A DNA stretch of 64,000 nucleotides. It comes from Thermoplasmatota archaeon (GTDB lineage: Archaea; Thermoplasmatota; Thermoplasmata; UBA10834). Shown here piece by piece: positions 1 through 64,000 of this stretch; the first letter of the stretch is position 1; every line of letters starts with the position of its first letter. The stretch spans positions 416,001 to 480,000 of the forward strand of contig JBFMHR010000001.1 in assembly GCA_040751795.1 (NCBI GenBank). Direction: 5' to 3'. Below the pieces are notes generated by a model. It worked only from the letters and a program-made list of their open reading frames with translations, searched no databases and had not been told where the DNA came from. A program made the translations under genes and the position numbers.

Positions 1-82
1 CGAGCTTGAGAAACTTGGATTCATACTGACTTTCATATGGGACCCGGAGCCTAGAACCGACGAACCGACTATGTCTCGATAA
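1..82 (+). CDS. Possible 3' end of an upstream gene (partial)
   Basis: Open frame from base 2 (ELEKLGFILTFIWDPEPRTDEPTMSR) ending TAA at 80-82; too short to confirm. Confidence 0.3.
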   Translation, partial: ELEKLGFILTFIWDPEPRTDEPTMSR

Positions 83-101
83 CCCTACATACACGGAGTT
101 C

Positions 102-107
102 TTTAAA
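102..107 (+). promoter_or_regulatory. Candidate archaeal TATA box
   Basis: TTTAAA about 25-30 nt before the first stem of the structured region. Confidence 0.35.
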
Positions 108-127
108 TCGGAGTCGATAACCACAGC

Positions 128-740
128 ACGAGAGGCATCGAGAGGGAAAAAGACGGATCAGGGAGGCATCCCGAGATCCTCGATTGTCGCTCGAAGACGA
201 TCCCTCTCGAGTCCGTCCCGGATGCGTCTCGCCGTCGAGACGGATCGGAGAGGCAAGAGACGCATCGCGTTGCGGGGCGACTAATCGGCCGTTCTCGAGT
301 GAAATCCTGGTTTGTGAATAAAAAATGAGTAAGGAGTTTAGCTCGGAGCTATAAACCTCTGATTCGAAATTAGCCAGATGTGTCGATATGCATCCGGCTC
401 CCTGTGTAGTCATAGCCCCGTGCCGACACGCAATCCCTCATTGACACACTAATATGAGCGCTGAATTGAACAGGAATACAGCGACAACAGTGGTTATAAT
501 GCACGATGTGGCGATGCAACGGACTACGCTGTTGGCGAGGATCATTGGCCGACAAAGTATATGTGCTAGATATACAATCCGTGGCTGCACTTCGGCTAAG
601 GTCGAGGTGAATCGTGGGGTCGAGGAACTGGCTGAGAACAATCGCCGGGTGAGGCTCCGCTGCAATCATGCGTACGTCTGCGGCGGCATCCGTCCCAGCT
701 AGATATCGCATCGACACCCCCCTGCTGAAGCTGGGGTGTG
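128..740 (+). ncRNA. Candidate large structured non-coding RNA or 5' leader of the RHS gene
   Basis: Stems read directly: 138-147/201-210 and 221-230/257-266 (perfect 10 bp), 181-190/277-287, 377-383/388-394, 485-492/527-534, 545-552/592-599, 557-562/570-575, 628-634/696-702, 657-664/679-686, 714-720/733-739. G-U pairs favour the + strand. No convincing ORF. Confidence 0.5.
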
Positions 741-3700
741 GGTACAGTGAAGGAGTCGACGGTTCGAGGTTCGGGGGCAGGCACGAGCGGAATGCCTGAG
801 ATCGATAGAGGGACAAGCGCAAGGACGCTTTCACGGAGGGTCCATACATTCGCATTAGCGTTCGCAATCATCGCGACCGTGTTGCTGATCTTTGTGGCAT
901 TTGCGCCAGCCGCGCAAGCATCTTGCGAGGATGCACTGAACAGTTACGCCTATGATCTCCCTTCGAACTCCGACCAGCTTGCCACCAGTGAGGAAGAAAG
1001 CACCTGGGCAGACGACGGTGAGACATCAAGTCCTGAGCCTCCGTCCATTGACGAACTGTCTGACCTCGGACACGGTTTCGAGACGCGTTCATTCTACTCT
1101 CAAATCGACCCCAATGTCGTGAATGTGCTTGGCAGTGAGGACTCAAGCGATGCGCCCCATTCCTCCTACCAGGAAACCGACACGCTTGGCAGCAACGACT
1201 CATACGGTTTCCCGAGCTTGGAGAATGAGACTTCTTCAGACTATTGGAACTCTAATGCCTTTGGCCGATATAGATTGAGTGCCGATGATTACTCGAAAAT
1301 GGTTCTTTACGACAGTGGTTCCATGCAAGTTGCATCCGCATGGTTCGACGTCGAATCAGACATCGGAGCGACACTTGGCACTGCCACCATTGTCTCGAGA
1401 ACGTCCTCCCACATACTGACAAGTCAGCCGTTAGTCCTCGGCGAAGACGACATCGGCGAGCTGCTGATACTCACTGAATTCCGATTCGCCGAGAAGCCGA
1501 AAGTCACTGCGGAACTATCGTCTGCGTGGATTGACGAATTGAGCGTGTCATGGAACATCCAGCTCATGTTCGATGCGATTCAAACACCCGATGACTTGTT
1601 CAATGTCACTGATCTGGTAGACGGACCATCGATGAGCATAGCAGGCCACTCTGTAGAAGTGGGGACGATGTCTGACGAAGGAAGATGGCAAAGTCGACTT
1701 GGATTAGACTGGTCGGATGCTGGCTGCGGAGATTTCAGCGTGCGCAATATGGGTCTTGATAACATAGCCAAGATTGTCTTTCCAAAGGGAATGGGCTTAG
1801 TGGACCCCACGATTGTCTGCACGTCGTACTATCAGAACTCCCTCCCTGGCGCCCCGTTCAGGAACACTGTCTACAGCGGCGGGTCCTATTGGCTATTCGT
1901 AGCGGGCCACAATTGGATTCAGTATCACCGAAGCGATGACCAGGGTGTCACATGGTCAGAACCCACTTACTTCGCAGAAATCTACTGTCCACAGCGCCCA
2001 GGTACTTTCGATGTCGCAGTACAGAACAATCAAGTGGCCGTGGCTTGGATGGACCTTTGGAACACGGAACAATATGAAGTGCGATACATCGATGGGTACA
2101 TCACTGGCTCTTCGATATCATGGAACACGGCAATCTATGTCGACTCAGTCATGTCCGGCCACTATGGATGGTTCGGCGGAGTCACTCTCGGCGTCGATGG
2201 TACAGCATATGTGTGCTATGCGGAGAAGAAGCTTGACGATTCAGGGGTTTATCTCTTGGGACTGACCACCATGAAGAAACCGTTTGATTCCAATTCATTC
2301 TCAGAGTTCGCCAATACCTTCCCAGAGTACCCAATCCTGCCTGGGAGCGTCCCATTTATACGGCCGATGTCCGTCACAACGGGAGCCGACAGCGTCGCTT
2401 TCACTGCCCTCGTAGGAGTCGACACTGTTGACCCGGAGCCAATCTCTTACGTGATCACTGTTGTCTCGCCGAACGGAGGAGAAGAGTGGATGCGGGAGAC
2501 ATACTATGATATTCTGTGGACCACAGAACCAGGTATCGGTTACGTCAAGATTGAGCTATATCAGAATGGGAATCCATTCTACGTAATTGACTATAGCGAT
2601 TACAATGACGGGCATTATGAATGGAGAGTTCCATCTACGCTTCCCACGGGACAGTACTACCTGAGGGTGTCCGATACTGGCGACCCAGACGTTTGGGATG
2701 AGAGTGATGATCCGTTCTCAATAGTCTTGGTTCCGTTGTGCGTGATATCACCGAACGGAGGAGAAGAGTGGGCGCGGGATACATACCATGATATTCTGTG
2801 GACCATAGCATCAGGTATAGGTTATGTCAAGATCGCGCTCTATCAGAATGGTAATCTTTTCTACTCAATTGACTCTAGCGATCCCAATGACGGATATTAT
2901 GAATGGAGAGTCCCAGCATTGTTCACCGTGGGACAGTACTACCTGAGGGTGTCCGATGCCAGCCACCCAGACGTATGGGATGAGAGTGACAACGCGTTCT
3001 CAATAGTGCTTTCAGCCACCACATTGCGCGTTACATCGCCAAATGGCGGAGAGGAATGGTGGCAAGGGAGTACACACCTAATCACATGGACTACATCTCT
3101 AACCTTGCCCGGCGTCATTGAGTTGTGGAATGTCGCAAGCAACCAGGGAACACAACTGGCTCCTGTTGAGTTGAGTCTTGGCCAATTCTCTTGGGTCATT
3201 TCGAGCAGCCAGGCAATTGGCGACAACTACAAGATCAGAATAAGATCGGCATTTGGCGGTTACGAAGACTGGAGCGACAGTGTCTTCCGCATTGTCCCAG
3301 TCCCACCAAGTTCGATTTCGGTCTTGTGTCCGAACGGGGGTGAAACTCTCTACTACGGGCGTTCATTCTACGTCAATTGGACCTCTGAGGGGACAGTCGC
3401 AACGGGACCTGTCAAGATCGCATTGTATTCTGAGGGGTGGCAGAGGCTACTGATTACTGACGAAACGGAGAACGACGGGTCGTACAGGTGTTCGTGGTCT
3501 CCAGACTGGTGGCTTGATCATGGCGCCAAATACCAAGTGAGAGTGTCGAGCCTGGTTGACACAGGCATCTATGACTATTCGGATGCCTTCTTCTCGATGT
3601 CGTTCTTCATTCCCAAGGAGGGCATAGACCACTCAAGCATACTAGTCAACGTGTACAGACCAAATGCAAACACATGGGCCCTCTCTGCTTGGGACATCAT

Positions 3701-6700
3701 AGACGTCGACTGTCTTGGGTCCGTCGATCTCCAATCCGTATGTCCTGGAGAGAAAGATGAGTTGCACATGATATACATCGATAGGACGGATCGACTCACG
3801 TACCAACGATACCAGCTAGATGATTGCCCTGAACCAGTAAGCCTTGATGTGAGCGACGGGAGTCTCCCTTCGATGTCGATTGATATGAACGGGGACATGC
3901 ATGTGCAATATGCTTCAGACGGGAAGGTGTGGGAAATGCACACGTCGCCCGGAGACGGTGTATGGAGTGACGTCGTGGAATTTGGAGAAGGTGACGTATA
4001 TGAAATCACGGGCCTCTCCAGCGGAGAGAAGCTGGAGTCGAAGAATTTCATATCCTTCATGGACCTATCCACATATCCTTACCAGTACGAAATATTCTTT
4101 GGAACTCTGCCGCTGCCGGCCGACGTCATTGGCCCGTACGGCGACCCGTGGAGTGCAGGCGGCATCAATCAGGACCAACCTTTCAACATGGGAGTGACGG
4201 ACATCATCTCCCCGGGCAATGGTCTGTTGTATCTCTTCCAGAACGATTTTGTGGTACCGGAACGCGGAACTGACATAGTGGTCTCCCACTTCTACAGCGC
4301 CCCGCAGTACTTTGTGGCAAACTCCGTCGGCGTCCTAGTCCCATATCTGCAGTATTCGTTCCCTTACTGCAAGATGGGCGATGGGTGGCAGTTGAACTTG
4401 CCGTGGATAGATGACACCTATGTCCATCTCTGGAGCGGCACGAGAGTGAAGATCGATTGGGATGGCGACCACTTCAACAACACTCGGGGACAGCCCTTCT
4501 TCCTGAAGAGACTGTCCGTTGGATACCAGCTGGACCTCCAGGATGGCATGCGCATACTATTCGACTCCGATGGTGCTCCTAGCTATGTCATATCCGACAG
4601 AGCGGTGAACCCTTCGCTTCATGACTACAAGTTAGAATACGCTGTAAATGGGGAGGAGAAGCGTCTGAGCTTGATAAGGGATACAGTGGATCGATATGTT
4701 GCGTTCCTGTACAATGTAGATGGAAGGCTCTCAGGAATAAGATACGACACCAGCACAGTATCGTTCACTTACTCAGGAGGCCTACTGACAGGCGTGACTG
4801 ACCCCATAGGAAGAGCCACGAGCTTCTCGTATTGTGACATCGCTGGTTTCCCTTCGATGTTGATAGACTCCGTGATTCTCCCTTCGTCGTCTGCAGGAAG
4901 TGGACGGATAGACTACCTCTATGTACCGATTGACGTCGGCAGCGACGCCCGCGCTTACGTGGTGAGTTGCCGGTATATCCCCAACGAGAACTACAGAATG
5001 TACTCCTATACAGTCGTGGATGGTGTCATCACTTGCACGACGGTCAACGACTACAGCATCCACGAGGCTACGGAAGTCGACTGGGTCGGCGCGACTGTGT
5101 ACAACTTCGATTCTGACGCCAAAGCTAGCACCACAACCTACTTCGGACATGACTCGTATGAGTACCCCTACGGCACAGATACCGTCCCGTTGAAGAGGAC
5201 GGTCTCGAGGTACTCCCCGGACGGACGGGCGGTGACCTCGGAGACCTACTACGACTTCATGTCTGAACCGGATGTGTTCACTTCGTACTCGGACAGCCGG
5301 GGAAACACGATATACTCCAAGGATGCGAGAGGCCACGAAACCTTCGCATCATACTCTAACACAACGACCAGGAACGCCTTCTACAGACCTCCTCAGCTTG
5401 AGAAGACGACAAGCGGGAAGATCATGTTCGACGATTTCAACGACTGGCATGATGATGGATGGTCGAAATCGTCAGGAGGATACTGTACGATAGGCAACTA
5501 CCTACTCAACGACACTTATGACCCAAGCTGCAAATTGCGGGCCACGAGTAGCGCCTTTGTATTGTCCAAGGATTTGACACCCGGGGAGTCCGGCCTCGCC
5601 AAACTCATCATCGACTGCATGCTTGAGATAGAGACCACAGATAGCGATATGGCAATAATGCTTACCAGCGAGTCTGGTACCCTCCTCACGGGGATACGGT
5701 TCTGCTACAGCACGTGGTGGAACGACTACTACATATTCTATCTAAGAAGTGACGGAATCTGGGACAAGACCGGAGTCAAGTACTCATCAGACACCCCTTT
5801 CAGGGTGACTCTCTCAGTCCAGATATCTTCAGGAAATGTCAGCACGGAATTCTACATTGACGGAGCATGGAAGTTCACGTGCCCGCAAAGGTATGTTGGC
5901 ACAAACGTCGTGAAGTATCTGAAGGTAAGCCAAGACTACAGAGGATCAGTACCTGAATGCGTGATTGACAACGTGAAGGTCTTCGCAAACTGGGACGTCA
6001 CTGTCACTGGTCTCTCAAGCGGCATGTTTGTGGAGATCTACGACAGCAGAGGGAACTTCGTCGAAAGGAAGAAGGCCGGCGGCCCCTCCGTTACATTCAC
6101 GTTTACTCCTTCAAAATCATTCATGCCACACGGTAACATCATAGTCAGGAACGACACGAGCGTCATAAACCTCGTTGACTCATACAGAGAGATATGGGGC
6201 GGTGACACTTACCGGTACAGCGATAGCTCTCTGATGAAATCCGCAGTATCCAGAACTTACAGCGGCATAGATTTCGCGACCACCACAATCTTGGATGAGT
6301 CGGTTGACTCGACTAAGTATGACCTGATTGGGGCCTTCAATTTCGTCTCCGACGCGAACCTGGTACTGAGCCAGAGCAACTACCACCACGACGAATTCTC
6401 AGCTGGTGTGGGCTATCACGGATACAAGCCTAAGGTTGGCGTGAATCCCACGAACTTCTACGTATCTAGCACGTCCTATATCGTCCAGTTCGTGTACCTA
6501 GAGGCAAGCGCGATGCCTATTGAAATCGGAATGCGATACTACTCCACGGCCAACGGATGGTCGAACATGGCGTTCTGGGGAACCGATGCCATCACTCTCG
6601 ATGACGGAAAGACCGAGTATCGAAGAGGGGACATGCCGACATCAGGTCAGTGGGTCATGTTGGTCACCAAGGCTTCTGACATCGGATGGAGCTCGTACTA

Positions 6701-9700
6701 CCTAAGTGGAATGAACTTCACGCACCTCGGAGGCGATCCGCGTTACGACAAGACCGCATTCACGTCCGACACGAGCTTCGGCAAGATCCGAGTCACGGGT
6801 CTGACGGCTGGACAGAGAGTTGACATCCGGCATCCGAACGGGACAATGATAACCTCAGGGATTGCGACGTCGACATACCTTGACCTGGACCTCTACGCAG
6901 CAGGCATACATGCGTTTCCGTTGAGCGGCTATTTCGTATTCTATGACACTGCTGGCCAGGTTGCCTATGAGAGCTCCGTCTTCAGGGGCATCTATCCGAA
7001 GGATTCCTATGCGTACAATCTTGCGAACAGCCCGTTCTACACGAACTCACACGTCCCGGAAGGATACACTGGGCTTGCCACGGGGACGATGCAGTATACG
7101 GATGCGGCTCGCACGACCTCCATGGAGACCTACATGAAATTTGGACGGCTCTCTGGATCGACGTGGGTGGAGAACTCTCTGGTAAGTGAGACGAAGACGA
7201 AGGACGGGACCGTCTGGCGCGCGACTCAGTATGAATACGACCAGTATGGAAACACTGTCAAGGTGACTGATCCGAGAGGGGTGGTGATGAACTACTGCTA
7301 CGAACGATCGGGTACGTTCCTTGATTCGAGCTGGATGATACTCGCAAGTACTCCAATTGGCCAGCAGAACCTCTCGGCAAGATTCGATTACTACAGCAAT
7401 GGCCTCCTAAGAAGCGAGACCGACGCCAAGGGCTATGTCACCAACTATGAGTATGACAGCGTCGGCAGAGTGACAAAGGTGACATACCCATCTCTCGACG
7501 GCGTTTTGGTGAGCATCGACTACATCTACGACAATGTCAACCAGATCGTGACTTACCGTGATGCCATTGACACGATGAGCAAGACTTACTACGATTCATT
7601 TGGCAGAGTCTGGAAGGAGCAAAGGTACACATCCGGCGGAACGTCGTATTCGTACCGCACCTACACGTACGGCTGGAACGGCAGGGTGTGCGAGATCACT
7701 GACGCTCTAGGGAGGGGCACGCACGTCGACTACGACTACTTTGGCAGAATAGTCAAGGCGTACAACTCAGACGAGACGGCTGTAAGAACATATTACGATG
7801 ACAGGAACAGGACGGTCTCACAGTTCGATGAACTAGGCCACAGGAAAGACATAGTGTATGACTCCATCGGACGGACGATCCGCTCGGTACAATATCTGGG
7901 AGAAGAGCAAATAGTCAATAGCATGACGTATGACGACATTGGGAACTTGCTCACCGTCACAGACAATGCAGGATTGATGACGGCCTATACATACGACAAT
8001 ATGGCCAGACTGAAATCCGTCACATATCCCTATGGCGTCAACGAGGTTTTGTACTATGATGCTGCGAGCAGGCTCGAGAGGATTGACCGGTCAGGGACGA
8101 CCTATGACTTGCTCTATCAGTACGATGATGCTGGAAGGCTCCTGAAGAAGTACTACACGAACGGCGATTGCTCGAATTACACCTACGACCCGAATGGCAA
8201 CATAGTGTATGCATCCTGCACAAGCTGCTTCACTACAACGGTGACGACAAGGAGCTACGACGAGTGGGACAGGCTCGAAGAGGAGGTCACCACCCTGGAC
8301 AAGTCGTCCTACTCTGTCAAGTTCACGTACGATACAAGGAGCAACTTGATGACAATCGACGCGATTGACAGCTCGTACGTCGTATCCTACACCTATGATG
8401 AATTCAACCGGATGAAGACCGCGAGCCTGAAGGCAGGCCGCACCACATTGTCACTGGCCAGCATGAACTACAACACCCGTGACCAGATGACATCGATTTC
8501 CTATGGAAACGGTGTGACGACATCCTTCACACTGGACCCGACTCGTGGGTGGATTGACAGGATACTCGTGTCCAAGTCGTCGACGTCTCTTCTTGATTTG
8601 AATTATCAACGAGATGCGACAGGCCGAACCACTCAAGTGAACGCCTATCGGACATATGTCTACGACGACCTAGGGCGCCTGACCTATGCGAACGACACCT
8701 CGGCATATGGTCACATCGCATATACATATGACTCATACGGCAACCGCAAGACCATGACAAGGGAATCGACCACTACGACTTACAGCTACGACGAGTACAT
8801 GCGCCTCAGGCAAGCAGTCACTGGAACCTCTGTCAAGACCTTCACATATGATAGCGTGAGGGGGAACCTTGCCACAAAGGCAGACACGTCTGCGAGTTAT
8901 GAGTTCCATTACGACGCCGACGACAGAATGTACCTGCTACTGCAGAATGGTGGAGTCGCAGGGTACTATACGTACGACGCCTTCGGACGCAGGGCGAAGG
9001 TCATTGAAGGAGATGTGACTGAGACCACCATCTACGCCGGGTCGGCACCCCTCGTCACGATAAGCGGAAGCGGCAATAAGATCACGAAGACCCTCCACGC
9101 ATACGCCAATGGAATCCATATAGCCAAGTATGTGTCAAAATACGTCTACTACTATCACCAGGATGAAGTAGGCAGTGTACGGCTTGTGACAGACAAGTTC
9201 GGTGCGGTCGTATTCGATACGGATTACCTGCCGTTCGGTGAGTTATTCATGCCGGATGGGCAGGAGGACTTCCTGTTCGTGGACGGCCGAGCCTCCAAGT
9301 ATGCGGGGCTGATAAGTCTAGGTGCCAGATACTACGACCCCGACGCAGGCAGGTTTACGACACCTGACAAGGTCGTCGGCGCCCTGCCTACTCCCATCAC
9401 CATGAACAGATGGGTATACTGTCACAATGACCCGATAAACAAGGTGGACGCGTCTGGGATGTGGCCGTGGGACAATATAGTGAACACCATAGTTGATGGA
9501 GCCATTGACTTACTCGACGCCGGGGCGAACCTCGTGGGTGATGCAATTGAGTTCGTTGCGGACGTCGTCGTGGAGACGGTGGAGACGGCCATTGAAGTGA
9601 TCGAGACAGCTGTCGATGTCGCCGTTGCATTGGTGGTCGAAGTCGTAGAGGCGGTCAAAACGGTCGCTGAGATCGTCGTCGCGGGCTGCGAGGCGATCAA

Positions 9701-10238
9701 GGTTGCCTGGGACAACCTTGACCCAGGGCTGAAGCAATGGATTGTCATGGGCTTGTCCATAGCGGCTTCAATCGCCCTTCCAGGGATAGGAGGCGTCCTT
9801 GTCAGCTGCCTGATTGACGGTACGTTCATCGACATGGTAACGGCAATAAGCACTGGGGATTGGGCCATGCTCGGCATGTGCGCATTGGCGTTCATACCGG
9901 GTGGGAAGGCGCTGAAGGGATTGAAGGGTCTTGGTGGGCTTGGAGACGTCGCGAAGGTTGGCAAGAAAGCGCCGAAGCGAGTCGCGGTCATTGGTGAGAC
10001 TCAGGCACGAGTCGACGCAGCTGCCGCGAAATATGGTGGTGAAACCATGCCGAAACTACCTCCGGGGAATAGAATGGCAGAAAACCGTGCCTGGATAAAC
10101 TCCAAGATGGATGAAGGATATATCATTGTGGACATTGGGCTGGACCCGAATAAGGCTCGACGTGGGTCTTACTATGCAATGGAATTGCATGAGATACTCG
10201 TATCGAGGAATTATCAACGATACTATCCGGTCCCCTAG
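738..10238 (+). CDS. Secreted RHS/YD-repeat polymorphic toxin, 3166 aa (alternative start ATG 792)
   Basis: N-terminal signal peptide (RRVHTFALAFAIIATVLLIFVAFAPAAQA), BNR motif SDDQGVTW, four SPNGGE Ig-like repeats, DUF6531-like ISPGNG, many YD repeats, RHS core LGARYYDPDAGRF...DPINKVDASG, followed by a C-terminal toxin region. Confidence 0.95.
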   Translation: MGTVKESTVRGSGAGTSGMPEIDRGTSARTLSRRVHTFALAFAIIATVLLIFVAFAPAAQASCEDALNSYAYDLPSNSDQLATSEEESTWADDGETSSPEPPSIDELSDLGHGFETRSFYSQIDPNVVNVLGSEDSSDAPHSSYQETDTLGSNDSYGFPSLENETSSDYWNSNAFGRYRLSADDYSKMVLYDSGSMQVASAWFDVESDIGATLGTATIVSRTSSHILTSQPLVLGEDDIGELLILTEFRFAEKPKVTAELSSAWIDELSVSWNIQLMFDAIQTPDDLFNVTDLVDGPSMSIAGHSVEVGTMSDEGRWQSRLGLDWSDAGCGDFSVRNMGLDNIAKIVFPKGMGLVDPTIVCTSYYQNSLPGAPFRNTVYSGGSYWLFVAGHNWIQYHRSDDQGVTWSEPTYFAEIYCPQRPGTFDVAVQNNQVAVAWMDLWNTEQYEVRYIDGYITGSSISWNTAIYVDSVMSGHYGWFGGVTLGVDGTAYVCYAEKKLDDSGVYLLGLTTMKKPFDSNSFSEFANTFPEYPILPGSVPFIRPMSVTTGADSVAFTALVGVDTVDPEPISYVITVVSPNGGEEWMRETYYDILWTTEPGIGYVKIELYQNGNPFYVIDYSDYNDGHYEWRVPSTLPTGQYYLRVSDTGDPDVWDESDDPFSIVLVPLCVISPNGGEEWARDTYHDILWTIASGIGYVKIALYQNGNLFYSIDSSDPNDGYYEWRVPALFTVGQYYLRVSDASHPDVWDESDNAFSIVLSATTLRVTSPNGGEEWWQGSTHLITWTTSLTLPGVIELWNVASNQGTQLAPVELSLGQFSWVISSSQAIGDNYKIRIRSAFGGYEDWSDSVFRIVPVPPSSISVLCPNGGETLYYGRSFYVNWTSEGTVATGPVKIALYSEGWQRLLITDETENDGSYRCSWSPDWWLDHGAKYQVRVSSLVDTGIYDYSDAFFSMSFFIPKEGIDHSSILVNVYRPNANTWALSAWDIIDVDCLGSVDLQSVCPGEKDELHMIYIDRTDRLTYQRYQLDDCPEPVSLDVSDGSLPSMSIDMNGDMHVQYASDGKVWEMHTSPGDGVWSDVVEFGEGDVYEITGLSSGEKLESKNFISFMDLSTYPYQYEIFFGTLPLPADVIGPYGDPWSAGGINQDQPFNMGVTDIISPGNGLLYLFQNDFVVPERGTDIVVSHFYSAPQYFVANSVGVLVPYLQYSFPYCKMGDGWQLNLPWIDDTYVHLWSGTRVKIDWDGDHFNNTRGQPFFLKRLSVGYQLDLQDGMRILFDSDGAPSYVISDRAVNPSLHDYKLEYAVNGEEKRLSLIRDTVDRYVAFLYNVDGRLSGIRYDTSTVSFTYSGGLLTGVTDPIGRATSFSYCDIAGFPSMLIDSVILPSSSAGSGRIDYLYVPIDVGSDARAYVVSCRYIPNENYRMYSYTVVDGVITCTTVNDYSIHEATEVDWVGATVYNFDSDAKASTTTYFGHDSYEYPYGTDTVPLKRTVSRYSPDGRAVTSETYYDFMSEPDVFTSYSDSRGNTIYSKDARGHETFASYSNTTTRNAFYRPPQLEKTTSGKIMFDDFNDWHDDGWSKSSGGYCTIGNYLLNDTYDPSCKLRATSSAFVLSKDLTPGESGLAKLIIDCMLEIETTDSDMAIMLTSESGTLLTGIRFCYSTWWNDYYIFYLRSDGIWDKTGVKYSSDTPFRVTLSVQISSGNVSTEFYIDGAWKFTCPQRYVGTNVVKYLKVSQDYRGSVPECVIDNVKVFANWDVTVTGLSSGMFVEIYDSRGNFVERKKAGGPSVTFTFTPSKSFMPHGNIIVRNDTSVINLVDSYREIWGGDTYRYSDSSLMKSAVSRTYSGIDFATTTILDESVDSTKYDLIGAFNFVSDANLVLSQSNYHHDEFSAGVGYHGYKPKVGVNPTNFYVSSTSYIVQFVYLEASAMPIEIGMRYYSTANGWSNMAFWGTDAITLDDGKTEYRRGDMPTSGQWVMLVTKASDIGWSSYYLSGMNFTHLGGDPRYDKTAFTSDTSFGKIRVTGLTAGQRVDIRHPNGTMITSGIATSTYLDLDLYAAGIHAFPLSGYFVFYDTAGQVAYESSVFRGIYPKDSYAYNLANSPFYTNSHVPEGYTGLATGTMQYTDAARTTSMETYMKFGRLSGSTWVENSLVSETKTKDGTVWRATQYEYDQYGNTVKVTDPRGVVMNYCYERSGTFLDSSWMILASTPIGQQNLSARFDYYSNGLLRSETDAKGYVTNYEYDSVGRVTKVTYPSLDGVLVSIDYIYDNVNQIVTYRDAIDTMSKTYYDSFGRVWKEQRYTSGGTSYSYRTYTYGWNGRVCEITDALGRGTHVDYDYFGRIVKAYNSDETAVRTYYDDRNRTVSQFDELGHRKDIVYDSIGRTIRSVQYLGEEQIVNSMTYDDIGNLLTVTDNAGLMTAYTYDNMARLKSVTYPYGVNEVLYYDAASRLERIDRSGTTYDLLYQYDDAGRLLKKYYTNGDCSNYTYDPNGNIVYASCTSCFTTTVTTRSYDEWDRLEEEVTTLDKSSYSVKFTYDTRSNLMTIDAIDSSYVVSYTYDEFNRMKTASLKAGRTTLSLASMNYNTRDQMTSISYGNGVTTSFTLDPTRGWIDRILVSKSSTSLLDLNYQRDATGRTTQVNAYRTYVYDDLGRLTYANDTSAYGHIAYTYDSYGNRKTMTRESTTTTYSYDEYMRLRQAVTGTSVKTFTYDSVRGNLATKADTSASYEFHYDADDRMYLLLQNGGVAGYYTYDAFGRRAKVIEGDVTETTIYAGSAPLVTISGSGNKITKTLHAYANGIHIAKYVSKYVYYYHQDEVGSVRLVTDKFGAVVFDTDYLPFGELFMPDGQEDFLFVDGRASKYAGLISLGARYYDPDAGRFTTPDKVVGALPTPITMNRWVYCHNDPINKVDASGMWPWDNIVNTIVDGAIDLLDAGANLVGDAIEFVADVVVETVETAIEVIETAVDVAVALVVEVVEAVKTVAEIVVAGCEAIKVAWDNLDPGLKQWIVMGLSIAASIALPGIGGVLVSCLIDGTFIDMVTAISTGDWAMLGMCALAFIPGGKALKGLKGLGGLGDVAKVGKKAPKRVAVIGETQARVDAAAAKYGGETMPKLPPGNRMAENRAWINSKMDEGYIIVDIGLDPNKARRGSYYAMELHEILVSRNYQRYYPVP
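2452..3010 (+). repeat. Intragenic tandem duplication, 282-bp period (two 94-aa Ig-like SPNGGE domains)
   Basis: ccgaacggaggagaagagtgg at 2469 and 2751; long shared blocks such as gggacagtactacctgagggtgtccgat; two more diverged copies start near 3030 and 3321. Confidence 0.9.
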
Positions 10239-10265
10239 CCCAAGTTCCCTGGAGGTCTTTGGCAA

Positions 10266-10829
10266 ATGCCCATTAAACTCAGACAGGAAGGCAGGCTCTG
10301 GATGGCTGAGGTCACCCCACCCCATGGCTGTTGGCAATCGCCCAGACCGATGATGGTTGGCGACTTGACTGAAGCATTGGCAGCTATTGGATGCCGACGA
10401 GAAGACATTGACCTTGCGCTACGAGAGACATACATGATTAAGCGAGAACAGGACGAGGATGATCGGATTCTGCCAAAACTGCGGCAGGCTCTCGATGGAA
10501 CATACGCGGTGCCCCCCCAGGAGCCAGGCGAAGAGGGCATCATAGCTTACATCCTGTTCGAACGAGAGTCTCCGCTGACTCTCTGGGAGATTTCCGACGC
10601 TTACGACTACTTGAACCGTGTGGGCTTAACCGCAGATGTTCTGGCTTGGGCGTTCGTGCGATTGAATGCGAGAGGATGGCTTGCTGAGCACGGCACTCTT
10701 TTCGGACTCACGACGGATGGTCGAAAGACCGTCACGCAGATTGTGGGCGAAGGTCGTATAGAGGACAAAATAGGCCGTCTGGTGGAATGGACCCAAGCCA
10801 ACCACCTCGCCATAGATACGAGGGCATGA
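10266..10829 (+). CDS. Probable immunity protein for the RHS C-terminal toxin
   Basis: Small ORF 27 nt after the toxin stop, GGAGGT RBS at 10251, same low-GC composition; N-terminal AEVTPPHG...IGC segment and a winged-helix-like C-terminal half. Confidence 0.7.
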   Translation: MPIKLRQEGRLWMAEVTPPHGCWQSPRPMMVGDLTEALAAIGCRREDIDLALRETYMIKREQDEDDRILPKLRQALDGTYAVPPQEPGEEGIIAYILFERESPLTLWEISDAYDYLNRVGLTADVLAWAFVRLNARGWLAEHGTLFGLTTDGRKTVTQIVGEGRIEDKIGRLVEWTQANHLAIDTRA

Positions 10830-11322
10830 CTCAATCCACCGTGAGAAGGAGCCATGGGGACGGAGAGAAGAGACAAGGAGCTGACTGAGGTGGAGTCACC
10901 TCCTCCTTCCCTTCATCCTAATTGAAACACCCACTCAGACTATCCCCACTGCCAAAGAACTCCACTTCGAGTAACCGAGCTCTCGCCCTTGATCACCAGC
11001 GAATTCTGACTCGATTTCAGGGTCCTTGCGCATTTTAATTCCGGGAAGACAATTTATGCTCAAGGGGGAACACACTCTCCCTCGGAGAAGAGGCTGTATG
11101 GGCGGACCAAGAACGAGCCGGCATCCCCACGAGAAGAGAGCGATGAAGAAGCTCATATCCTGGCACAACAGACTTCTGATTGAGATTCTGCCAGTCAATG
11201 CACTCCAGAGTCCGCTCCCTGCACACTGCATAGATGCGCTCACTCGGAAGAGTAGCTTTTTAGCCGTCGAAGAGGATAGAGAGCCCGGAGAAAGACGCGC
11301 ACGCGTGCTCCCGGTGGTTCAG

Positions 11323-11526
11323 TTGGACGAACGATCATCTAGATTCGCCTTCAAGCTGGTGCCCTTCGTGGCCCTCCTCGTCGCAGGGGTCATACTGCTG
11401 GTGTTCGCCTCGACGACCATCTGGGCGGAAGGAGAGACCGTATTCTACCTTCCCCTAGGTATCCCGGGAATCGTGGCGGTCCTGGCAGGAGCCATAGGCA
11501 TATCCCTGGTCGCGCTCGCGAGATGA
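11323..11526 (+). CDS. Small two-TM membrane protein
   Basis: Hydrophobic 3' part of ORF 11026-11526; TTG start after GGTGG. Confidence 0.6.
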   Translation: MDERSSRFAFKLVPFVALLVAGVILLVFASTTIWAEGETVFYLPLGIPGIVAVLAGAIGISLVALAR

Positions 11527-11619
11527 GCATCTCCCAAAGAGACCTCCGTGCCGGAGGGCCTCCTTCCGCCGCAGAAAATCTATCTGTCAAGAACCGCATC
11601 GTCAGGCGGGTGCAGCCCG

Positions 11620-11880
11620 ATGACACATGCGGACAAGAAGGTAGTACCGAGGAAGAGGCTGATGCGCTTCACGGAGTTCTTCATCGTCGGCCTGATGATG
11701 GGCATCTCGGAGGACCTGATGGCGATATACTTCGCCACGGGGGAGACGATCACCATCCAAATCGTCGTCATAGCGTCCGCCGTATCGCTGCCGTTCGCGT
11801 TCTTCAGCGAGATGGTCGTGGACCACCCCGACTTCTGGCCCCACGTCCTGGGGAAGCTGAGGGCAAGGGCGGACCACTGA
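11620..11880 (+). CDS. Small membrane protein
   Basis: EFFIVGLMMGISEDLMAI...PFAFFSEMVVDH; two hydrophobic helices, host-like codon usage. Confidence 0.7.
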   Translation: MTHADKKVVPRKRLMRFTEFFIVGLMMGISEDLMAIYFATGETITIQIVVIASAVSLPFAFFSEMVVDHPDFWPHVLGKLRARADH

Positions 11881-12007
11881 CCGCCTGGGAGCGGAGAATA
11901 CCCCAAGGCGGGCGGGGCTTGCGCATCCCATATGATGCATGCTAGCCGGGCTGTGTGAGAAGTCTTTAACCCGTCGGGTGCGATTCGGTGATGGAGGAAC
12001 TGGAGGT

Positions 12008-12337
12008 TTGGATTTGCGAACCAAGGCGGACCGCACACGAGACGCGAATGTCTTTCTCCTCGTGGGTCTGCTAGTCATGGGACTAGGGGCCATGCCCCTC
12101 ATCAACGGCCTCTACGGATACTGTGTCATCGTGCCAGCGATCGAAGAATCGGGCGACGCCGTCAGTGATGCTGCGGCAGAGATGGGGATAGACGAGGTCC
12201 CGGCCCTCTCGGCCGACAGGCCTGCCCTGCTCTTCGCGGTCATGATCCTGACAGGCATCTGCATGGTCGCCAGCGGGGCGGCGCTGCTGTCCGTCGGACT
12301 GCTGAGGAGAAGGAGATGCGCTGAGGAAAGGCCTTAG
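12008..12337 (+). CDS. Two-TM membrane protein
   Basis: GGAGGT RBS then TTG; two hydrophobic segments and a basic tail. Confidence 0.6.
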   Translation: MDLRTKADRTRDANVFLLVGLLVMGLGAMPLINGLYGYCVIVPAIEESGDAVSDAAAEMGIDEVPALSADRPALLFAVMILTGICMVASGAALLSVGLLRRRRCAEERP

Positions 12338-12376
12338 AGCCAGAAGGACGATAGGGGTCCTCCGAGGTTCGGCTCC

Positions 12377-12583
12377 ATGGCAGGGATGAAAGGGATCGTC
12401 ATAATGGTCCTCATCTTCTTCTCGGTGATCGCACTCATGCAGTCCCTGCTGACGCTGCTGTCGAGCATCTACCCAGTCGGTGCACGCGAATCGGCCAACA
12501 GCGTCGCCCTGTTCGCCATGGGCGCAGGCTTCCTCGCCACCAGCATATTCGTGTGGAAGAAGTGGGAGGAGGACGGGGCCTAG
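12377..12583 (+). CDS. Small two-TM membrane protein
   Basis: 68-aa hydrophobic ORF with GAGGT RBS. Confidence 0.6.
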   Translation: MAGMKGIVIMVLIFFSVIALMQSLLTLLSSIYPVGARESANSVALFAMGAGFLATSIFVWKKWEEDGA

Positions 12584-12606
12584 GCCATGGACCGAGGAGC
12601 CGGGAC

Positions 12607-13854
12607 CTACCATCTCCGCTGACGGTGTCTCTCGCCCTGCCGGGGGTGGGCCGGCCGCCTCTGGCCCCTCGGCTGCTTCGGCGCAGGCCTCGCTGCGGCG
12701 CCCACCGCGTCCCGCGCCGCGTCGGAGTGGAACTTGTGGGGCATCACCTCGATCCTCATCCTTATGAGCGCCTCGATCTCCCTCAGCGCGTCCCGCTCGT
12801 GGGCCGCGCACAGGGAGTAGGCGGTGCCCTCCGCCCCCGCCCTCGCCGTCCGGCCGATCCTGTGGACGTAGTTGTCGACCTGGTCCACGGGCAGGTCGTA
12901 GTTTATCACATGGGATATGTCGTCGACGTCGATGCCCCTCGCGGCGATGTCCGTCGCGACAAGCACCCTCGCGTGCCCCGACTTGAAGTCCTCCAGCGCC
13001 CTCGTCCTCTGCCCCTGGGACTTGTTCCCGTGTATGGCGTCGGCCCGGATGCGGTGGTAGGACAGCATGTCGGCGACCTTGTTGGCCCTCCTCTTCGTCC
13101 TCGTGAACACCAGCACGCACCTCAGGTCCTGCCGCCTCAGAAACTCCAGCAGGACCGCGTCCTTGTTCCTGTCGTCCACGAAGAGGACCTTCTGCTGCAC
13201 AAGCTTCACCGTGGTCGCCTGCGGGGCGACCTCCACCCGCACGGGGTGGCGGAGCAGCGTCTTGGCGAGCTCGCTTATCTTCGGAGGCATCGTCGCCGAG
13301 AAGAACACCGAGTGCCTGTGCGCCGGCAGCCTCGCGATGACCTTCTTGACGTCGTTTATGAAGCCCATGTCGAGCATCCTGTCGACCTCGTCCAGGACCA
13401 GGAACTCCAGGTCGTTCAGCTTCACGTGGCCCTGGTTCATCAGGTCCAGCAACCTGCCGGGCGTGGCGACGAGGACTTCGACGCCTCCGGAGAGCGCCCT
13501 GACCTGGGGGCCCTGGCCGACGCCGCCGAATATCACGGTGTGCCTGAACCTCATGAACGAGCCGTAGGTGGCGAAGCTCTCGTCTATCTGCGCGGCGAGC
13601 TCCCTCGTCGGCGCGAGGACCAGGGTCCTCGGGGACTTGGGGGATATGCGCTTGGGCGCCTGCGACATCAGCTGCAGCAGGGGCAGGACGAACGCGGCGG
13701 TCTTCCCCGTGCCCGTCTGCGCGATCCCGACCACGTCCTTGCCCTGCAGGATATGGGGGATGGCCTGCTCCTGTATCGGTGTCGGTGCCGTATAGCCCTG
13801 CTTCGCGACCGCCTCTAGCAGAGGCGGTATGAGCTTGAGATCCTTGAACTCCAT
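12607..13854 (-). CDS. DEAD-box ATP-dependent RNA helicase (RhlE-like)
   Basis: Q motif PTPIQ, AQTGTGKT, PTRELA, TPGR, DEVD, SAT, ARGID, HRIGRTAR. Confidence 0.97.
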   Translation of the reverse strand: MEFKDLKLIPPLLEAVAKQGYTAPTPIQEQAIPHILQGKDVVGIAQTGTGKTAAFVLPLLQLMSQAPKRISPKSPRTLVLAPTRELAAQIDESFATYGSFMRFRHTVIFGGVGQGPQVRALSGGVEVLVATPGRLLDLMNQGHVKLNDLEFLVLDEVDRMLDMGFINDVKKVIARLPAHRHSVFFSATMPPKISELAKTLLRHPVRVEVAPQATTVKLVQQKVLFVDDRNKDAVLLEFLRRQDLRCVLVFTRTKRRANKVADMLSYHRIRADAIHGNKSQGQRTRALEDFKSGHARVLVATDIAARGIDVDDISHVINYDLPVDQVDNYVHRIGRTARAGAEGTAYSLCAAHERDALREIEALIRMRIEVMPHKFHSDAARDAVGAAARPAPKQPRGQRRPAHPRQGERHRQRRW

Positions 13855-14048
13855 CTGTCCATCTCTCCGGCGGCCATCCCCGAAGGGGATGATAAAGGGT
13901 TGGCCCTGACAAGATGAGCGGGTGCCCGCTGATGGGGTGCGCCGTGATCATACCCCTTCCGCGGACGCCCGCCGGCGGCCAGGGCCCGGCCTGAGCGCAT
14001 CGCTCCCGAATGGCCTTACGGGAGTCGGCGGGGCCTTCGTCCCGGCGA

Positions 14049-14831
14049 CTATGCCGGCGCGAGCTCGAAGCTCTTCAGGACGAACGTCGCCTCTCCCTGC
14101 GACAAGGCGACCCCGCTCGTGACGCTGTCCGTGCGGCCGAACGACAGGCCGATTTCGTGGATGTCCGCGAGGGCGGCCTCGAACACGCTTGGGTCATAGG
14201 TCCCGCTGTGGGGGACCCAGTCCTCCATGACGAGTACCGCCTTGAGCGTGATTTCATCGTTGAGCGCTATCGAGTCTGTGACGTCCACAAACGACGTCAG
14301 GATCACGTGCGCCTCGGAGAACCAGAGGTCCGAGAACTCATAGGATCCACCGGTCGTCGTGAAGTGCAGGCAGACCTGAGTCCAATCATCGGTCCGCCTC
14401 GCCTCGAACACAGGCGCGTCGTTGGGGTCGCCCCTGATCTCGAACACGACCTCGATCGTCGCACCGACGGACAGGCTGCCCTCCCACACGTTGTCCAGGT
14501 ACACGGTGAACCATTCGTCATCCGCGTCGTTGAACTCGAACTCGATGTACCCCTCATCGTTGAGGGACGGGAACCTGTAGTCCCAGTAGTAGACCGGATA
14601 CAGCGTGTTCGGGTTCATCGGGTTGAAGTCCAAGGACACGTCCTTGACCTTCCAGTTCACCGCGTTCTCCTCCACCAGGTCCGAGAACGTCTGTCCGCTC
14701 GCGAACATCGCGACTCCCATGACGGAGCCGCTCAGCAGCAGCGCCATCACGCACACTCCCACGAAGACCCCGTAGGCTCCGGCCCTCCTCTCTGGGGCCG
14801 GCGGGCTCTTCAGCTTCCTGTACTTTGTCAT
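14049..14831 (-). CDS. Membrane-anchored or secreted hypothetical protein, beta-rich acidic domain
   Basis: Basic N-terminus, one TM, acidic aromatic-rich domain; GGAGGAG RBS. Confidence 0.7.
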   Translation of the reverse strand: MTKYRKLKSPPAPERRAGAYGVFVGVCVMALLLSGSVMGVAMFASGQTFSDLVEENAVNWKVKDVSLDFNPMNPNTLYPVYYWDYRFPSLNDEGYIEFEFNDADDEWFTVYLDNVWEGSLSVGATIEVVFEIRGDPNDAPVFEARRTDDWTQVCLHFTTTGGSYEFSDLWFSEAHVILTSFVDVTDSIALNDEITLKAVLVMEDWVPHSGTYDPSVFEAALADIHEIGLSFGRTDSVTSGVALSQGEATFVLKSFELAPA

Positions 14832-15087
14832 GCCTGCTTCACACTCCTCCGGACGCCCCTGGGGCCCTTCCCCCGGGGATCCGAGTGGGACGCGGCGGCC
14901 TGGAGAGAGGCCTCTGAGAAGCATGCAACTCGCTCAGCGACCCCGACTCGCCGGCTGCCAATTCCCCCGCCCACTGACCTGGCGCGCTCGCCAGGACCGT
15001 CATCGAATCCACTCCCCCCTATTTAGCGTCTGCGTGGTATCGTCGGGTGGGAGACGGTCTAGGGGAGCCCTCCCGCTGAGAAGGGGA

Positions 15088-15132
15088 TGAAAATCCACCG
15101 GCGGGGGGGACTCGCCGTCCCCCCCCGCCGGT
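15088..15132 (-). terminator. GC hairpin plus T-tract after clostripain gene
   Basis: ACCGGCGGGGGGGAC/GTCCCCCCCCGCCGGT near-perfect inverted repeat followed on the minus strand by GGATTTTC. Confidence 0.7.
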
Positions 15133-15145
15133 TGAGGTTTGCCCG

Positions 15146-16303
15146 TCAGGCGTGGTACGCGTCGATGAAGTCCGCCCAGCCGGTGTCGGCCCCGAACGCC
15201 ATCAGCCTGTACGCGCCCTCGTCGTAGTACCAGTCGTTGTACGTCGCCCAGTAGAAGGAGACGCCCCTGCAGTCCGCCATCTTGGGCCCTCCCCAGCACT
15301 TGACGACGTAGGAGAGGAGCGAGGACTGCATGTCCGCCGTGGCGGTCCTGAGCTGCGTGTCCGTCACGCCCTTCGTGGCCAGCAGGTGGTACCCGAGGTC
15401 GTAGAGGTCCAGGAAGGCGGGCACGGCGGTCATGTAGTGCGTCGCCTTCACCGCCGCCGCGTAGTATGCCTCGTACGTCGGCAGCAGGTACGTCATCCTT
15501 GCGGACCAGGCCGTGAACGTCCCTATGGTCGCCTTCAGCTGGGGGATGTCGATCGAGGCCATGGTCATCTTGCCGCCGTTGGTGTTGGTGTAGTGGGCTG
15601 CGTACGCGTCCACCATCACGATCGAGAGGTCCCTCGGCAGCATCGTCGGATTGTTCACGAGGGGGGTGAGCACCGTCGTCAGCGGGATGCCGTCCCCCGC
15701 CTCGTACTCCTCCGACGCGACCATGTACTGGACCAGGTCCGTCTTCGAGACCTGGTACCCGACCTCGATCATGTTCATGTTGCAGGCGTCCATGGCCAGG
15801 ACGTCTATCGTGTCACCCGCGTTGGCTATGGCGCTCTGGAGCTCGGGCATGTCTATCGAGCTGGCCGAGGTGTCGTCCGAGCAGATGTAGTGCCACCCGA
15901 AGCCGTGGTCCCACAGCATCAGGGCGAAGTACGTCGACGGCCACAGCGTCGTCGCCCGGTCGATCCACCAGGTCAGGGCCGCGGCGCTGCCCGAGTCCAT
16001 CTCCGGGTGCGTCTCCACAACGGTCACGGTGCTCCCCGAGACCTTGACTATCTCGATCGTCGAGGTCGTCTTCAGGTCCTTGAAGGCGACCAGGTTGACC
16101 TGGTCGCTCGGCGGCACGGCCTGGAGGAACGGCAGCGTCGTCGAAGCCCAGTAGTTCTCCAGGGAGTTGTCCCCCGCGACATAGATCGCGTAGGTCCAAG
16201 ATGCGGTCGTCTCGGCACTTCCGGCCGGCGCCATCAGCAGAATGCCAGGCACCAGCAGGATGGCCGCCATCGCCATGCTCAAAACATACTTTCTCATGTC
16301 CAT
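15146..16303 (-). CDS. Secreted clostripain-family cysteine peptidase (C11)
   Basis: Signal peptide, WTYAIYVAGDNSL, WDHGFGW (His), MDACNM (Cys), ASEE. Confidence 0.92.
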   Translation of the reverse strand: MDMRKYVLSMAMAAILLVPGILLMAPAGSAETTASWTYAIYVAGDNSLENYWASTTLPFLQAVPPSDQVNLVAFKDLKTTSTIEIVKVSGSTVTVVETHPEMDSGSAAALTWWIDRATTLWPSTYFALMLWDHGFGWHYICSDDTSASSIDMPELQSAIANAGDTIDVLAMDACNMNMIEVGYQVSKTDLVQYMVASEEYEAGDGIPLTTVLTPLVNNPTMLPRDLSIVMVDAYAAHYTNTNGGKMTMASIDIPQLKATIGTFTAWSARMTYLLPTYEAYYAAAVKATHYMTAVPAFLDLYDLGYHLLATKGVTDTQLRTATADMQSSLLSYVVKCWGGPKMADCRGVSFYWATYNDWYYDEGAYRLMAFGADTGWADFIDAYHA

Positions 16304-16456
16304 TATGCCCCACTGTCCCGTAGAAACCCACCTGCGCGGGTCCCCACCGATGGGCGCATCGTTCTAGGCGCATAAGAACCCGACGGACGCCCCCGCGCCG
16401 CGATAGTGTAATATCGGCCGTCGGGAATCCCGGCCTGGAGCAGGGAGGGACCTGGC

Positions 16457-16936
16457 ATGACGCGCGTGACGGTGATATACGATTCGAGGACCGGGAACAC
16501 GGAGAAGATGGCGAAGGCGGTCGCCAAGGGCGCCGGGAAGGCCAGGGGCACGGAGGTCGTGCTGCTGAAGGTCGACAAGGCGAAGCTCAGCGACCTCACC
16601 GCCTCGGACGGCATCGTGATGGGCTCCCCGACGTACTACGGGAACATGTCGGGGAAGATGAAGGAGTTCATAGACCGGTCCAACGCCGTGCACGGGAAGC
16701 TGGCCGGGAAGGCCGGCGGCGCGTTCACGAGCTCCGGGGACACGGCCTGCGGGGCGGAGACGACCCTCCTCTCGATCCTCGAGGCGATGATGATCCACGG
16801 GATGGTCGTCCAGGGCAGGTGCGAGAACAAGCACTACGGCCCGACCGCGGTCGAGGCGCCGAACAAGGACGAGCTGGCGCTCTGCGAGGACCTCGGGGAG
16901 AGGGTCGCGAGGCTCGCCTCGGCCCTCCGGGGATGA
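16457..16936 (+). CDS. Flavodoxin / WrbA-like NAD(P)H:quinone oxidoreductase
   Basis: YDSRTGNTEKMA, GSPTYYG, GKAGGAFTSSG. Confidence 0.9.
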   Translation: MTRVTVIYDSRTGNTEKMAKAVAKGAGKARGTEVVLLKVDKAKLSDLTASDGIVMGSPTYYGNMSGKMKEFIDRSNAVHGKLAGKAGGAFTSSGDTACGAETTLLSILEAMMIHGMVVQGRCENKHYGPTAVEAPNKDELALCEDLGERVARLASALRG

Positions 16937-16952
16937 TGCGGAGGAGACCACC

Positions 16953-17450
16953 ATGAAGCCGGTGCTGCTCGTGATAGACGTCCAGAACTTCGTCCTGGAC
17001 ATGTACCCCGGATACTCCGACTCGGTGAAGAAGCACGCGAAGACGATGAACGACGCGATAGCGCTGTTCAGGGCGAAGGGGCTGCCCCTCGTGGTCGTGT
17101 ACCACGAGGACAGGGAGCTAGGCCCCAGGCCCGGGACTAGGGCGTTCGCGTTCCACGAGTCCATCGACGTGAGGGACTCGGACCCCAGGGTGGTCAAGAA
17201 CTACCCCAACGGGTTCAACAAGACATCTTTGGCCGATACGCTGAAGGGGATGGGCTGCGACACGGTGTTCATCGTGGGGCTGAGCGCGGTGGGGTGCGCC
17301 ATGGCGACCTACCACGGCGCGATAGACCTCGACCTGGAGCCCTACTTCGTGCAGGACGGGGTCGCCGCCGACACCGAGGAGCACGTCCGGATGGCGGAGG
17401 AGATCTGCAGGACCATAAATATGGACGAGCTGGGCCGGAAGCTGGGCTGA
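16953..17450 (+). CDS. Isochorismatase-family cysteine hydrolase
   Basis: LLVIDVQN, K-x3-GF-x2-T-x-L, GLSAVGC. Confidence 0.9.
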   Translation: MKPVLLVIDVQNFVLDMYPGYSDSVKKHAKTMNDAIALFRAKGLPLVVVYHEDRELGPRPGTRAFAFHESIDVRDSDPRVVKNYPNGFNKTSLADTLKGMGCDTVFIVGLSAVGCAMATYHGAIDLDLEPYFVQDGVAADTEEHVRMAEEICRTINMDELGRKLG

Positions 17451-17469
17451 GGCGCTGGGCCGGGCCGGC

Positions 17470-18174
17470 TCAGTCCGGCGGAGGCGGCGGAGGCTCCTCT
17501 TCCGCGACCGCACTCGGCGCCTGCTGCGGCGGCGCAGCATAGGCGGGGTACGCGGGACCCGGCGCCGGGCCGCTCGCGGGGACCGGCCCCGCTGGCACCG
17601 CCATCATCTCGAGGTTCGGAGGGCACATTATCCTCATGCCCGCCTTCAGGCCGCGGTTGTTCACAGCGATGGCGGCCTTCATCCTCGGGACGCAGACCAC
17701 GCTCGTCGGCTGGCCCTCGGCGATCAGGCCCTCGAGGCCCCTCATCTGGATGATGGATACCGGCCCGACGGTCCAGGTCAGGCCCTTGCCCCTCGTCATG
17801 CTCCTGTACGCCGGGGCGAGGACCTCCACCACGGTGCCGTCCGCCAGGGTCTGCGCGAGCTTCCTCCTGAGCACGACGGCGTTCACGGACATCCCGACGG
17901 CCACGAGCCCGAAGACGATCATGAACACCGAGAGCACCGTCGACAGGGTGTCGTAGGTGATCGCATCGGTGATGAGCGACGGGAGCACGTAGGTGCTCAG
18001 TATGAACATCAGGAGGCACCCCACGGCTATCGCCCTGAGCCCGTTCTGCAGGACCCTGTAGAACCTGCCGGGGAGCGCCCTCTCCGCGTCCGTCAGCGGC
18101 CTCCTGACGATCTGCATGTTGAATGCCGGCGCCTGGTAGCCGGGGTACTGCTGCGGGTAGTTCATCGAGTTCAT
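17470..18174 (-). CDS. Two-TM membrane protein with Pro-rich tail
   Basis: Two hydrophobic helices, PPPPP C-terminus, translationally adjacent to upstream gene. Confidence 0.75.
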   Translation of the reverse strand: MNSMNYPQQYPGYQAPAFNMQIVRRPLTDAERALPGRFYRVLQNGLRAIAVGCLLMFILSTYVLPSLITDAITYDTLSTVLSVFMIVFGLVAVGMSVNAVVLRRKLAQTLADGTVVEVLAPAYRSMTRGKGLTWTVGPVSIIQMRGLEGLIAEGQPTSVVCVPRMKAAIAVNNRGLKAGMRIMCPPNLEMMAVPAGPVPASGPAPGPAYPAYAAPPQQAPSAVAEEEPPPPPPD

Positions 18175-18178
18175 CCCC

Positions 18179-19090
18179 TCAGCCCCCCGGCGGCGCCCTG
18201 TTGCACCCTGGGCAGGACCATCCCGCCGCCGTGAATATGAGCGTCGAGCCGCAGCTGGGGCATGTGCGCTTGGACAGGGTGTCGGTGCTGTGCACGTCCG
18301 TCGGGCGAACCTGGGTCTGGGCGCCCATCTGGACGTTGGGGAACTGGATCGGGTCGAACTGCATGGGCATCCTGGCGACCTCGGGCAGAGGCCTGGTGAC
18401 CCCGCCCCTCTGGTCCGCCATGGAGCTCAGACGGTGGTCCACGACCACGGACTGCGACGGTGCGTACGGCGTGCCTAGGACGGTCTGGTTCCTTGGCAGT
18501 ATGGACCCGCCCATGTCCCTCGGCGGGGGCAGGAGCGAGACCGCGAAGCCGACCAGGAAGCCGCCGATCGCAGCGGCGCCGGCGATCCCCGCGATGCCGG
18601 GGACGCCGAACGTCGAGGTGCCGCCGCCGGTCTTGATGACGTCCATCTCCCAGCTGTTCGTCACATATGAGATGTCGACGTAGCTGCCGCTTCCGAAGAT
18701 CCTGTTGCCGTCCAGGGTCACGGGCAGGTTGTAGACGCCGCCGTAGTTGTCGTAGATGGTGATGGTGATTGATGTCCCGGAGATCCCCCAGTCGAGGTCG
18801 ACCGTCTGCGAGTCACCAATGACATCCGCCGGGTTTATCCAGCCGTCCATGTGGACGACCACGTCGGTGCACTGCAGCCAGAGGTAGCCGCTGCCGTCGG
18901 GGTTGAGCGTGAGCTCGGCGTCGTAGGTGAAGTCCGCGGGGTAGGTGCTGTCGAAGTAGCCCTCGTCGGGCACGGTCGACGTGTATACGCCGGGCGCGTC
19001 CGCGGCGACCCCTTCGGAAAGGGCCACGAGCGAGAGGATGGAGAACACGGTCGCCGAGAGCACGAGACCAAGGCACCTATTCTTAGACAT
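18179..19090 (-). CDS. Single-pass membrane protein with C-terminal zinc ribbon
   Basis: Signal peptide, extracellular beta domain, TM, CPSC...CPGC. Confidence 0.8.
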   Translation of the reverse strand: MSKNRCLGLVLSATVFSILSLVALSEGVAADAPGVYTSTVPDEGYFDSTYPADFTYDAELTLNPDGSGYLWLQCTDVVVHMDGWINPADVIGDSQTVDLDWGISGTSITITIYDNYGGVYNLPVTLDGNRIFGSGSYVDISYVTNSWEMDVIKTGGGTSTFGVPGIAGIAGAAAIGGFLVGFAVSLLPPPRDMGGSILPRNQTVLGTPYAPSQSVVVDHRLSSMADQRGGVTRPLPEVARMPMQFDPIQFPNVQMGAQTQVRPTDVHSTDTLSKRTCPSCGSTLIFTAAGWSCPGCNRAPPGG

Positions 19091-19210
19091 GGAATACCTC
19101 CATGGATCTTGTCCCTTCTGGTTGGCCCGTCATAGACTCGAGGCCGTATATACGGGGTGACTCGCCCATATCAGGGGTGATAACGACTCCCGATGAAGCG
19201 GCTGGCAGGG

Positions 19211-20344
19211 TCAGTTCCCCGTCCACACCGGTGCGGTCCACGCCGTGAGCCCTTCGACGATTCCGTTCAGCGGCGAGGCGGTCGTCACGCGCACGAAGAA
19301 GTACCTCGGCGCGCCCTCCCCGCTCAGCTCTATCTCCATGTCGGAGAAGCTGTTGCCGTCCGGCTCGCAGCTCCAGACCGTCACGTTGTGGTCCGACACT
19401 ATCTCGATGAGCGTGATATCGTCGCCCAGGACGTCGGGGTCGGACACCTGCAGGGACGCCGTGTAGCCCGCAGCGCCCGGGTCGGTCAGGTTCGAGCCCA
19501 TGACCGCGCCGTCCACCTCGAACCGTATCTCGAGGTTCGAGTCCAGGGTCGCATAGCCCCTCCCGGCCCTCATCGCGTCGTAGAGGTCGTCGCGCGTGAG
19601 GCTCGGCGCCAGCAGGACGGTCCTGATCCCCAGCGTGGATATCCAGGTCCCGTAGTGGTCGTCCTCGGTCGCTGTGGGCATCATGTGCCATCCCGCATCG
19701 AGCGCTTTGACGTAGCTCTCGTCGCGGTAGCCCCAGTTGTAGCACTCGAGCATGCCCATGCCCGCGTCCCTCTCCTCGGTGCAGAAGTCGAACTGGAAGT
19801 AGTCCCAGGCCACGGGGCACCCGTACGACAGGGGGTGGTTCCACTGGCCGATGGCGCCCGGTTCCTGGGCGATCCAGTCGTAGAGCCACGGGAGGAAGGA
19901 CCCGCCTGTCATCCTCGTGCCCTCGTAGTAGGCGTTGGGGGCGAGGCCCGGCGGCGGGGCCATCGTCCTCGTGCCGTAGATGTTGAGCTCGTTGATCCCG
20001 GTCAGGTAGTACTCGTAGCCCGCCATGGCGACGAACTCCCCGTCGATGTTGTTCCCGTCCGCGGACTCCAGTAGCGCCTCCCACTCGGCGTCGTTGAGCT
20101 GGAAGTAGTGGTCCGTGACGGCGAGGAAGTCGGCCCTCTCGCGCGCGTACGCGTACGCGTCGTCCGGGAGGGCGGTGCCGTCCGAGTACGACGTGTGCGA
20201 GTGCAGGTCGCCGAAGTAGAGGTTGTAGACGACCTCGTCCGTCCGCGCCTCGTCCCCGATGACTGCTCCGCAGAAGAGGCAGGGCCCCACCATGGCGATC
20301 ACGACTGCAAGCGAGAAGGCTGAGTATCCCTTCCTGAGCATCAT
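19211..20344 (-). CDS. Secreted PHP-domain (CehA/McbA-like) metallohydrolase
   Basis: FGDLHSHTSYSDG, VTDH, GYE, NHP, DDH, C-terminal AWTAPVW. Confidence 0.88.
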   Translation of the reverse strand: MMLRKGYSAFSLAVVIAMVGPCLFCGAVIGDEARTDEVVYNLYFGDLHSHTSYSDGTALPDDAYAYARERADFLAVTDHYFQLNDAEWEALLESADGNNIDGEFVAMAGYEYYLTGINELNIYGTRTMAPPPGLAPNAYYEGTRMTGGSFLPWLYDWIAQEPGAIGQWNHPLSYGCPVAWDYFQFDFCTEERDAGMGMLECYNWGYRDESYVKALDAGWHMMPTATEDDHYGTWISTLGIRTVLLAPSLTRDDLYDAMRAGRGYATLDSNLEIRFEVDGAVMGSNLTDPGAAGYTASLQVSDPDVLGDDITLIEIVSDHNVTVWSCEPDGNSFSDMEIELSGEGAPRYFFVRVTTASPLNGIVEGLTAWTAPVWTGN

Positions 20345-20426
20345 GCCCTTTCGTCCCCCCGATTACGCCCGGAGGGGTATCCCTGACAGCTCTATTTATG
20401 GATACTGACTCCCCCTCCTCAGGGGG

Positions 20427-21074
20427 TCACGCGCGCTTCCGACGCCTCCAGAACCCGAGGCCGCTGTCCACAGTGTAAGGGGGCGTGTCGTTGTCGGTCC
20501 TGAGCTCGTCCTTCGCCGCGACCTTCGCCCTCCCCGGACCCATCGGTCCGTCCCCCTGGCCTCGGGCCCCGCCGGGCCACCCGCGGGGCGGCTCGCCGAA
20601 CTGGATCTCCAGGCAGCCGCCGGCGCAGTCGGACAGGCCCAGCGCCGAGATGTCATCGTCGCTCAGCTCGACCTCGAAGGACCTGATGTCCGGCGACATG
20701 CGGACGATCATCGGACGGGTCCGGCTCCCGCACCTGACGACGACCTCCTTCCCCGGGCGGGCGTTCACCTTCTCCATCATGAAGGGCGAGACGCCGACGA
20801 CGCCCTTCGGGATCGCGCCCGACGCGACGACGTCGGCCGTCCTGAAGGACCAGAAGTCCGCGGCGTTCCCGAAGGCACCCTCCGTGACGTGCGTGTTCGA
20901 CTGCACCATGGCGCCCCCGATGGCGGCGCGCGAGCGCAGTTCCTGCACGAGCCCCTCCGCCGCCTCCCGGCCGCCCCACTCCCGCCTGTGGGCCGTGTCG
21001 CCCTGCCCGTCGCGCACGGCGACGTCGAAGCTGTCGACCTTCCCGCGCCTCCTCCTGCCGAACAACGGGGCCAT
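20427..21074 (-). CDS. Hypothetical protein with possible CDC48-N-like double-psi barrel
   Basis: VGVSPFMMEKVNARPGKEVVV...VELSDDDISALGL pattern. Confidence 0.6.
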   Translation of the reverse strand: MAPLFGRRRRGKVDSFDVAVRDGQGDTAHRREWGGREAAEGLVQELRSRAAIGGAMVQSNTHVTEGAFGNAADFWSFRTADVVASGAIPKGVVGVSPFMMEKVNARPGKEVVVRCGSRTRPMIVRMSPDIRSFEVELSDDDISALGLSDCAGGCLEIQFGEPPRGWPGGARGQGDGPMGPGRAKVAAKDELRTDNDTPPYTVDSGLGFWRRRKRA

Positions 21075-21224
21075 CCCCTGACCATCCTCCCCGGGGACAG
21101 ATATCGCTGCCCCGACATAAGACGCTGCCTAGAGGACGCGCGGCGGAAGCCTGGGGGCCACGGACACGCTTAAGCCGCGGCACGCGCCTTCCGGTCTCGT
21201 GGGTGGTCGGGCCTGAGGGGAGGC

Positions 21225-21458
21225 GTGGACAGCGACACGGCAGACCTGCTGAGGGGCGCGCGGGCGGACGCGAGGGAGTCGTTCTACCGTCCGTCGGGCG
21301 TGAGGACCTGCGTCATCGCCCTGCTGGCGGCGCTGTCCATGGCCGTCTCGGTCGTGGGGCTGCTCGCGGAGGACCCGCTGAGGCTCGTGCTGGTCCTCGG
21401 CGGGGCCTTCGGGATGGTGACGGCCGCGGCCTGGTTCACCTGGCGCAGCGCGGTGTGA
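21225..21458 (+). CDS. Small two-TM membrane protein
   Basis: GGAGG RBS, GTG start, two hydrophobic helices. Confidence 0.6.
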   Translation: MDSDTADLLRGARADARESFYRPSGVRTCVIALLAALSMAVSVVGLLAEDPLRLVLVLGGAFGMVTAAAWFTWRSAV

Positions 21459-21476
21459 CACGGGAGGGGGGTCGAC

Positions 21477-21983
21477 ATGAAGTGCGGATTCTGCGGGGCC
21501 GAGAACCCCGACGGTGCGAGGAACTGCTCGGTGTGCCAGATGGGCATGGGATACACCGCCAAGAGCCCTCAGGAGTCGTTCAGGCGCAAGCCGGAGTTCC
21601 ACCCGCGCTCAACGCGCATGGTCCCCGACTCCAGGACCATGCTGCCCGTCGGGGCGGGCGGGATACTCATACTGAACGCGGTCTTCGCCCTCAGCGGCCT
21701 CATGGTCGGGAACGTGGCCGTCCTGGACGAACACCCGGAACTCTCGGAGCAGCTCCTGGTCGCCGACCTCATTTTCGGCGGGCTGGCTGTGCTGGTTCTC
21801 CTGGCCGGGGCGCTGGTCATCATGAGGAGGGCGTGGGGGCTCGGGGTCGTCGCCTCGATCGTCTCGTTCTTCATGGCGCTGATGTTCGGCCTGTTCTGCG
21901 GGATCACCCAGGCCTTCGTCGCGGTCGCGGCGATGGTCCTGCTGTTCCTCTCGAGGGACGAGTTCCGCAGGCAGAGGGCCTAG
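21477..21983 (+). CDS. Zinc-ribbon membrane protein
   Basis: CGFC...CSVC N-terminus, then four TM segments. Confidence 0.85.
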   Translation: MKCGFCGAENPDGARNCSVCQMGMGYTAKSPQESFRRKPEFHPRSTRMVPDSRTMLPVGAGGILILNAVFALSGLMVGNVAVLDEHPELSEQLLVADLIFGGLAVLVLLAGALVIMRRAWGLGVVASIVSFFMALMFGLFCGITQAFVAVAAMVLLFLSRDEFRRQRA

Positions 21984-22082
21984 AGGGCTGAAGTCGCCTG
22001 CCACCCTTAAGTAAGCCCGGGACAATCCAGGGGCGTCCAGGAGTGGCCCATGAGCCCTCTCCGGGACCGACAGGTGGGGAAC

Positions 22083-23291
22083 ATGAAGGCAGTCATAGTG
22101 GGAGTGGGAGCGGTGGGCTCGGTGGTCGCCGACCTCCTTACGAGGTCGGAGGAGTACGACGAGGTCGTCGTCGGGGACATAGACCTCGAGAGGGCCAAGG
22201 CCATGGAGAGGCGGCTGTCGAGCGACAAGGCCTCCGCGGCGAGGATAGACGCGTCGGACACCGAGGGCATGGCCAGGGCGTTCAAGGGGGCGGACCTCGT
22301 CGTCAACGGCGTCATACCGAAGTTCAACTTCAACATCATGGACGCGTGCCTCGCGGCGAAGGCGAACTACGCCGACATGGCGAGCGACATATTCCTCTCG
22401 AAGGAGAGGCCGGGGGAGGTCGTCAAGGAGCCGCCGATCCAGTGGGAGATAGCGAAGTACACGGCGGCGTACGAGAAGGCGGGCATCATTGGCATGCTCG
22501 GCCTCGGCTGCGAGCCCGGGATCGCCAACGTCTTCGCGCGCCTGGCCGCGGACAAGATGGACACGGTCAAGGACATACTCATCAGGGACGGCGACACCGG
22601 CCAGATAGAGGGGTACGAGTTCGCGCCGCTCTGGTCGCCCCAGACGCTCATAGAGGAGGTCCTCATGCCCGCGATGGTCTACAAGGACGGGGCGTACAGG
22701 AAGGTCAAGCCCTTCAGCGGGAAGGAGCAGTTCGAGTTCCCGTCGCCCGTCGGGACCCTCCCGATCTACAACGTCGACCACGAGGAGCAGGAGACCCTCC
22801 CGACGTACATCGGGGAGGTCCTCGGCAAGGGGTGCGAGTACTGCGACTTCAAGCTCGCCCTCGGGGACGAGTACGTGGAGACCATACGGACGGTCGGCAG
22901 GCTGGGGATGCACAGCTCCGAGAAGATCGACGTCAAGGGGGCCAAGGTGGCGCCGATAGACGTCGTCTCGGCCTGCATACCCGACCCGGCCGCGATCGGG
23001 GACAGGGCGACCGGGGAGTTCACCGCTGTGAACGTGACCACCGGCACCAAGGACGGCAAGGACGTCGGGTACAGGATCCACACATACATGAACCACAAGG
23101 ACTGCTGGAACACGCATGGCCACAGCGCGACCGCGTACACCGTCGGGGCGCCGATGGCGATAGGTGCCATCCTGATGGCCCGCGGGCAGATATCCCAGAA
23201 GGGCGTGTTCCCACCGGAGATGCTCGACGCCAAGCCGATCGTCGACATGCTCCCCGAGTTCGGCATGAACTGCATCGTCACGAAGCTCTGA
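22083..23291 (+). CDS. Saccharopine dehydrogenase family (carboxyspermidine dehydrogenase-like)
   Basis: GVGAVG Rossmann motif, NYADMA, GLGCEPG, HEE, GVFPPE. Confidence 0.9.
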   Translation: MKAVIVGVGAVGSVVADLLTRSEEYDEVVVGDIDLERAKAMERRLSSDKASAARIDASDTEGMARAFKGADLVVNGVIPKFNFNIMDACLAAKANYADMASDIFLSKERPGEVVKEPPIQWEIAKYTAAYEKAGIIGMLGLGCEPGIANVFARLAADKMDTVKDILIRDGDTGQIEGYEFAPLWSPQTLIEEVLMPAMVYKDGAYRKVKPFSGKEQFEFPSPVGTLPIYNVDHEEQETLPTYIGEVLGKGCEYCDFKLALGDEYVETIRTVGRLGMHSSEKIDVKGAKVAPIDVVSACIPDPAAIGDRATGEFTAVNVTTGTKDGKDVGYRIHTYMNHKDCWNTHGHSATAYTVGAPMAIGAILMARGQISQKGVFPPEMLDAKPIVDMLPEFGMNCIVTKL

Positions 23292-23374
23292 GCGGGTCCG
23301 CGCCGAACATGTCTGCCGCGAACTGCTAATATTGCGGAGACCCCTGCACCACGTCGGTTCAGGAGGAGTTCGGA

Positions 23375-24892
23375 ATGGCCGCAGCAAAGGGACGGAGGAA
23401 GGGCCTCACCACAGCCTTCGGGAGGCCCGTGGGAGACGACCAGAACAGCGAGACCGCGGGCCCCAGGGGCCCGGTGCTCGTGCAGGACACGCACCTGCTC
23501 GAGAAGCTGGGGCACTTCGACCGCGAGCGCATACCCGAGCGCGTCGTGCACGCGAAGGGCGCGGGCGCGCACGGGTACTTCGAGGTCACGGCGGACGTGA
23601 CGAGGTACACGAAGGCGAAGTTCCTCTCGAAGGTCGGCAAGAGGACCGACGTGTTCGTGAGGTTCTCCACCGTCGGCGGTGAGAGGGGCTCCGCGGACGC
23701 GGAACGGGACCCGAGGGGTTTCGCCGTCAAGTTCTACACCGAGGAGGGCAACTACGACCTCGTCGGGAACAACACCCCCGTGTTCTTCATCAGGGACCCG
23801 CTCAAGTTCCCCGACTTCATACACACTCAGAAGCGCAACCCGAGGACCAACCTCAAGGACCCCGACATGTTCTGGGACTTCCTGTCCCTGACGCCCGAGT
23901 CGGTCCACCAGGTCACCATCCTCTTCTCCGACAGGGGCACCCCCGCGACCTTCAGGAACATGAACGGCTACAGCAGCCACACCTACCTGTGGTACAACGG
24001 GAAGGGGGAGCGGTTCTGGGTGCAGTACCACCTCAAGACGGACCAGGGGATCAGGAACCTCACGAGGCAGGAGGCGGACGCCATGAGGTCGAAGGACCCC
24101 GACCACGCGACGAGGGACCTGCACGACGCCATCGAGCGGGGGGATCATCCATCGTGGACCCTCGAGATGCAGATAATGCCGGCCGACGAGGCCGAGGACT
24201 ACAGGTGGGACGTGCTCGACATCACCAAGGTGTGGCCCCACGGCGACTACCCGACCATGAAGGTCGGGAAGCTGGTCCTGAACAGGAACCCGGTGAACTA
24301 CTTCGCCGAGGTGGAGCAGGCCGCGTTCGCGCCCAGCAACCTCGTCCCCGGGATAGCGCCGTCGCCCGACAAGCTGCTGCAGGGGAGGCTCTTCTCGTAC
24401 CACGACACGCACCTGCACAGGCTGGGCCCGAACTACCACCTCATCCCCGTGAACGCGCCGAAGAACGCGCCGGAGGCGAGCTACCAGAGGGACGGCCCGA
24501 TGAGGGTCGACTCCGGGGGAGGTCCGGGCCCGAACTACTGGCCCAACAGCATGGGCGGACCCGGGCCTGACGCGGCCGCCATGGACCCTGCCTCCGACCT
24601 GTCGGGGAAAGCGGCCAGGCAGCCCTACTCCCACCCCAACGACGACTTCGTCCAGCCTGGGGCGCTGTACAGGAAGGTCATGACGGAGACCGACAGGGAG
24701 CACCTGGTGGGGAACATCGTCGCCCACCTGGGCGGCGCGCAGAAGCGCATCCAGCTGAGGCAGGCGGCCCTGTTCTTCAAGGTGGACCCGGACTACGGCC
24801 GCAGGGTGGCAAAGGGGCTAGGCCTCAGCGTCAAGGAGGTCGAGGGGCTCGCGAAGATGTCGCAGGAGGACCGCGTCAAGGCGACGAGCTGA
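23375..24892 (+). CDS. katA: Monofunctional heme catalase (small subunit)
   Basis: [38 protein letters not shown]. Confidence 0.97.
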
Positions 24893-24931
24893 CGCTGCGC
24901 GACCGCCCGGCCCTCAGGGACCTCGCCCGCT

Positions 24932-26455
24932 CTACGACGACAGTCCGAGTATGAACCCGTACGCCTCCAGCCCGAGGGCCGTGTCGGAGTCGAACAGCGC
25001 GGAGACGGCTCCTTCCATGTCTCCGGACGCGAGCGCATCCTCGGCCAAGTCCTCCGCCTCCGCATTCGCCTCGAAGGCCCCGGCCTCCCACCCGCCCAGC
25101 ACCGGCGCGAGCTCTATCCATGCGGCGAAGGTGCCCTCCCTGAGCAGGCTCGCGGCCTTCCACACGGTGCCGTCGGCGTAGGCCGAGAGCGCATCCGCGA
25201 GCTCCTCTGGCCGCTGCATCAGCCCGTTGTGCAGCGGGAAGTAGGGCGTGTAGCCCGGACAGTTGATTGAAGTCCACATGACGGACATGGTCTCCGGGTG
25301 CACGGGGTCTATCTCGAAGACGCCCGCCGCCACCGTCCTTATGTTGCAGATCGAGAAGCCGGGCCACCCGAAGCCCCATGTGCCCCACGGCATCTCGGGG
25401 TGGGCGTCTATGACCTCCTGCGGCTGCGAGCATCCCCAGTCGTCCACGTCCCTGGTGAAGGTGGTGAGCTCCTGCGCGCTGACGACGTCCCCGCTGCCGT
25501 GAAGCAGCTCGTAGGCCCGGTCCATCCTCGAGACCGATGGCACCCAGAAGTACCCGAAGTCGTCGTTCACGACCCAGTCGAAGAACGGGTCGAGGATGTA
25601 GTGGTTCGTGTGCACCGCGACGCCGTCTGTGATCCTCGCCCACGTGGTGTCCTCGCCGTCGCCGAAGGAGTAGCATGACGACACGGCCTCTATGAACGCG
25701 GCCTCGTCCCTGTCCGCGACCATCACGCTCGTGCCTCCGTACTTGTCGACGGCGCTAACGAGTTCGATGGACTCGTCCACGTCCGCGCACATCTCGAGCA
25801 CGTGCCTGTTGAGCGGGTTCTCGTCCCAGCCGCCCTCGAAGTACTCCGGCACCGGCACCCAGTTGTTGCCGTCCGCGAGTCCTTCATCGTTGATGCCGAA
25901 CGATATCCCCCAGTCGCCCGCTCCCGCGACGGCGATGAAGCCGTGCTTGCCGTCGATCGGCTCCACGATGAGCAGGACGTTGGGCGCGTTGGCGTCCCTG
26001 GTCTTGGACGCCAGGGTGTTCCCGCTCTCCGAGCCGGAGCCCACCGCGACGACGATCGTGCAGCCGTCGTGCGACCTGACGGACGAGCCGAACATGTTCA
26101 TGGCCATGAGCTCGCCGAAGTCCACGCCCGCGGCCTCGGCCATGGCGCGTATCTCCGTGACCATGTGCTCGGGCATCGACGGTGAGAGCTCAACGGCCCT
26201 CGCGGCCATGGCGCCCCTGTCCATGCCCTTCGACCTCGCCTCGGCCCAGAACGCTCCGAGGTTGTCCCTGATCATCGGGCCGACCGCCTCTCCGTAGGCG
26301 GTCCCCCGCTCCTCGTGCGTCCCCGAAAGGACCACGACGGGCATCCCGTCAACCGTCGGGAGGGCGTCATCGCCCTCCGCGCCGGCCGGCACGAAAACCG
26401 TCAGGCTCAACGCGATCGCAATGCATGCAACCAGAGAAGTGACTGACCCCCTCAT
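24932..26455 (-). CDS. Secreted C45/Ntn-hydrolase family peptidase
   Basis: Signal peptide, LSGTHEERG, HDGCT nucleophile, GINDEGL, HTNHY. Confidence 0.85.
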   Translation of the reverse strand: MRGSVTSLVACIAIALSLTVFVPAGAEGDDALPTVDGMPVVVLSGTHEERGTAYGEAVGPMIRDNLGAFWAEARSKGMDRGAMAARAVELSPSMPEHMVTEIRAMAEAAGVDFGELMAMNMFGSSVRSHDGCTIVVAVGSGSESGNTLASKTRDANAPNVLLIVEPIDGKHGFIAVAGAGDWGISFGINDEGLADGNNWVPVPEYFEGGWDENPLNRHVLEMCADVDESIELVSAVDKYGGTSVMVADRDEAAFIEAVSSCYSFGDGEDTTWARITDGVAVHTNHYILDPFFDWVVNDDFGYFWVPSVSRMDRAYELLHGSGDVVSAQELTTFTRDVDDWGCSQPQEVIDAHPEMPWGTWGFGWPGFSICNIRTVAAGVFEIDPVHPETMSVMWTSINCPGYTPYFPLHNGLMQRPEELADALSAYADGTVWKAASLLREGTFAAWIELAPVLGGWEAGAFEANAEAEDLAEDALASGDMEGAVSALFDSDTALGLEAYGFILGLSS

Positions 26456-26537
26456 CCCGACGTCCCCCCGTCGCGGGAGGCACCGACCCGTCCGGCCGGG
26501 CCGCCCGCGCTCGGCACCCCGACCGCGTTACAGCCTA

Positions 26538-26883
26538 GAAATCGGTTGCGGTCAGGATCTCGAGGCCACCTGTCCGCGGCGAGGGGATGGCGCTCGGACG
26601 CAGAGAAGCCCTTAAGCCGCCGGGAGCGGTTCGGAGTACGGATACGGCCATGAAGTGCGCGAACTGCGGCTCGGAGAACCCCGAGGGGAAGAAGTTCTGC
26701 GGCGACTGCGGCAAGGAGCTTGCGGAGGCCCCCGCGGCGCCCGAGGGGGACGCGGGGAGGAAGTGCAGCTCCTGCGGCCGAGCCCTCGAGATGGAGACCA
26801 ACGTCTGCCCCTACTGCGGACGATGGGTGAAACGGTCCATGTTCGGGTAATGGCAGCGCCGCAGGCCGGAAATCGGTTGCGGT
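26538..26883 (+). repeat. 15-bp direct repeat GAAATCGGTTGCGGT flanking a small gene
   Basis: Exact copies at 26538-26552 and 26869-26883. Confidence 0.75.
26650..26850 (+). CDS. Double zinc-ribbon protein
   Basis: Four CxxC pairs; ends RSMFG. Confidence 0.85.
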   Translation: MKCANCGSENPEGKKFCGDCGKELAEAPAAPEGDAGRKCSSCGRALEMETNVCPYCGRWVKRSMFG

Positions 26884-26899
26884 TTGCATCGGACGGCCC

Positions 26900-27355
26900 T
26901 CAGCCGAACATCGGGTCCCTGGTGCGACTCTTGTGCGGAGCTGCCCCCGAATCCGCCGGCTGCGGACCCTGGGGCTCCCCGCTGGGGCAAGGTCCGTCCG
27001 CGCAGGGCCCTTCGGGCCCCAGCAATGCGCGCGGCCTCCCCCCGTCGGCCGAGCGCTTCCTGTTGTACCTCTCGAGCTCGTCGAGGACCTGGTCCGCGCC
27101 CCAGAATCCGAATGTCCCCCTGGCCATAGAGAGCATGTCCAGCATGCCCGCGACGTACGAGTTGCTCGCGACCTCCTCGCTGGGGGACTCCTCGATTCCC
27201 TGCCTGTTCTCGCGGATGAAGCGCCTCGTGCTCACCGCAACCGCCGCCCGCGCCCTGAGCGCGTGCTCCTCCCAGGTGTCGGACTGCCTGGCCGCCCGCG
27301 AGGATCTCCTGGCCTTCCCCTTCCTCACCCCTGCCTTGCTCCTGCCCCCTGACAT
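26900..27355 (-). CDS. Hypothetical protein ending DPMFG
   Basis: GGAG RBS, ATG at 27355, helical core, low-complexity linker. Confidence 0.65.
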   Translation of the reverse strand: MSGGRSKAGVRKGKARRSSRAARQSDTWEEHALRARAAVAVSTRRFIRENRQGIEESPSEEVASNSYVAGMLDMLSMARGTFGFWGADQVLDELERYNRKRSADGGRPRALLGPEGPCADGPCPSGEPQGPQPADSGAAPHKSRTRDPMFG

Positions 27356-27492
27356 GCGAAGGACTCCTGCACGTGGATGATGGCATGCGGAACGAAGGGC
27401 CTTCGCGGAGACGGTATCGCACGAGCTCCTACGATATCGGCGGAGGCCATCCATCAACGCTTGTCCTAGGCCGCCCGGGAAAGCGCGCAACC

Positions 27493-27500
27493 TTATTATA
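27493..27500. promoter_or_regulatory. TATA box in divergent intergenic region
   Basis: GCAACC-TTATTATA upstream of the clostripain gene. Confidence 0.55.
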
Positions 27501-27581
27501 GCAAAGTCTCGGATTCGCGTGTCAGTACCGGGGCGATGGACGTCTTTGTCCATCGCGCGGGCACGGAATTGGGGGAAGAGA

Positions 27582-28994
27582 ATGAGAGTGACTCAGAAGC
27601 GCGTTTTGATGGTAGGGTTGCTGCTCTCCGCATCGATGGTCATGTCGGGCATGGTCGCTGCCGGCCCTGTCCTGCAGCCGCCTCCGACGGCCGAGGCCGA
27701 GGACGGGGGCACATGGACCGTATTCGTGTACCTTTGCGGCGACAACAACCTCGAGAGCTATGCGATCGAAGACCTGGTCGAGATGGAGAACGTCGGGTCC
27801 CAGAACGGCGTGACGATCATAGTCCTGCTGGACACGCTGACCTACACGGAGGACACTCACTGGCTCCTGATCGAGAAGGGCGTGACGCACTACGACGCCG
27901 AGACGGGCGAGCTTGACTGCGACTGCGACCTGTTCGAGGAGGAGGGTTGCCCCGGCGAGGTCGACATGGGCGATGGCGAGAGGCTCACATGGGCGGTCGT
28001 GACCGCGTTCTCGTACGCCCCCGCGGACCACTACATGCTGGTGCTGTGGGACCACGGCGGCGGATGGAGGGGCGTCTGCTACGACGACGGCTCCCTCGCG
28101 GACGTGCCGCAGGGCTGGGTCTCCAGGCTCACCACGCCGGAGACCGCAGCATCCCTCGCTGCCGCCCAGGAGCAGCTCAATGCGCTCGAGGGGACCGAGG
28201 ACTATAAGCTCACCATCCTCGGCTACGACGCCTGCCTGAACGCGATGATCGAGGTCGTGTACCAGAACAGGAACATCGCGGACTACATGTTCGCGTCCAT
28301 CAACCTGGTCCCCGGCCAGGGGATGGGCTACGAGGGCTTCCTGTCATTCATGGTCCAGGACCCGAGGCCGTCGGTCGAGGAGATTGGCATCGAGATAGTC
28401 GACTCGTACATCGAGTTCTACGAGAACCTGATATCGGAGACGGGCCAGGGCATCGAGTACTTCGGCGACACGACCCTGTCGTTCATCAAGCTCGGCGACC
28501 GCGTGACGCAGCTCGGCGAGGACATCGACGCGCTCGCGCACGAGCTGATCGACGGCGGCTACATGGACACGCACAGGGGCGCAATAGAGTCGGCGGAGTC
28601 GCAGACCCCGAGGATACCGACCTACATGGGGGAGCAGTTCCCCTTCATCGACCTCGGCCTGTTCGCCGAGAAGCTCGGCGAGAAGATCCCCGACCTCAAG
28701 CCCCTGACGGACAAGGTCGTCGAGGGCGTCGACGAGATCGTCGTCTACGAGAACCACGTCACCTCCGCCAGCGGGGCGGTCCTGAGGACGTCGGGCATAT
28801 CGGTGTACTTCACCTGCTCGTACCACTGGATCAACCCGGCCTACTGGTTCGAGGACATAGAGGACGCGGAGCTCTACGGGCTGAACACGCTGTACTACGG
28901 CATGGACTTCACCGTGAACACCTGGTGGGACGAGTTCGTCTTCACCTTCTGCCAGGCATACGACGAGAGCGTCCTCGACCTCGAAGAGGACTGA
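27582..28994 (+). CDS. Secreted clostripain-family cysteine peptidase (C11)
   Basis: Signal peptide, WTVFVYLCGDNNLE, WDHGGGW, YDACLN. Confidence 0.92.
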   Translation: MRVTQKRVLMVGLLLSASMVMSGMVAAGPVLQPPPTAEAEDGGTWTVFVYLCGDNNLESYAIEDLVEMENVGSQNGVTIIVLLDTLTYTEDTHWLLIEKGVTHYDAETGELDCDCDLFEEEGCPGEVDMGDGERLTWAVVTAFSYAPADHYMLVLWDHGGGWRGVCYDDGSLADVPQGWVSRLTTPETAASLAAAQEQLNALEGTEDYKLTILGYDACLNAMIEVVYQNRNIADYMFASINLVPGQGMGYEGFLSFMVQDPRPSVEEIGIEIVDSYIEFYENLISETGQGIEYFGDTTLSFIKLGDRVTQLGEDIDALAHELIDGGYMDTHRGAIESAESQTPRIPTYMGEQFPFIDLGLFAEKLGEKIPDLKPLTDKVVEGVDEIVVYENHVTSASGAVLRTSGISVYFTCSYHWINPAYWFEDIEDAELYGLNTLYYGMDFTVNTWWDEFVFTFCQAYDESVLDLEED

Positions 28995-29008
28995 AACCGC
29001 AGCAAACC

Positions 29009-29040
29009 GTGCGGCCCGAGAGGGCCGCACACTCGATTTT
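29009..29040 (+). terminator. Hairpin terminator between convergent genes
   Basis: GTGCGGCCC-GAGA-GGGCCGCAC followed by ACTCGATTTT. Confidence 0.7.
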
Positions 29041-29068
29041 CATTCATCCGCGAGAGCGAGTCCGCCGT

Positions 29069-30580
29069 CTATCCCCATAGCGCCGAGTACTTCCTCTCGA
29101 GGTACCTGGTGAACGGCTCCGGGGAGAGCGGCCTCCCCGCGACCTTCTCGACCAGCTCGGCCGCGTCGTACAGCGAGCCCCAGCGGTGGACCTCCTCCCT
29201 CAGCCACCCGATGACCGCCTGCGGCCTCCCCTCGGCGACCTCCTGCTGCCACCCGGGCATGTCCTTGTCGAGCCTCTCGACGTACATCCCGTCGTAGACG
29301 TTGCCCATCGCGTAGCTCTGGAAGTACCCGAAGGAGCCGGAGCTCCAGTGGACGTCCTGCATGACGCCCTCGACGTCGTCCTCGACCTTCACGCCGAGGT
29401 ACCTGTCGTAGAGGTCGTTCCACACCCGGGGGAGCTCCTTCACCGCGACCTTCCCGCCGAAGAGCGCCCTCTCGATCTCGAACCTTATCGCGACGTGTAT
29501 GCAGTAGGTGACCTCGTCCGCCTTCACCCGTATCTTGGTCCTCGCGACCCTGTTGAGCGACCTCATCAGGCCGTCCAGCTGTAGGTCCGAGTAGGCCGGC
29601 GCCGTGAGCTCCTTGAACCTCGGGAGGTAGTGGGACCAGAACTGCCTCGAGGTCCCGACCATGTTCTCCACGAACCTGGAGCACGACTCGTGCACCCCCA
29701 TGCTCGCGGGGTGCGACACCGGCTGGTAGATCCACTCCCGGTTGATGTTCTGGTCGTACATGGCGTGGCCGGACTCGTGCATCGCGCCGAGGAGCGTGTC
29801 GAAGAGGCCGTCGTCCTTCAGCCTGATGGCGATCCTGACGTCGTCCACGTAGCCGGTGGTGAACGGGTGGATGGTCTCGTCTATGCGGCCCCTGGCCTTG
29901 TCGGAGACGGTGTCGAAGCCGAGGAGGTTGACGACGTCCTTGACGACCTCCCTCTGCGCATGCAGGGGCACCTTCCTCAGGAGGACGGACGGGCCTGCGG
30001 CCTCCGACGCGGGGGCGAACTTGTCCGTGAGCCTGACGAGGTCGCGCCTCAGGCCGGCGAGGATCTCCGCCGCCTGGTCCCCGGTCATGCCCCGCTCGTA
30101 GTCGTACATCAGGGAGTCGAAGACGGTCCTCGTCCCCCTGGCCTCCATGGCCGCCTCGGCCAGCTTGGCGCTGAGGTCGACCATCCTCTCCAGCTCCGGC
30201 TCGAAGACGCGCCAGTCCTTGGCGTTCCTCGCCCTGGCCCACGCGTCCCTCGCGGTCGCGGTCTGCTTCGTGTACTCGCCCAGGAGGTCCTCGGGGACGC
30301 TCATGGCGATGTCCCTCTCCCTCCTCAGGAGGTGGAGGTTCCTGGACTGGACCTCGTCGAGGGAGGCGCGCTCCCTCTCGCACTCGCGCAGGAGCGTGCC
30401 GAGCTCGTCGCTCGTGAGAAGCCTGTGCCCCAGGCGCCTGAGGAGGCCCAGCTGGTCCCCCCTCATGTCCGTCCCGCCCGGGGGCATGTAGGTCTCCATG
30501 TCCCACATCATCATCAGGGCGGTCGAGTCGATCAGCACTGTCTCGCGGTACCTGTCCATCAACTTCTGATAGGAGCTCAT
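29069..30580 (-). CDS. Carboxypeptidase M32
   Basis: WDMETYMPPGG, HPF, HESGHAMY, HESCS, IRVKADEVTY, GVMQDVHW. Confidence 0.96.
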   Translation of the reverse strand: MSSYQKLMDRYRETVLIDSTALMMMWDMETYMPPGGTDMRGDQLGLLRRLGHRLLTSDELGTLLRECERERASLDEVQSRNLHLLRRERDIAMSVPEDLLGEYTKQTATARDAWARARNAKDWRVFEPELERMVDLSAKLAEAAMEARGTRTVFDSLMYDYERGMTGDQAAEILAGLRRDLVRLTDKFAPASEAAGPSVLLRKVPLHAQREVVKDVVNLLGFDTVSDKARGRIDETIHPFTTGYVDDVRIAIRLKDDGLFDTLLGAMHESGHAMYDQNINREWIYQPVSHPASMGVHESCSRFVENMVGTSRQFWSHYLPRFKELTAPAYSDLQLDGLMRSLNRVARTKIRVKADEVTYCIHVAIRFEIERALFGGKVAVKELPRVWNDLYDRYLGVKVEDDVEGVMQDVHWSSGSFGYFQSYAMGNVYDGMYVERLDKDMPGWQQEVAEGRPQAVIGWLREEVHRWGSLYDAAELVEKVAGRPLSPEPFTRYLERKYSALWG

Positions 30581-30723
30581 GTGAACTGCCCTCGGGGGTG
30601 GCGGACTGGCCGGGTGATGACGGTCCATGGTGATTAGCCTTTGCGAGGCTACCGATTTGTGTGAGAAACGCGAGGGGCCGAGGCCCGGCCCCGTCGCCTA
30701 TCGGTTTGTCTCCTGGACCGGGC

Positions 30724-31065
30724 TCACTTCCCCTTCTTCTTCGGCGGGAGGACCATCCAGTCCCCCACCTCCCGGAGCACGGTCAAGTTGAACGATCCAG
30801 GGACGAAGAAATCGCTGTCGTCTATGCACAATCTGTCGAAGACCGGGTCGCTGTATTCCCGCAATACGTCGAAGTCGGAGAACTTCTTGCACTCCCAGAT
30901 CCATGTCACGTCGTAGCGGCCGATGTTCATGGTCGAGCCGTATACGCCCTTCAGCGTCCACCCGGGTGGGCTGTGTTTCCTGAACGCGTCGATGTTCTTC
31001 GTGATATGCTCCTTGTATTCGAGGTCCCTCCCCTTCTCAATGTTCGCACTCCATAGCACTAACAC
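30724..31065 (-). CDS. Small hypothetical protein, dimeric alpha/beta-barrel-like
   Basis: GGAGGAGGTGA RBS, GWTLKGVY...GRYDVTWIWE. Confidence 0.7.
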   Translation of the reverse strand: MLVLWSANIEKGRDLEYKEHITKNIDAFRKHSPPGWTLKGVYGSTMNIGRYDVTWIWECKKFSDFDVLREYSDPVFDRLCIDDSDFFVPGSFNLTVLREVGDWMVLPPKKKGK

Positions 31066-31223
31066 CTTCTCACCTCCTCCTCGAACCACCCTCGAGGTTA
31101 CCTTTCAATGGGGCCCACCTGATACTAGTAAGTTCGCGGGGATCCGTTCGTCGGCCGCCGAAGTCGCCCTGAGCGGGGGAGGGCTGAGGCCTTGAAGTAC
31201 GGCCTCCCCGATTCGGAGGAACG

Positions 31224-31901
31224 ATGACGGAGTTGGCCCGTGCGGACGGAGGGGCGCCTCAGGCGTCGGCCGTCTCATTCCGGCCCTGCGCCCCCGGCGA
31301 CATACCCGCGTGTGCACGCCTCGCGCGCGACGCGTGGCCGGCAGGGCCTTCCGTCGCCTCGAAGGAGCTGGAGCTCGCCGGGATGGAGGGGTACATGCAG
31401 TACTCCCTCGACGCGTCCAACTGGAGCGAGGTCGCGTGCACCGACGAGGGGATGGTCGGGTTCCTGTTCGGGAGGATAGACGGCCTGCCGACGGGCCCGC
31501 CCCCGGAGCGGGGGCTCCTCGGTGAGCTGCCCTCGCTGCTCTCGTCCATACTGGACCACGACCGGAGGGAGCCGAGGATGCTCGCGTTCCTCTGGAGCCT
31601 CGCGATGACCGAGTTCAAGGTGAGGGTGAACACCCCGCAGTCGGACGCGGCAGTGGAGATGTTCATAGTCGACGCGGCCTGGAGGGGGAAGGGGGTCGGG
31701 ACGACGCTCCTCGACAGGTTCCTGAAGGCCGCGAAGGACGCCGGGGCCAGGCGGGTCACCGTGTACACGGACGAGCTCATGAGCAACTGGCGGTTCTACG
31801 AGGGCCGCGGTTTCACCCGCGTGGCCACCTTCCACGACGACATAACCTCGCACTACTCCGGGTCCCCGGCGCGGGGGATCATCTTCGCGATGGACCTGTA
31901 G
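31224..31901 (+). CDS. GNAT-family N-acetyltransferase
   Basis: VDAAWRGKGVGTTLL, NWRFYEGRGF. Confidence 0.9.
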   Translation: MTELARADGGAPQASAVSFRPCAPGDIPACARLARDAWPAGPSVASKELELAGMEGYMQYSLDASNWSEVACTDEGMVGFLFGRIDGLPTGPPPERGLLGELPSLLSSILDHDRREPRMLAFLWSLAMTEFKVRVNTPQSDAAVEMFIVDAAWRGKGVGTTLLDRFLKAAKDAGARRVTVYTDELMSNWRFYEGRGFTRVATFHDDITSHYSGSPARGIIFAMDL

Positions 31902-31922
31902 CCCAGGGGTATGCGGGGTCGC

Positions 31923-32609
31923 TCAGAACCTGCCCTTCGCCCCGCCGCCCCCGGACCTTCCACCGCCGAACCTGCCCCTCGTGAGTATGCCTCCGAGCCA
32001 GAAGAACGCCCTGCCCCGGGTGGCGACGCCCACCACCAGGAACACGGCGATGGCGAGCCCGAGCTGCCAGTAGTCGATCCTCAGGAACTCGATGTCGTAC
32101 CCATCTTCGTTGATCCTCTCGGGGTCCGCGGTCAGCTCCTCCACGAGGGCGGCGACCGTGTAGAATATGCCTGGGTAGTAGTCCTGGACCGCGAGGTACG
32201 GTTCGAGGTTCTCCCTCCCTATCGTGCCGACCTTCGCGTCGTTGAGGATCCCCTCGAGGCCGTAGCCGACCTCTATCCTCCACATCTCCTCCTCGGTCGA
32301 CACGAGGAGGAGGACGCCGTTGTCCAGGTCCTCCTTCCCTATGCCCGATTCCCTGAATAGCTCCACGGCGAAGATGTCAATCCCCATGGGGAGGGTGGTG
32401 TCCACGATGACTATGGCCACCTCGTCGGAGGTGACCTGGTCCAGCTGGTAGCAGATCTCGTCGAGGGTGGATATCTCGTCGTAGGTGAGGACGCCGACGA
32501 AGTCGTTCGCGTAGAGGTATATCTCAGGCAGGTCCTGGGCGGCCGATGGGGACGGCAGGAGCGCTGAGGCCATGATGACGACAGCCAGCGCGCGCCCGTA
32601 GCCCTTCAT
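31923..32609 (-). CDS. TPM-domain membrane protein
   Basis: GIGKEDLDNGVLLLV, RIEVGYGLEG, GGGRSGGGGA tail. Confidence 0.93.
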   Translation of the reverse strand: MKGYGRALAVVIMASALLPSPSAAQDLPEIYLYANDFVGVLTYDEISTLDEICYQLDQVTSDEVAIVIVDTTLPMGIDIFAVELFRESGIGKEDLDNGVLLLVSTEEEMWRIEVGYGLEGILNDAKVGTIGRENLEPYLAVQDYYPGIFYTVAALVEELTADPERINEDGYDIEFLRIDYWQLGLAIAVFLVVGVATRGRAFFWLGGILTRGRFGGGRSGGGGAKGRF

Positions 32610-32633
32610 GTGCCGCCCCGCCTCGAGGGACGC

Positions 32634-33191
32634 CTAGGCCTCGCCCGGGATCGGGTCGTAGTAGCGCTTCTCCTCGAAGCCGAACATCCCCGCGAAGAGC
32701 ACGCCCGGGACGCGCTTGATCTTGCTGTTGTAGTCCCGCACGTACTCGTTGTAGTACATCCTCTCGACGGCGATCCTGTTCTCGGTCCCCGCGACCTCGT
32801 CCATGAGGTCCGCGACGAGCGGTATCGAGCTTAGCACCGGGTAGTTCTCGGCGGCGAAGTAGGCGAGGACGATGGTGTTGATCTCCCCGTCGAGGGCGAT
32901 GGACGTGTTGAGCCTCTCCTCGCTGGTGAGGGCGTTGAGCCACTCCATCCTCAGCGCGGTGATGTTCGCCAGGGTCGACGCCTCGAACTGCGTGTACTGG
33001 CTGGTGATGTTCACCAGGTTGGGGATGAGGTCTATCTTCCTCTGGTACTCGTTCTCGACCTGTGCCCACTGGGACTCGACCTGCTGCTCCGCGTCGACGA
33101 GGCCGTTGTAAGTCACGACGATCAGCGCCAGGACGATGACCACGGCCACTACCGCGATTATCAGGGCCAGCAGGGGCTTCGAGAGCTTCAT
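32634..33191 (-). CDS. lemA: LemA family protein
   Basis: TM, YNGLV, QRKIDLIPNLV, ENYPVL, TENRIAVER.YYN. Confidence 0.95.
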   Translation of the reverse strand: MKLSKPLLALIIAVVAVVIVLALIVVTYNGLVDAEQQVESQWAQVENEYQRKIDLIPNLVNITSQYTQFEASTLANITALRMEWLNALTSEERLNTSIALDGEINTIVLAYFAAENYPVLSSIPLVADLMDEVAGTENRIAVERMYYNEYVRDYNSKIKRVPGVLFAGMFGFEEKRYYDPIPGEA

Positions 33192-33255
33192 GAACGGCGT
33201 TACAGGAGAGCCTGTAGAAATAACCTTGGCCCAAAGTCGTCCGGGGGGTCGGGGC

Positions 33256-33747
33256 CTACGTGGACACGACCACCTTGTACGACCTCTTCCCGGTCATGAG
33301 GTCTATGTCTATCCGGCCGATGTTGACGCGCCTGACGGAGTCGTCGTCGACCTGCTCCGCAGCGACCTTCTCCGGGTCCCCCTCGTGCTTCAGGATCATG
33401 GTCATGAGCGCGTGGCGCTTCTCCTCGACGTCCTGGACGAAGGTGACCCTGCCCCGGAACTGAGTCGTCTGGTAGAGGTGGTCGCAGCTGCCGTGGGCGT
33501 ACCCGAGGTCTATGAGCGCCTGCCCCCAGACCCTGTTGTCCCTCCTGAGGGCGTCGACCTTCCTCCCCTCGTGGGCGCAGTGGAAGTATATGGCTTTCCT
33601 CGCCTCGTCGTAGCCGTGGCTGAGGGTGGCCAGGTACGGGCCGTCCTCGTCGCTCATGGCTATGGTCACGTGCCTCGTCTCCTTCAGGACCCTGACCATC
33701 TCCGCCCTGTCCGTGACCTCCTTCTCCTTGCGCCTGATGCCTTTCAT
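33256..33747 (-). CDS. Pyridoxamine 5'-phosphate oxidase-like flavin-binding protein (NimA-like)
   Basis: RRKEKE, PYLATLSHG, IYFHCAHEGRK, MTGK. Confidence 0.88.
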   Translation of the reverse strand: MKGIRRKEKEVTDRAEMVRVLKETRHVTIAMSDEDGPYLATLSHGYDEARKAIYFHCAHEGRKVDALRRDNRVWGQALIDLGYAHGSCDHLYQTTQFRGRVTFVQDVEEKRHALMTMILKHEGDPEKVAAEQVDDDSVRRVNIGRIDIDLMTGKRSYKVVVST

Positions 33748-33863
33748 GGTACAGCCTCCGGCGTCCTCAGGGAACCCCTTCCGGCGATTAGTAGGTATGT
33801 CCGCTCCCGGGATGGAAGATCCGATGCCCCGGCCCGCGGGCCGGGGCGTTGTTCGTGTTTATG

Positions 33864-36023
33864 TCAGCCCAGCACCTCGACGAGGGGCACCGCCGCGTTC
33901 CCCCACTCGACCGCGAGCTTCAGGACGTCCTCCTCGTACCACGGTTCCAGCTGGTCCTCCATCACGGACTGCAGCTGCGCGAGCGCTTCGTCGGTCGTCA
34001 TCGACCCGTCCTTGAGGCCCAGGTACACTCCCTGTATGTCGACATAGTCCTGGGCCTGGTCGAAGTCGTCGCCCCAGTACATGAAGCAGTCCGTCATCTG
34101 GGAGAAGACCTCGACGTACGCCCCCCTGCTGCAGTAGACGCCCCACTCCATGCTCCGGACGGCCTCGAGGGACGACGCAGCGCGGTCCCGGTCGCCCGCC
34201 TCCAGCGCAGCGGCTGCCGCCGTCACCGCGGAGTAGTCCGTCGCGTGCTGGTGCGGCCTGAAGAGCGGTTCCCACGACGGCATCATGCCGCCCTCGCCCA
34301 TTGTCCACGGGATGAGTATCCTCCTCGCGTCGATGATCGCGCGGTTGAGCTCGTCCGCGTCGGCGATGGCCGCGGCCTTCTGCTTCGGGGTCTTCGCCGC
34401 GGCGTACGCAGCCTCGATCTCGTCCGCCCTGACGTTGATGGCGGCGGACACCGCCTCCATCTCGGTCAATGCGGCCAGGGCCGCGTCGATGTTCGCGCGC
34501 TGCGACGGCACCATCGGCCTCTCAGAGCAGAGGTCCTGCTGCGCCCAGTCGCACACGAGCACGAGGTCGAGGGGCAGCACCAGCGCGCCCACGGCCCTGT
34601 AGCCCATGAGGGCGGTCAGCTCCAGGACCATGCCGAGCATGTCCGGGGACTGGATCTCGATCGTGTCGAGCTGCGTGTGGTAGTACGGGTCGAAGCCCGT
34701 CCCCCAGACCATCTCGACCGCGGTGCCGCCGCCCTTGCCGGCGAAGGACCACGCGTCGGTCCAGGTCCACACGGGCGTGTAGCAGTTCAGGACGTTGAGG
34801 TAGCCCAGGTCGGATATGGCGCTCCAGACGAAGTCGGAGACCTCCAGCGATATCTCGAGCCACACCTTCCCGTCAACCTTCGGGAAGCTCCCGCCGTCGA
34901 TGTTGAGCTCCATGACCAGGCCGTCCATGATCTCCGGGTGCTTCACGACGAACTCGTACGAGCCCACGAGCCAGTTGAACCATGTGCCGTCCGGGCCGCC
35001 GCTCTCCTCCGAGCCGACGGAGCAGAACACGAGCGTCCTCTCGTTCACGTAGTCGCCCGAGGCCCTCGCCTCGGAGAACATCCTAGCCATCTCGAGCACG
35101 ACCGCAACGGACGAGCAGTCGTCGAAAGAGCCGTTCCACCAGGTGTCTATGTGCCCCGATATGACGATGTACTCCTCCGCCCTGGTCGTCCCCAGGAGCA
35201 CGCCCGCGACGTTGACCGAGCTGGCGTCGGAGTCGAAGTCCGTCCTGCCCGTGACCTTCAGCGTGACCTTGCCCTCCGCCATCAGCTCCTGGAGCCTCGC
35301 GGCGGAGTTGGGCGATATGGATATCGCGGGTATTCGGGAGAACACCGAGTCCTGCTTTATCCCCTCGGGGTGGTCCGCGCCGTCGAAGTAGCCGTAGAAC
35401 ATGACCGCGGACGCGCCGTGGAGCGCGGCCTCCTCGGCGGGCGTGTTGGGCCAGCCCTGCGTGTTGTCGTTCCTGTGCACGAGCGCGATGGCGCCCTCGA
35501 GGCTGTCATCCGGGCCGCACGCCCCGTCGAAGTCCGCATGGGTCCCGTAGCCCACGTCGACCACATCGGCCACCAGGACGGTCCCGTCATCGTTGTTCCC
35601 GTGGGTGTAGAGCTCGCCGTCGATGTAGCCCCAGACGGACTGGGCGTCGCCGTACGTCGTGGCCGGCACGTCCTCATAGCCCTCGGAGACGATCTCCACG
35701 GTCGCCATCTCGGCGTGGTCCCAGTTGGACACCCTGTACTCCTCCCACCACACCTCGTCCAGGGGCATGGCCTCCATCTGGCCCTTCACGTACTCCTGCG
35801 CCGCCCTCTCCTCGGGGGACCCCGAGGTCTTCTCGCCGAGCGAGGACAGGTACTCCAGCTGCTCCCACGCATGGCCGTAGTCGATGCGGTCCATGAAGGC
35901 CGCCTCGTCAGCCGCGAGGGTGACAGGTTTGTTGGTACCTATCGCAGGCAGGCCGTAGCACACCGGCATCGCCAGGACGGTCATGAAGAACAGGCCCACG
36001 ACTAGACTCTGCACTCTGCGCAC
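33864..36023 (-). CDS. Secreted M28 metallopeptidase with PA domain
   Basis: Signal peptide, GHIDT, FDDCSS, GSEESG, NIDG, YYHTQLDT. Confidence 0.9.
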   Translation of the reverse strand: MRRVQSLVVGLFFMTVLAMPVCYGLPAIGTNKPVTLAADEAAFMDRIDYGHAWEQLEYLSSLGEKTSGSPEERAAQEYVKGQMEAMPLDEVWWEEYRVSNWDHAEMATVEIVSEGYEDVPATTYGDAQSVWGYIDGELYTHGNNDDGTVLVADVVDVGYGTHADFDGACGPDDSLEGAIALVHRNDNTQGWPNTPAEEAALHGASAVMFYGYFDGADHPEGIKQDSVFSRIPAISISPNSAARLQELMAEGKVTLKVTGRTDFDSDASSVNVAGVLLGTTRAEEYIVISGHIDTWWNGSFDDCSSVAVVLEMARMFSEARASGDYVNERTLVFCSVGSEESGGPDGTWFNWLVGSYEFVVKHPEIMDGLVMELNIDGGSFPKVDGKVWLEISLEVSDFVWSAISDLGYLNVLNCYTPVWTWTDAWSFAGKGGGTAVEMVWGTGFDPYYHTQLDTIEIQSPDMLGMVLELTALMGYRAVGALVLPLDLVLVCDWAQQDLCSERPMVPSQRANIDAALAALTEMEAVSAAINVRADEIEAAYAAAKTPKQKAAAIADADELNRAIIDARRILIPWTMGEGGMMPSWEPLFRPHQHATDYSAVTAAAAALEAGDRDRAASSLEAVRSMEWGVYCSRGAYVEVFSQMTDCFMYWGDDFDQAQDYVDIQGVYLGLKDGSMTTDEALAQLQSVMEDQLEPWYEEDVLKLAVEWGNAAVPLVEVLG

Positions 36024-36156
36024 TAGACTCCCCCCAAGCACTTCCCCCTGACATCCCCCGTCAGGGCACACCCGGATGGCGCACTGACAAGATAAACCGT
36101 TCCCATGCCGCACCGGCACGGTGAGCCGGTCAGTACGCCGCCGGCGGGCCTCCCCC

Positions 36157-36166
36157 GATATATATC
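36157..36166. promoter_or_regulatory. Palindromic TATA element between divergent genes
   Basis: GATATATATC between the M28 and PHP genes. Confidence 0.55.
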
Positions 36167-36247
36167 TTGTCATTCTGTAACAGGGACATAGAAATACGCA
36201 TCATGGCGATACACCGGCCCGAGGAAAGGGGGGAGCTTGAGATCCCT

Positions 36248-37378
36248 GTGATACGTGGGAGTCTAGCGAAGATTCTGTGCCTCTCGCTGGTCCTCGCCCT
36301 GACGATCCCGCTGCTGGGCGCGCAGGCGGCCTCGGCCAAGGGACAGGGCAAGGACAAGAGCGATACGACGACATACAACCTCTACTTCGGTGACCTGCAC
36401 ACGCACACGGGCTACTCCGACGCCTATGACGCGGAGAGCACGCCGTGGGACGCGTACGCGGCCGCGATAGCGGGTGGGGCGGACTTCATGGCCGTGACGG
36501 ACCACATGCAGATCTGGCACGCCTACAGCGCGTACGTGCTCGACGAGGAGGAGTGGGCCGACTGCCTGGCGGCGGCGGACTACTACACCTCCGACACCTT
36601 CGTCGCGATGGCCGGGTACGAGGCGTGGCTCCTCGCCAACTGCGGCGAGATCAACGTCTACAACTCGCGCGAGTTCCCGCCCGCGGAGACGCTGGGCAAC
36701 CGCATGGAGAGGCTCCCGAGCTTCTACGACTGGATCACATCGGTGCCGGGCGCCATAGGCCAGTTCAACCACCCGCTCTACGTCAGCGAGGACTTCATGG
36801 ACTACGCCTTCTACAGCGAGGCGAGGGACCTCGGCATGGGGGTCATCGAGGTGCACAACGAGGACTTCTACGAGCCGAGCTACATCAAGGCGCTCGACGC
36901 AGGCTGGCATGTGATGCCCGCGGCGAACTCCGACACGCACTACTCCGACTGGATCGCCGGGCACGAGGTCAGGAGCGTCCTGCTGGCCGAGAGCCTCACG
37001 CCCGAGGACCTGTACGCGGCCATGTCCGCCGGCAGGGGGTACGGCACCCTTGACAGGAACCTCAGGGTCGAGTTCACCCTGGATGGGGCGGCCATGGGCT
37101 CCAACCTCTCTGCACCGGACGGCGCCTACACGGCCTGGATCAAGGTCGAGGACCCCGACGGGGCGGAGCTGGACGAGATAACCCTGGTGGAGATCGTGAC
37201 CGACGGCGGCGTGGTCGTGGCGTCGATGCCGACGTCCGGGTCGCTCGTGGAGCTCACGGTGGACCTCTCCTCGGAGGACTCGAGGTACTTCTACGTCAGG
37301 GTGACGACCGCCTCACCCCTGAACGGGGACGTGCCCGGGGTGACGGCCTGGACGGCGCCGGTGTGGACGGGCCGATGA
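36248..37378 (+). CDS. Secreted PHP-domain (CehA/McbA-like) metallohydrolase, paralog of 19211-20344
   Basis: FGDLHTHTGYSD, VTDH, GYE, NHP, SDTH, AWTAPVWTG. Confidence 0.88.
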   Translation: MIRGSLAKILCLSLVLALTIPLLGAQAASAKGQGKDKSDTTTYNLYFGDLHTHTGYSDAYDAESTPWDAYAAAIAGGADFMAVTDHMQIWHAYSAYVLDEEEWADCLAAADYYTSDTFVAMAGYEAWLLANCGEINVYNSREFPPAETLGNRMERLPSFYDWITSVPGAIGQFNHPLYVSEDFMDYAFYSEARDLGMGVIEVHNEDFYEPSYIKALDAGWHVMPAANSDTHYSDWIAGHEVRSVLLAESLTPEDLYAAMSAGRGYGTLDRNLRVEFTLDGAAMGSNLSAPDGAYTAWIKVEDPDGAELDEITLVEIVTDGGVVVASMPTSGSLVELTVDLSSEDSRYFYVRVTTASPLNGDVPGVTAWTAPVWTGR

Positions 37379-37552
37379 ACTAGGCGCATCCGACCGCGTG
37401 AATCGAACACGGTCAGGGGACCCTCCGCCCGGGCGGGACGGCGCCGGACCGAACATGATTTAAGGCCTTCGTGTCAGAGAATAGCAATCCTTATCTCAGT
37501 CGGATGGATGCCCCAACTGGACGCATCACCGGAATCAGTGGGGGTTCTGCGC

Positions 37553-39019
37553 ATGACGACGTTCTCGGATAGGTTCAGGGTGAGGAAGCCGGTAGGGATC
37601 TTGAGCAGGGAGGACAAGACCGCAATACACGAGGCAGCGCTCGAAGTGATGGAGACCGTCGGCATACGTATCCACAGCAAGTCCGCCAGGGACGCGCTCA
37701 GGAACGCCGGCGCGCTCGTCGACGAGGCCACGGCCGTGGTCAAGTTCCCGAAACACGTCACCAACTCATTGATGGCATCGGTGCCGGAGAACATCGTCCT
37801 CGCGGGGAGGGAGAAGGAGTACGACCTGCCCATGGACGGCAGGCACTGCTTCTACACCACCGACGGGTGCGGCATATCCGTGTGGGAGAACGAGACCCAG
37901 AGCAGGAGGCTCGCGGTCCTCCAGGACATAAGGGACAGCGCCAGGATGGCCGACTACCTCCAGTACTGCAGCATCTACGAGCCGACGGTCGTGCCCTCCG
38001 ACGTGCCCGAGGACAGGCACGTCATAGTCGCGATGAAGGAGGCGTTCGACATCTCCAGGAAGCACATCCTCAGCGAGTCGACGTCCAACCCGGACGAGGC
38101 GCTCACGCAGGTCAGGATGGCGTCCGAGATCGTCGGCGGCATCGACGAGCTCAGGAAGAGGCACATAATGTCCGCGATGGTGTGCACCATGTCCCCGCTC
38201 ACGCTCGACGGGAACGCCACCGAGGCGGGGATGGTCTGGGCCGACGCGCACGTGCCCGTGTGCATCACGGGCATGGCGATGGCCGGCGTGAGCTCCCCCG
38301 CGACCCTCGCGGGCAACATAGTCGTGAACCACGCGGAGACGATGTCCCTCGCGTGCGCCATCCAGGCCCGCTCGAAGGGGGCGCCGGCCATGTACGGCTC
38401 CGTCCTGTCCAACGTCGACCCGAGGACGGGGGCCATAATGCTGGCGTCACCCGAGGGCATCCTGCTCTGCATCATGGCCCACGAGATGGCGAAGCATGTG
38501 AAGATGCCGTCAGCCTGCGGCGGGCTCGGCTCGAACTCGAAGGTCCCGGGCATGGAGAGCTGCATAGAGAACAGCCTCGTGGCGCTGGGCAGCACGCTCT
38601 TCGCCCAGGAGGTCAACAACGGCCTCGGCCTGCTGGACTGCTCGACCGTCCTCTCGTACGAGCAGATGGTCATCGACAACGACATCGTGGGCAGGGCGCT
38701 CGTGTTCGGCAGGGAGATACCCGTCACCAAGGAGACGCTTCACCTGGACCTGATCAAGGAGGTCGGGATACTCGGCATGGGCAAGAAGAAGGGCAACTTC
38801 CTCGGCGAGAGGGCCACCATGCAGGAGGTCCGGCAGTTCTTCAGGTCCGACGTGCTCTCGAGCGAGCCCTTCGACCAGTGGGTGGCCAAGGGCAGGAAGA
38901 GCGAGGTCGCGGCCGCGAAGGAGAGGGCGGACTGGATCCTGAAGAACCACCAGCCGGAGATGCTCGACCGGGACATATCCGCGAGGCTGGCGGGGATAGT
39001 CAAGGGAGCCAGCGGGTAG
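37553..39019 (+). CDS. MttB-superfamily methyltransferase, non-pyrrolysine
   Basis: IHEAALEVMETVG, SPLT, GVSSPATLAG, DPRTG, SYEQMVIDND; no internal amber codon. Confidence 0.92.
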   Translation: MTTFSDRFRVRKPVGILSREDKTAIHEAALEVMETVGIRIHSKSARDALRNAGALVDEATAVVKFPKHVTNSLMASVPENIVLAGREKEYDLPMDGRHCFYTTDGCGISVWENETQSRRLAVLQDIRDSARMADYLQYCSIYEPTVVPSDVPEDRHVIVAMKEAFDISRKHILSESTSNPDEALTQVRMASEIVGGIDELRKRHIMSAMVCTMSPLTLDGNATEAGMVWADAHVPVCITGMAMAGVSSPATLAGNIVVNHAETMSLACAIQARSKGAPAMYGSVLSNVDPRTGAIMLASPEGILLCIMAHEMAKHVKMPSACGGLGSNSKVPGMESCIENSLVALGSTLFAQEVNNGLGLLDCSTVLSYEQMVIDNDIVGRALVFGREIPVTKETLHLDLIKEVGILGMGKKKGNFLGERATMQEVRQFFRSDVLSSEPFDQWVAKGRKSEVAAAKERADWILKNHQPEMLDRDISARLAGIVKGASG

Positions 39020-39061
39020 GCGGGGACACCCTCGCAGTCCCTGACCACCGGAGGTAAGGAC

Positions 39062-40501
39062 ATGGCAGTCGCAAGGCTGAGGTTCCTCGACAAGGACGAG
39101 GAGGAGCTCATACACCGCAAGAGCATCGAGTGCCTCGAGACCATAGGCGTGAAGGTCAAGAGCCCGCGCGTCCTCAAGATGCTGGCCGACGCGGGGGCCA
39201 GCGTCGACGCCAAGAGCCAGGTCGCTCTGATTCCGGAGGCGATGGTCCGCGAGGCCCTGAGGACCGTTCCGAAGGAGATGACGCTGCACGGCCGGGAGAA
39301 GAGGCACGACATGCGCATCCCGGTCAGCTCGTGGCCGTACTGCGGGACGACCGGGCTCGGGACTTACACCATCGACATCGAGACCGGCCAGAGGCGCGAC
39401 TCCACGGTCAATGACATCGCCAACTGCGTGAAGGTCGCCGACGCGCTCGAAGGCGTCGATTACGTGCAGACCTCCCTGACCGCGACCGAGGTCTCGCCCC
39501 TAGCCCACGGGCTCCACGAGCTCTGGACCGCGTTCCAGAACACGACCAAGCACGTGCAGGGCGTCGAGATCTTCAACGCCGAGGACGCCCTGAAGCAGAT
39601 CGAGCTGGGGGCGCTCATAGCCGGGAGCGCGGAGATGCTGAAGAAGGAGCCGCGCTTCACCGTGATCCACTGCTCCATAGCGCCGCTCATGTTCGAGCAC
39701 GACGCCGTGGAGGCGATGGTCGAGTTCGCGAAGGCGGGGGTGCCCGTCACCACGATGTCCATGTCCCTCTCGGGGGGGACGGCCCCGGTGACGATGGCCG
39801 GCACGCTGGTGAACGCCAACTCCGAGAACCTCGCGAGCTACGTGATAGGACAGGCGGCGAGCAGGGGCGCGAGGACGATCTACTGCTCCTCCTCCACGCC
39901 GGTCAACATGATGACGGGGATGATATTCTACGAGAGCGTCAACCAGCCGCTCATAGCGGCCGGGCTCGCCCAGATGGCCAACAGGTACGGCGTCCCGTGC
40001 ATGGTGGGCGACTGGGGGGTGAACGACACCGAGGAGCCCGGGGTCCCCCACACTCTCAGCGAGACCATGGGGATCGCCCTGAGCACCATGACGGGGACGG
40101 ACATGCAGGGGGGGATAGGCACCCTGGACAACGCGAAGGGGGTCGCCCTCGAGCAGCAGGTCATCGACGCCTACATCTGGGAGAACGTGCGGAGGCAGAT
40201 GACGCCCTTCGAGATAAGCGACGCCACGGCCGCCCTGGACGTGATCAGGCAGGTCGGCCACGGCAACACGTTCCTGTCGAACGTGCACACCGCGAGGAAC
40301 TTCAGGAAGGAGGTCGTCCTGCGTGACCCCGCCAAGGGGAGGTTCGAGGCCACGACCTCCAAGGCCATGGTGGCGGAGGCGAGGGAGATCGCCAGGAGGC
40401 TGCTGAGGGAGCACGAGGTCCCGTCGCTGGACAGGGGCGTCCTCGAGGAGGGCGCCAGGGTCATCAGGGAGCGCGAGAAGGCGGTCGCCTCGACGCGGTG
40501 A
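39062..40501 (+). CDS. MttB-superfamily methyltransferase, non-pyrrolysine
   Basis: IHRKSIECLETIGV, IAPL, GGTAPVTMAG, VGHGNTFL; no internal amber codon. Confidence 0.92.
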   Translation: MAVARLRFLDKDEEELIHRKSIECLETIGVKVKSPRVLKMLADAGASVDAKSQVALIPEAMVREALRTVPKEMTLHGREKRHDMRIPVSSWPYCGTTGLGTYTIDIETGQRRDSTVNDIANCVKVADALEGVDYVQTSLTATEVSPLAHGLHELWTAFQNTTKHVQGVEIFNAEDALKQIELGALIAGSAEMLKKEPRFTVIHCSIAPLMFEHDAVEAMVEFAKAGVPVTTMSMSLSGGTAPVTMAGTLVNANSENLASYVIGQAASRGARTIYCSSSTPVNMMTGMIFYESVNQPLIAAGLAQMANRYGVPCMVGDWGVNDTEEPGVPHTLSETMGIALSTMTGTDMQGGIGTLDNAKGVALEQQVIDAYIWENVRRQMTPFEISDATAALDVIRQVGHGNTFLSNVHTARNFRKEVVLRDPAKGRFEATTSKAMVAEAREIARRLLREHEVPSLDRGVLEEGARVIREREKAVASTR

Positions 40502-40508
40502 GGGCGCG

Positions 40509-41528
40509 CTACTTCCTCGGCCGCGACTTCTTCCCCGGCAGGTACCCCTCCGGGACCTCCATCGCGAACCTGCAGACGTCGTCGCCCCAGAGTATGGACT
40601 TCAGGACCTCCGTCCTGACGGGCTTCCCGAAGGCGACCTCGTAGGGCATCTTCTCGTAGCCCGCGCTGCAGTAGCAGAGGTTGTGCGGGATGTCCTCGCC
40701 GGAGAGGATGGCCTCCCTCGCGAGGAGGCAGTGGCAGCCGTAGTACCTCTTCATCCTCGGGTCCTTCTCCTTGAGGTACTCTATCATCATGTAGGGGATC
40801 TTCGTCTGGTAGATCTTCTTCCCCCTGCGGACGCCTCCTGCGACCTCGGGGTTGGATTTCACGAAGTCGAGGGCGTCCCGGTCGATCATCTGGTTGTAGA
40901 ACGGGGTGCCGCTCCTCATGTGGCCCTCGAGGAGCTTGACCGTCCTCTCCCTGCGCCTCCTCATGTACTCGTCGACGTCCTTGGACGCGAGGAGCATCTC
41001 CCGCTCCTCGGTGTAGTACTTGGGGGAACCGGCGTGGACGCCCACGAGCAGCACCTCGCGCGTCCCCTCCTCTCCGAGGCCCGACTCGAGCCTGGAGATG
41101 AAATCGCAGGTCGCCTTCGGCATCTCCTTCGGGTCGGTCCCGATCGGCGGCGACCTGAACCCTCCCAGCACCTCGCCGTACCTCTTCTTGCCGTGCTTCT
41201 TCCTGACGACCTCGCAGAGGTCGTCCATGACCTTGGCGCCGTCCAGGGCGTTGAGGACGCCCATCTCCATGTCGGTGTTGCCCGTATATCTCGCGTAGCG
41301 CAGGAGGCCGAGGAACGAGTCGAAGTTCCCCTTGCCCTTGTCGGTGGCATCGACCATGAACGCCCTCGCGTCCCTGCCCTTGGCCTTCCCGAGCTTCCTG
41401 CCCTTCCTCTTGAGGTATGACTCGAAGTCCTCCACGACCTTGACGTTGGCCCCTATCGTCTTCGCGTCCATGTTCTTCGGGACGCGCTCTCCCGCCTTCA
41501 GGAACGCCTTGAAACCAGCCTCGTCCAC
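40509..41528 (-). CDS. Cys-rich V4R/DUF6144-like protein
   Basis: GCHC, LCYCSAG, EVLKSILWGDDVCRF. Confidence 0.8.
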   Translation of the reverse strand: MDEAGFKAFLKAGERVPKNMDAKTIGANVKVVEDFESYLKRKGRKLGKAKGRDARAFMVDATDKGKGNFDSFLGLLRYARYTGNTDMEMGVLNALDGAKVMDDLCEVVRKKHGKKRYGEVLGGFRSPPIGTDPKEMPKATCDFISRLESGLGEEGTREVLLVGVHAGSPKYYTEEREMLLASKDVDEYMRRRRERTVKLLEGHMRSGTPFYNQMIDRDALDFVKSNPEVAGGVRRGKKIYQTKIPYMMIEYLKEKDPRMKRYYGCHCLLAREAILSGEDIPHNLCYCSAGYEKMPYEVAFGKPVRTEVLKSILWGDDVCRFAMEVPEGYLPGKKSRPRK

Positions 41529-41645
41529 GGCATCACCTTCTCTCAAGGTGCATGGCCAATTGAGCCTATGTAAATGACTGAGGAACCGCCTTGAAGGCCC
41601 GCCAAGGCATTATATGCAGCCAGGAGGATTCGAGGCGAGGATGGG

Positions 41646-42347
41646 ATGAACATGGGCTGTCCTAACTGTGGAGCGCAGACCGTCGACGGAGCGGCATTCT
41701 GCAGCGTGTGCGGCGCTAGGGTGGGCGCCCCCGCGTCGGGGCCCCAGACGCCTATGCCGTCGGCGCCGGCCAACCCGATCTGGTACCAGAGCTTCTACCG
41801 CATCAGGAAGAAGGTCCTGGCCATCACGAACCAGTACTGGATCGAGGACGCGGGCGGCGGCGTGCTCGGCTACTCGAAGCAGAAGCTGATCAGGATCAAG
41901 GAGAGCATCAGGGTCTTCACGGACGACTCGATGTCGTCCGAGCTCTTCAGGATACAGCAGGAGCAGATAATGGACATGTGGGGGACCTTCGCCGTGGTCG
42001 ACTCGGCGACCGAGGCGGTCGTGGGGAAGATCCGCAGGGAGGCGCTCTCGTCGGGGTTCTACAAGGACGCGTACGTGCTCCTCGACCAGTACGGGAACGC
42101 CGTCGGCAGGGTGGCGGAGCGCGCCGGCAGGGGCCTCGCGAGGAAGTACGTCCCCCTGGGCAACCTCGTCCCCGAGCAGCTGGTGGTCGAGTTCGGCGGG
42201 CGGGAGGTCGCCGAGGTCAAGCAGCAGTTCAAGGTCATCGGGGACATCTGGGAGGTCGACTGCTCCCGCCTGCCCGCCCGGTTCGACAGGCGGACGCTCA
42301 TAGCGGCGATGCTGCTGATGGGAATGATCGAGCGGGACAGGAAGTGA
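41646..42347 (+). CDS. Zinc ribbon plus LURP-one/Tubby-C (scramblase-like) domain protein
   Basis: CPNC...CSVC, YRIRKKVLAI, KQKLIRIKE, DRRTLIA. Confidence 0.85.
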   Translation: MNMGCPNCGAQTVDGAAFCSVCGARVGAPASGPQTPMPSAPANPIWYQSFYRIRKKVLAITNQYWIEDAGGGVLGYSKQKLIRIKESIRVFTDDSMSSELFRIQQEQIMDMWGTFAVVDSATEAVVGKIRREALSSGFYKDAYVLLDQYGNAVGRVAERAGRGLARKYVPLGNLVPEQLVVEFGGREVAEVKQQFKVIGDIWEVDCSRLPARFDRRTLIAAMLLMGMIERDRK

Positions 42348-42433
42348 CGGGGGGCGCCGCAGGGGCCCCTATATGAACCCGGGCGGGGCGGGGGAGCCAG
42401 CCGGCCCCACCAGGGCCGGGTTCCGCTCGATTG

Positions 42434-42442
42434 TTATATATA
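42434..42442 (+). promoter_or_regulatory. TATA box
   Basis: TTATATATA upstream of the large surface-protein gene. Confidence 0.6.
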
Positions 42443-42564
42443 CATCCGTAATATCTTCACCGCGTTAAGGATTCCACAGGGATGGTCTTCGCTACGCGCC
42501 AGGTCCCGGCGGACGTCACGACAGGATGCCGTCGACGGCGCATTGCATACGAGGTGTCAGCACA

Positions 42565-45500
42565 GTGCCGGATGACGGGAACCCAGTTTGTCCATCTTGC
42601 GGGCGCGCCGTGCCCCCAGGGGGGGACAAATGCCAATTCTGCTCAGCGACCGAGAGCCCTCCACCGGCCGCGGCGCCCGCCGGCGAGGCCGCCGCCCGGC
42701 CTCTTCTGACCGCTGGCGTCGAGGTCCCCATGGCGGCGCTGCCTGCCGCGGTGATCGACGGAGGGGCTGCGCCCGAGGCGCCCCACGAGAAGGGCACGCC
42801 CCCGACGGCTGACACCGGGGCCGGAGGGCCCGCGCCCGAGGCGCAGACACCTCCCGGGACCCAGGCCTCGCAGCCCCCGACGCCCGGGCCATCCGAGGTG
42901 TCGCTCGCGGGCGAGGTGCTCACCGCGCCCCGTCCGGACAGGGGCCTCACCAACGGGAGGGGGGCGGTGAACGGCATGGGCCTCGTCAACGGGACGGGGA
43001 TAGTCAACGGCAGGGGGCTGGTCAACGGCCGCGGGAGGATAAACGGGAACGGCGCGGCCCGGGGCCCACCGCCCGGCAGACGCAGGAGGCCCATGGCCGG
43101 ATGGCAGTTCCTGGCGGTGCTTGTCGCGCTCGTGGTCGTCCTGCCCGCCCTGGTCTACTTCTCATACTCGCGCGGTAGTGACGCCTTCACCATTGACGGC
43201 AAGTTCGGGGACTGGGATGGTTCCAAGACCTACAGCGTGACAGCGGAGGGGGCCTCGCCCCTGACCGCGATAGACGGCTGGTCCGTGGGGGCTGACGGAA
43301 CGCACGTGTTCCTCTACGTGGAGGCCGCCGCGGACGTGATGGGGGCGGACACCGTCGAGGGGCTCTACCTGTTCATAGACTCCGACGGGGACGGGGCGAC
43401 GGGCTACGATGCTGGTGCCGTCGGCGCCGAATTCCTCATGGAGATGAGCGGCTGGAACGGGTCGGTGCAGTCCTCGACCATGCGCACGTTCGACCCCGAG
43501 GGCGCCGATAGGCTGGACTGGGGATCCTGGTACGGCGTCGGCGGCACGACCTCCGCGCTCAGCGGCAACAGGCTGGAGGCGGGGTGCGACATAGGCGTCG
43601 CCGTCGGCGCGGAGGCCAGGTTCCTCCTCGTCTCTCAGGACGAGACGGGAGGGCGCGCCGCGAGCACCGGCGTCCCGCTGGAGGGCGGGGTCCTGCTGGT
43701 GACCCAGCGGCTCGCCGACTCGGCGCCGCTCTCGGGGGTCCTGCCCGCCTCGCCGGAGACCCCCCTGCTCACCCTGGAGTTCACCTGCGAGGGCGCCGGA
43801 GGGACTGTGGAGATGGTGGAGGTCGCGACGGACCTCGCCCACCAGGACGGGGGCTCGTTCGTGCCGTTCTCCATCCAGCCCGGCGAGTCGGTCGTGAGGA
43901 CCGTCTCGTTCGACACCTCTTCGCTCTCCGCCGGACACCTCGCGTCGGCCCATGTGACCTGCGACGGCGTCCAGTCCAGCTTCGCCTGCGTGGTCGTCCA
44001 GGGCCACCCGGCCCGTGCCTACGTCGGCTCGGCGCCGGAGAGCGTGCACATAGACGGCGCCTTCGGCGACTGGTACGGCCGCACCGCCTCGGACATCGAC
44101 GACCTCCCCGTCGCCAACTCCGACATCGACGTCAGCGAGGTCGGAGTGCACAACACCACCAGCATGGCCTCCTTCTTCGTGAGGGTCGGGGGGGACATGT
44201 TCGGCGGGGCGAGCGTGCCCGTGATCGACGGGAAGCCCGTCCAGGGCGGGTCCGGGACGCCCCTGCCGGCCGAGAGGAAGACCGGGGAGGACATCACGCG
44301 CATATTCATAGACAGCGACATGTCGGCCCTGACCGGCATGAGCATCTCGGCCGGCCCGAAGGTCATCGGGGCGGACTACAGGATCGACGTCCGGGGGATC
44401 CACGGGGAGGTGGCGTCCTCGTCGCTCCACCGTTACTCCGGCACGTCGTGGGCCGCGGAGGCCTGCGAGGTCGCCGCCAGGGTCGACGGGCACCGGCTCG
44501 AGGTGGGCGTCGCGACGGCCGCCATCGGGGGGGAGGCGCCCCTCGACTTCATGATCCAGACCACCGACTGGAGGCAGGCCTTGGACCTGGTCGCCCTCGA
44601 CGCCGCGACGATGCTCGCCGTCACGGGCGGGATATCCATGGGCGCCGGGACGGAGACATGGGCCGTGGACACCTCGGCGACCGCCTCCTCGGCCACGGCC
44701 CTTTCCACCCAGAGGAAGCTGTTCCACGACGGCACCAACGTCTGGAGCGTCTTCTACGACGGCACGAACACGGTCTACAAGTACAGCACCGACGGCGGGC
44801 TGACGTGGACGGCGGCGGGGCAGCTGTTCAAGACCGCCGGGATACTCGACGTCTCCATCTGGTACGACCAGCCCTCCGAGACCGTCTACGCGATAGGCGA
44901 CACCTCCGCCACGTCCCGCGCCGTGTACCTGCAGAAGGGGACCGTGTCCCCGGGCACCAGCAGCATATCGTGGCAGGCGAGCGACTCCTTCGTCACCGTG
45001 ACAGGCTACAGCACCCCCTCGAAGAGCCCGTTCATATGCATGGACGCGACCGGGCGCCTGTGGTTCATGGCGGCCGCGAGGAGCGACTCGCCCCCGAGCT
45101 ACAACCTCGCGGTGTACAGGAGCGCGTTCGCCGGCACCATATCCGCGTGGACCTTCTCGGGGACGATGATCCCCTCGGACATAACCGCCATGGGCGCCAA
45201 GGGCTCCATCCTGCCCACGGGCACGGGGGGCGACGTCTGGGCCGTGTACAACTACGAGGACACGGTCGCCGCCAGGAAGTGCTCCGGCGGGTCGTGGGGC
45301 GCCCAGGACACGCTGTACTCCACGACCGGTTCGCTCAGCTTCATAGACACGGCCCCCGCGAGCGCCCTCGTCGACGGGGACGGGGTCCTCCACGTGGTGT
45401 ACGGGGACGGCACGATAAGCGCGGGCTCGAACCAGAGGCCGCACATCCAGTACGCGTACCGCGGCTCCGGAGGCTGGTCGTCGCCCATCAGGCTGGACGA

Positions 45501-45864
45501 CACCGACGACACCGTCGGGCAGAGGTACCCCACGATATCCCTCGACACCACCACGGGCGACGTCTACGCGCTCTGGGTCCAGAGGGATAACAACAACATC
45601 ATCTGCAAGAAGAACGTGAGCGGGACCTGGTCATTCGTCACCATCGGCGGCCAGACGAGCTACGCCAAGCAGTACCTGACCTCGGTCTACTCGGCCGCGG
45701 GGGAGGGACTCCTCTGCTGGCAGTGGACGCAGAACTCGAGCTCCCCGTACCACGTGCTGTACGACAGCATCCCGGAGTTCTCGGACGTGTTCGTCCCCGT
45801 CCTGCTCCTCCTGGTGGTGTTCATCGCCGTCAACAGGAGACGGGCCGGGCGCGACGCGGGCTGA
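42565..45864 (+). CDS. Large surface protein: Zn ribbon, G-x-x-NG repeats, TM, two IDGxFGDW (CBM9/DOMON-like) domains, BNR propeller, PEF-CTERM
   Basis: CPSC..CQFC; STDGGLTW; terminal IPEF + TM + RRR. Confidence 0.88.
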   Translation: MPDDGNPVCPSCGRAVPPGGDKCQFCSATESPPPAAAPAGEAAARPLLTAGVEVPMAALPAAVIDGGAAPEAPHEKGTPPTADTGAGGPAPEAQTPPGTQASQPPTPGPSEVSLAGEVLTAPRPDRGLTNGRGAVNGMGLVNGTGIVNGRGLVNGRGRINGNGAARGPPPGRRRRPMAGWQFLAVLVALVVVLPALVYFSYSRGSDAFTIDGKFGDWDGSKTYSVTAEGASPLTAIDGWSVGADGTHVFLYVEAAADVMGADTVEGLYLFIDSDGDGATGYDAGAVGAEFLMEMSGWNGSVQSSTMRTFDPEGADRLDWGSWYGVGGTTSALSGNRLEAGCDIGVAVGAEARFLLVSQDETGGRAASTGVPLEGGVLLVTQRLADSAPLSGVLPASPETPLLTLEFTCEGAGGTVEMVEVATDLAHQDGGSFVPFSIQPGESVVRTVSFDTSSLSAGHLASAHVTCDGVQSSFACVVVQGHPARAYVGSAPESVHIDGAFGDWYGRTASDIDDLPVANSDIDVSEVGVHNTTSMASFFVRVGGDMFGGASVPVIDGKPVQGGSGTPLPAERKTGEDITRIFIDSDMSALTGMSISAGPKVIGADYRIDVRGIHGEVASSSLHRYSGTSWAAEACEVAARVDGHRLEVGVATAAIGGEAPLDFMIQTTDWRQALDLVALDAATMLAVTGGISMGAGTETWAVDTSATASSATALSTQRKLFHDGTNVWSVFYDGTNTVYKYSTDGGLTWTAAGQLFKTAGILDVSIWYDQPSETVYAIGDTSATSRAVYLQKGTVSPGTSSISWQASDSFVTVTGYSTPSKSPFICMDATGRLWFMAAARSDSPPSYNLAVYRSAFAGTISAWTFSGTMIPSDITAMGAKGSILPTGTGGDVWAVYNYEDTVAARKCSGGSWGAQDTLYSTTGSLSFIDTAPASALVDGDGVLHVVYGDGTISAGSNQRPHIQYAYRGSGGWSSPIRLDDTDDTVGQRYPTISLDTTTGDVYALWVQRDNNNIICKKNVSGTWSFVTIGGQTSYAKQYLTSVYSAAGEGLLCWQWTQNSSSPYHVLYDSIPEFSDVFVPVLLLLVVFIAVNRRRAGRDAG
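42943..43053 (+). repeat. Six hexapeptide repeats G-x-[VTI]-N-G-x (18-bp period)
   Basis: GLTNGRGAVNGMGLVNGTGIVNGRGLVNGRGRINGNG. Confidence 0.9.
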
Positions 45865-45931
45865 GGGGCGGCACGGGACCGCCCCATGCAAAGTGCTTTG
45901 AGGGCGCGAGGCGTCATGGGGGGAGGCAACC

Positions 45932-46894
45932 ATGTCACCCCGGTTCGCCCTCGCGGCCATGGTGGCGACGGCGGTCGCCCTGGCGGCCCCCTGCCCCTCC
46001 TCCGCCTGGGGCAACGGGGGCTACTCCGCCGACTACGATGACCCGGACTACGGCACCCACGACTGGATAGCCGACCGGGCGCTCGCGCTCCAGGCGGAGG
46101 ACGTCGCCTTCCTCGCCTCCACGTACCACTCCGAGTACCTCCTCGGGACGGAGGCGCCGGACAACCCCGAGCTCATAGGCGACTCGGCCAACCATCACGT
46201 CTACTACTATTCGTCCGGGGCACTGCAGGACGACGCGGGCGCAGTCCGCGCGCAGGCCCTCTACGACCTGGCCCTGGCCAGCCTCGAGGGCGATGATCTC
46301 TCCGCGGCGGCGTACCAGATCGGGGTGATGACCCACTACATAGCCGACATGGGGGTGTTCGGCCACACGATGGGCGCCGACACCGACTGGGGGGCGGAGA
46401 CGCACCACTCCGACTACGAGGAGGCCGTCGGGGAGATGCTCGGGGAGGTGTCCCTCCCGTCCGGGACGGCGCTCGGCAACATGAGCGCGCGCGATGCGAC
46501 GCTCGACCTCGCGCGGAACACGACCTTCGGGGGCGGCGACGTGAAGGCGAACCTGTGGATGGACGCCAACTACGACTGGTCCGACCCCGTGTTCGAGGCG
46601 AGCGCGGTGGCCTCGCTCCACGGCGCCGTGTCGGCGGTGGCAGCCGCCCTGAACAACCTCCTCGTCGCCGCGGCCTACGAGCCGCCTCCCGAACCTGAGC
46701 CGGAACCCGAACCGGAGCCCGAGCCCGACGAGCATCAGCCGGAGCCGGACGAGCCCGTCCCCCCCGGCGAGGAAACCGGGACGGACGACGGGCCCGGCCT
46801 TCTCCTGCCGGCGGCGGTGTCCGCCGCCATCGTCGCCCTCGTCTCCGCGATCATATTGGCCCTCAGGCGCGGCCCGGGCAGGAAGGGCCGTTAG
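45932..46894 (+). CDS. Zinc-dependent phospholipase C / S1-P1-like, membrane anchored
   Basis: Mature N-terminal W, THDWIA, APD, HYIAD..GH, HSDYE, (PE)n linker, C-terminal TM. Confidence 0.85.
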   Translation: MSPRFALAAMVATAVALAAPCPSSAWGNGGYSADYDDPDYGTHDWIADRALALQAEDVAFLASTYHSEYLLGTEAPDNPELIGDSANHHVYYYSSGALQDDAGAVRAQALYDLALASLEGDDLSAAAYQIGVMTHYIADMGVFGHTMGADTDWGAETHHSDYEEAVGEMLGEVSLPSGTALGNMSARDATLDLARNTTFGGGDVKANLWMDANYDWSDPVFEASAVASLHGAVSAVAAALNNLLVAAAYEPPPEPEPEPEPEPEPDEHQPEPDEPVPPGEETGTDDGPGLLLPAAVSAAIVALVSAIILALRRGPGRKGR

Positions 46895-46947
46895 GCCTCC
46901 GCTTCGGCGAATAAGATATATGCCGGGGCCAAGGCTGTGCCTCACGT

Positions 46948-47601
46948 ATGTCGGATGACACCGCATCCAAAGGACCGTGCTGCGTGACCGACCTGTTCAG
47001 GAGGCTGGGGCCGCGGACGGGCGGCGCCCTCCTCCTCATCGCCGGCTCGGTCGCCCTCATGGGGATAATCACGGCGGAGACGCTCTACCCCGACTACAGC
47101 ACCGCCGACAACATGATCAGCGACCTCGGGGCCACTGAGCCGCCCAACAGCATCATCGAGCAGCCGTCGTCGTACATCTTCTCCGGCGCGATGGCCGTGA
47201 CGGGGCTGCTCGTGCTCGCCGCCACCTACTCGGTGCACCTATCGTTCAAGTCGAAGGCGTTCACCGTGCTCTTGGGGCTCTTCGGCCTCGGCGTCCTGGG
47301 CGTCGGGATATTCAACGGCAGCTGGGGGACCGTCCACGCCCTCTTCGCGATGACGACTTTCGTGGCCGGCGCGCTGGCCGCGATAGTGTCGTTCAGGGTC
47401 CTCCCCGGGCCCATGAGGTACGTCTCCGTCGTCCTGGGGCTGGTGTCGTTCGTCACGCTACTCCAGTACTTCGCCCTCGGGGACTCCAGCCCCATGCTCG
47501 AGATGGGCGAGGGCGGGGTCGAGAGGTGGATCGCCTACCCCGTGGTCACCTGGGTCATGGGGCTCGGCGGGTTCATGATGGGCGCCCGAGAGAAGGCGTG
47601 A
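46948..47601 (+). CDS. DUF998-like membrane protein
   Basis: ISDLGA, GVGIF, HALFA, GGVERWIAYP. Confidence 0.85.
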   Translation: MSDDTASKGPCCVTDLFRRLGPRTGGALLLIAGSVALMGIITAETLYPDYSTADNMISDLGATEPPNSIIEQPSSYIFSGAMAVTGLLVLAATYSVHLSFKSKAFTVLLGLFGLGVLGVGIFNGSWGTVHALFAMTTFVAGALAAIVSFRVLPGPMRYVSVVLGLVSFVTLLQYFALGDSSPMLEMGEGGVERWIAYPVVTWVMGLGGFMMGAREKA

Positions 47602-47948
47602 ACGGCCTCAGGGGCGCCGCAGGCGCAACCCTTGGCCCTGAGCTTCATGGCCTGTGCCGCCACCGGCTCGAGGAGCGTGTCCTGGACATCGCCCCTCTCG
47701 GCGCCGGGGACCGCGGAGACGTCCAGCGGGGACATGTGGCGGTACCCCCTGGCCTCCATCTCCCTGACCTGCTCCTCGTGCCTCGCGGAGAGGGCGAGCA
47801 GCTTCCCCCTCCACCTGAGGACCTCCGGGTGGCGGGAGTAGCCCCTCTTGCCGTCGAGGATTATGCTCCATACCGCGCGGAGCTCCCTGTGCTCCGCGAG
47901 GAGGTGGTTCCTGCAGAGGCAGGTGACGGGCATGTCCCAAATGCGCAT
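47535..47948 (-). CDS. Pyrimidine-dimer DNA glycosylase (T4 endonuclease V-like) family protein
   Basis: MRIWD...LCRNHLLAEHREL, GYSRHPE, EMEARGYRH; 3' overlap with the DUF998 gene. Confidence 0.8.
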   Translation of the reverse strand: MRIWDMPVTCLCRNHLLAEHRELRAVWSIILDGKRGYSRHPEVLRWRGKLLALSARHEEQVREMEARGYRHMSPLDVSAVPGAERGDVQDTLLEPVAAQAMKLRAKGCACGAPEAVHAFSRAPIMNPPSPMTQVTTG

Positions 47949-48063
47949 GCGGGGAGGGACGGCGCGGGGAGACATATCGGATGCGCCGCACACGCGGGAC
48001 GGCCGCCACCACCCGACCCCGTGCGGCGATAGTACCATTAGCCCCGCCCGAATCGTCGGGGCC

Positions 48064-48549
48064 ATGACAGCCAAAGTCGATAGGCCGAGGCCGGCGGCCG
48101 TGAAGGCCCTCGTCGCGACCATGGCGTTCTTCTCGTTCGTCGGGCTCATGACCGGGTACGGGCTCCTCTCGGACCCCACCGGGGCAGGCATCGGCCTCTC
48201 CCAGGACCTCCTCGAGGACGCCCCCGTCGGCGACTTCACGATGGTCGGCCTCTTCTTCGTGGCCTTCTTCGGCATCCTGCCCGCGCTCGCGGCCTACGGC
48301 CTCTGGATGACCCCGAGGTGGGGCTGGACCGATGCCGTGAACAGGTGGACGGGCCAGAACTGGGCCTGGACCGCGACCGCCGCCCTGGGCGTGATACTCC
48401 TCCTCTGGATCGCGGTGGAGGTGGTCTTCGTGGGGGCCCTGACGGGCATAGGCGGCGCCATGCAGGTGACCATAGCCGTGCTGGGGGTGGCCGTTCTGGC
48501 CCTGGTGACGAGGCCCTCGGTGAAGTCCTACGCGAGGCTCGAGGGGTGA
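48064..48549 (+). CDS. Four-TM membrane protein
   Basis: SDPTG..IGL, PVGDFTMVGL, hydrophobic helices. Confidence 0.8.
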   Translation: MTAKVDRPRPAAVKALVATMAFFSFVGLMTGYGLLSDPTGAGIGLSQDLLEDAPVGDFTMVGLFFVAFFGILPALAAYGLWMTPRWGWTDAVNRWTGQNWAWTATAALGVILLLWIAVEVVFVGALTGIGGAMQVTIAVLGVAVLALVTRPSVKSYARLEG

Positions 48550-48576
48550 GCCCCCGGGCATCGGGGACGTCCCGCC

Positions 48577-48984
48577 CTAGACCGGTCCGGCCAGGCGCCC
48601 CATCAGGTACGGGGCCACCGACTCGGTGACCAGCACGAGGACCCATATCCTGCCCTCGAGGACGTTGTAGTCTGCCAGGAGGGCGTCCCAGGAGTTGCCC
48701 ATCACATAGTGCCCGAAGCCGAACTCGAAGAGTATCGTCAGCGCCACCCATATGAGGCCCATGGCCCAGAGGTCAGCCGCCGACCGCTCTATGTCCGACC
48801 AGTTCAGGAACAGGTAGGCCATGACCAGTATGACTGTGGAGAGGGTGACGGAGCTGAGGGCGCGCCCGGCGTCCTCGCCCAGGGCGGGGATGAGCGCCCC
48901 CTGCCTCAGCGCGGCGTTCAGCATCGCGAACCCGACGAGCAGCCCCCAGAGGCCGAGGGTCCAGAGAAGCAGCTCCTGCCTCAT
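48577..48984 (-). CDS. Membrane protein
   Basis: NAALR, FEFGFGHY, LADYNVLEGRIW. Confidence 0.8.
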   Translation of the reverse strand: MRQELLLWTLGLWGLLVGFAMLNAALRQGALIPALGEDAGRALSSVTLSTVILVMAYLFLNWSDIERSAADLWAMGLIWVALTILFEFGFGHYVMGNSWDALLADYNVLEGRIWVLVLVTESVAPYLMGRLAGPV

Positions 48985-49364
48985 GCGGGCCGTCCCTTCC
49001 CCAGGTAGTCGCCCCTGGTCAGCAGCAGGAAGGCGGTGATCACGGCCGCGGGGACCATCCCTGCTGCGGCCGAGGGCTGGACGGCGGCGAGCGCCCACGC
49101 GTCGAAGGCGACCGTGTACGCCCCCACGGCGACCGTGCCCCAGAAGCCCCAGGGCCTGAGCAGGTACACCCCAGGGAGGAGCGCCAGCCCGGCCACGCCG
49201 ATTGCCAGGAAGCTGTACGACACGAACGCCTCGACCAGCGCGGACTGCTCCTCCTCGAACTGCATGTCCCCGGTGGTGCTCATGTAGAATATCGCGACCC
49301 TGACCGCGTAGTACAGGGCCGCGAAGAGCACGACTAGGACCAGGAACACCCTCTTACGTTCCAT
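48981..49364 (-). CDS. Membrane protein
   Basis: Four hydrophobic segments; ATGA overlap with the downstream gene. Confidence 0.75.
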   Translation of the reverse strand: MERKRVFLVLVVLFAALYYAVRVAIFYMSTTGDMQFEEEQSALVEAFVSYSFLAIGVAGLALLPGVYLLRPWGFWGTVAVGAYTVAFDAWALAAVQPSAAAGMVPAAVITAFLLLTRGDYLGKGRPA

Positions 49365-49436
49365 GGCTGCCTGGAGCCGCGTGAGCGGTACAACTATGTT
49401 GCGACGTCCCGTTCCGGCGTGCCCGGGCCGCCGTCC

Positions 49437-51242
49437 TCATATGAGGTGCGCGAACCTCGTCCTCACGACCCTGTCCAGGGTGTCCAGCACGAGGAACATG
49501 CTGCCGACGAGGAGGAAGGTCCCGATCAGCGGCATGAGCACATAGTCCCATTCGCCCGTCATCAGCATGCTCATGTCGTAGGCGAACCCGAAACTGTAGC
49601 CCCAGCTCCCCAGGTCGGTCACGGACAGGAAGTCGCAGAGGAACACCGCCACAGCCGTCATGGGGGCACCGTACTTGAGTGCCCCAAGAGTCCACGAGGC
49701 GAGGGCGGGGCCGAAGCGGACCGGGGGGGCGCCCAGGACGGAGCCGCGCCCCGCGGCCGCAAGGCGCCTTCTCGCCGAGACGAATCCATGGCACACGGAC
49801 AGGGTGACCAACGCGGCGACTGGCACCATGAAGTCGAGCGAGGCCGAGAGGTAGCCCTGCGGATCGGTCCCCAGCTCCGTCCCGTGCCGGGCGAGGAGCA
49901 GGATCCCTGCGAGGCACACCATCGGGATGGCCACCATGCCCTGCATCACCCCCGCGACGAGGCCGTCCGCGTAAGGCCTCAAGAGGCCCATGACGGTGCC
50001 CAGTGCGATGCCCATGAGCGAAGCGAACACCGCCGCCGCGACAGGCACTGCGACCATGGGGGCGGCGCCGTCCAGGAACATGTCCGTCGACGAGTGGAGC
50101 CACGGGTAGACGATCTCGTCCGAGGAGAGCATCGGCCCCACTACGGCCAGAGCCGCCATGCCGAGGAAGACCAGGAGCGACGCCACGCCGATCGGGCTCC
50201 TGAGGTAGTCCCTGAGAACCCCTTTCACGGCATCCTTGACCGCTCCCGGATGTGACGCGTGGGCGGGAGCAGGGCCGGCATCTCCCGGGGCCGCACCGTC
50301 CTCTCGCAGGTAGAGGTCGAGCCGGCGCCCCGGCCTGGCGATGGTCACCACGGTCTCCAGGGCATAGTTCGTGAGGAAGACTATCAATGACAGCAGGAAC
50401 ACCGATGCCTGCATGGCGAAGTAGTCATAGCTGGCGATGGACTGGACCAGCAGGTATCCGAGGCCCCTGAAGGAGAAGAACACCTCGACCCCGACCACGA
50501 AGCACATCGACGCAGCGACGAGGTACTGGATGGTCGGCATAGCGACGAACAGCCCGTCCCTGAGCTTGGGTCCCCCGCTCCCGGAGGTAGGGGCTGCGCG
50601 CACCTGCCCGTCCCTGATGGCGAGCGCGAACACGCCCAGCGAGCCGAGGGTCAACGACGAGACGGGGAGTATCAGGTGCTTCAGGTACTCCGACAGGTAT
50701 GCTGGGTCGTCCCTGGTCATCCCAGGGGGGACAGGGCCGCCGATGGGCAGCAGGTCCGTCTGCACCGCGAATGCTGATGTGAGGACCCACGCCCACCCCA
50801 ACACGGGGAGAGCGAACATCGCGAGCGGGAACAGGGAGAGCATCTGCCTCGCCGTGTGGCCCCTCAGCCGCGAGACCAGGAACGCGAACAGAACCCCGAC
50901 AATGAGGCACGCCGCGAGCATGGCCGAGAACAGGGCAAGGGTCCCCCACATGTCGTCGTAGATGATATCGGAGACGTCTGTCCCGTAGAGGTAGCTGACG
51001 CGGAAATCGCCTGTCAGCATGTCGCCAATGAATTGGACGTACTGCGCGTACAGCGGCTCCTCGAAGATGGAGCGAGTCTCCTCCCAGTATTCGACTGGCA
51101 CCATCGGGTTGCGGGGCGTGGCCAACGACATGGGGTCGCCTGGCAGCACCCGGAGGATGACGAACTCGACCGTGAGGATCACCATGATTCCTATGAAGAA
51201 TACGAGCAACCGTCTCAGAACGTACGACAGTTCCTTGTTCAT
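49437..51242 (-). CDS. Fused DppB-DppC-like ABC peptide permease (EAA loops degenerate)
   Basis: RVLPGDP, PLYAQY, GDFRVS, HLILP, VEVFFSFRGLG, then DppC-like half with SWG. Confidence 0.85.
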   Translation of the reverse strand: MNKELSYVLRRLLVFFIGIMVILTVEFVILRVLPGDPMSLATPRNPMVPVEYWEETRSIFEEPLYAQYVQFIGDMLTGDFRVSYLYGTDVSDIIYDDMWGTLALFSAMLAACLIVGVLFAFLVSRLRGHTARQMLSLFPLAMFALPVLGWAWVLTSAFAVQTDLLPIGGPVPPGMTRDDPAYLSEYLKHLILPVSSLTLGSLGVFALAIRDGQVRAAPTSGSGGPKLRDGLFVAMPTIQYLVAASMCFVVGVEVFFSFRGLGYLLVQSIASYDYFAMQASVFLLSLIVFLTNYALETVVTIARPGRRLDLYLREDGAAPGDAGPAPAHASHPGAVKDAVKGVLRDYLRSPIGVASLLVFLGMAALAVVGPMLSSDEIVYPWLHSSTDMFLDGAAPMVAVPVAAAVFASLMGIALGTVMGLLRPYADGLVAGVMQGMVAIPMVCLAGILLLARHGTELGTDPQGYLSASLDFMVPVAALVTLSVCHGFVSARRRLAAAGRGSVLGAPPVRFGPALASWTLGALKYGAPMTAVAVFLCDFLSVTDLGSWGYSFGFAYDMSMLMTGEWDYVLMPLIGTFLLVGSMFLVLDTLDRVVRTRFAHLI

Positions 51243-51368
51243 GCCACCAGGACCCCAGACTTCGCCCGGACAGAATCGCCGGACGCGGTATAATAGCGTT
51301 CGCAGGGGCTGCCCCTGACCGCATCGATCCGCTGGACGGCCGAGGGCCTGGATGCTCGGCCCGTCCCG

Positions 51369-52013
51369 TCAGCACTCCGGCAGGAAGTCCTTCCTGGAGG
51401 CGGCCAGCAGGAGGAGGCCGACGAGCGCGAGGAATGCCCCCATGAGGAAGCCTATGGATAGGACGCCGAAGATGGCCCCCATGATGGCGAGCTCGTACCT
51501 CGTCTCAGTGAGGGCGAAGAGCCCGCCCGCGACGGCCAGGAGCCCGGCGGCGATGGCCCAGGCCTGGAGGGCGACGTACTTCACGAAGAGGTCGTCCGCG
51601 GACGAGACCCACGGGAGCACCCCCTCCATGGTGTCCATCAGCGACCCGGCCACCTCCGGGTTGAGCCCCGCGATGCCCTGGCCGATCCCCAACGCGCCGG
51701 CCATCATGACGAGTATCCCCGCCATGGCCACCCTCGACGACCTCCCGGCGGCGGCCGGATTCTCGGACCAGTGGACGCACTCGTTCTCCGGGAGGTCCTT
51801 CGGCAGGTTGCGCATGATGACCTCCCTGACGGTCATGGTGCAGGAGCTGCAGACCTCCGCCCCCTCCTCCACCGGCTGGCCGCAGTGGGGGCACAGGAGG
51901 GACCCCGGGGCCCGGGCGTGCTCGTGGGCCATGGGCCTGCCGCACAGCCTGCAGCGCTCCGCGCCCTGGGCATTCATCGTGCCGCAGTGGGGGCACATGG
52001 CCGAGTCGGTCAT
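51369..52013 (-). CDS. Double zinc-ribbon membrane protein
   Basis: Four CxxC pairs, then four TMs. Confidence 0.85.
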   Translation of the reverse strand: MTDSAMCPHCGTMNAQGAERCRLCGRPMAHEHARAPGSLLCPHCGQPVEEGAEVCSSCTMTVREVIMRNLPKDLPENECVHWSENPAAAGRSSRVAMAGILVMMAGALGIGQGIAGLNPEVAGSLMDTMEGVLPWVSSADDLFVKYVALQAWAIAAGLLAVAGGLFALTETRYELAIMGAIFGVLSIGFLMGAFLALVGLLLLAASRKDFLPEC

Positions 52014-52053
52014 CGCCCCTTGATTTTGCGCCGGGCGGATGATACCTTTTCGC

Positions 52054-53016
52054 CTATGGCGCCTGGATGCCTATGCGGTCGAGGTCGATGTTCCCGCCGG
52101 ACACGACCACGGCGACCTTCTCGCCCGGGGTGAACCGCACCTTCCCCTGGATGATGGCGGCGGGGCCTACCGCCCCGGAGCCCTCGACGACCTGCCTCTC
52201 GTTCCTCATCAGCCAGATGATGGTGTCCCTCAGCTTCTCCTCCTCTGCGAGGACGACGTCGTCGAACCAGCGGAGGGCGAGGTCGAGGTTGAGCTGGGTT
52301 ATCCCCCCTGCGAGCCCCTCGCAGAGCGTCGGTGGAACGGGCACCTCCACGAGCCTCTTGGCCCTGAAGCACTCGTGAAGCGTGTGGGCCGCCGTGGACT
52401 GGGCGCCCATGATTCTGACCGAGGGGCTCACCGTCTTCGACCACGTCGCTATGCCTGATAGCAGGCCTCCTCCCCCCACGGGGCACACAATCGTGCCGAC
52501 GTCCGGGAGGTCCTCGAGTATCTCCACCCCCACGGTCCCATGGCCGGCCATGACGTCGTAGTCGTCCGTGCCGGATATGAAAGTCATGGCGCCGCCCCTC
52601 GCGAGCTCCTGGCAGTGGGCGAACGCCTCGTCGAAGTAGCTACCGTGGAGGACCACCTCGGCCCCGAGGGCCTCGCACTTGCTCACCTTCACCTTCGGGG
52701 TGTTGGCCGGGACGCATATCGTCGCGCGGATGCCCAGGCTCCTCGCCCCGAGGGCGACGCCGAGGGCCCAGTTCCCCGCCGACGCGGTGATGACCCCCCT
52801 CCTCCTCTCCTCCTCGGAGAGGAGGCTCATCCTGTACAGAGCGCCGCGGACCTTGTACGAGCCAGTCCTCTGCAGGTTCTCCCACTTGATGTGCACCTCG
52901 GCCCCGCTGACGTCGCTGAGCGCCTTCGAGTGGGTCAGGGGCGTCCTCGTTATCGACCCATCGACCGCCTTCCTGGCCTTCAGCACGTCGACCGCGGTGA
53001 AGCCCGTTCCGCCCAT
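52054..53016 (-). CDS. PLP-dependent threonine/serine dehydratase family (EutB-like)
   Basis: KWENLQRTGSYKVRGA, SAGN, PVGGGGL, EGSGA, SGGNID. Confidence 0.93.
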   Translation of the reverse strand: MGGTGFTAVDVLKARKAVDGSITRTPLTHSKALSDVSGAEVHIKWENLQRTGSYKVRGALYRMSLLSEEERRRGVITASAGNWALGVALGARSLGIRATICVPANTPKVKVSKCEALGAEVVLHGSYFDEAFAHCQELARGGAMTFISGTDDYDVMAGHGTVGVEILEDLPDVGTIVCPVGGGGLLSGIATWSKTVSPSVRIMGAQSTAAHTLHECFRAKRLVEVPVPPTLCEGLAGGITQLNLDLALRWFDDVVLAEEEKLRDTIIWLMRNERQVVEGSGAVGPAAIIQGKVRFTPGEKVAVVVSGGNIDLDRIGIQAP

Positions 53017-53020
53017 CGGA

Positions 53021-54019
53021 TCAGACCTCGATGCAGAAGCCCTTGCCCGAGCGTTTCGCCTTCTCGTAGACGAAACTCGATATGGCGACGTCCTGGACGG
53101 CGATGCCGGTGAGGTCGCAGACCGTGACCTCCTTGTCCGACTCCCTCCCCGGCTTCCTCCCGAGGAGGACCTCCCCGAGCTCGGCGTGCACGTCCTCCTC
53201 CTTCATGCTGCCGTCCTCGAGCGCGTGGTGCACCTCTCCTAGCCTCGCGCACTGCCTGAGGCTGTCGACGACGACCTTGTCGGCCCTCGCCAGTATCTTC
53301 GTGTCGAGCTCCTGCTTCCCCGGCTCGTCGGAGCCCATCGCGGTTATGTGCGCCCCGCCTGAGATCCACTCGACCTTCACGACCGGGGAGGTGCTCATGG
53401 TCGCTGTGACGATGACCTCGGCCCCCCTGACGGCCTCCTCCACGGTGGCGGTCGGGACGACCTTGACCCCGAGGGCCTTGGACATCTCCGAGGCGTAGGC
53501 CTCCGCCTTGGCGCGGTCCCTGCCCCAGACCCTGAGCTCGCCGAACCCCCTGACCTTGCTGAGCGCCACGACCTGCAGCCTGGCCTGGGTGCCCGTGCCT
53601 ATGACGGCCACCTTGGACACGTCCTCCTTCGCCAGGGCGTCCGCGGCCACCGCGCCCGCCGCGGCGGTCCTCAGGTCGGTGAGGAAGCACCTGTCCACCT
53701 CGAAGCACAGGGGGAGGCCGGTCTTTGAGTCGAAGAGGAGAAGCATGCCGTGGCTGGATGGCATGCCCCGTTTCGGGTTGTCGTAGAACCCTGAGGCGAT
53801 CTTCACCGTGTAGGACGGGGTGCCCTTGACGTAGCCGGGCTTGATGTGCACGTCCCCGTTGCCGTCGGGGACGTTGAGGGCGACCGGGAACGGCACGACG
53901 GCCCTGTCCGAGTTGTAGGCCTTGAACCCCTCCCGTACCGCAGCGATCGCGTCCTCCATCGTGACCAGGGACTCGATGTCCTCCTTGGTCAGCACCAGCA
54001 CCTTCGTCATATCACCCAT
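53021..54019 (-). CDS. Ornithine cyclodeaminase/mu-crystallin family (EutC-like)
   Basis: HIKPG, KIASGFYDN, LTDLRTAAAG, GTGTQA, DLTGIAVQD. Confidence 0.93.
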   Translation of the reverse strand: MGDMTKVLVLTKEDIESLVTMEDAIAAVREGFKAYNSDRAVVPFPVALNVPDGNGDVHIKPGYVKGTPSYTVKIASGFYDNPKRGMPSSHGMLLLFDSKTGLPLCFEVDRCFLTDLRTAAAGAVAADALAKEDVSKVAVIGTGTQARLQVVALSKVRGFGELRVWGRDRAKAEAYASEMSKALGVKVVPTATVEEAVRGAEVIVTATMSTSPVVKVEWISGGAHITAMGSDEPGKQELDTKILARADKVVVDSLRQCARLGEVHHALEDGSMKEEDVHAELGEVLLGRKPGRESDKEVTVCDLTGIAVQDVAISSFVYEKAKRSGKGFCIEV

Positions 54020-54115
54020 GTGCGAGAGCCTCCCTTCCGCGGCGACGACGCCACGGCCTGAATGGACCGTGCCCGCATTAGACTTTCCCCGGCCGGGGAG
54101 AGGCCAGGCACTGCC

Positions 54116-54124
54116 ATATATATA
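54116..54124. promoter_or_regulatory. TATA element between divergent genes
   Basis: ATATATATA. Confidence 0.55.
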
Positions 54125-54160
54125 GTGCGGAGTTTATTCATGTCCCGGGGTTCTGGTAGG

Positions 54161-56071
54161 ATGGAGCGGGTCTCTCATGGGACGGTCATGGGCATCGTGA
54201 AGAAGGTCACCTCGGTCGCGCTGGCGGTCCTGTTGCTCGCGTCGTTCAACTTCGCGGCGTTCTACATCAGCCAGGGCGACCCGTTGCTCTGGATGGTGCC
54301 GAAGGGCAGCGACTACGAGATCAAGGAGATGATCATCGACGAGGCGAGGCTCGACGAGCCGCTCTACGTGCAGTACCTCGACTACATGCTTGACACGTTC
54401 ACCGGCGACTTCAGGGTCAGCACATCGGCGTTCAGGGGCGTCGACATCCAGGACATCATATGGGACGATGCGGGGAACACCCTCGCCCTGCTCTCGCTCG
54501 GGCTGGTGGGGTCGCTGGCGCTGGGGGCGGCGCTGGAGATGGCCGTCGGGAGGAGGCGCGCCGGCGCCAGGGCCGCCCTCGCGCACGGGGTGTCCCTCCT
54601 GCTCATGAGCATGCCTGTGTTCGCCCTCTCGCTGATGGTCATGTGGGGGATCGTCCAGTTCGACGTGGGCCTGCCCCTCTGGGGGGACGGCACCTCCGCG
54701 CCCTATGACGAGGGGGACCTCCGGTCCGTCGCCGAACACATCATCCTCCCCGTGTCCCTGGTCGTCCTTTCCTCGGCCGGGATGGCGTCCCTGCTCGTCA
54801 GGGAGGGACTCCGGCCGACGGGCGCCGCCGGCGCGCCGATGAATGGCTGGATGCCGGCGTTCGCCTCGGGCCTCGTCAGGCTGAGGCCCGCGCCGCACTT
54901 CTTCGTCGCATGGACCATGGCCGTCGCCCTGTTCGTGGACGCGGCCTTCAGCTACGACGGCCTCGGCTCGATGATGCTGACCGCCCTCTACCACCTGGAC
55001 TTCCCGCTGCTGATGGCAGTCGTGTCCATAGCCTCCCTGATCACGTTGGCGGCGTCCCTGCTGACGAGCGCGTGCCTCCACCTCGTCGCGGGCAGGAGGC
55101 TGACCGATTCGCTGTCGGACTGGGGCCGGAGGGAGCCCGCCGGCGCCGCCCCGGCGCCCTCGGGGGAGCCGGCGCCGGCGGTCCGGAGGGACTGGATCGA
55201 CGCCGCATGGTCTTGGTTCAGGTCGTCCGCGGCGGGGATGGCCGCACTGGCCGTGCTCGCCGTGGTCATCGTGCTCGGCGTCCTCGCGCCGGTGATCGCC
55301 CCGGCCCCCGACCCGTCGGGCCTCGAGTACCTGGAGCCGTACGTCTACCCCGACTGGCGCAACCCCCTCCCGCCCTCGCTCGAACCTTCGCCCTACTCGG
55401 GGATGACTCACTACCTCGGCACCGACCCCGTCGGGAGGGACGTGCTCAGCCTCTGGCTGTTCGGGGCCAGGGACGCGGGGCTCCTGGTCGCTGCGCTGGT
55501 CCTCGGCGCGGTCGCGATCGGCCTCGCGATAGGCGCCCTCGCATCGGAGACCGCCGACATCTCCGGGCGCGCCCCGAGGGCGGCCGACCTCCTCCTCACA
55601 GCGGGCGGGCGTGCGATGGTCGCCGTCCCGCTGCCCCTCTTCATCGCCGCGCGGTTCGTGACCCAGCGCGACATCAGCCTGGCCCCTGTTTTCCTGCTGC
55701 TGGCGTTCTACGCCTGGGCGTGGTTCCTCATCGCCCGGCCCGTCAGGGCGGCGACGAGGCGCGCCAACGGGCTGGTCTCCAGGTCCGTCTGGCTACCCTC
55801 CTCCCTGGCGGAGTCGCTCTCGGTCGCGAAGTTCGCAGCCCCCGTCGCGTTCCTGGTGCAGTTCCAGCTGTGCGCGATAGGCTTCGGGAGCGGTTCCGAT
55901 GTGACGTGGGGGAGGCTCATGGACACGGCCTACTCGTACGCGGCCTTCATGACCGGGGACTGGCACCTGATCCTCCCGCCGCTGGTCGGTGTGACGGTCG
56001 TCTGCGCAGCCGCGTTCGTCCTCCTGGACAGGGCAGAGCACGCCGTGAGGGCGGCCGCGCCGGCCCCGTGA
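54161..56071 (+). CDS. Second fused DppB-DppC-like ABC permease (EAA loops degenerate)
   Basis: GDP, LDEPLYVQY, GDFRVS, HIILP, DGLG; HYLGTDPVGRDVLS; TWG. Confidence 0.85.
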   Translation: MERVSHGTVMGIVKKVTSVALAVLLLASFNFAAFYISQGDPLLWMVPKGSDYEIKEMIIDEARLDEPLYVQYLDYMLDTFTGDFRVSTSAFRGVDIQDIIWDDAGNTLALLSLGLVGSLALGAALEMAVGRRRAGARAALAHGVSLLLMSMPVFALSLMVMWGIVQFDVGLPLWGDGTSAPYDEGDLRSVAEHIILPVSLVVLSSAGMASLLVREGLRPTGAAGAPMNGWMPAFASGLVRLRPAPHFFVAWTMAVALFVDAAFSYDGLGSMMLTALYHLDFPLLMAVVSIASLITLAASLLTSACLHLVAGRRLTDSLSDWGRREPAGAAPAPSGEPAPAVRRDWIDAAWSWFRSSAAGMAALAVLAVVIVLGVLAPVIAPAPDPSGLEYLEPYVYPDWRNPLPPSLEPSPYSGMTHYLGTDPVGRDVLSLWLFGARDAGLLVAALVLGAVAIGLAIGALASETADISGRAPRAADLLLTAGGRAMVAVPLPLFIAARFVTQRDISLAPVFLLLAFYAWAWFLIARPVRAATRRANGLVSRSVWLPSSLAESLSVAKFAAPVAFLVQFQLCAIGFGSGSDVTWGRLMDTAYSYAAFMTGDWHLILPPLVGVTVVCAAAFVLLDRAEHAVRAAAPAP

Positions 56072-56127
56072 TCGGGCGTGGGCAACCATTTTGAGCCCGG
56101 AGCGGCCTACGGTGCGCAGGGTTCCAG

Positions 56128-57120
56128 ATGTCGAGAGGGGCTAAGATCGCGGTCGCAGTCGGGGTCGTGGTGCTCTTCCTCCTCGCGGTGATAGTGATCA
56201 CCCAGCCGAAGGAGGAGACGGTGATAACGAACGAGGACAGGCTCGCGGCCATACCGTCCTCATCGGTGAAGATGGGGCCGGAGGACGACGAGTATTTGCC
56301 GGTGGTCCACTCCTCCGAGTGGCAGCAGCCCATCCCGATGCCCGGGCCGGTCAACACGGCCGGGGCGGAGGACAGCCCGTACATTACCGACGACGGCGAC
56401 TGGTTCTTCTTCTTCTTCACGCCCGACGTCACAGTGCCCGCCAACGAGCAGCTCCTCGACGGGGTCACTGGCATATGGTGGACGAGGATGATGGGCGGCG
56501 AGTGGACCCCTCCCGAGAGGATCGTCACCCACGACGACCTCTCCCTGGACGGGGCGCAGGCCTGCGTCGGCACCACCCTCTGGTTCGCGTCCATCAGGAG
56601 CGACAACTTCGGAGAGATAGACGTCTACACCGCGCAGTACGAGGGCGGCGAATGGACGGACGTGGAGAACGCGGGCGAGCAGCTCAACGTCGACTACGAC
56701 ATAGGCGAGTTCCACATCATGCCCAACGGCACCATGATGTACTTCCACAGCGGCAAGTGGGACGACGGAGCGAGCATGGACATCTGGTCCTCCGTCAAGG
56801 TGGGGGACTCGTGGTCCGAGCCCGTCAAGGTCCCGGGGGTCAACACCGACTGGGCCAACGAGGGGTACCCGTACGTCACCCCGGACGGGCAGGAGCTGTG
56901 GTTCACGGCCGAGAGCAGGCTGGGCATGGGCTACACCGGCCCAGCGATATTCAGGTGCGTGCTGCAGCCGAACGGGACCTGGGGCGAGCCGGAGGAGGTC
57001 GTCTCCAACTTCGCAGGCGAGTGCACCATGGACGACGACGGCAACCTCTACTTCGTCCACCACTACTTCGTCGACGGGGAGATGGTCGAGGCGGACATCT
57101 ACGTGGCCATGAAGAGCTGA
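56128..57120 (+). CDS. Membrane-anchored TolB/PD40-like beta-propeller protein
   Basis: N-terminal TM, VNT..EDSPYITDDG, VNTDWANEGYPYVTPDG, DIY motifs. Confidence 0.85.
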   Translation: MSRGAKIAVAVGVVVLFLLAVIVITQPKEETVITNEDRLAAIPSSSVKMGPEDDEYLPVVHSSEWQQPIPMPGPVNTAGAEDSPYITDDGDWFFFFFTPDVTVPANEQLLDGVTGIWWTRMMGGEWTPPERIVTHDDLSLDGAQACVGTTLWFASIRSDNFGEIDVYTAQYEGGEWTDVENAGEQLNVDYDIGEFHIMPNGTMMYFHSGKWDDGASMDIWSSVKVGDSWSEPVKVPGVNTDWANEGYPYVTPDGQELWFTAESRLGMGYTGPAIFRCVLQPNGTWGEPEEVVSNFAGECTMDDDGNLYFVHHYFVDGEMVEADIYVAMKS

Positions 57121-57133
57121 GCCCTGGCCGGGC

Positions 57134-57622
57134 TCACTCCCCCAGCGAGGCGGCGAACTGCCGGGCGTACTCCCTGGCCCTGTCCAGCTCGCCCTCGTCC
57201 AGCGGGCCCTTCATGTCCTTGACCGAGCACCTGAGGCACGGGCTCCGGACCTTCAGCCCCCTCTTCTCCGCGAGGGCGGCAAGGAAGCCGGCCGCACCCG
57301 GCTCGACCCACTTCCTCGAGCTCTCGCGCTTCTTGGGGTCGTCGCCCCGGTAGGGCGCGTACGTGTCGAAGACCGCGATTGGCTTCGCGCCCCACGCCCC
57401 GACGTCGAGCTTCTTCACCAGCCTCTTGGAGGGGCGGGTCATCTTCTTGAACCTGGTCGGGGAGCCCACCATCAGGAAGCCGCCCTCCGAGGGCACCTCG
57501 CGGCTCACCCTGAGGTTCAGCATGGCCACCTGGTGGCCGGCCCTCTCGATCTCCTCCCTCATCGCCTCCGCGACGGCCCTCGTGTTCCCGAAGTAGCTGT
57601 CGAACGCGATCACGCCCTTCAT
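57134..57622 (-). CDS. Flavodoxin family protein
   Basis: DSYFGNTRAVA, VGSPT, AVFDT, GPLDEGE. Confidence 0.88.
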   Translation of the reverse strand: MKGVIAFDSYFGNTRAVAEAMREEIERAGHQVAMLNLRVSREVPSEGGFLMVGSPTRFKKMTRPSKRLVKKLDVGAWGAKPIAVFDTYAPYRGDDPKKRESSRKWVEPGAAGFLAALAEKRGLKVRSPCLRCSVKDMKGPLDEGELDRAREYARQFAASLGE

Positions 57623-57761
57623 GGTATCCCGCGGGTGAATCGCCCTCGGCCCTCTTAACCCTGTCAGCCGGGCCGGCCGGGCCCGGCCGCGCCTGGGGCG
57701 CCAGCCGGGACAGGCAATGTTTCAAATGCTATACTACGCTTTCACCCTGAGGCACCGCCCG

Positions 57762-58403
57762 ATGATGGGGACGCTCGACACCGAGACTGTCAAGAGGAGG
57801 CTGCGGTTCGACTACGTCCGCGTCAAGAACGAGCCCGGGTCCAGGGCCGTCGACGGCATCACCTCCCTCATGGCGCACTTCCACAGGCAGCAGCTGAGCA
57901 TCAACGAGGTGATCCAGGAGGCCTCGGACATAATCCAGAGGCAGTTCAAGCTCAAGTGGGTCATGATCGGCATCAAGGGGAAGGCCGACGGCCTGTTCCG
58001 CTACACCGTCATGACCGGCATGAACAAGGACGTCTGGGAGAGGCAGAGGAGGAGGACCTACAGGGCGGAGGACTTCGACCCCTCCTGCGCGACCTACAGG
58101 TTCGGGGAGATATCGGACCTCACCAGGGTCTACCTCCAGGAGGAGAACATGCTCTACAGCGAGGAGGAGAAGAAGCTGGTGCAGAGGCCTGCCCTCCTCT
58201 TCTCCAAGCGCGTCTCGTCCAGCGAGACCCTGGAGGCGGATTTCATCGACACTCTCATGTACGGGCCCGGGAGGACCCTCCTCGGATGGATAGAGTACTC
58301 GGGCACGGTCGCGAACGAGTTCCCGCAGCCGGTGGTCATCAGGCAGATCGAGGGCTATGCGGCGGTCCTCGCGGCCGCGGTGGCCGTCCACCTGCACTCC
58401 TGA
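57762..58403 (+). CDS. Hypothetical protein, stand-alone GAF-like domain
   Basis: VMIGIK..DGLFRY, LLGWIE, terminal helix. Confidence 0.65.
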   Translation: MMGTLDTETVKRRLRFDYVRVKNEPGSRAVDGITSLMAHFHRQQLSINEVIQEASDIIQRQFKLKWVMIGIKGKADGLFRYTVMTGMNKDVWERQRRRTYRAEDFDPSCATYRFGEISDLTRVYLQEENMLYSEEEKKLVQRPALLFSKRVSSSETLEADFIDTLMYGPGRTLLGWIEYSGTVANEFPQPVVIRQIEGYAAVLAAAVAVHLHS

Positions 58404-58418
58404 GGGGCGTGCCGCACC

Positions 58419-59174
58419 ATGAGGGCCAGGAGGGCCTTGGTCAGGGAGCCGGGGAGCGGGTTCTCGAGGTGCATATCGACGCACCCCATGAGGCACACCA
58501 TAGACGTCGGGCGCGCGCGGGCGCAGCACGCGATGTACGTCTCCACCCTGGAGTCACTCGGCCTGGAGGTCATCCGGATCGACAGGGACGACTCCCTCCC
58601 CGATTCGTGCTTCGTCGAGGACACGGCCATCGTCCACGGGGAGAAGGCGCTCGTGGGCAGGCCGGCGAAGGAGGCGAGGAGGCGCGAGACCGGGGCGGTC
58701 ATGTCCGTCCTGTCCCGGCACCTGAGCGTCAGGTCGGCCGAGGAGCCGGCGACCGTCGAGGGCGGGGACGTCCTCCACCTCGAGGGGAGGCTCGTGTGCG
58801 GGCTCAGCAAGCGGACCAACGCCGAGGGCGCCAGGCAGCTGTCCGACTGGCTGGAGGTCAGGGTCGACACGGTCGAGGACCCCTCGGTCATGCACCTGAA
58901 GAGCCACGTCAGCCACATAGACGGGGACAGGGTGCTCGTGACGAGGGCCTTCGCCCGGCACCCAGCGCTGGACGGCCTCGACAGGCTGGTGGTCCCCGAC
59001 GGGGAGGAGTACGCCGCCAACCTCCTGTCCGTGGACGGCACGGTCGTCATGCCGAAGGGCTACCCCGCGACCGAGGCGCTCCTCAGGCGCCACGGCGTCG
59101 AGGTGGTGGCCCTCGAGATGACCGAGTTCCCCAAGTGCGACGGTGCGATGACGTGCCTGTCGGTGCTCTTCTGA
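58419..59174 (+). CDS. Dimethylargininase / amidinotransferase family
   Basis: PDSCFVEDTA, EGGDV, RTN, HLKS, DGAMTCLS. Confidence 0.93.
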   Translation: MRARRALVREPGSGFSRCISTHPMRHTIDVGRARAQHAMYVSTLESLGLEVIRIDRDDSLPDSCFVEDTAIVHGEKALVGRPAKEARRRETGAVMSVLSRHLSVRSAEEPATVEGGDVLHLEGRLVCGLSKRTNAEGARQLSDWLEVRVDTVEDPSVMHLKSHVSHIDGDRVLVTRAFARHPALDGLDRLVVPDGEEYAANLLSVDGTVVMPKGYPATEALLRRHGVEVVALEMTEFPKCDGAMTCLSVLF

Positions 59175-59215
59175 CCGATGAGAAACTGAGAAAAGGGTTT
59201 GCGGGTCTCGGTCGC

Positions 59216-60451
59216 TCAGGCGACTCCCCAGAACGACTCGAGGAACGCCCACCATCCGATGTTCGGGAACTCGAAGCCCATGTAGAGCTCGTAGCTCCCG
59301 GCGCTCGCGACGGTGTACATGCTGTACGACGGCGGGACGAGTATGCCCATGCCGGTGTAGCCGAACAGCTCGTTGTTCTTGCAGACGCCCATGCCGATGA
59401 CGCACTCGGAGTAGGCCGACAGCACGGCCGCGCAGTCCGCGGCCACCGGGTCGTCCTCATCCACGCCGTCCAGGATGCCCTGCACGAACATGCCGAGGTC
59501 CACCTGGCCCGCGGACCTCGCGCCCCACGGGTTCACTGCGGCCATCTGCGCGGCGGAGATCACGGCTCCGTACGACCCCATGTCGCCCGCCATGGTCGCC
59601 GCCATCCTCAGGACCGCCGACCCGAGGGCCTCCACCTTGGACATGTCGAACACCGACTGCGACGTCAGTATCTCGCTCTGGTAGGGCGGGACGCTGAAGT
59701 ACTCGGTGAACTCCTCGACGATGACGAGGCTCAGGGCCCTCTCGCCCATGTCCGGGTCCTCGATCAGCCGTCTGAGTATCTCGTCGTACGAGAAGCCCCT
59801 CCAGCCGATGTAGTTCTCGCTCGCGACCCAGTAGTCCATGTCGACCCCGTTGGCGTGGTACTCGTAGATGGTCTCCAGCTGGCCTATCGAGCACTCGTCC
59901 GCGGCCATGATGTCCATGTGGTGGCCGTCGAGCGCCCCGATCAGCTCGTGGTGGGACAGCCAGTCCGTCGATATGGTGCCGTCGGGCATGGTCTCGTCGC
60001 AGGCGACGCCGTGCACGCCGGAGCCGTGGTCCCAGAAGAAGAGCACCATGTGCTCGGCCGGGAAGCCGTCCGCGGCATACTGGAGGAACATCTCCATCGT
60101 CGCCTGGTCGCCCATGTTGAGCTCCCCCAGCTCCTCGAGGACCACGCGCTCGTGCCCCTCGATGGTCATCAGGACCGCCGGCTCGTACAGCTTGTCCATG
60201 AGTATCAGCACGTTGACGTCCTCGCTCGACCCCCCGAGCTCCAGCTCGAGGAGATCCGTCTCGGTGTACTCGTCGAGGTTGTTGTCCGCGACCAGGTACA
60301 CGAGCATCGTCCAAGTGGCGATGCCGTCCTCGGTGACCTCCTCGGCGACCCCGTCCTCCGGCGCGACGTCGTTGACGCCGTTGCCGGCACCCCCACCGGC
60401 GGAGCTCAGGCCCGCGAGAAGCGAGACCGCGAGCAGCGCCGAGACCAACAC
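59216..60451 (-). CDS. Secreted clostripain-family cysteine peptidase (C11)
   Basis: WTMLVYLVADNNL, ELNMGD, WDHGSG, ADECSIG, ASE. Confidence 0.9.
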   Translation of the reverse strand: MLVSALLAVSLLAGLSSAGGGAGNGVNDVAPEDGVAEEVTEDGIATWTMLVYLVADNNLDEYTETDLLELELGGSSEDVNVLILMDKLYEPAVLMTIEGHERVVLEELGELNMGDQATMEMFLQYAADGFPAEHMVLFFWDHGSGVHGVACDETMPDGTISTDWLSHHELIGALDGHHMDIMAADECSIGQLETIYEYHANGVDMDYWVASENYIGWRGFSYDEILRRLIEDPDMGERALSLVIVEEFTEYFSVPPYQSEILTSQSVFDMSKVEALGSAVLRMAATMAGDMGSYGAVISAAQMAAVNPWGARSAGQVDLGMFVQGILDGVDEDDPVAADCAAVLSAYSECVIGMGVCKNNELFGYTGMGILVPPSYSMYTVASAGSYELYMGFEFPNIGWWAFLESFWGVA

Positions 60452-60574
60452 ACAGATTGCTCTCTTCGAACTCTCGTTTAGAGGTATCCCCTCACCCCCT
60501 GTAAGACCGAGGGGTGGAACGGCCTCGGCCCGTTTAACCCTGCCGATACTGACTATATGAACGCGGCGGGGGGC

Positions 60575-61819
60575 TCAGCGCCCCTCCTGCTCCTCGTCCG
60601 TCCTGATCTTGAAGTCCCTGAACACGAGGAAGAACAGGGTTATCCCGGCCGCGTAGAACGCGGCCGCGATGTAGAAGGGCAGCCTGTAGTCCCCGTCCTC
60701 CAGGATCTCCCCGCCCACGATGGTGCTCGCGCTGTTGGGGAGCCGCCAGACGATGGAGTTCAGGGCGCTCGCGAATCCCCGCTCCTCCTTCCTCACTATG
60801 CCCATCATGAAGGAGTCGAGTAGGGGCACGGCCATGTTCATCAGGGCCGCCCGGACGAGGTAGAGGCCCGCCGCCATTATGGCGCCGGGCGCGAACGCGA
60901 GGCTGAGCATGAAGACCGTCGATACGGCCTGCGTCAGCACTATGGCCCTGATCATCCCGAGGTTCTTGGCGAGCCCCGCGCTCGCCATGGCCACGATGCC
61001 TATTGTTATGTTCGAGACCGCGAGCAGGGGGCCGCTCCAGGCGTCGGTGACGCCGAACTTCAGCCACATCCATGTCGCTATGAGGGGGATGATGAAGCCC
61101 GCGCCGAGCCCGATGAGGCTGTTGATGCCCGAGAACTTCAGGAGGACCCGCGTGCTGTCCCCGCGGATGAGGCCGGTCTGGGGCCTCATCACCTCCTCGT
61201 AGTCCCTCAGCAGCGGCCAGAGCAGCACGGGCGACACGGCGGCGAGGGCCGTCATGGCGATGTAGGCGTAGTTGTGCACCTCCTCGGACGAGAGGCCGGT
61301 CCACGCCTGTATCGCGGGGAACACGAAGGGCAGCGCCATGCCTATCCCGAACGAGGCGTTCCCGACTATGAACGAGAGGGAGAACGCGTGGGTCCTGTTC
61401 TCGTTGGTCGTCTGGTCGGCTATGAGCGCGTTCCATGTCGACGCGAAGCCCCCCTCGCACAGCCCCGCGATGGAGGTGGCGATCAGCAGCGGGAGCAGTT
61501 CCTGGGTGAAGGCGAAGACAAGGATGGACGGGGGTATCCCCAGCATGCCCAGGAGGAAAATCGTCTTGCGGCCCCGACGGTCCGCGAGGATCCCGATGGG
61601 GATGGCGCTCAGCACGAACACCAGCCCGTTCACGCCTATGAGGAGGCCCACGTCGCCAGTGGTCAGGCCCACCTCGGGCAGGTAGGCGGTTATGGCGATG
61701 ATGATGTACCCGTAGGCTACGCTGGAGAACGACGTGAGGTAGATCAGCTTCTTGACCCTCGGCGGGACGGACTTGAACCCGACCCGACCCTCCTTCTTCC
61801 CGGACTCCCCTCTCTCCAT
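60575..61819 (-). CDS. MFS transporter
   Basis: GILADRRGRK motif A, about 12 TMs. Confidence 0.93.
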   Translation of the reverse strand: MERGESGKKEGRVGFKSVPPRVKKLIYLTSFSSVAYGYIIIAITAYLPEVGLTTGDVGLLIGVNGLVFVLSAIPIGILADRRGRKTIFLLGMLGIPPSILVFAFTQELLPLLIATSIAGLCEGGFASTWNALIADQTTNENRTHAFSLSFIVGNASFGIGMALPFVFPAIQAWTGLSSEEVHNYAYIAMTALAAVSPVLLWPLLRDYEEVMRPQTGLIRGDSTRVLLKFSGINSLIGLGAGFIIPLIATWMWLKFGVTDAWSGPLLAVSNITIGIVAMASAGLAKNLGMIRAIVLTQAVSTVFMLSLAFAPGAIMAAGLYLVRAALMNMAVPLLDSFMMGIVRKEERGFASALNSIVWRLPNSASTIVGGEILEDGDYRLPFYIAAAFYAAGITLFFLVFRDFKIRTDEEQEGR

Positions 61820-61941
61820 CTGCGGCCTGGCACCTCTAGCGGGCTCTGCCCGCGAGGGCCTCCGAATGGGATAGGCCCAGATAAAGGCACATCACCCACA
61901 GAAAAGATGAACAGACTGTAGGGGCATTCGACACAGCGCCA

Positions 61942-62997
61942 ATGCTCAGGAACGAGGTCGAGAAGGCCGTCGACGAGACGGTCGCCAAGCTCGGTCAGAT
62001 GGGGGTCCCGCCGGTCAGGAGGTGGATCCTGGAGTACGTGCTATGGAAGGAGAAGTCCGACCCGGCGCTCCAGAGGGCCACCGAGGAGTGCCTCTCCTAC
62101 CGCCCCATGCTGAAGCTCCTGTCCTCGCAGAACCCGGACGGGACCTGGCCGATCCCGAGGCAGAGGAAGGCCGAGGAGGACGCCGGGCCCGGGCCGCCCT
62201 ACGGGTGGACCCACACGACCATGGTCAGGAACCTCTACATGCTCTTCGAGTACTGGGCCACGAGGGACATGGGCCACATCGCGGACTCCCTCGAGCTCCT
62301 CCTCAGCTGGCAGGGGGAGGACGGGTTCATAAAGGGCCCGGAGGAGAACGGGATCCCGAGGCCTTACAGCAACGGGCTCACCCTCGGCGTGCTAATCAAG
62401 TTCGGCATGAAGGGGGACCCGAGGATCGAGAGGCTCGTGGGCGCCCTCATGAAGGCCCAGCGCCACGACGGCGGCTGGAACATCCCGTACATCCAGGACA
62501 TGAGGTACCTCCCCGAGTTCAGGTACCTGGGCCTCGACGCGTTCAGGCAGCGCCTGGCGGCGGGGGACGTCCCGGATTACGACCCGCGCGACTACGACGA
62601 CGTCCCCAGCTGCATATGGACCACCCTCGGGGCCCTCCGGGGGATATCGATGTACCGCTCGCTCAACGGGGAGAGGAACGTGAGGAGGGCGGCGGAGTTC
62701 GTCCTGGACAGGTTCTTCATGAGGAACCACCACGCCTCGTTCTACCAGTCGGGCAGCAACTGGACGATGCTGAAGTTCCCGACCTACTACGGCAGCGGCC
62801 TCACCGCCCTCGACACCCTCGTCCACATGGGCTTCGGGCCCAACGACGAGCGCATGGAGAAGCCCATCAGGTGGCTGCTGGGCGCCCGGTCGAAGGACGG
62901 CATGTGGCACAGGACGGAGAGGCCGCACCCGATAGACGACCAGTGGATCTCCCTGGTCTGCCTCGAGATCCTGGGGCACTTCAGGGAGATGTACTGA
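61942..62997 (+). CDS. Prenyltransferase/squalene-cyclase-repeat (alpha/alpha barrel) protein
   Basis: QNPDGTW, QGEDG, QRHDGGW, RSKDGMW QW-like repeats. Confidence 0.8.
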   Translation: MLRNEVEKAVDETVAKLGQMGVPPVRRWILEYVLWKEKSDPALQRATEECLSYRPMLKLLSSQNPDGTWPIPRQRKAEEDAGPGPPYGWTHTTMVRNLYMLFEYWATRDMGHIADSLELLLSWQGEDGFIKGPEENGIPRPYSNGLTLGVLIKFGMKGDPRIERLVGALMKAQRHDGGWNIPYIQDMRYLPEFRYLGLDAFRQRLAAGDVPDYDPRDYDDVPSCIWTTLGALRGISMYRSLNGERNVRRAAEFVLDRFFMRNHHASFYQSGSNWTMLKFPTYYGSGLTALDTLVHMGFGPNDERMEKPIRWLLGARSKDGMWHRTERPHPIDDQWISLVCLEILGHFREMY

Positions 62998-63003
62998 GGG
63001 CGG

Positions 63004-64000
63004 TCAGCGGAGGCCGTGCTCCGCGAACTCCCCCTCGCAGGGGTTGCCCATGCACAGGTGCATCTTCAGCTTGACCGGGTCCAGGACGATGGAGTAGGTG
63101 GTCTTCGTCTGCTCGTGCGCGGGCAGCCCCCTGTCGGCGTGCCTGCATATCGAGCCGGGCCTGTTCACGTGGTCCCTCACGATCTCCATGAGCGACTCCT
63201 TGGTCACCTGGCCGAGCTGGGACCTTATGAGCCTCAGGGCCCTGTGGTACCTCACGATGGTGCTCGACGCCCCCTCGATGGTGCGCACGCCGGGTCCCCC
63301 GAAGGCCGTCTCGTACTGGGCGAGCCGGGGGTGCAGGTAGTGGTTGGTGTGGACCAGGAAGCCGCGCTCCGGGCACAGGACCGCGAAGTCCGTCGCGGTG
63401 CCCTCGACGCAGTACATCTCGCCGCTGGAGTGGGTGATGTTGTTGTTGTAGCTCGACGCCCTGTGGGGCGGCGTGGCGGCCGCCAGGGCCTCCCCCGGCG
63501 TCGTGGACGCGAGGACCTTGGGGGCGACCATGAGCTTGGGGACCCCTACCCGCATGTCGTTCTGGTAGAGGGAGTTGCCCGTGAGCGTGATCCCGGCCGA
63601 GTTGAGCCCGGTGATCCACTCGAGGCCGCCCATGGTCATCACGAGCGCCGACGGTCTCCCCTTGGGCCTGCACTTCAGGAGCACGAGGAACTGCTCGGAG
63701 AGGGGCGTCCAGTCCTCCGTGTGGGCGGAGTAGACCCCGCCGTCAGCGGTCGCCTCGCCGTTGACCATGATGTCGGAGCAGAGCCCCTTCTCGTCGAGGC
63801 AGAACGACAGGAAGAGGTCCTCGAACGGGACGCCGGAGCCCTTGGAGTAGCCCCTGACGTATGCGACCTGGTCGGGGTTGTACGCCTCCACGAACGGGAG
63901 GTGCTTTGCCGCATTGACCCTCGACCTCTCCCAGTCCAGGGACCTCCTCTGGAGGTTCTCCCTGGCGGCCGCCATCATGCCGCGCACCTCGCGCCTGCAC
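63004..64000 (-). CDS. C45 family (acyl-CoA:6-APA acyltransferase-like) hydrolase, 5' truncated by window
   Basis: GLCS nucleophile, HTEDW, GLNSAG, HTNHY, GNPC. Confidence 0.9.
   Translation of the reverse strand, partial: CRREVRGMMAAARENLQRRSLDWERSRVNAAKHLPFVEAYNPDQVAYVRGYSKGSGVPFEDLFLSFCLDEKGLCSDIMVNGEATADGGVYSAHTEDWTPLSEQFLVLLKCRPKGRPSALVMTMGGLEWITGLNSAGITLTGNSLYQNDMRVGVPKLMVAPKVLASTTPGEALAAATPPHRASSYNNNITHSSGEMYCVEGTATDFAVLCPERGFLVHTNHYLHPRLAQYETAFGGPGVRTIEGASSTIVRYHRALRLIRSQLGQVTKESLMEIVRDHVNRPGSICRHADRGLPAHEQTKTTYSIVLDPVKLKMHLCMGNPCEGEFAEHGLR

Follow-up and report, generated by a model that had tools for sequence, protein, structure and literature searches.

The locus analyzed here lies at the beginning of a 64,000-nucleotide stretch of DNA (the window) from an archaeon assigned to Thermoplasmatota, in which an earlier note, made from the letters alone, had described a giant RHS protein, a small gene tightly linked to it and no type VI secretion parts. 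Both genes were present as described, and the features recognized in and around them are listed in Table 1. The reading frame of the RHS gene starts with GTG, and an alternative in-frame ATG at position 792 corresponds to M19.

Table 1. Features of the RHS locus and their positions in the window
Feature	Position	Strand	Details and basis
Distal part of ~36.6-kb low-GC integrative island	1..11225	.	GC profile, tRNA, integrase, defence genes
Predicted RHS polymorphic toxin gene	738..10238	+	Single ORF, 3166 aa; ORF list and translation, Pfam, NCBIfam and PDB matches
Leader	738..920	+	Basic n-region (..SRRVHTF), hydrophobic core residues 38-57, AQA61 followed by S62
Ig-like (Kre9_KNH-type) repeats	2454..3590	+	Residues ~573-951; Pfam PF10342, E 3.1e-13
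YD/RHS repeat shell, sequence-detectable part	7149..9224	+	Residues ~2138-2829; RHS_repeat, YD_repeat_2x, RHS_core
Rhs-associated core (plug/aspartyl-protease region)	9225..9461	+	Residues 2830-2908; motifs PDKVVG, VDASGM
Hydrophobic pre-toxin module	9462..9926	+	Residues 2909-3063; acidic amphipathic helices and TM-like segments
Putative 93-aa Rossmann-like toxin domain and stop codon	9957..10238	+	Residues 3074-3166; homologue alignments, AF2 model
Probable immunity gene (P0002)	10266..10829	+	187 aa; same strand, 27 bases past toxin stop codon
N-terminal ~56-aa immunity module	10266..10433	+	hhalign, module alignment; missing from own 131-aa gene call P0013
Island end	11211..11225	+	15-base copy, with one gap, of tRNA-Leu(CAG) 3' end; at GC step

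The N-terminal part of the RHS protein has the appearance of a secreted surface protein. The core of its Sec-type leader (hydropathy maximum 2.87) is one of just two hydrophobic regions in the protein, comparable leaders were found in relatives, and cleavage may take place after AQA61, a site read by eye downstream of the core. The surface or adhesion domains proposed earlier are represented by Ig-like repeats, for which the E-value given in Table 1 refers to the whole protein and the matched stretches are 577-650 and 865-951; they presumably form an adhesion or stalk part. The Pfam scan also gave a weak BNR/Asp-box match at residues 398-407.

The leader contains an RR pair immediately ahead of the hydrophobic core, and relatives also carry RR or KRR in the n-region, a feature that would suit export of a folded cage through Tat instead of Sec. 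We consider such a route very unlikely: TatC had 0 matches in the genome (92.8% complete), the control being positive in 11 of 14 reference genomes, one relative (P0021), in its predicted form, lacks the RR pair, and the residues after the pair depart from the usual hydrophobic pattern when compared by eye with the consensus. Nor is the host of a haloarchaeon-like type, in which Tat would be expected. With regard to type VI secretion, PAAR, phage sheath and Phage_base_V had no match in the RHS protein, and PAAR_motif, Phage_sheath_1 and Phage_base_V had 0 matches each in the same 92.8%-complete genome, in agreement with the absence of T6SS, PAAR and VgrG noted before.

The YD cage and RHS core were recovered by several profiles. 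Among the Pfam and NCBIfam models, RHS_repeat (PF05593) matched six stretches (E 1.5e-34), and YD_repeat_2x (TIGR01643) and RHS_core (NF041261) matched likewise; a PDB sequence search placed residues 2138-2909 with solved Rhs and teneurin-like shells (7q97, 8h8a, 8h8b, 9pt5 and 8cp6; E down to 3e-18). The shell probably starts much earlier, near residue 1125. It is closed, directly ahead of the toxin region, by the Rhs core, for which Rhs_assc_core (TIGR03696) scored 50 bits against a cut-off of 32.5 over all of its positions (1-76 of 76). This core ends in ...CHNDPINKVDASGMW, whose terminal motif, NDPINKVDASG, contains the DPINKVDASG that had been taken for a variant autoproteolysis motif. 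The Pro and Leu of canonical DPxGL are missing from both core motifs of the subfamily, and D2877, D2904, G2907 and W2909 are invariant in all four full-length members; DPELG...DPTGL is retained, at equal spacing, in more distant relatives from this archaeal family. PMC8636562 describes a pair of DPxGL aspartyl-protease motifs in Rhs toxins, the second of which holds the catalytic Asp, and release of the toxin by autoproteolysis. By analogy, D2904 (9447-9449) is a candidate catalytic Asp, and autoproteolysis could be impaired in this subfamily because the DPxGL prolines are missing.

The C-terminal region beyond the core is 258 aa long; within it are a hydrophobic module of 155 aa and an alpha/beta domain of 93 aa. 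The stretch previously singled out for expression as the toxin (9975-10238) essentially coincides with the 93-aa domain, but the whole region is not one domain. Nor does the polymorphic switch lie at the cleavage motif; it lies about 155 residues beyond. Full-length alignment of P0001, P0021, P0032 and P0034 (62, 43 and 42% identity) extended to residue ~3063, where the sequences diverged, the hydrophobic module being kept in four of four full-length relatives up to ..AFIPGGKALKGLK. These relatives thus share one scaffold and differ in their tails and in their downstream genes. No Pfam family matched the module, which serves as a recombination handle.

Further variation was found in the form of orphan toxin cassettes, of which locus L023 has one, L024 three and L025 one, each starting within the hydrophobic module and followed by a small gene of its own. 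Such cassettes are also present in G429, and there are none in the window. Where tails were shared, downstream genes were shared as well, in both of the two locus pairs in which this could be checked: the tail of G429 resembles that of L024 (31% over 150 aa), as G429_imm resembles L024_imm1 (44%, E 2e-76), and L023_orph resembles L024_orph1 (41%), as L023_imm2 resembles L024_imm2 (36%). Tail polymorphism, orphan cassettes and co-variation of toxin and immunity genes, as read from these sequences, are hallmarks of active conflict systems.

These observations also bear on the possibility that the hydrophobic module is itself a membrane-damaging or pore-forming toxin, as with Tse5 and the BiTLP C-terminal domain, and that the 93-aa domain is accessory or serves targeting. 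Hydropathy places the only TM-like segments of the protein apart from the leader in this module, and membrane-damaging hydrophobic C-terminal domains of Rhs proteins and TLPs are documented in PMC13018210 and PMC10684867. Nevertheless, we regard this as unlikely, given that the module is common to proteins with wholly different tails, each with a different gene downstream, and that the immunity genes co-vary with the tails; a conserved toxin would require a conserved immunity gene, and none was seen among these loci. In addition, bacterial RHS/Tc-type proteins and a secreted archaeal protein of 279 aa carry the 93-aa domain but lack the module. We thus take the 93-aa domain as the probable toxin.

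A search of 1.84 billion representatives for homologues of this domain gave 212 proteins at E<=0.001. Among the 150 matches listed of these 212, 109 contained the domain, at the C terminus in 93 of the 109; the carriers of at least 396 aa among the matches listed had RHS repeats in 7 of 14 cases, three of the seven together with Tc-type TcdB_midN/FG-GAP parts. Bacterial RHS/Tc-like proteins are among the carriers, one of which is a Rheinheimera protein. In the alignment of 46 sequences, G13, G61 and E76 were invariant and E14, R18, N43, W46, D59, Y73 and Y86 were conserved in at least 90%; the conserved residues of the window protein are G3086, E3087, R3091, N3116, W3119, D3132, G3134, Y3146, E3149 and Y3159. 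The AF2 model (pLDDT 92.5) is a four-stranded Rossmann-like beta-alpha sandwich. Neither Pfam nor PDB contained a sequence relative (25 of 25 members were without a Pfam match), Foldseek with the model gave no match at E<=0.001, and the best VIA-align hit had Z = 6.2, in a range that the tool rates as common arrangements.

Two groups of enzymes were compared with the domain. Many of the top rows of the structural search were TIR, nucleoside 2-deoxyribosyltransferase (NDT) or ADP-ribosyl-cyclase domains (for example, the Pantoea T6SS ARC toxin 9ro8 and the SARM1 TIR domain 9hq0), at Z 5.3-6.2, again within the range of common arrangements. One Atlas cluster, annotated in part as ADP-ribosyl cyclase, came up with a score of 0.87; the third helix carries the invariant Glu, and the lone stretch aligned by hhalign pairs SxxYxME of the toxin with SxW..RE of TIR. 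On the other hand, the window's domain has only 93 aa, and hhalign against a 17-sequence TIR_2 alignment gave a probability of 0.12%. Toprim-containing topoisomerases scored nearly alike (Z 4.8-5.0). E3087 follows strand 1 and D3132-x-G-x-D follows strand 3, positions at which a Toprim domain is expected to have Glu and DxD, respectively; the hhalign probability against archaeal DnaG-type Toprim_4 was 0.06%. Membership in the NAD-processing TIR/NDT/ADP-ribosyl-cyclase domains is not supported. Our best guess, a tentative one, is an activity like that of an N-glycosidase or NADase, or metal-dependent phosphoryl transfer, which might involve E3087, D3132 and E3149.

The small downstream gene is probably the cognate immunity gene. 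Search with its 187-aa product returned 17 proteins at E<=0.001, of which one (P0013) is the shorter, 131-aa call made for this gene in the genome itself and the other 16 are metagenome homologues; of the 15 homologues in the alignment, 14 had 65-81% identity and one had 47%. The charges of toxin (+5) and immunity protein (-8) are complementary. The N-terminal 56-aa module is a candidate determinant of toxin binding. In another archaeal genome (G074), the 279-aa protein mentioned above has a signal peptide and ends in the toxin domain (41% identity, E 4e-13); the next gene consists of two copies of the N-terminal module of P0002, and five further copies precede. The flanking genes matched this module with hhalign probabilities of 81% and 79%. 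By sequence comparison, the same toxin domain and the same immunity module therefore recur together in a second archaeal family. It should be noted that a strong module match in G113 adjoins a small secreted protein without this toxin domain, and that the full-length immunity profile was absent from 400 other genomes of the phylum and had no match in the JGI metagenome contigs scanned. The link between toxin and immunity gene therefore rests on one second locus, at hhalign probabilities of 79-81%.

A different reading would give the RHS protein no toxic role and make it a surface adhesin or a protein for cell-cell recognition, used in the manner of teneurins, with an inactive tail and an unrelated downstream gene, for example, a small winged-helix regulator. 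The degenerate DPxGL motifs agree with it, as does the C-terminal half of P0002, which weakly resembles a transcriptional-regulator-like domain (E 0.082, below the cut-off). We find it quite unlikely all the same: the putative catalytic residues are still conserved in the tail across 46 sequences, the tails are polymorphic and accompanied by orphan cassettes and co-varying downstream genes, and the N-terminal module of P0002 recurs beside a toxin homologue. A toxin and immunity pair remains our preferred reading.

The pair lies on a tRNA-integrated genomic island, as indicated by a tRNA gene, a tyrosine integrase, a repeat of the tRNA 3' end and deviating composition. Its beginning, 25.3 kb ahead of position 1 of the window, is marked by tRNA-Leu(CAG) (G000:C1:390582-390667) and the integrase (Phage_integrase, E 2.2e-8), and it continues with Dcm, GHKL-ATPase, Z1, DUF4420, AIPR, UDG, GmrSD, NERD, an SLFN-type helicase and Shedu, after which the RHS pair is the last cargo. 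The terminal repeat (15/16 with one gap) contains an exact 12-mer at 11214-11225. By our own estimate, chance alone would give ~2.5 such 12-mers in the two search boxes, so that the weight of the repeat lies in its position. GC content is 0.50-0.56 over positions 1-11000 and 0.63-0.72 from 12000 on.

It had been feared that the low-GC segment was chimeric, and an assembly chimera or contamination, in which a bacterial RHS segment was joined to an archaeal contig, could account for the fall in GC from ~0.65 to ~0.52; a likely contaminant contig (C53) in the same assembly also speaks for it. What was found instead is an island that starts with tRNA-Leu and an integrase and ends in a repeat of the tRNA 3' end, inside a contig of 488,721 bases with genus-typical DNA on both sides. 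Moreover, independent contigs from other metagenomes start or stop at the same junction (11214-11226), and 5 of 36 further genomes from this archaeal family, including one that is a single 1.98-Mb contig (G418), have homologous open frames of 2574-2965 aa. In a related metagenome locus, a homologous giant RHS gene lies 5 kb from an archaeal ribosomal protein gene (Ribosomal_S3Ae). We therefore judge a chimera extremely unlikely. Public runs each contained at most 8% of the words sampled from window positions 9000-13000.

The archaeal origin of the contig, which had been marked for checking, was confirmed at the domain level. The assembly has a full-length archaeal SSU rRNA (contig C51, 1505 bits) and one TFIIB-type gene (TFB), and both island flanks had counterparts in every one of the 11 same-genus genomes (65-97% DNA identity). 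As a separate observation, contig C53 of this assembly has 12 kb and carries a bacterial secretin and another RHS gene.

Taken together, the locus most likely encodes a polymorphic RHS toxin with a Sec-type leader and its cognate immunity gene, as the last cargo of a tRNA-Leu-integrated defence or conflict island in an uncultured archaeon. The reading as an archaeal antagonism system agrees with the anatomy of RHS polymorphic toxins, the archaeal genome and the lack of T6SS-like parts and of TatC. In the mechanism that we propose, the leader would direct the protein through Sec, and the N-terminal beta-rich and Ig-like domains would hold it on, or display it from, the cell surface. The YD shell would enclose the C-terminal region, and the aspartyl protease of the Rhs core would cut after VDASG (D2904). 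Upon contact with a target cell, the module at 2909-3063 would insert into the target's single membrane and deliver the basic 93-aa enzyme to the cytoplasm, where it might perhaps attack a nucleotide or nucleic-acid substrate. The producer would be guarded by the acidic 187-aa protein, whose N-terminal module would bind the toxin.

Comparison with known systems places this locus among several related ones. Among these are Gram-positive Rhs toxins that are exported by Sec, such as WapA with WapI in Bacillus subtilis; WapA is anchored to the wall, and its toxins are tRNases. Koskiniemi and colleagues reportedly described this system in PNAS in 2013. The window protein resembles it in its Sec-type leader, RHS repeats, Rhs core, predicted C-terminal toxin, probable downstream immunity gene and lack of T6SS, and a similar use, that is, contact-dependent antagonism between relatives, would be expected by analogy. 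It differs in having no wall-binding repeats, an archaeal envelope, ~3166 aa, Ig-like domains and unnamed toxin and immunity families. Archaeal polymorphic toxin systems are said to have been treated by comparative genomics by Makarova and colleagues in mBio in 2019. Zhang et al. 2012 (PMC3482391) had earlier pointed out RHS polymorphic toxins in archaea from genome comparisons and regarded archaeal systems as rare and probably derived from bacteria; the host studied here belongs to a different archaeal lineage from those given there.

The T6SS Rhs effectors (P. laumondii Rhs1 7q97, V. parahaemolyticus RhsP 8h8a and P. aeruginosa Tse5 8cp6) have a homologous shell and plug (E 1e-8 to 3e-17), and their encapsulated toxin is freed by aspartyl autoproteolysis after a second DPxGL-type motif, as stated in PMC8636562. 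In contrast, no PAAR/prePAAR or VgrG was found in the window protein, its 92.8%-complete genome had no sheath or spike match, its motifs are DKVVG and DASGM instead of DPLGL, and its hydrophobic helices come after the cage, not before.

The best sequence match of solved structure was to bacterial teneurin-like proteins (TLPs; 9pt5, 9ifo; Raoelijaona et al., Nat Commun 2026, PMC13018210), with E 3e-18 over residues 2315-2909, that is, only the C-terminal half of the shell. A signal peptide, variable N-terminal adhesion domains, a YD shell and a small polymorphic C-terminal domain, predicted to be a toxin in our case, are common to both. According to PMC13018210, TLPs are followed directly by an immunity gene and make use of no delivery machine of their own. 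TLPs are defined there by an FN-plug, an NHL propeller and a YD shell adjacent in that order, whereas only the shell is detectable by sequence in the window protein, with no NHL family in the Pfam scans. Furthermore, the TLP survey covers bacterial genomes only, and the word 'archaea' appears 0 times in that paper, whereas our host is archaeal. A conserved 155-aa hydrophobic module between cleavage site and variable toxin is a further difference of the window protein from TLPs. Pfam covers neither the set of family frames (2574-3166 aa) nor this module, nor the toxin domain of 93 aa or the immunity module of 56 aa, and our literature search found no paper on any of them. The undescribed parts are thus the pre-toxin module (2909-3063), the toxin domain and the immunity module, and the locus as a whole would represent a microbial weapon of a known type in which these new pieces are combined with familiar ones, carried on a mobile gene island of an archaeon.

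The RHS toxin-immunity pair described in the earlier note is real and its reading of the locus was right; toxicity of the tail and rescue by the downstream gene are predicted from the sequence. A single open frame of 3166 aa (the RHS protein, P0001) is closely linked to a small gene, as had been claimed, with 27 bases between them; the coordinates of all features are collected in the table. The Sec-type leader is borne out by a signal-type hydrophobic region at residues 33-63, ending AQA61|S62, which together with 2951-3040 makes up the only two hydrophobic regions of P0001 in a Kyte-Doolittle analysis. Surface/adhesion domains were likewise found: Pfam detects Kre9_KNH Ig-like domains (E 3.1e-13), and scanning by segments placed Ig-like stretches at 577-650 and 865-951, besides a weak Asp-box. 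The YD cage and RHS core of the earlier reading are matched by RHS_repeat (Pfam, E 1.5e-34), by TIGR03696, the Rhs-associated core, which spans residues 2830-2908 (50 bits against a cut-off of 32.5), by RHS_core and YD_repeat_2x (NCBIfam), and by six solved structures at E<=0.01. Two of these structures are bacterial teneurin-like proteins, aligned over residues ~2315-2909 (9pt5_A, E 3e-18; 9ifo_A, E 1e-17), and the remaining ones are the T6SS Rhs shells 8h8a, 8h8b and 7q97, and Tse5. The core terminates in ...RYYDPDAGRFTTPDKVVGALPTPITMNRWVYCHNDPINKVDASGMW, and the motif DPINKVDASG named in the earlier note is therefore present; of the two protease-type motifs it is the later one, in which other residues take the place of Pro and Leu, and its role is understood here as in PMC8636562, as far as that source treats it.

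Coordinates of the features discussed (window positions unless a contig or locus is named)
Feature	Location	Strand	Description
RHS gene	738-10238	+	one ORF of 3166 aa, from ORF list and translation
Putative immunity gene	10266-10829	+	187 aa, downstream of RHS ORF
tRNA-Leu(CAG)	C1:390582-390667		left island end, followed by tyrosine integrase
Island upstream of the window, from tRNA-Leu and integrase on	C1:390582-416000 (L004, L005)		Dcm methylase, GHKL ATPase, Z1, DUF4420, AIPR
Island genes, continued			UDG-family gene, GmrSD, then NERD, SLFN-type helicase, Shedu SduA_C protein
RHS pair			final cargo of island, after Shedu SduA_C protein
Small hydrophobic ORF	11306-11526		inside ORF 11026-11526
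Peptidase_C11 gene	15146-16303	-	clostripain family
Catalase	23375-24892		
Peptidase_C11 gene	27519-28994	+	clostripain family
M32 carboxypeptidase	29069-30628		
MttB-superfamily homologues	37508-40501		two methyltransferase homologues
C53 features	L006:739-3693	-	
C53 features	L006:4547-6859 and 6261-10862	+	
G074 array	L072 = G074:C7:1582-4809		modules at G074:C7:1231-2416 and 3384-3788

The host assembly (2.05 Mb, 53 contigs, completeness 92.8%, contamination 1.15%) carries a full-length archaeal SSU rRNA on contig C51 (1505 bits, model positions 1-1478), for which Rfam prefers the archaeal over the bacterial model, and one TFIIB-type gene on contig C23, a family detected among the controls only in four archaeal genomes. 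Together with island flanks like those of the other same-genus genomes, these genes show at domain level that the host is archaeal. The 65% GC and an RR pair in the leader had pointed to a haloarchaeon with Tat export, a reading rejected because the 92.8%-complete assembly has a single TFB gene, no TatC match and a size of 2.05 Mb. In the 92.8%-complete genome no match was found to TatC, nor to PAAR_motif, Phage_sheath_1 or Phage_base_V, while the controls were positive in reference genomes; the earlier statement that T6SS and PAAR are lacking thus holds, and P0001 as a T6SS Rhs effector was rejected on the same three families. It should be noted that a 12.4-kb contig of the assembly, C53, bears a bacterial type II/III secretin (Secretin, E 1.9e-28) adjoining DUF6531/RHS genes with a second Rhs core, and is probably a bacterial contaminant within the archaeal bin. 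The GC-rich core DNA of the window includes two clostripain-family genes, an M32 carboxypeptidase, a catalase, C45/AAT-type acyltransferases, oligopeptide-type permeases and two MttB-superfamily methyltransferase homologues scoring under the equivalog cut-off, a gene set that suggests a peptide-degrading lifestyle.

The earlier note had considered that the low-GC segment might be a chimeric assembly with bacterial DNA. The window occupies positions 416001-480000 of contig C1. GC is 0.45-0.58 over C1:392 kb to 428 kb, bar one 1-kb bin at 0.635, and ~0.65 outside. The segment opens with a tRNA-Leu and a tyrosine integrase, and the cargo that ends in the RHS pair makes it a defence island. The last 12 bases of the tRNA, GCTCCCTGCACA, are repeated at window 11214-11225, right at the GC step, and the repeat extended from 11211 agrees at 15 of 16 bases with one gap. 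By our own estimate chance alone would yield roughly 2.5 such 12-mers across the two search boxes, and the weight of the repeat therefore rests on its position. The flanks (6 kb on the right, 1.67 kb on the left) match all 11 other same-genus genomes at 65-97% DNA identity; none of the 11 shows a clean empty attB, because the two flanks, though present in each, are never adjacent on one contig. Among metagenome contigs from relatives compared at >=85% likeness, one spans 10154-11222 and ends there, two begin at 11214 and 11220, and one links 10067-10465 to 11184-11226 in a different arrangement. No relative's metagenome contig crosses the junction with at least 31 letters on each side, and no public sequencing run contained more than 8% of the sampled words of window 9000-13000; no RNA run was among those listed as containing it. 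As known here from the assembly and the relatives' contigs, the segment is an integrative island rather than a chimera.

Two further observations concern the right border. The contig that links 10067-10465 to 11184-11226 comes from a soil-metagenome relative (run X2, 5.8 kb); in it the end of the toxin and the initial third of the immunity gene are fused to att-like sequence and placed among right-flank genes in altered order, and this piece may be what is left of the same cassette after decay. Directly past the border begins a small hydrophobic ORF, which is included in the relatives' contigs that begin there; it is probably a core-genome membrane protein.

When residues 1-2200 of P0001 were searched against 60 relatives (E<=0.001), seven matched (8/61 including the genome under study): five out of the 36 further genomes from its family, none of the 11 of the same genus, and two of 21 from other families of the class, one of which (G096) matched in the Ig-like part alone (549-668). 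Members of the family have open frames of 2574-2965 aa with 27-38% identity, and one lies in G418, a genome consisting of one 1.98-Mb contig. The proteins of G418, G427 and G429 have a signal-type leader, and their motifs are of the canonical DPELG...DPTGL type; their genes are followed by small genes of 209, 164 and 287 aa, respectively; G429 has an additional orphan cassette with a restart inside the Rhs core. Three metagenome loci (L023, L024 and L025) show 43-45% identity across the full length, L025 with an archaeal-type Ribosomal_S3Ae gene 5 kb downstream. In every one of these family and metagenome loci, the GC of the RHS region is below that of at least one flank. At this frequency within the family, an uncultured archaeal lineage appears to maintain giant Sec-type RHS weapons with exchangeable warheads.

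Where the exchange takes place can be read from three full-length relatives, P0021, P0032 and P0034, which share 62, 43 and 42% identity with P0001 from the leader through ..AFIPGGKALKGLK (residue ~3063); beyond this residue the four tails are unrelated, and the switch point thus lies ~155 residues past the cleavage motif. The hydrophobic module in between, consisting of acidic amphipathic helices and then LKQWIVMGLS...GDWAML...AFIPGG, belongs to the conserved scaffold, has no Pfam family, and is also found in the 2980- and 3012-aa frames of G258 and G282 from another family of the phylum. The module is also where the orphan toxin ORFs begin (one in L023, three in L024 and one in L025, with lengths of 167-226 aa), each with a small gene downstream; such starts explain the many ~170-aa matches beginning at query ~96-109 in the C-terminal-region search. 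We interpret the module as an unnamed pre-toxin domain, a concept of Zhang et al. 2012 (PMC3482391, in its part on such domains), which serves as the handle in cassette exchange; it may also be the part that enters the membrane.

Between G429 and L024, homology extends both to the main tails (31% over 150 aa, E 7e-8) and to the genes that follow them (44%, E 2e-76), and the L023 orphan and the first L024 orphan are 41% identical over 184 aa with downstream genes at 36% (E 3e-31); so tail and downstream gene co-vary in both testable cases. The orphan tail of G429 and the second one of L024 share 42% identity, the G429 downstream gene lying outside the fetched stretch. Most tails of relatives lack a Pfam family. 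For one orphan cassette (L024:16790-17293) an NAD-using toxin is suggested by two sub-threshold matches, TreTu_C at E 1.9e-4 and TNT at E 4.6e-3. Two orphan tails, L020:547-1440 (minus strand) and L024:15610-16128, are 42% identical and have in common an ..AHH..P.. stretch, presumably like that of AHH-type HNH nuclease toxins; Pfam gave nothing for them at E<=0.01.

When the 258-aa C-terminal region of P0001 was searched exhaustively with HMMER, 212 proteins matched at E<=0.001, of which 41 had E<=1e-10 and 15 reached E<=1e-30. The last 93 residues, encoded by window 9957-10235, are present as a domain in 109 of the best 150 of these 212, and in 93 of the 109 carriers the domain ends within 15 residues of the C-terminus. 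Fourteen carriers among the matches listed have at least 396 aa; half of them contain RHS repeats and the other seven have no Pfam family. Three of the RHS carriers also have TcdB_toxin_midN/FG-GAP, two of them with SpvB in addition. The source of one carrier names it as an SpvB/TcaC N-terminal domain protein from Rheinheimera, and the domain is thus common to bacteria and archaea. In domain numbering (protein position minus 3073), G13, G61 and E76 do not vary among 46 sequences, and I12, E14, R18, V19, A23, N43, W46, I57, D59, Y73 and Y86 are at least 90% conserved.

AlphaFold2, run on a 25-sequence alignment, predicts a beta-alpha-beta-alpha-beta-alpha-beta sandwich (pLDDT 92.5, pTM 0.82). 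Foldseek against the PDB gave nothing at E<=0.001, and an Atlas search of the fold gave leads only. In a wide VIA-align search the top Z was 6.2, inside the tool's common-arrangement range; the top rows, in that range, include TIR, SEFIR, nucleoside deoxyribosyltransferase and an ADP-ribosyl-cyclase T6SS toxin, and Toprim-bearing topoisomerases, likewise in that range, reached 4.8-5.0. With hhalign, the 46-sequence profile had 0.12% probability against TIR_2 (17 sequences) and 0.06% against Toprim_4 (15 sequences), both alignments being built from genomes of the phylum. Nothing usable for the toxin region came from Pfam at E<=10, from PDB phmmer or profile searches, or from plasmid tblastn, and the smaller toxin alignment (A4) found no relative in genome contigs. 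In the model, E14 follows strand 1, D59-x-G-x-D follows strand 3, and Y73 and E76 lie in the third helix; the domain has a net charge of +5. Our best guess from these residue positions and the charge is that the domain would be a cytoplasmic enzyme directed at nucleotides or nucleic acids.

The putative immunity protein (P0002) is acidic, with a net charge of -8. Of the 244 candidates from its search, 17 proteins reached E<=0.001: 16 metagenome homologues and the genome's own call of the gene (P0013), which starts at M57, has 131 aa and is the sole form in the Atlas. Fifteen of the homologues were aligned (A3; the 111-aa fragment P0019 was omitted), 14 of them at 65-81% identity and one at 47%. 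The first 56 residues of P0002 (window 10266-10433) are conserved in 13 of the 15, the exceptions P0016 and P0017 starting at the M29 position; the longer form is therefore the real gene, and the annotation, 56 residues short in the source genome, is corrected. It is these omitted residues that are predicted as the likeliest toxin-binding part.

The A3 profile had no match in JGI metagenome contigs, 400 other genomes of the phylum or the PDB. The toxin domain occurs in two of 401 phylum genomes, the one under study and G074, where a 279-aa protein with a signal-type leader ends in it (41% identity, E 4e-13). The next gene in G074 has two ~57-aa modules matching the P0002 N-terminus (hhalign 81%, E 1.2e-5), and an upstream gene matches it at 79%. 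Strong matches to the module profile A8 (E <1e-6) were found in three genomes only: one copy in the genome under study, seven in G074 on either side of the toxin gene, and one in G113, where it forms a 74-aa gene of its own next to a small secreted protein that lacks the 93-aa domain. The N-terminal module of P0002 is thus a candidate toxin-binding part with moderate support. The G074 array, in another archaeal family, surrounds a small secreted toxin gene; its tandem copies share the consensus I.I...G.Y.A.V.PP...W.SP....L...L..RGC...D.W.AL.E.D and look like immunity paralogues.

Antagonism between archaea has been little studied; in the literature consulted, its clearest experimental case is a haloarchaeal contractile injection system (PMC11566945). 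Archaeal RHS polymorphic toxins, for example in Methanosarcina acetivorans, were already published from comparative genomics, as the relevant part of PMC3482391 states. A full-text literature search returned nothing on Thermoplasmatota Rhs proteins or signal-peptide archaeal YD-repeat toxins that concerns the P0001 family. Three parts of the locus are undescribed. The hydrophobic pre-toxin module supplies a membrane-entry candidate, the 93-aa domain a new small toxin fold (predicted) and the first 56 residues of P0002 a new putative immunity module. A bolder reading, which we hold only tentatively and think rather unlikely as a whole, is that the hydrophobic module is a self-contained membrane-entry device and, jointly, that the 93-aa Rossmann-like tail and the 56-aa module are a new enzyme-inhibitor pair. 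If so, a Sec-secreted RHS cage would need no injection machine to bring enzymes of various kinds through the single membrane that bounds neighbouring archaea, the delivery of machine-less YD-shell toxins would be solved in archaea and perhaps in bacterial teneurin-like proteins, and the pair would be common to archaeal and bacterial (Tc-type and RHS) toxins. With its conserved pre-toxin module, this compact archaeal system is a reasonable test case for machine-less delivery.

Among known systems, WapA-type Rhs proteins are Sec-exported, machine-less YD-shell toxins. The bacterial teneurin-like proteins are described in the same terms in PMC13018210, which, where it deals with their delivery, calls it unresolved. 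P0001 differs from the latter in that FN-plug and NHL are undetected in it by sequence, and its membership of that group is unsupported for this reason. In function and architecture, as known here from the genes, these two kinds of toxin are the closest to the archaeal locus.
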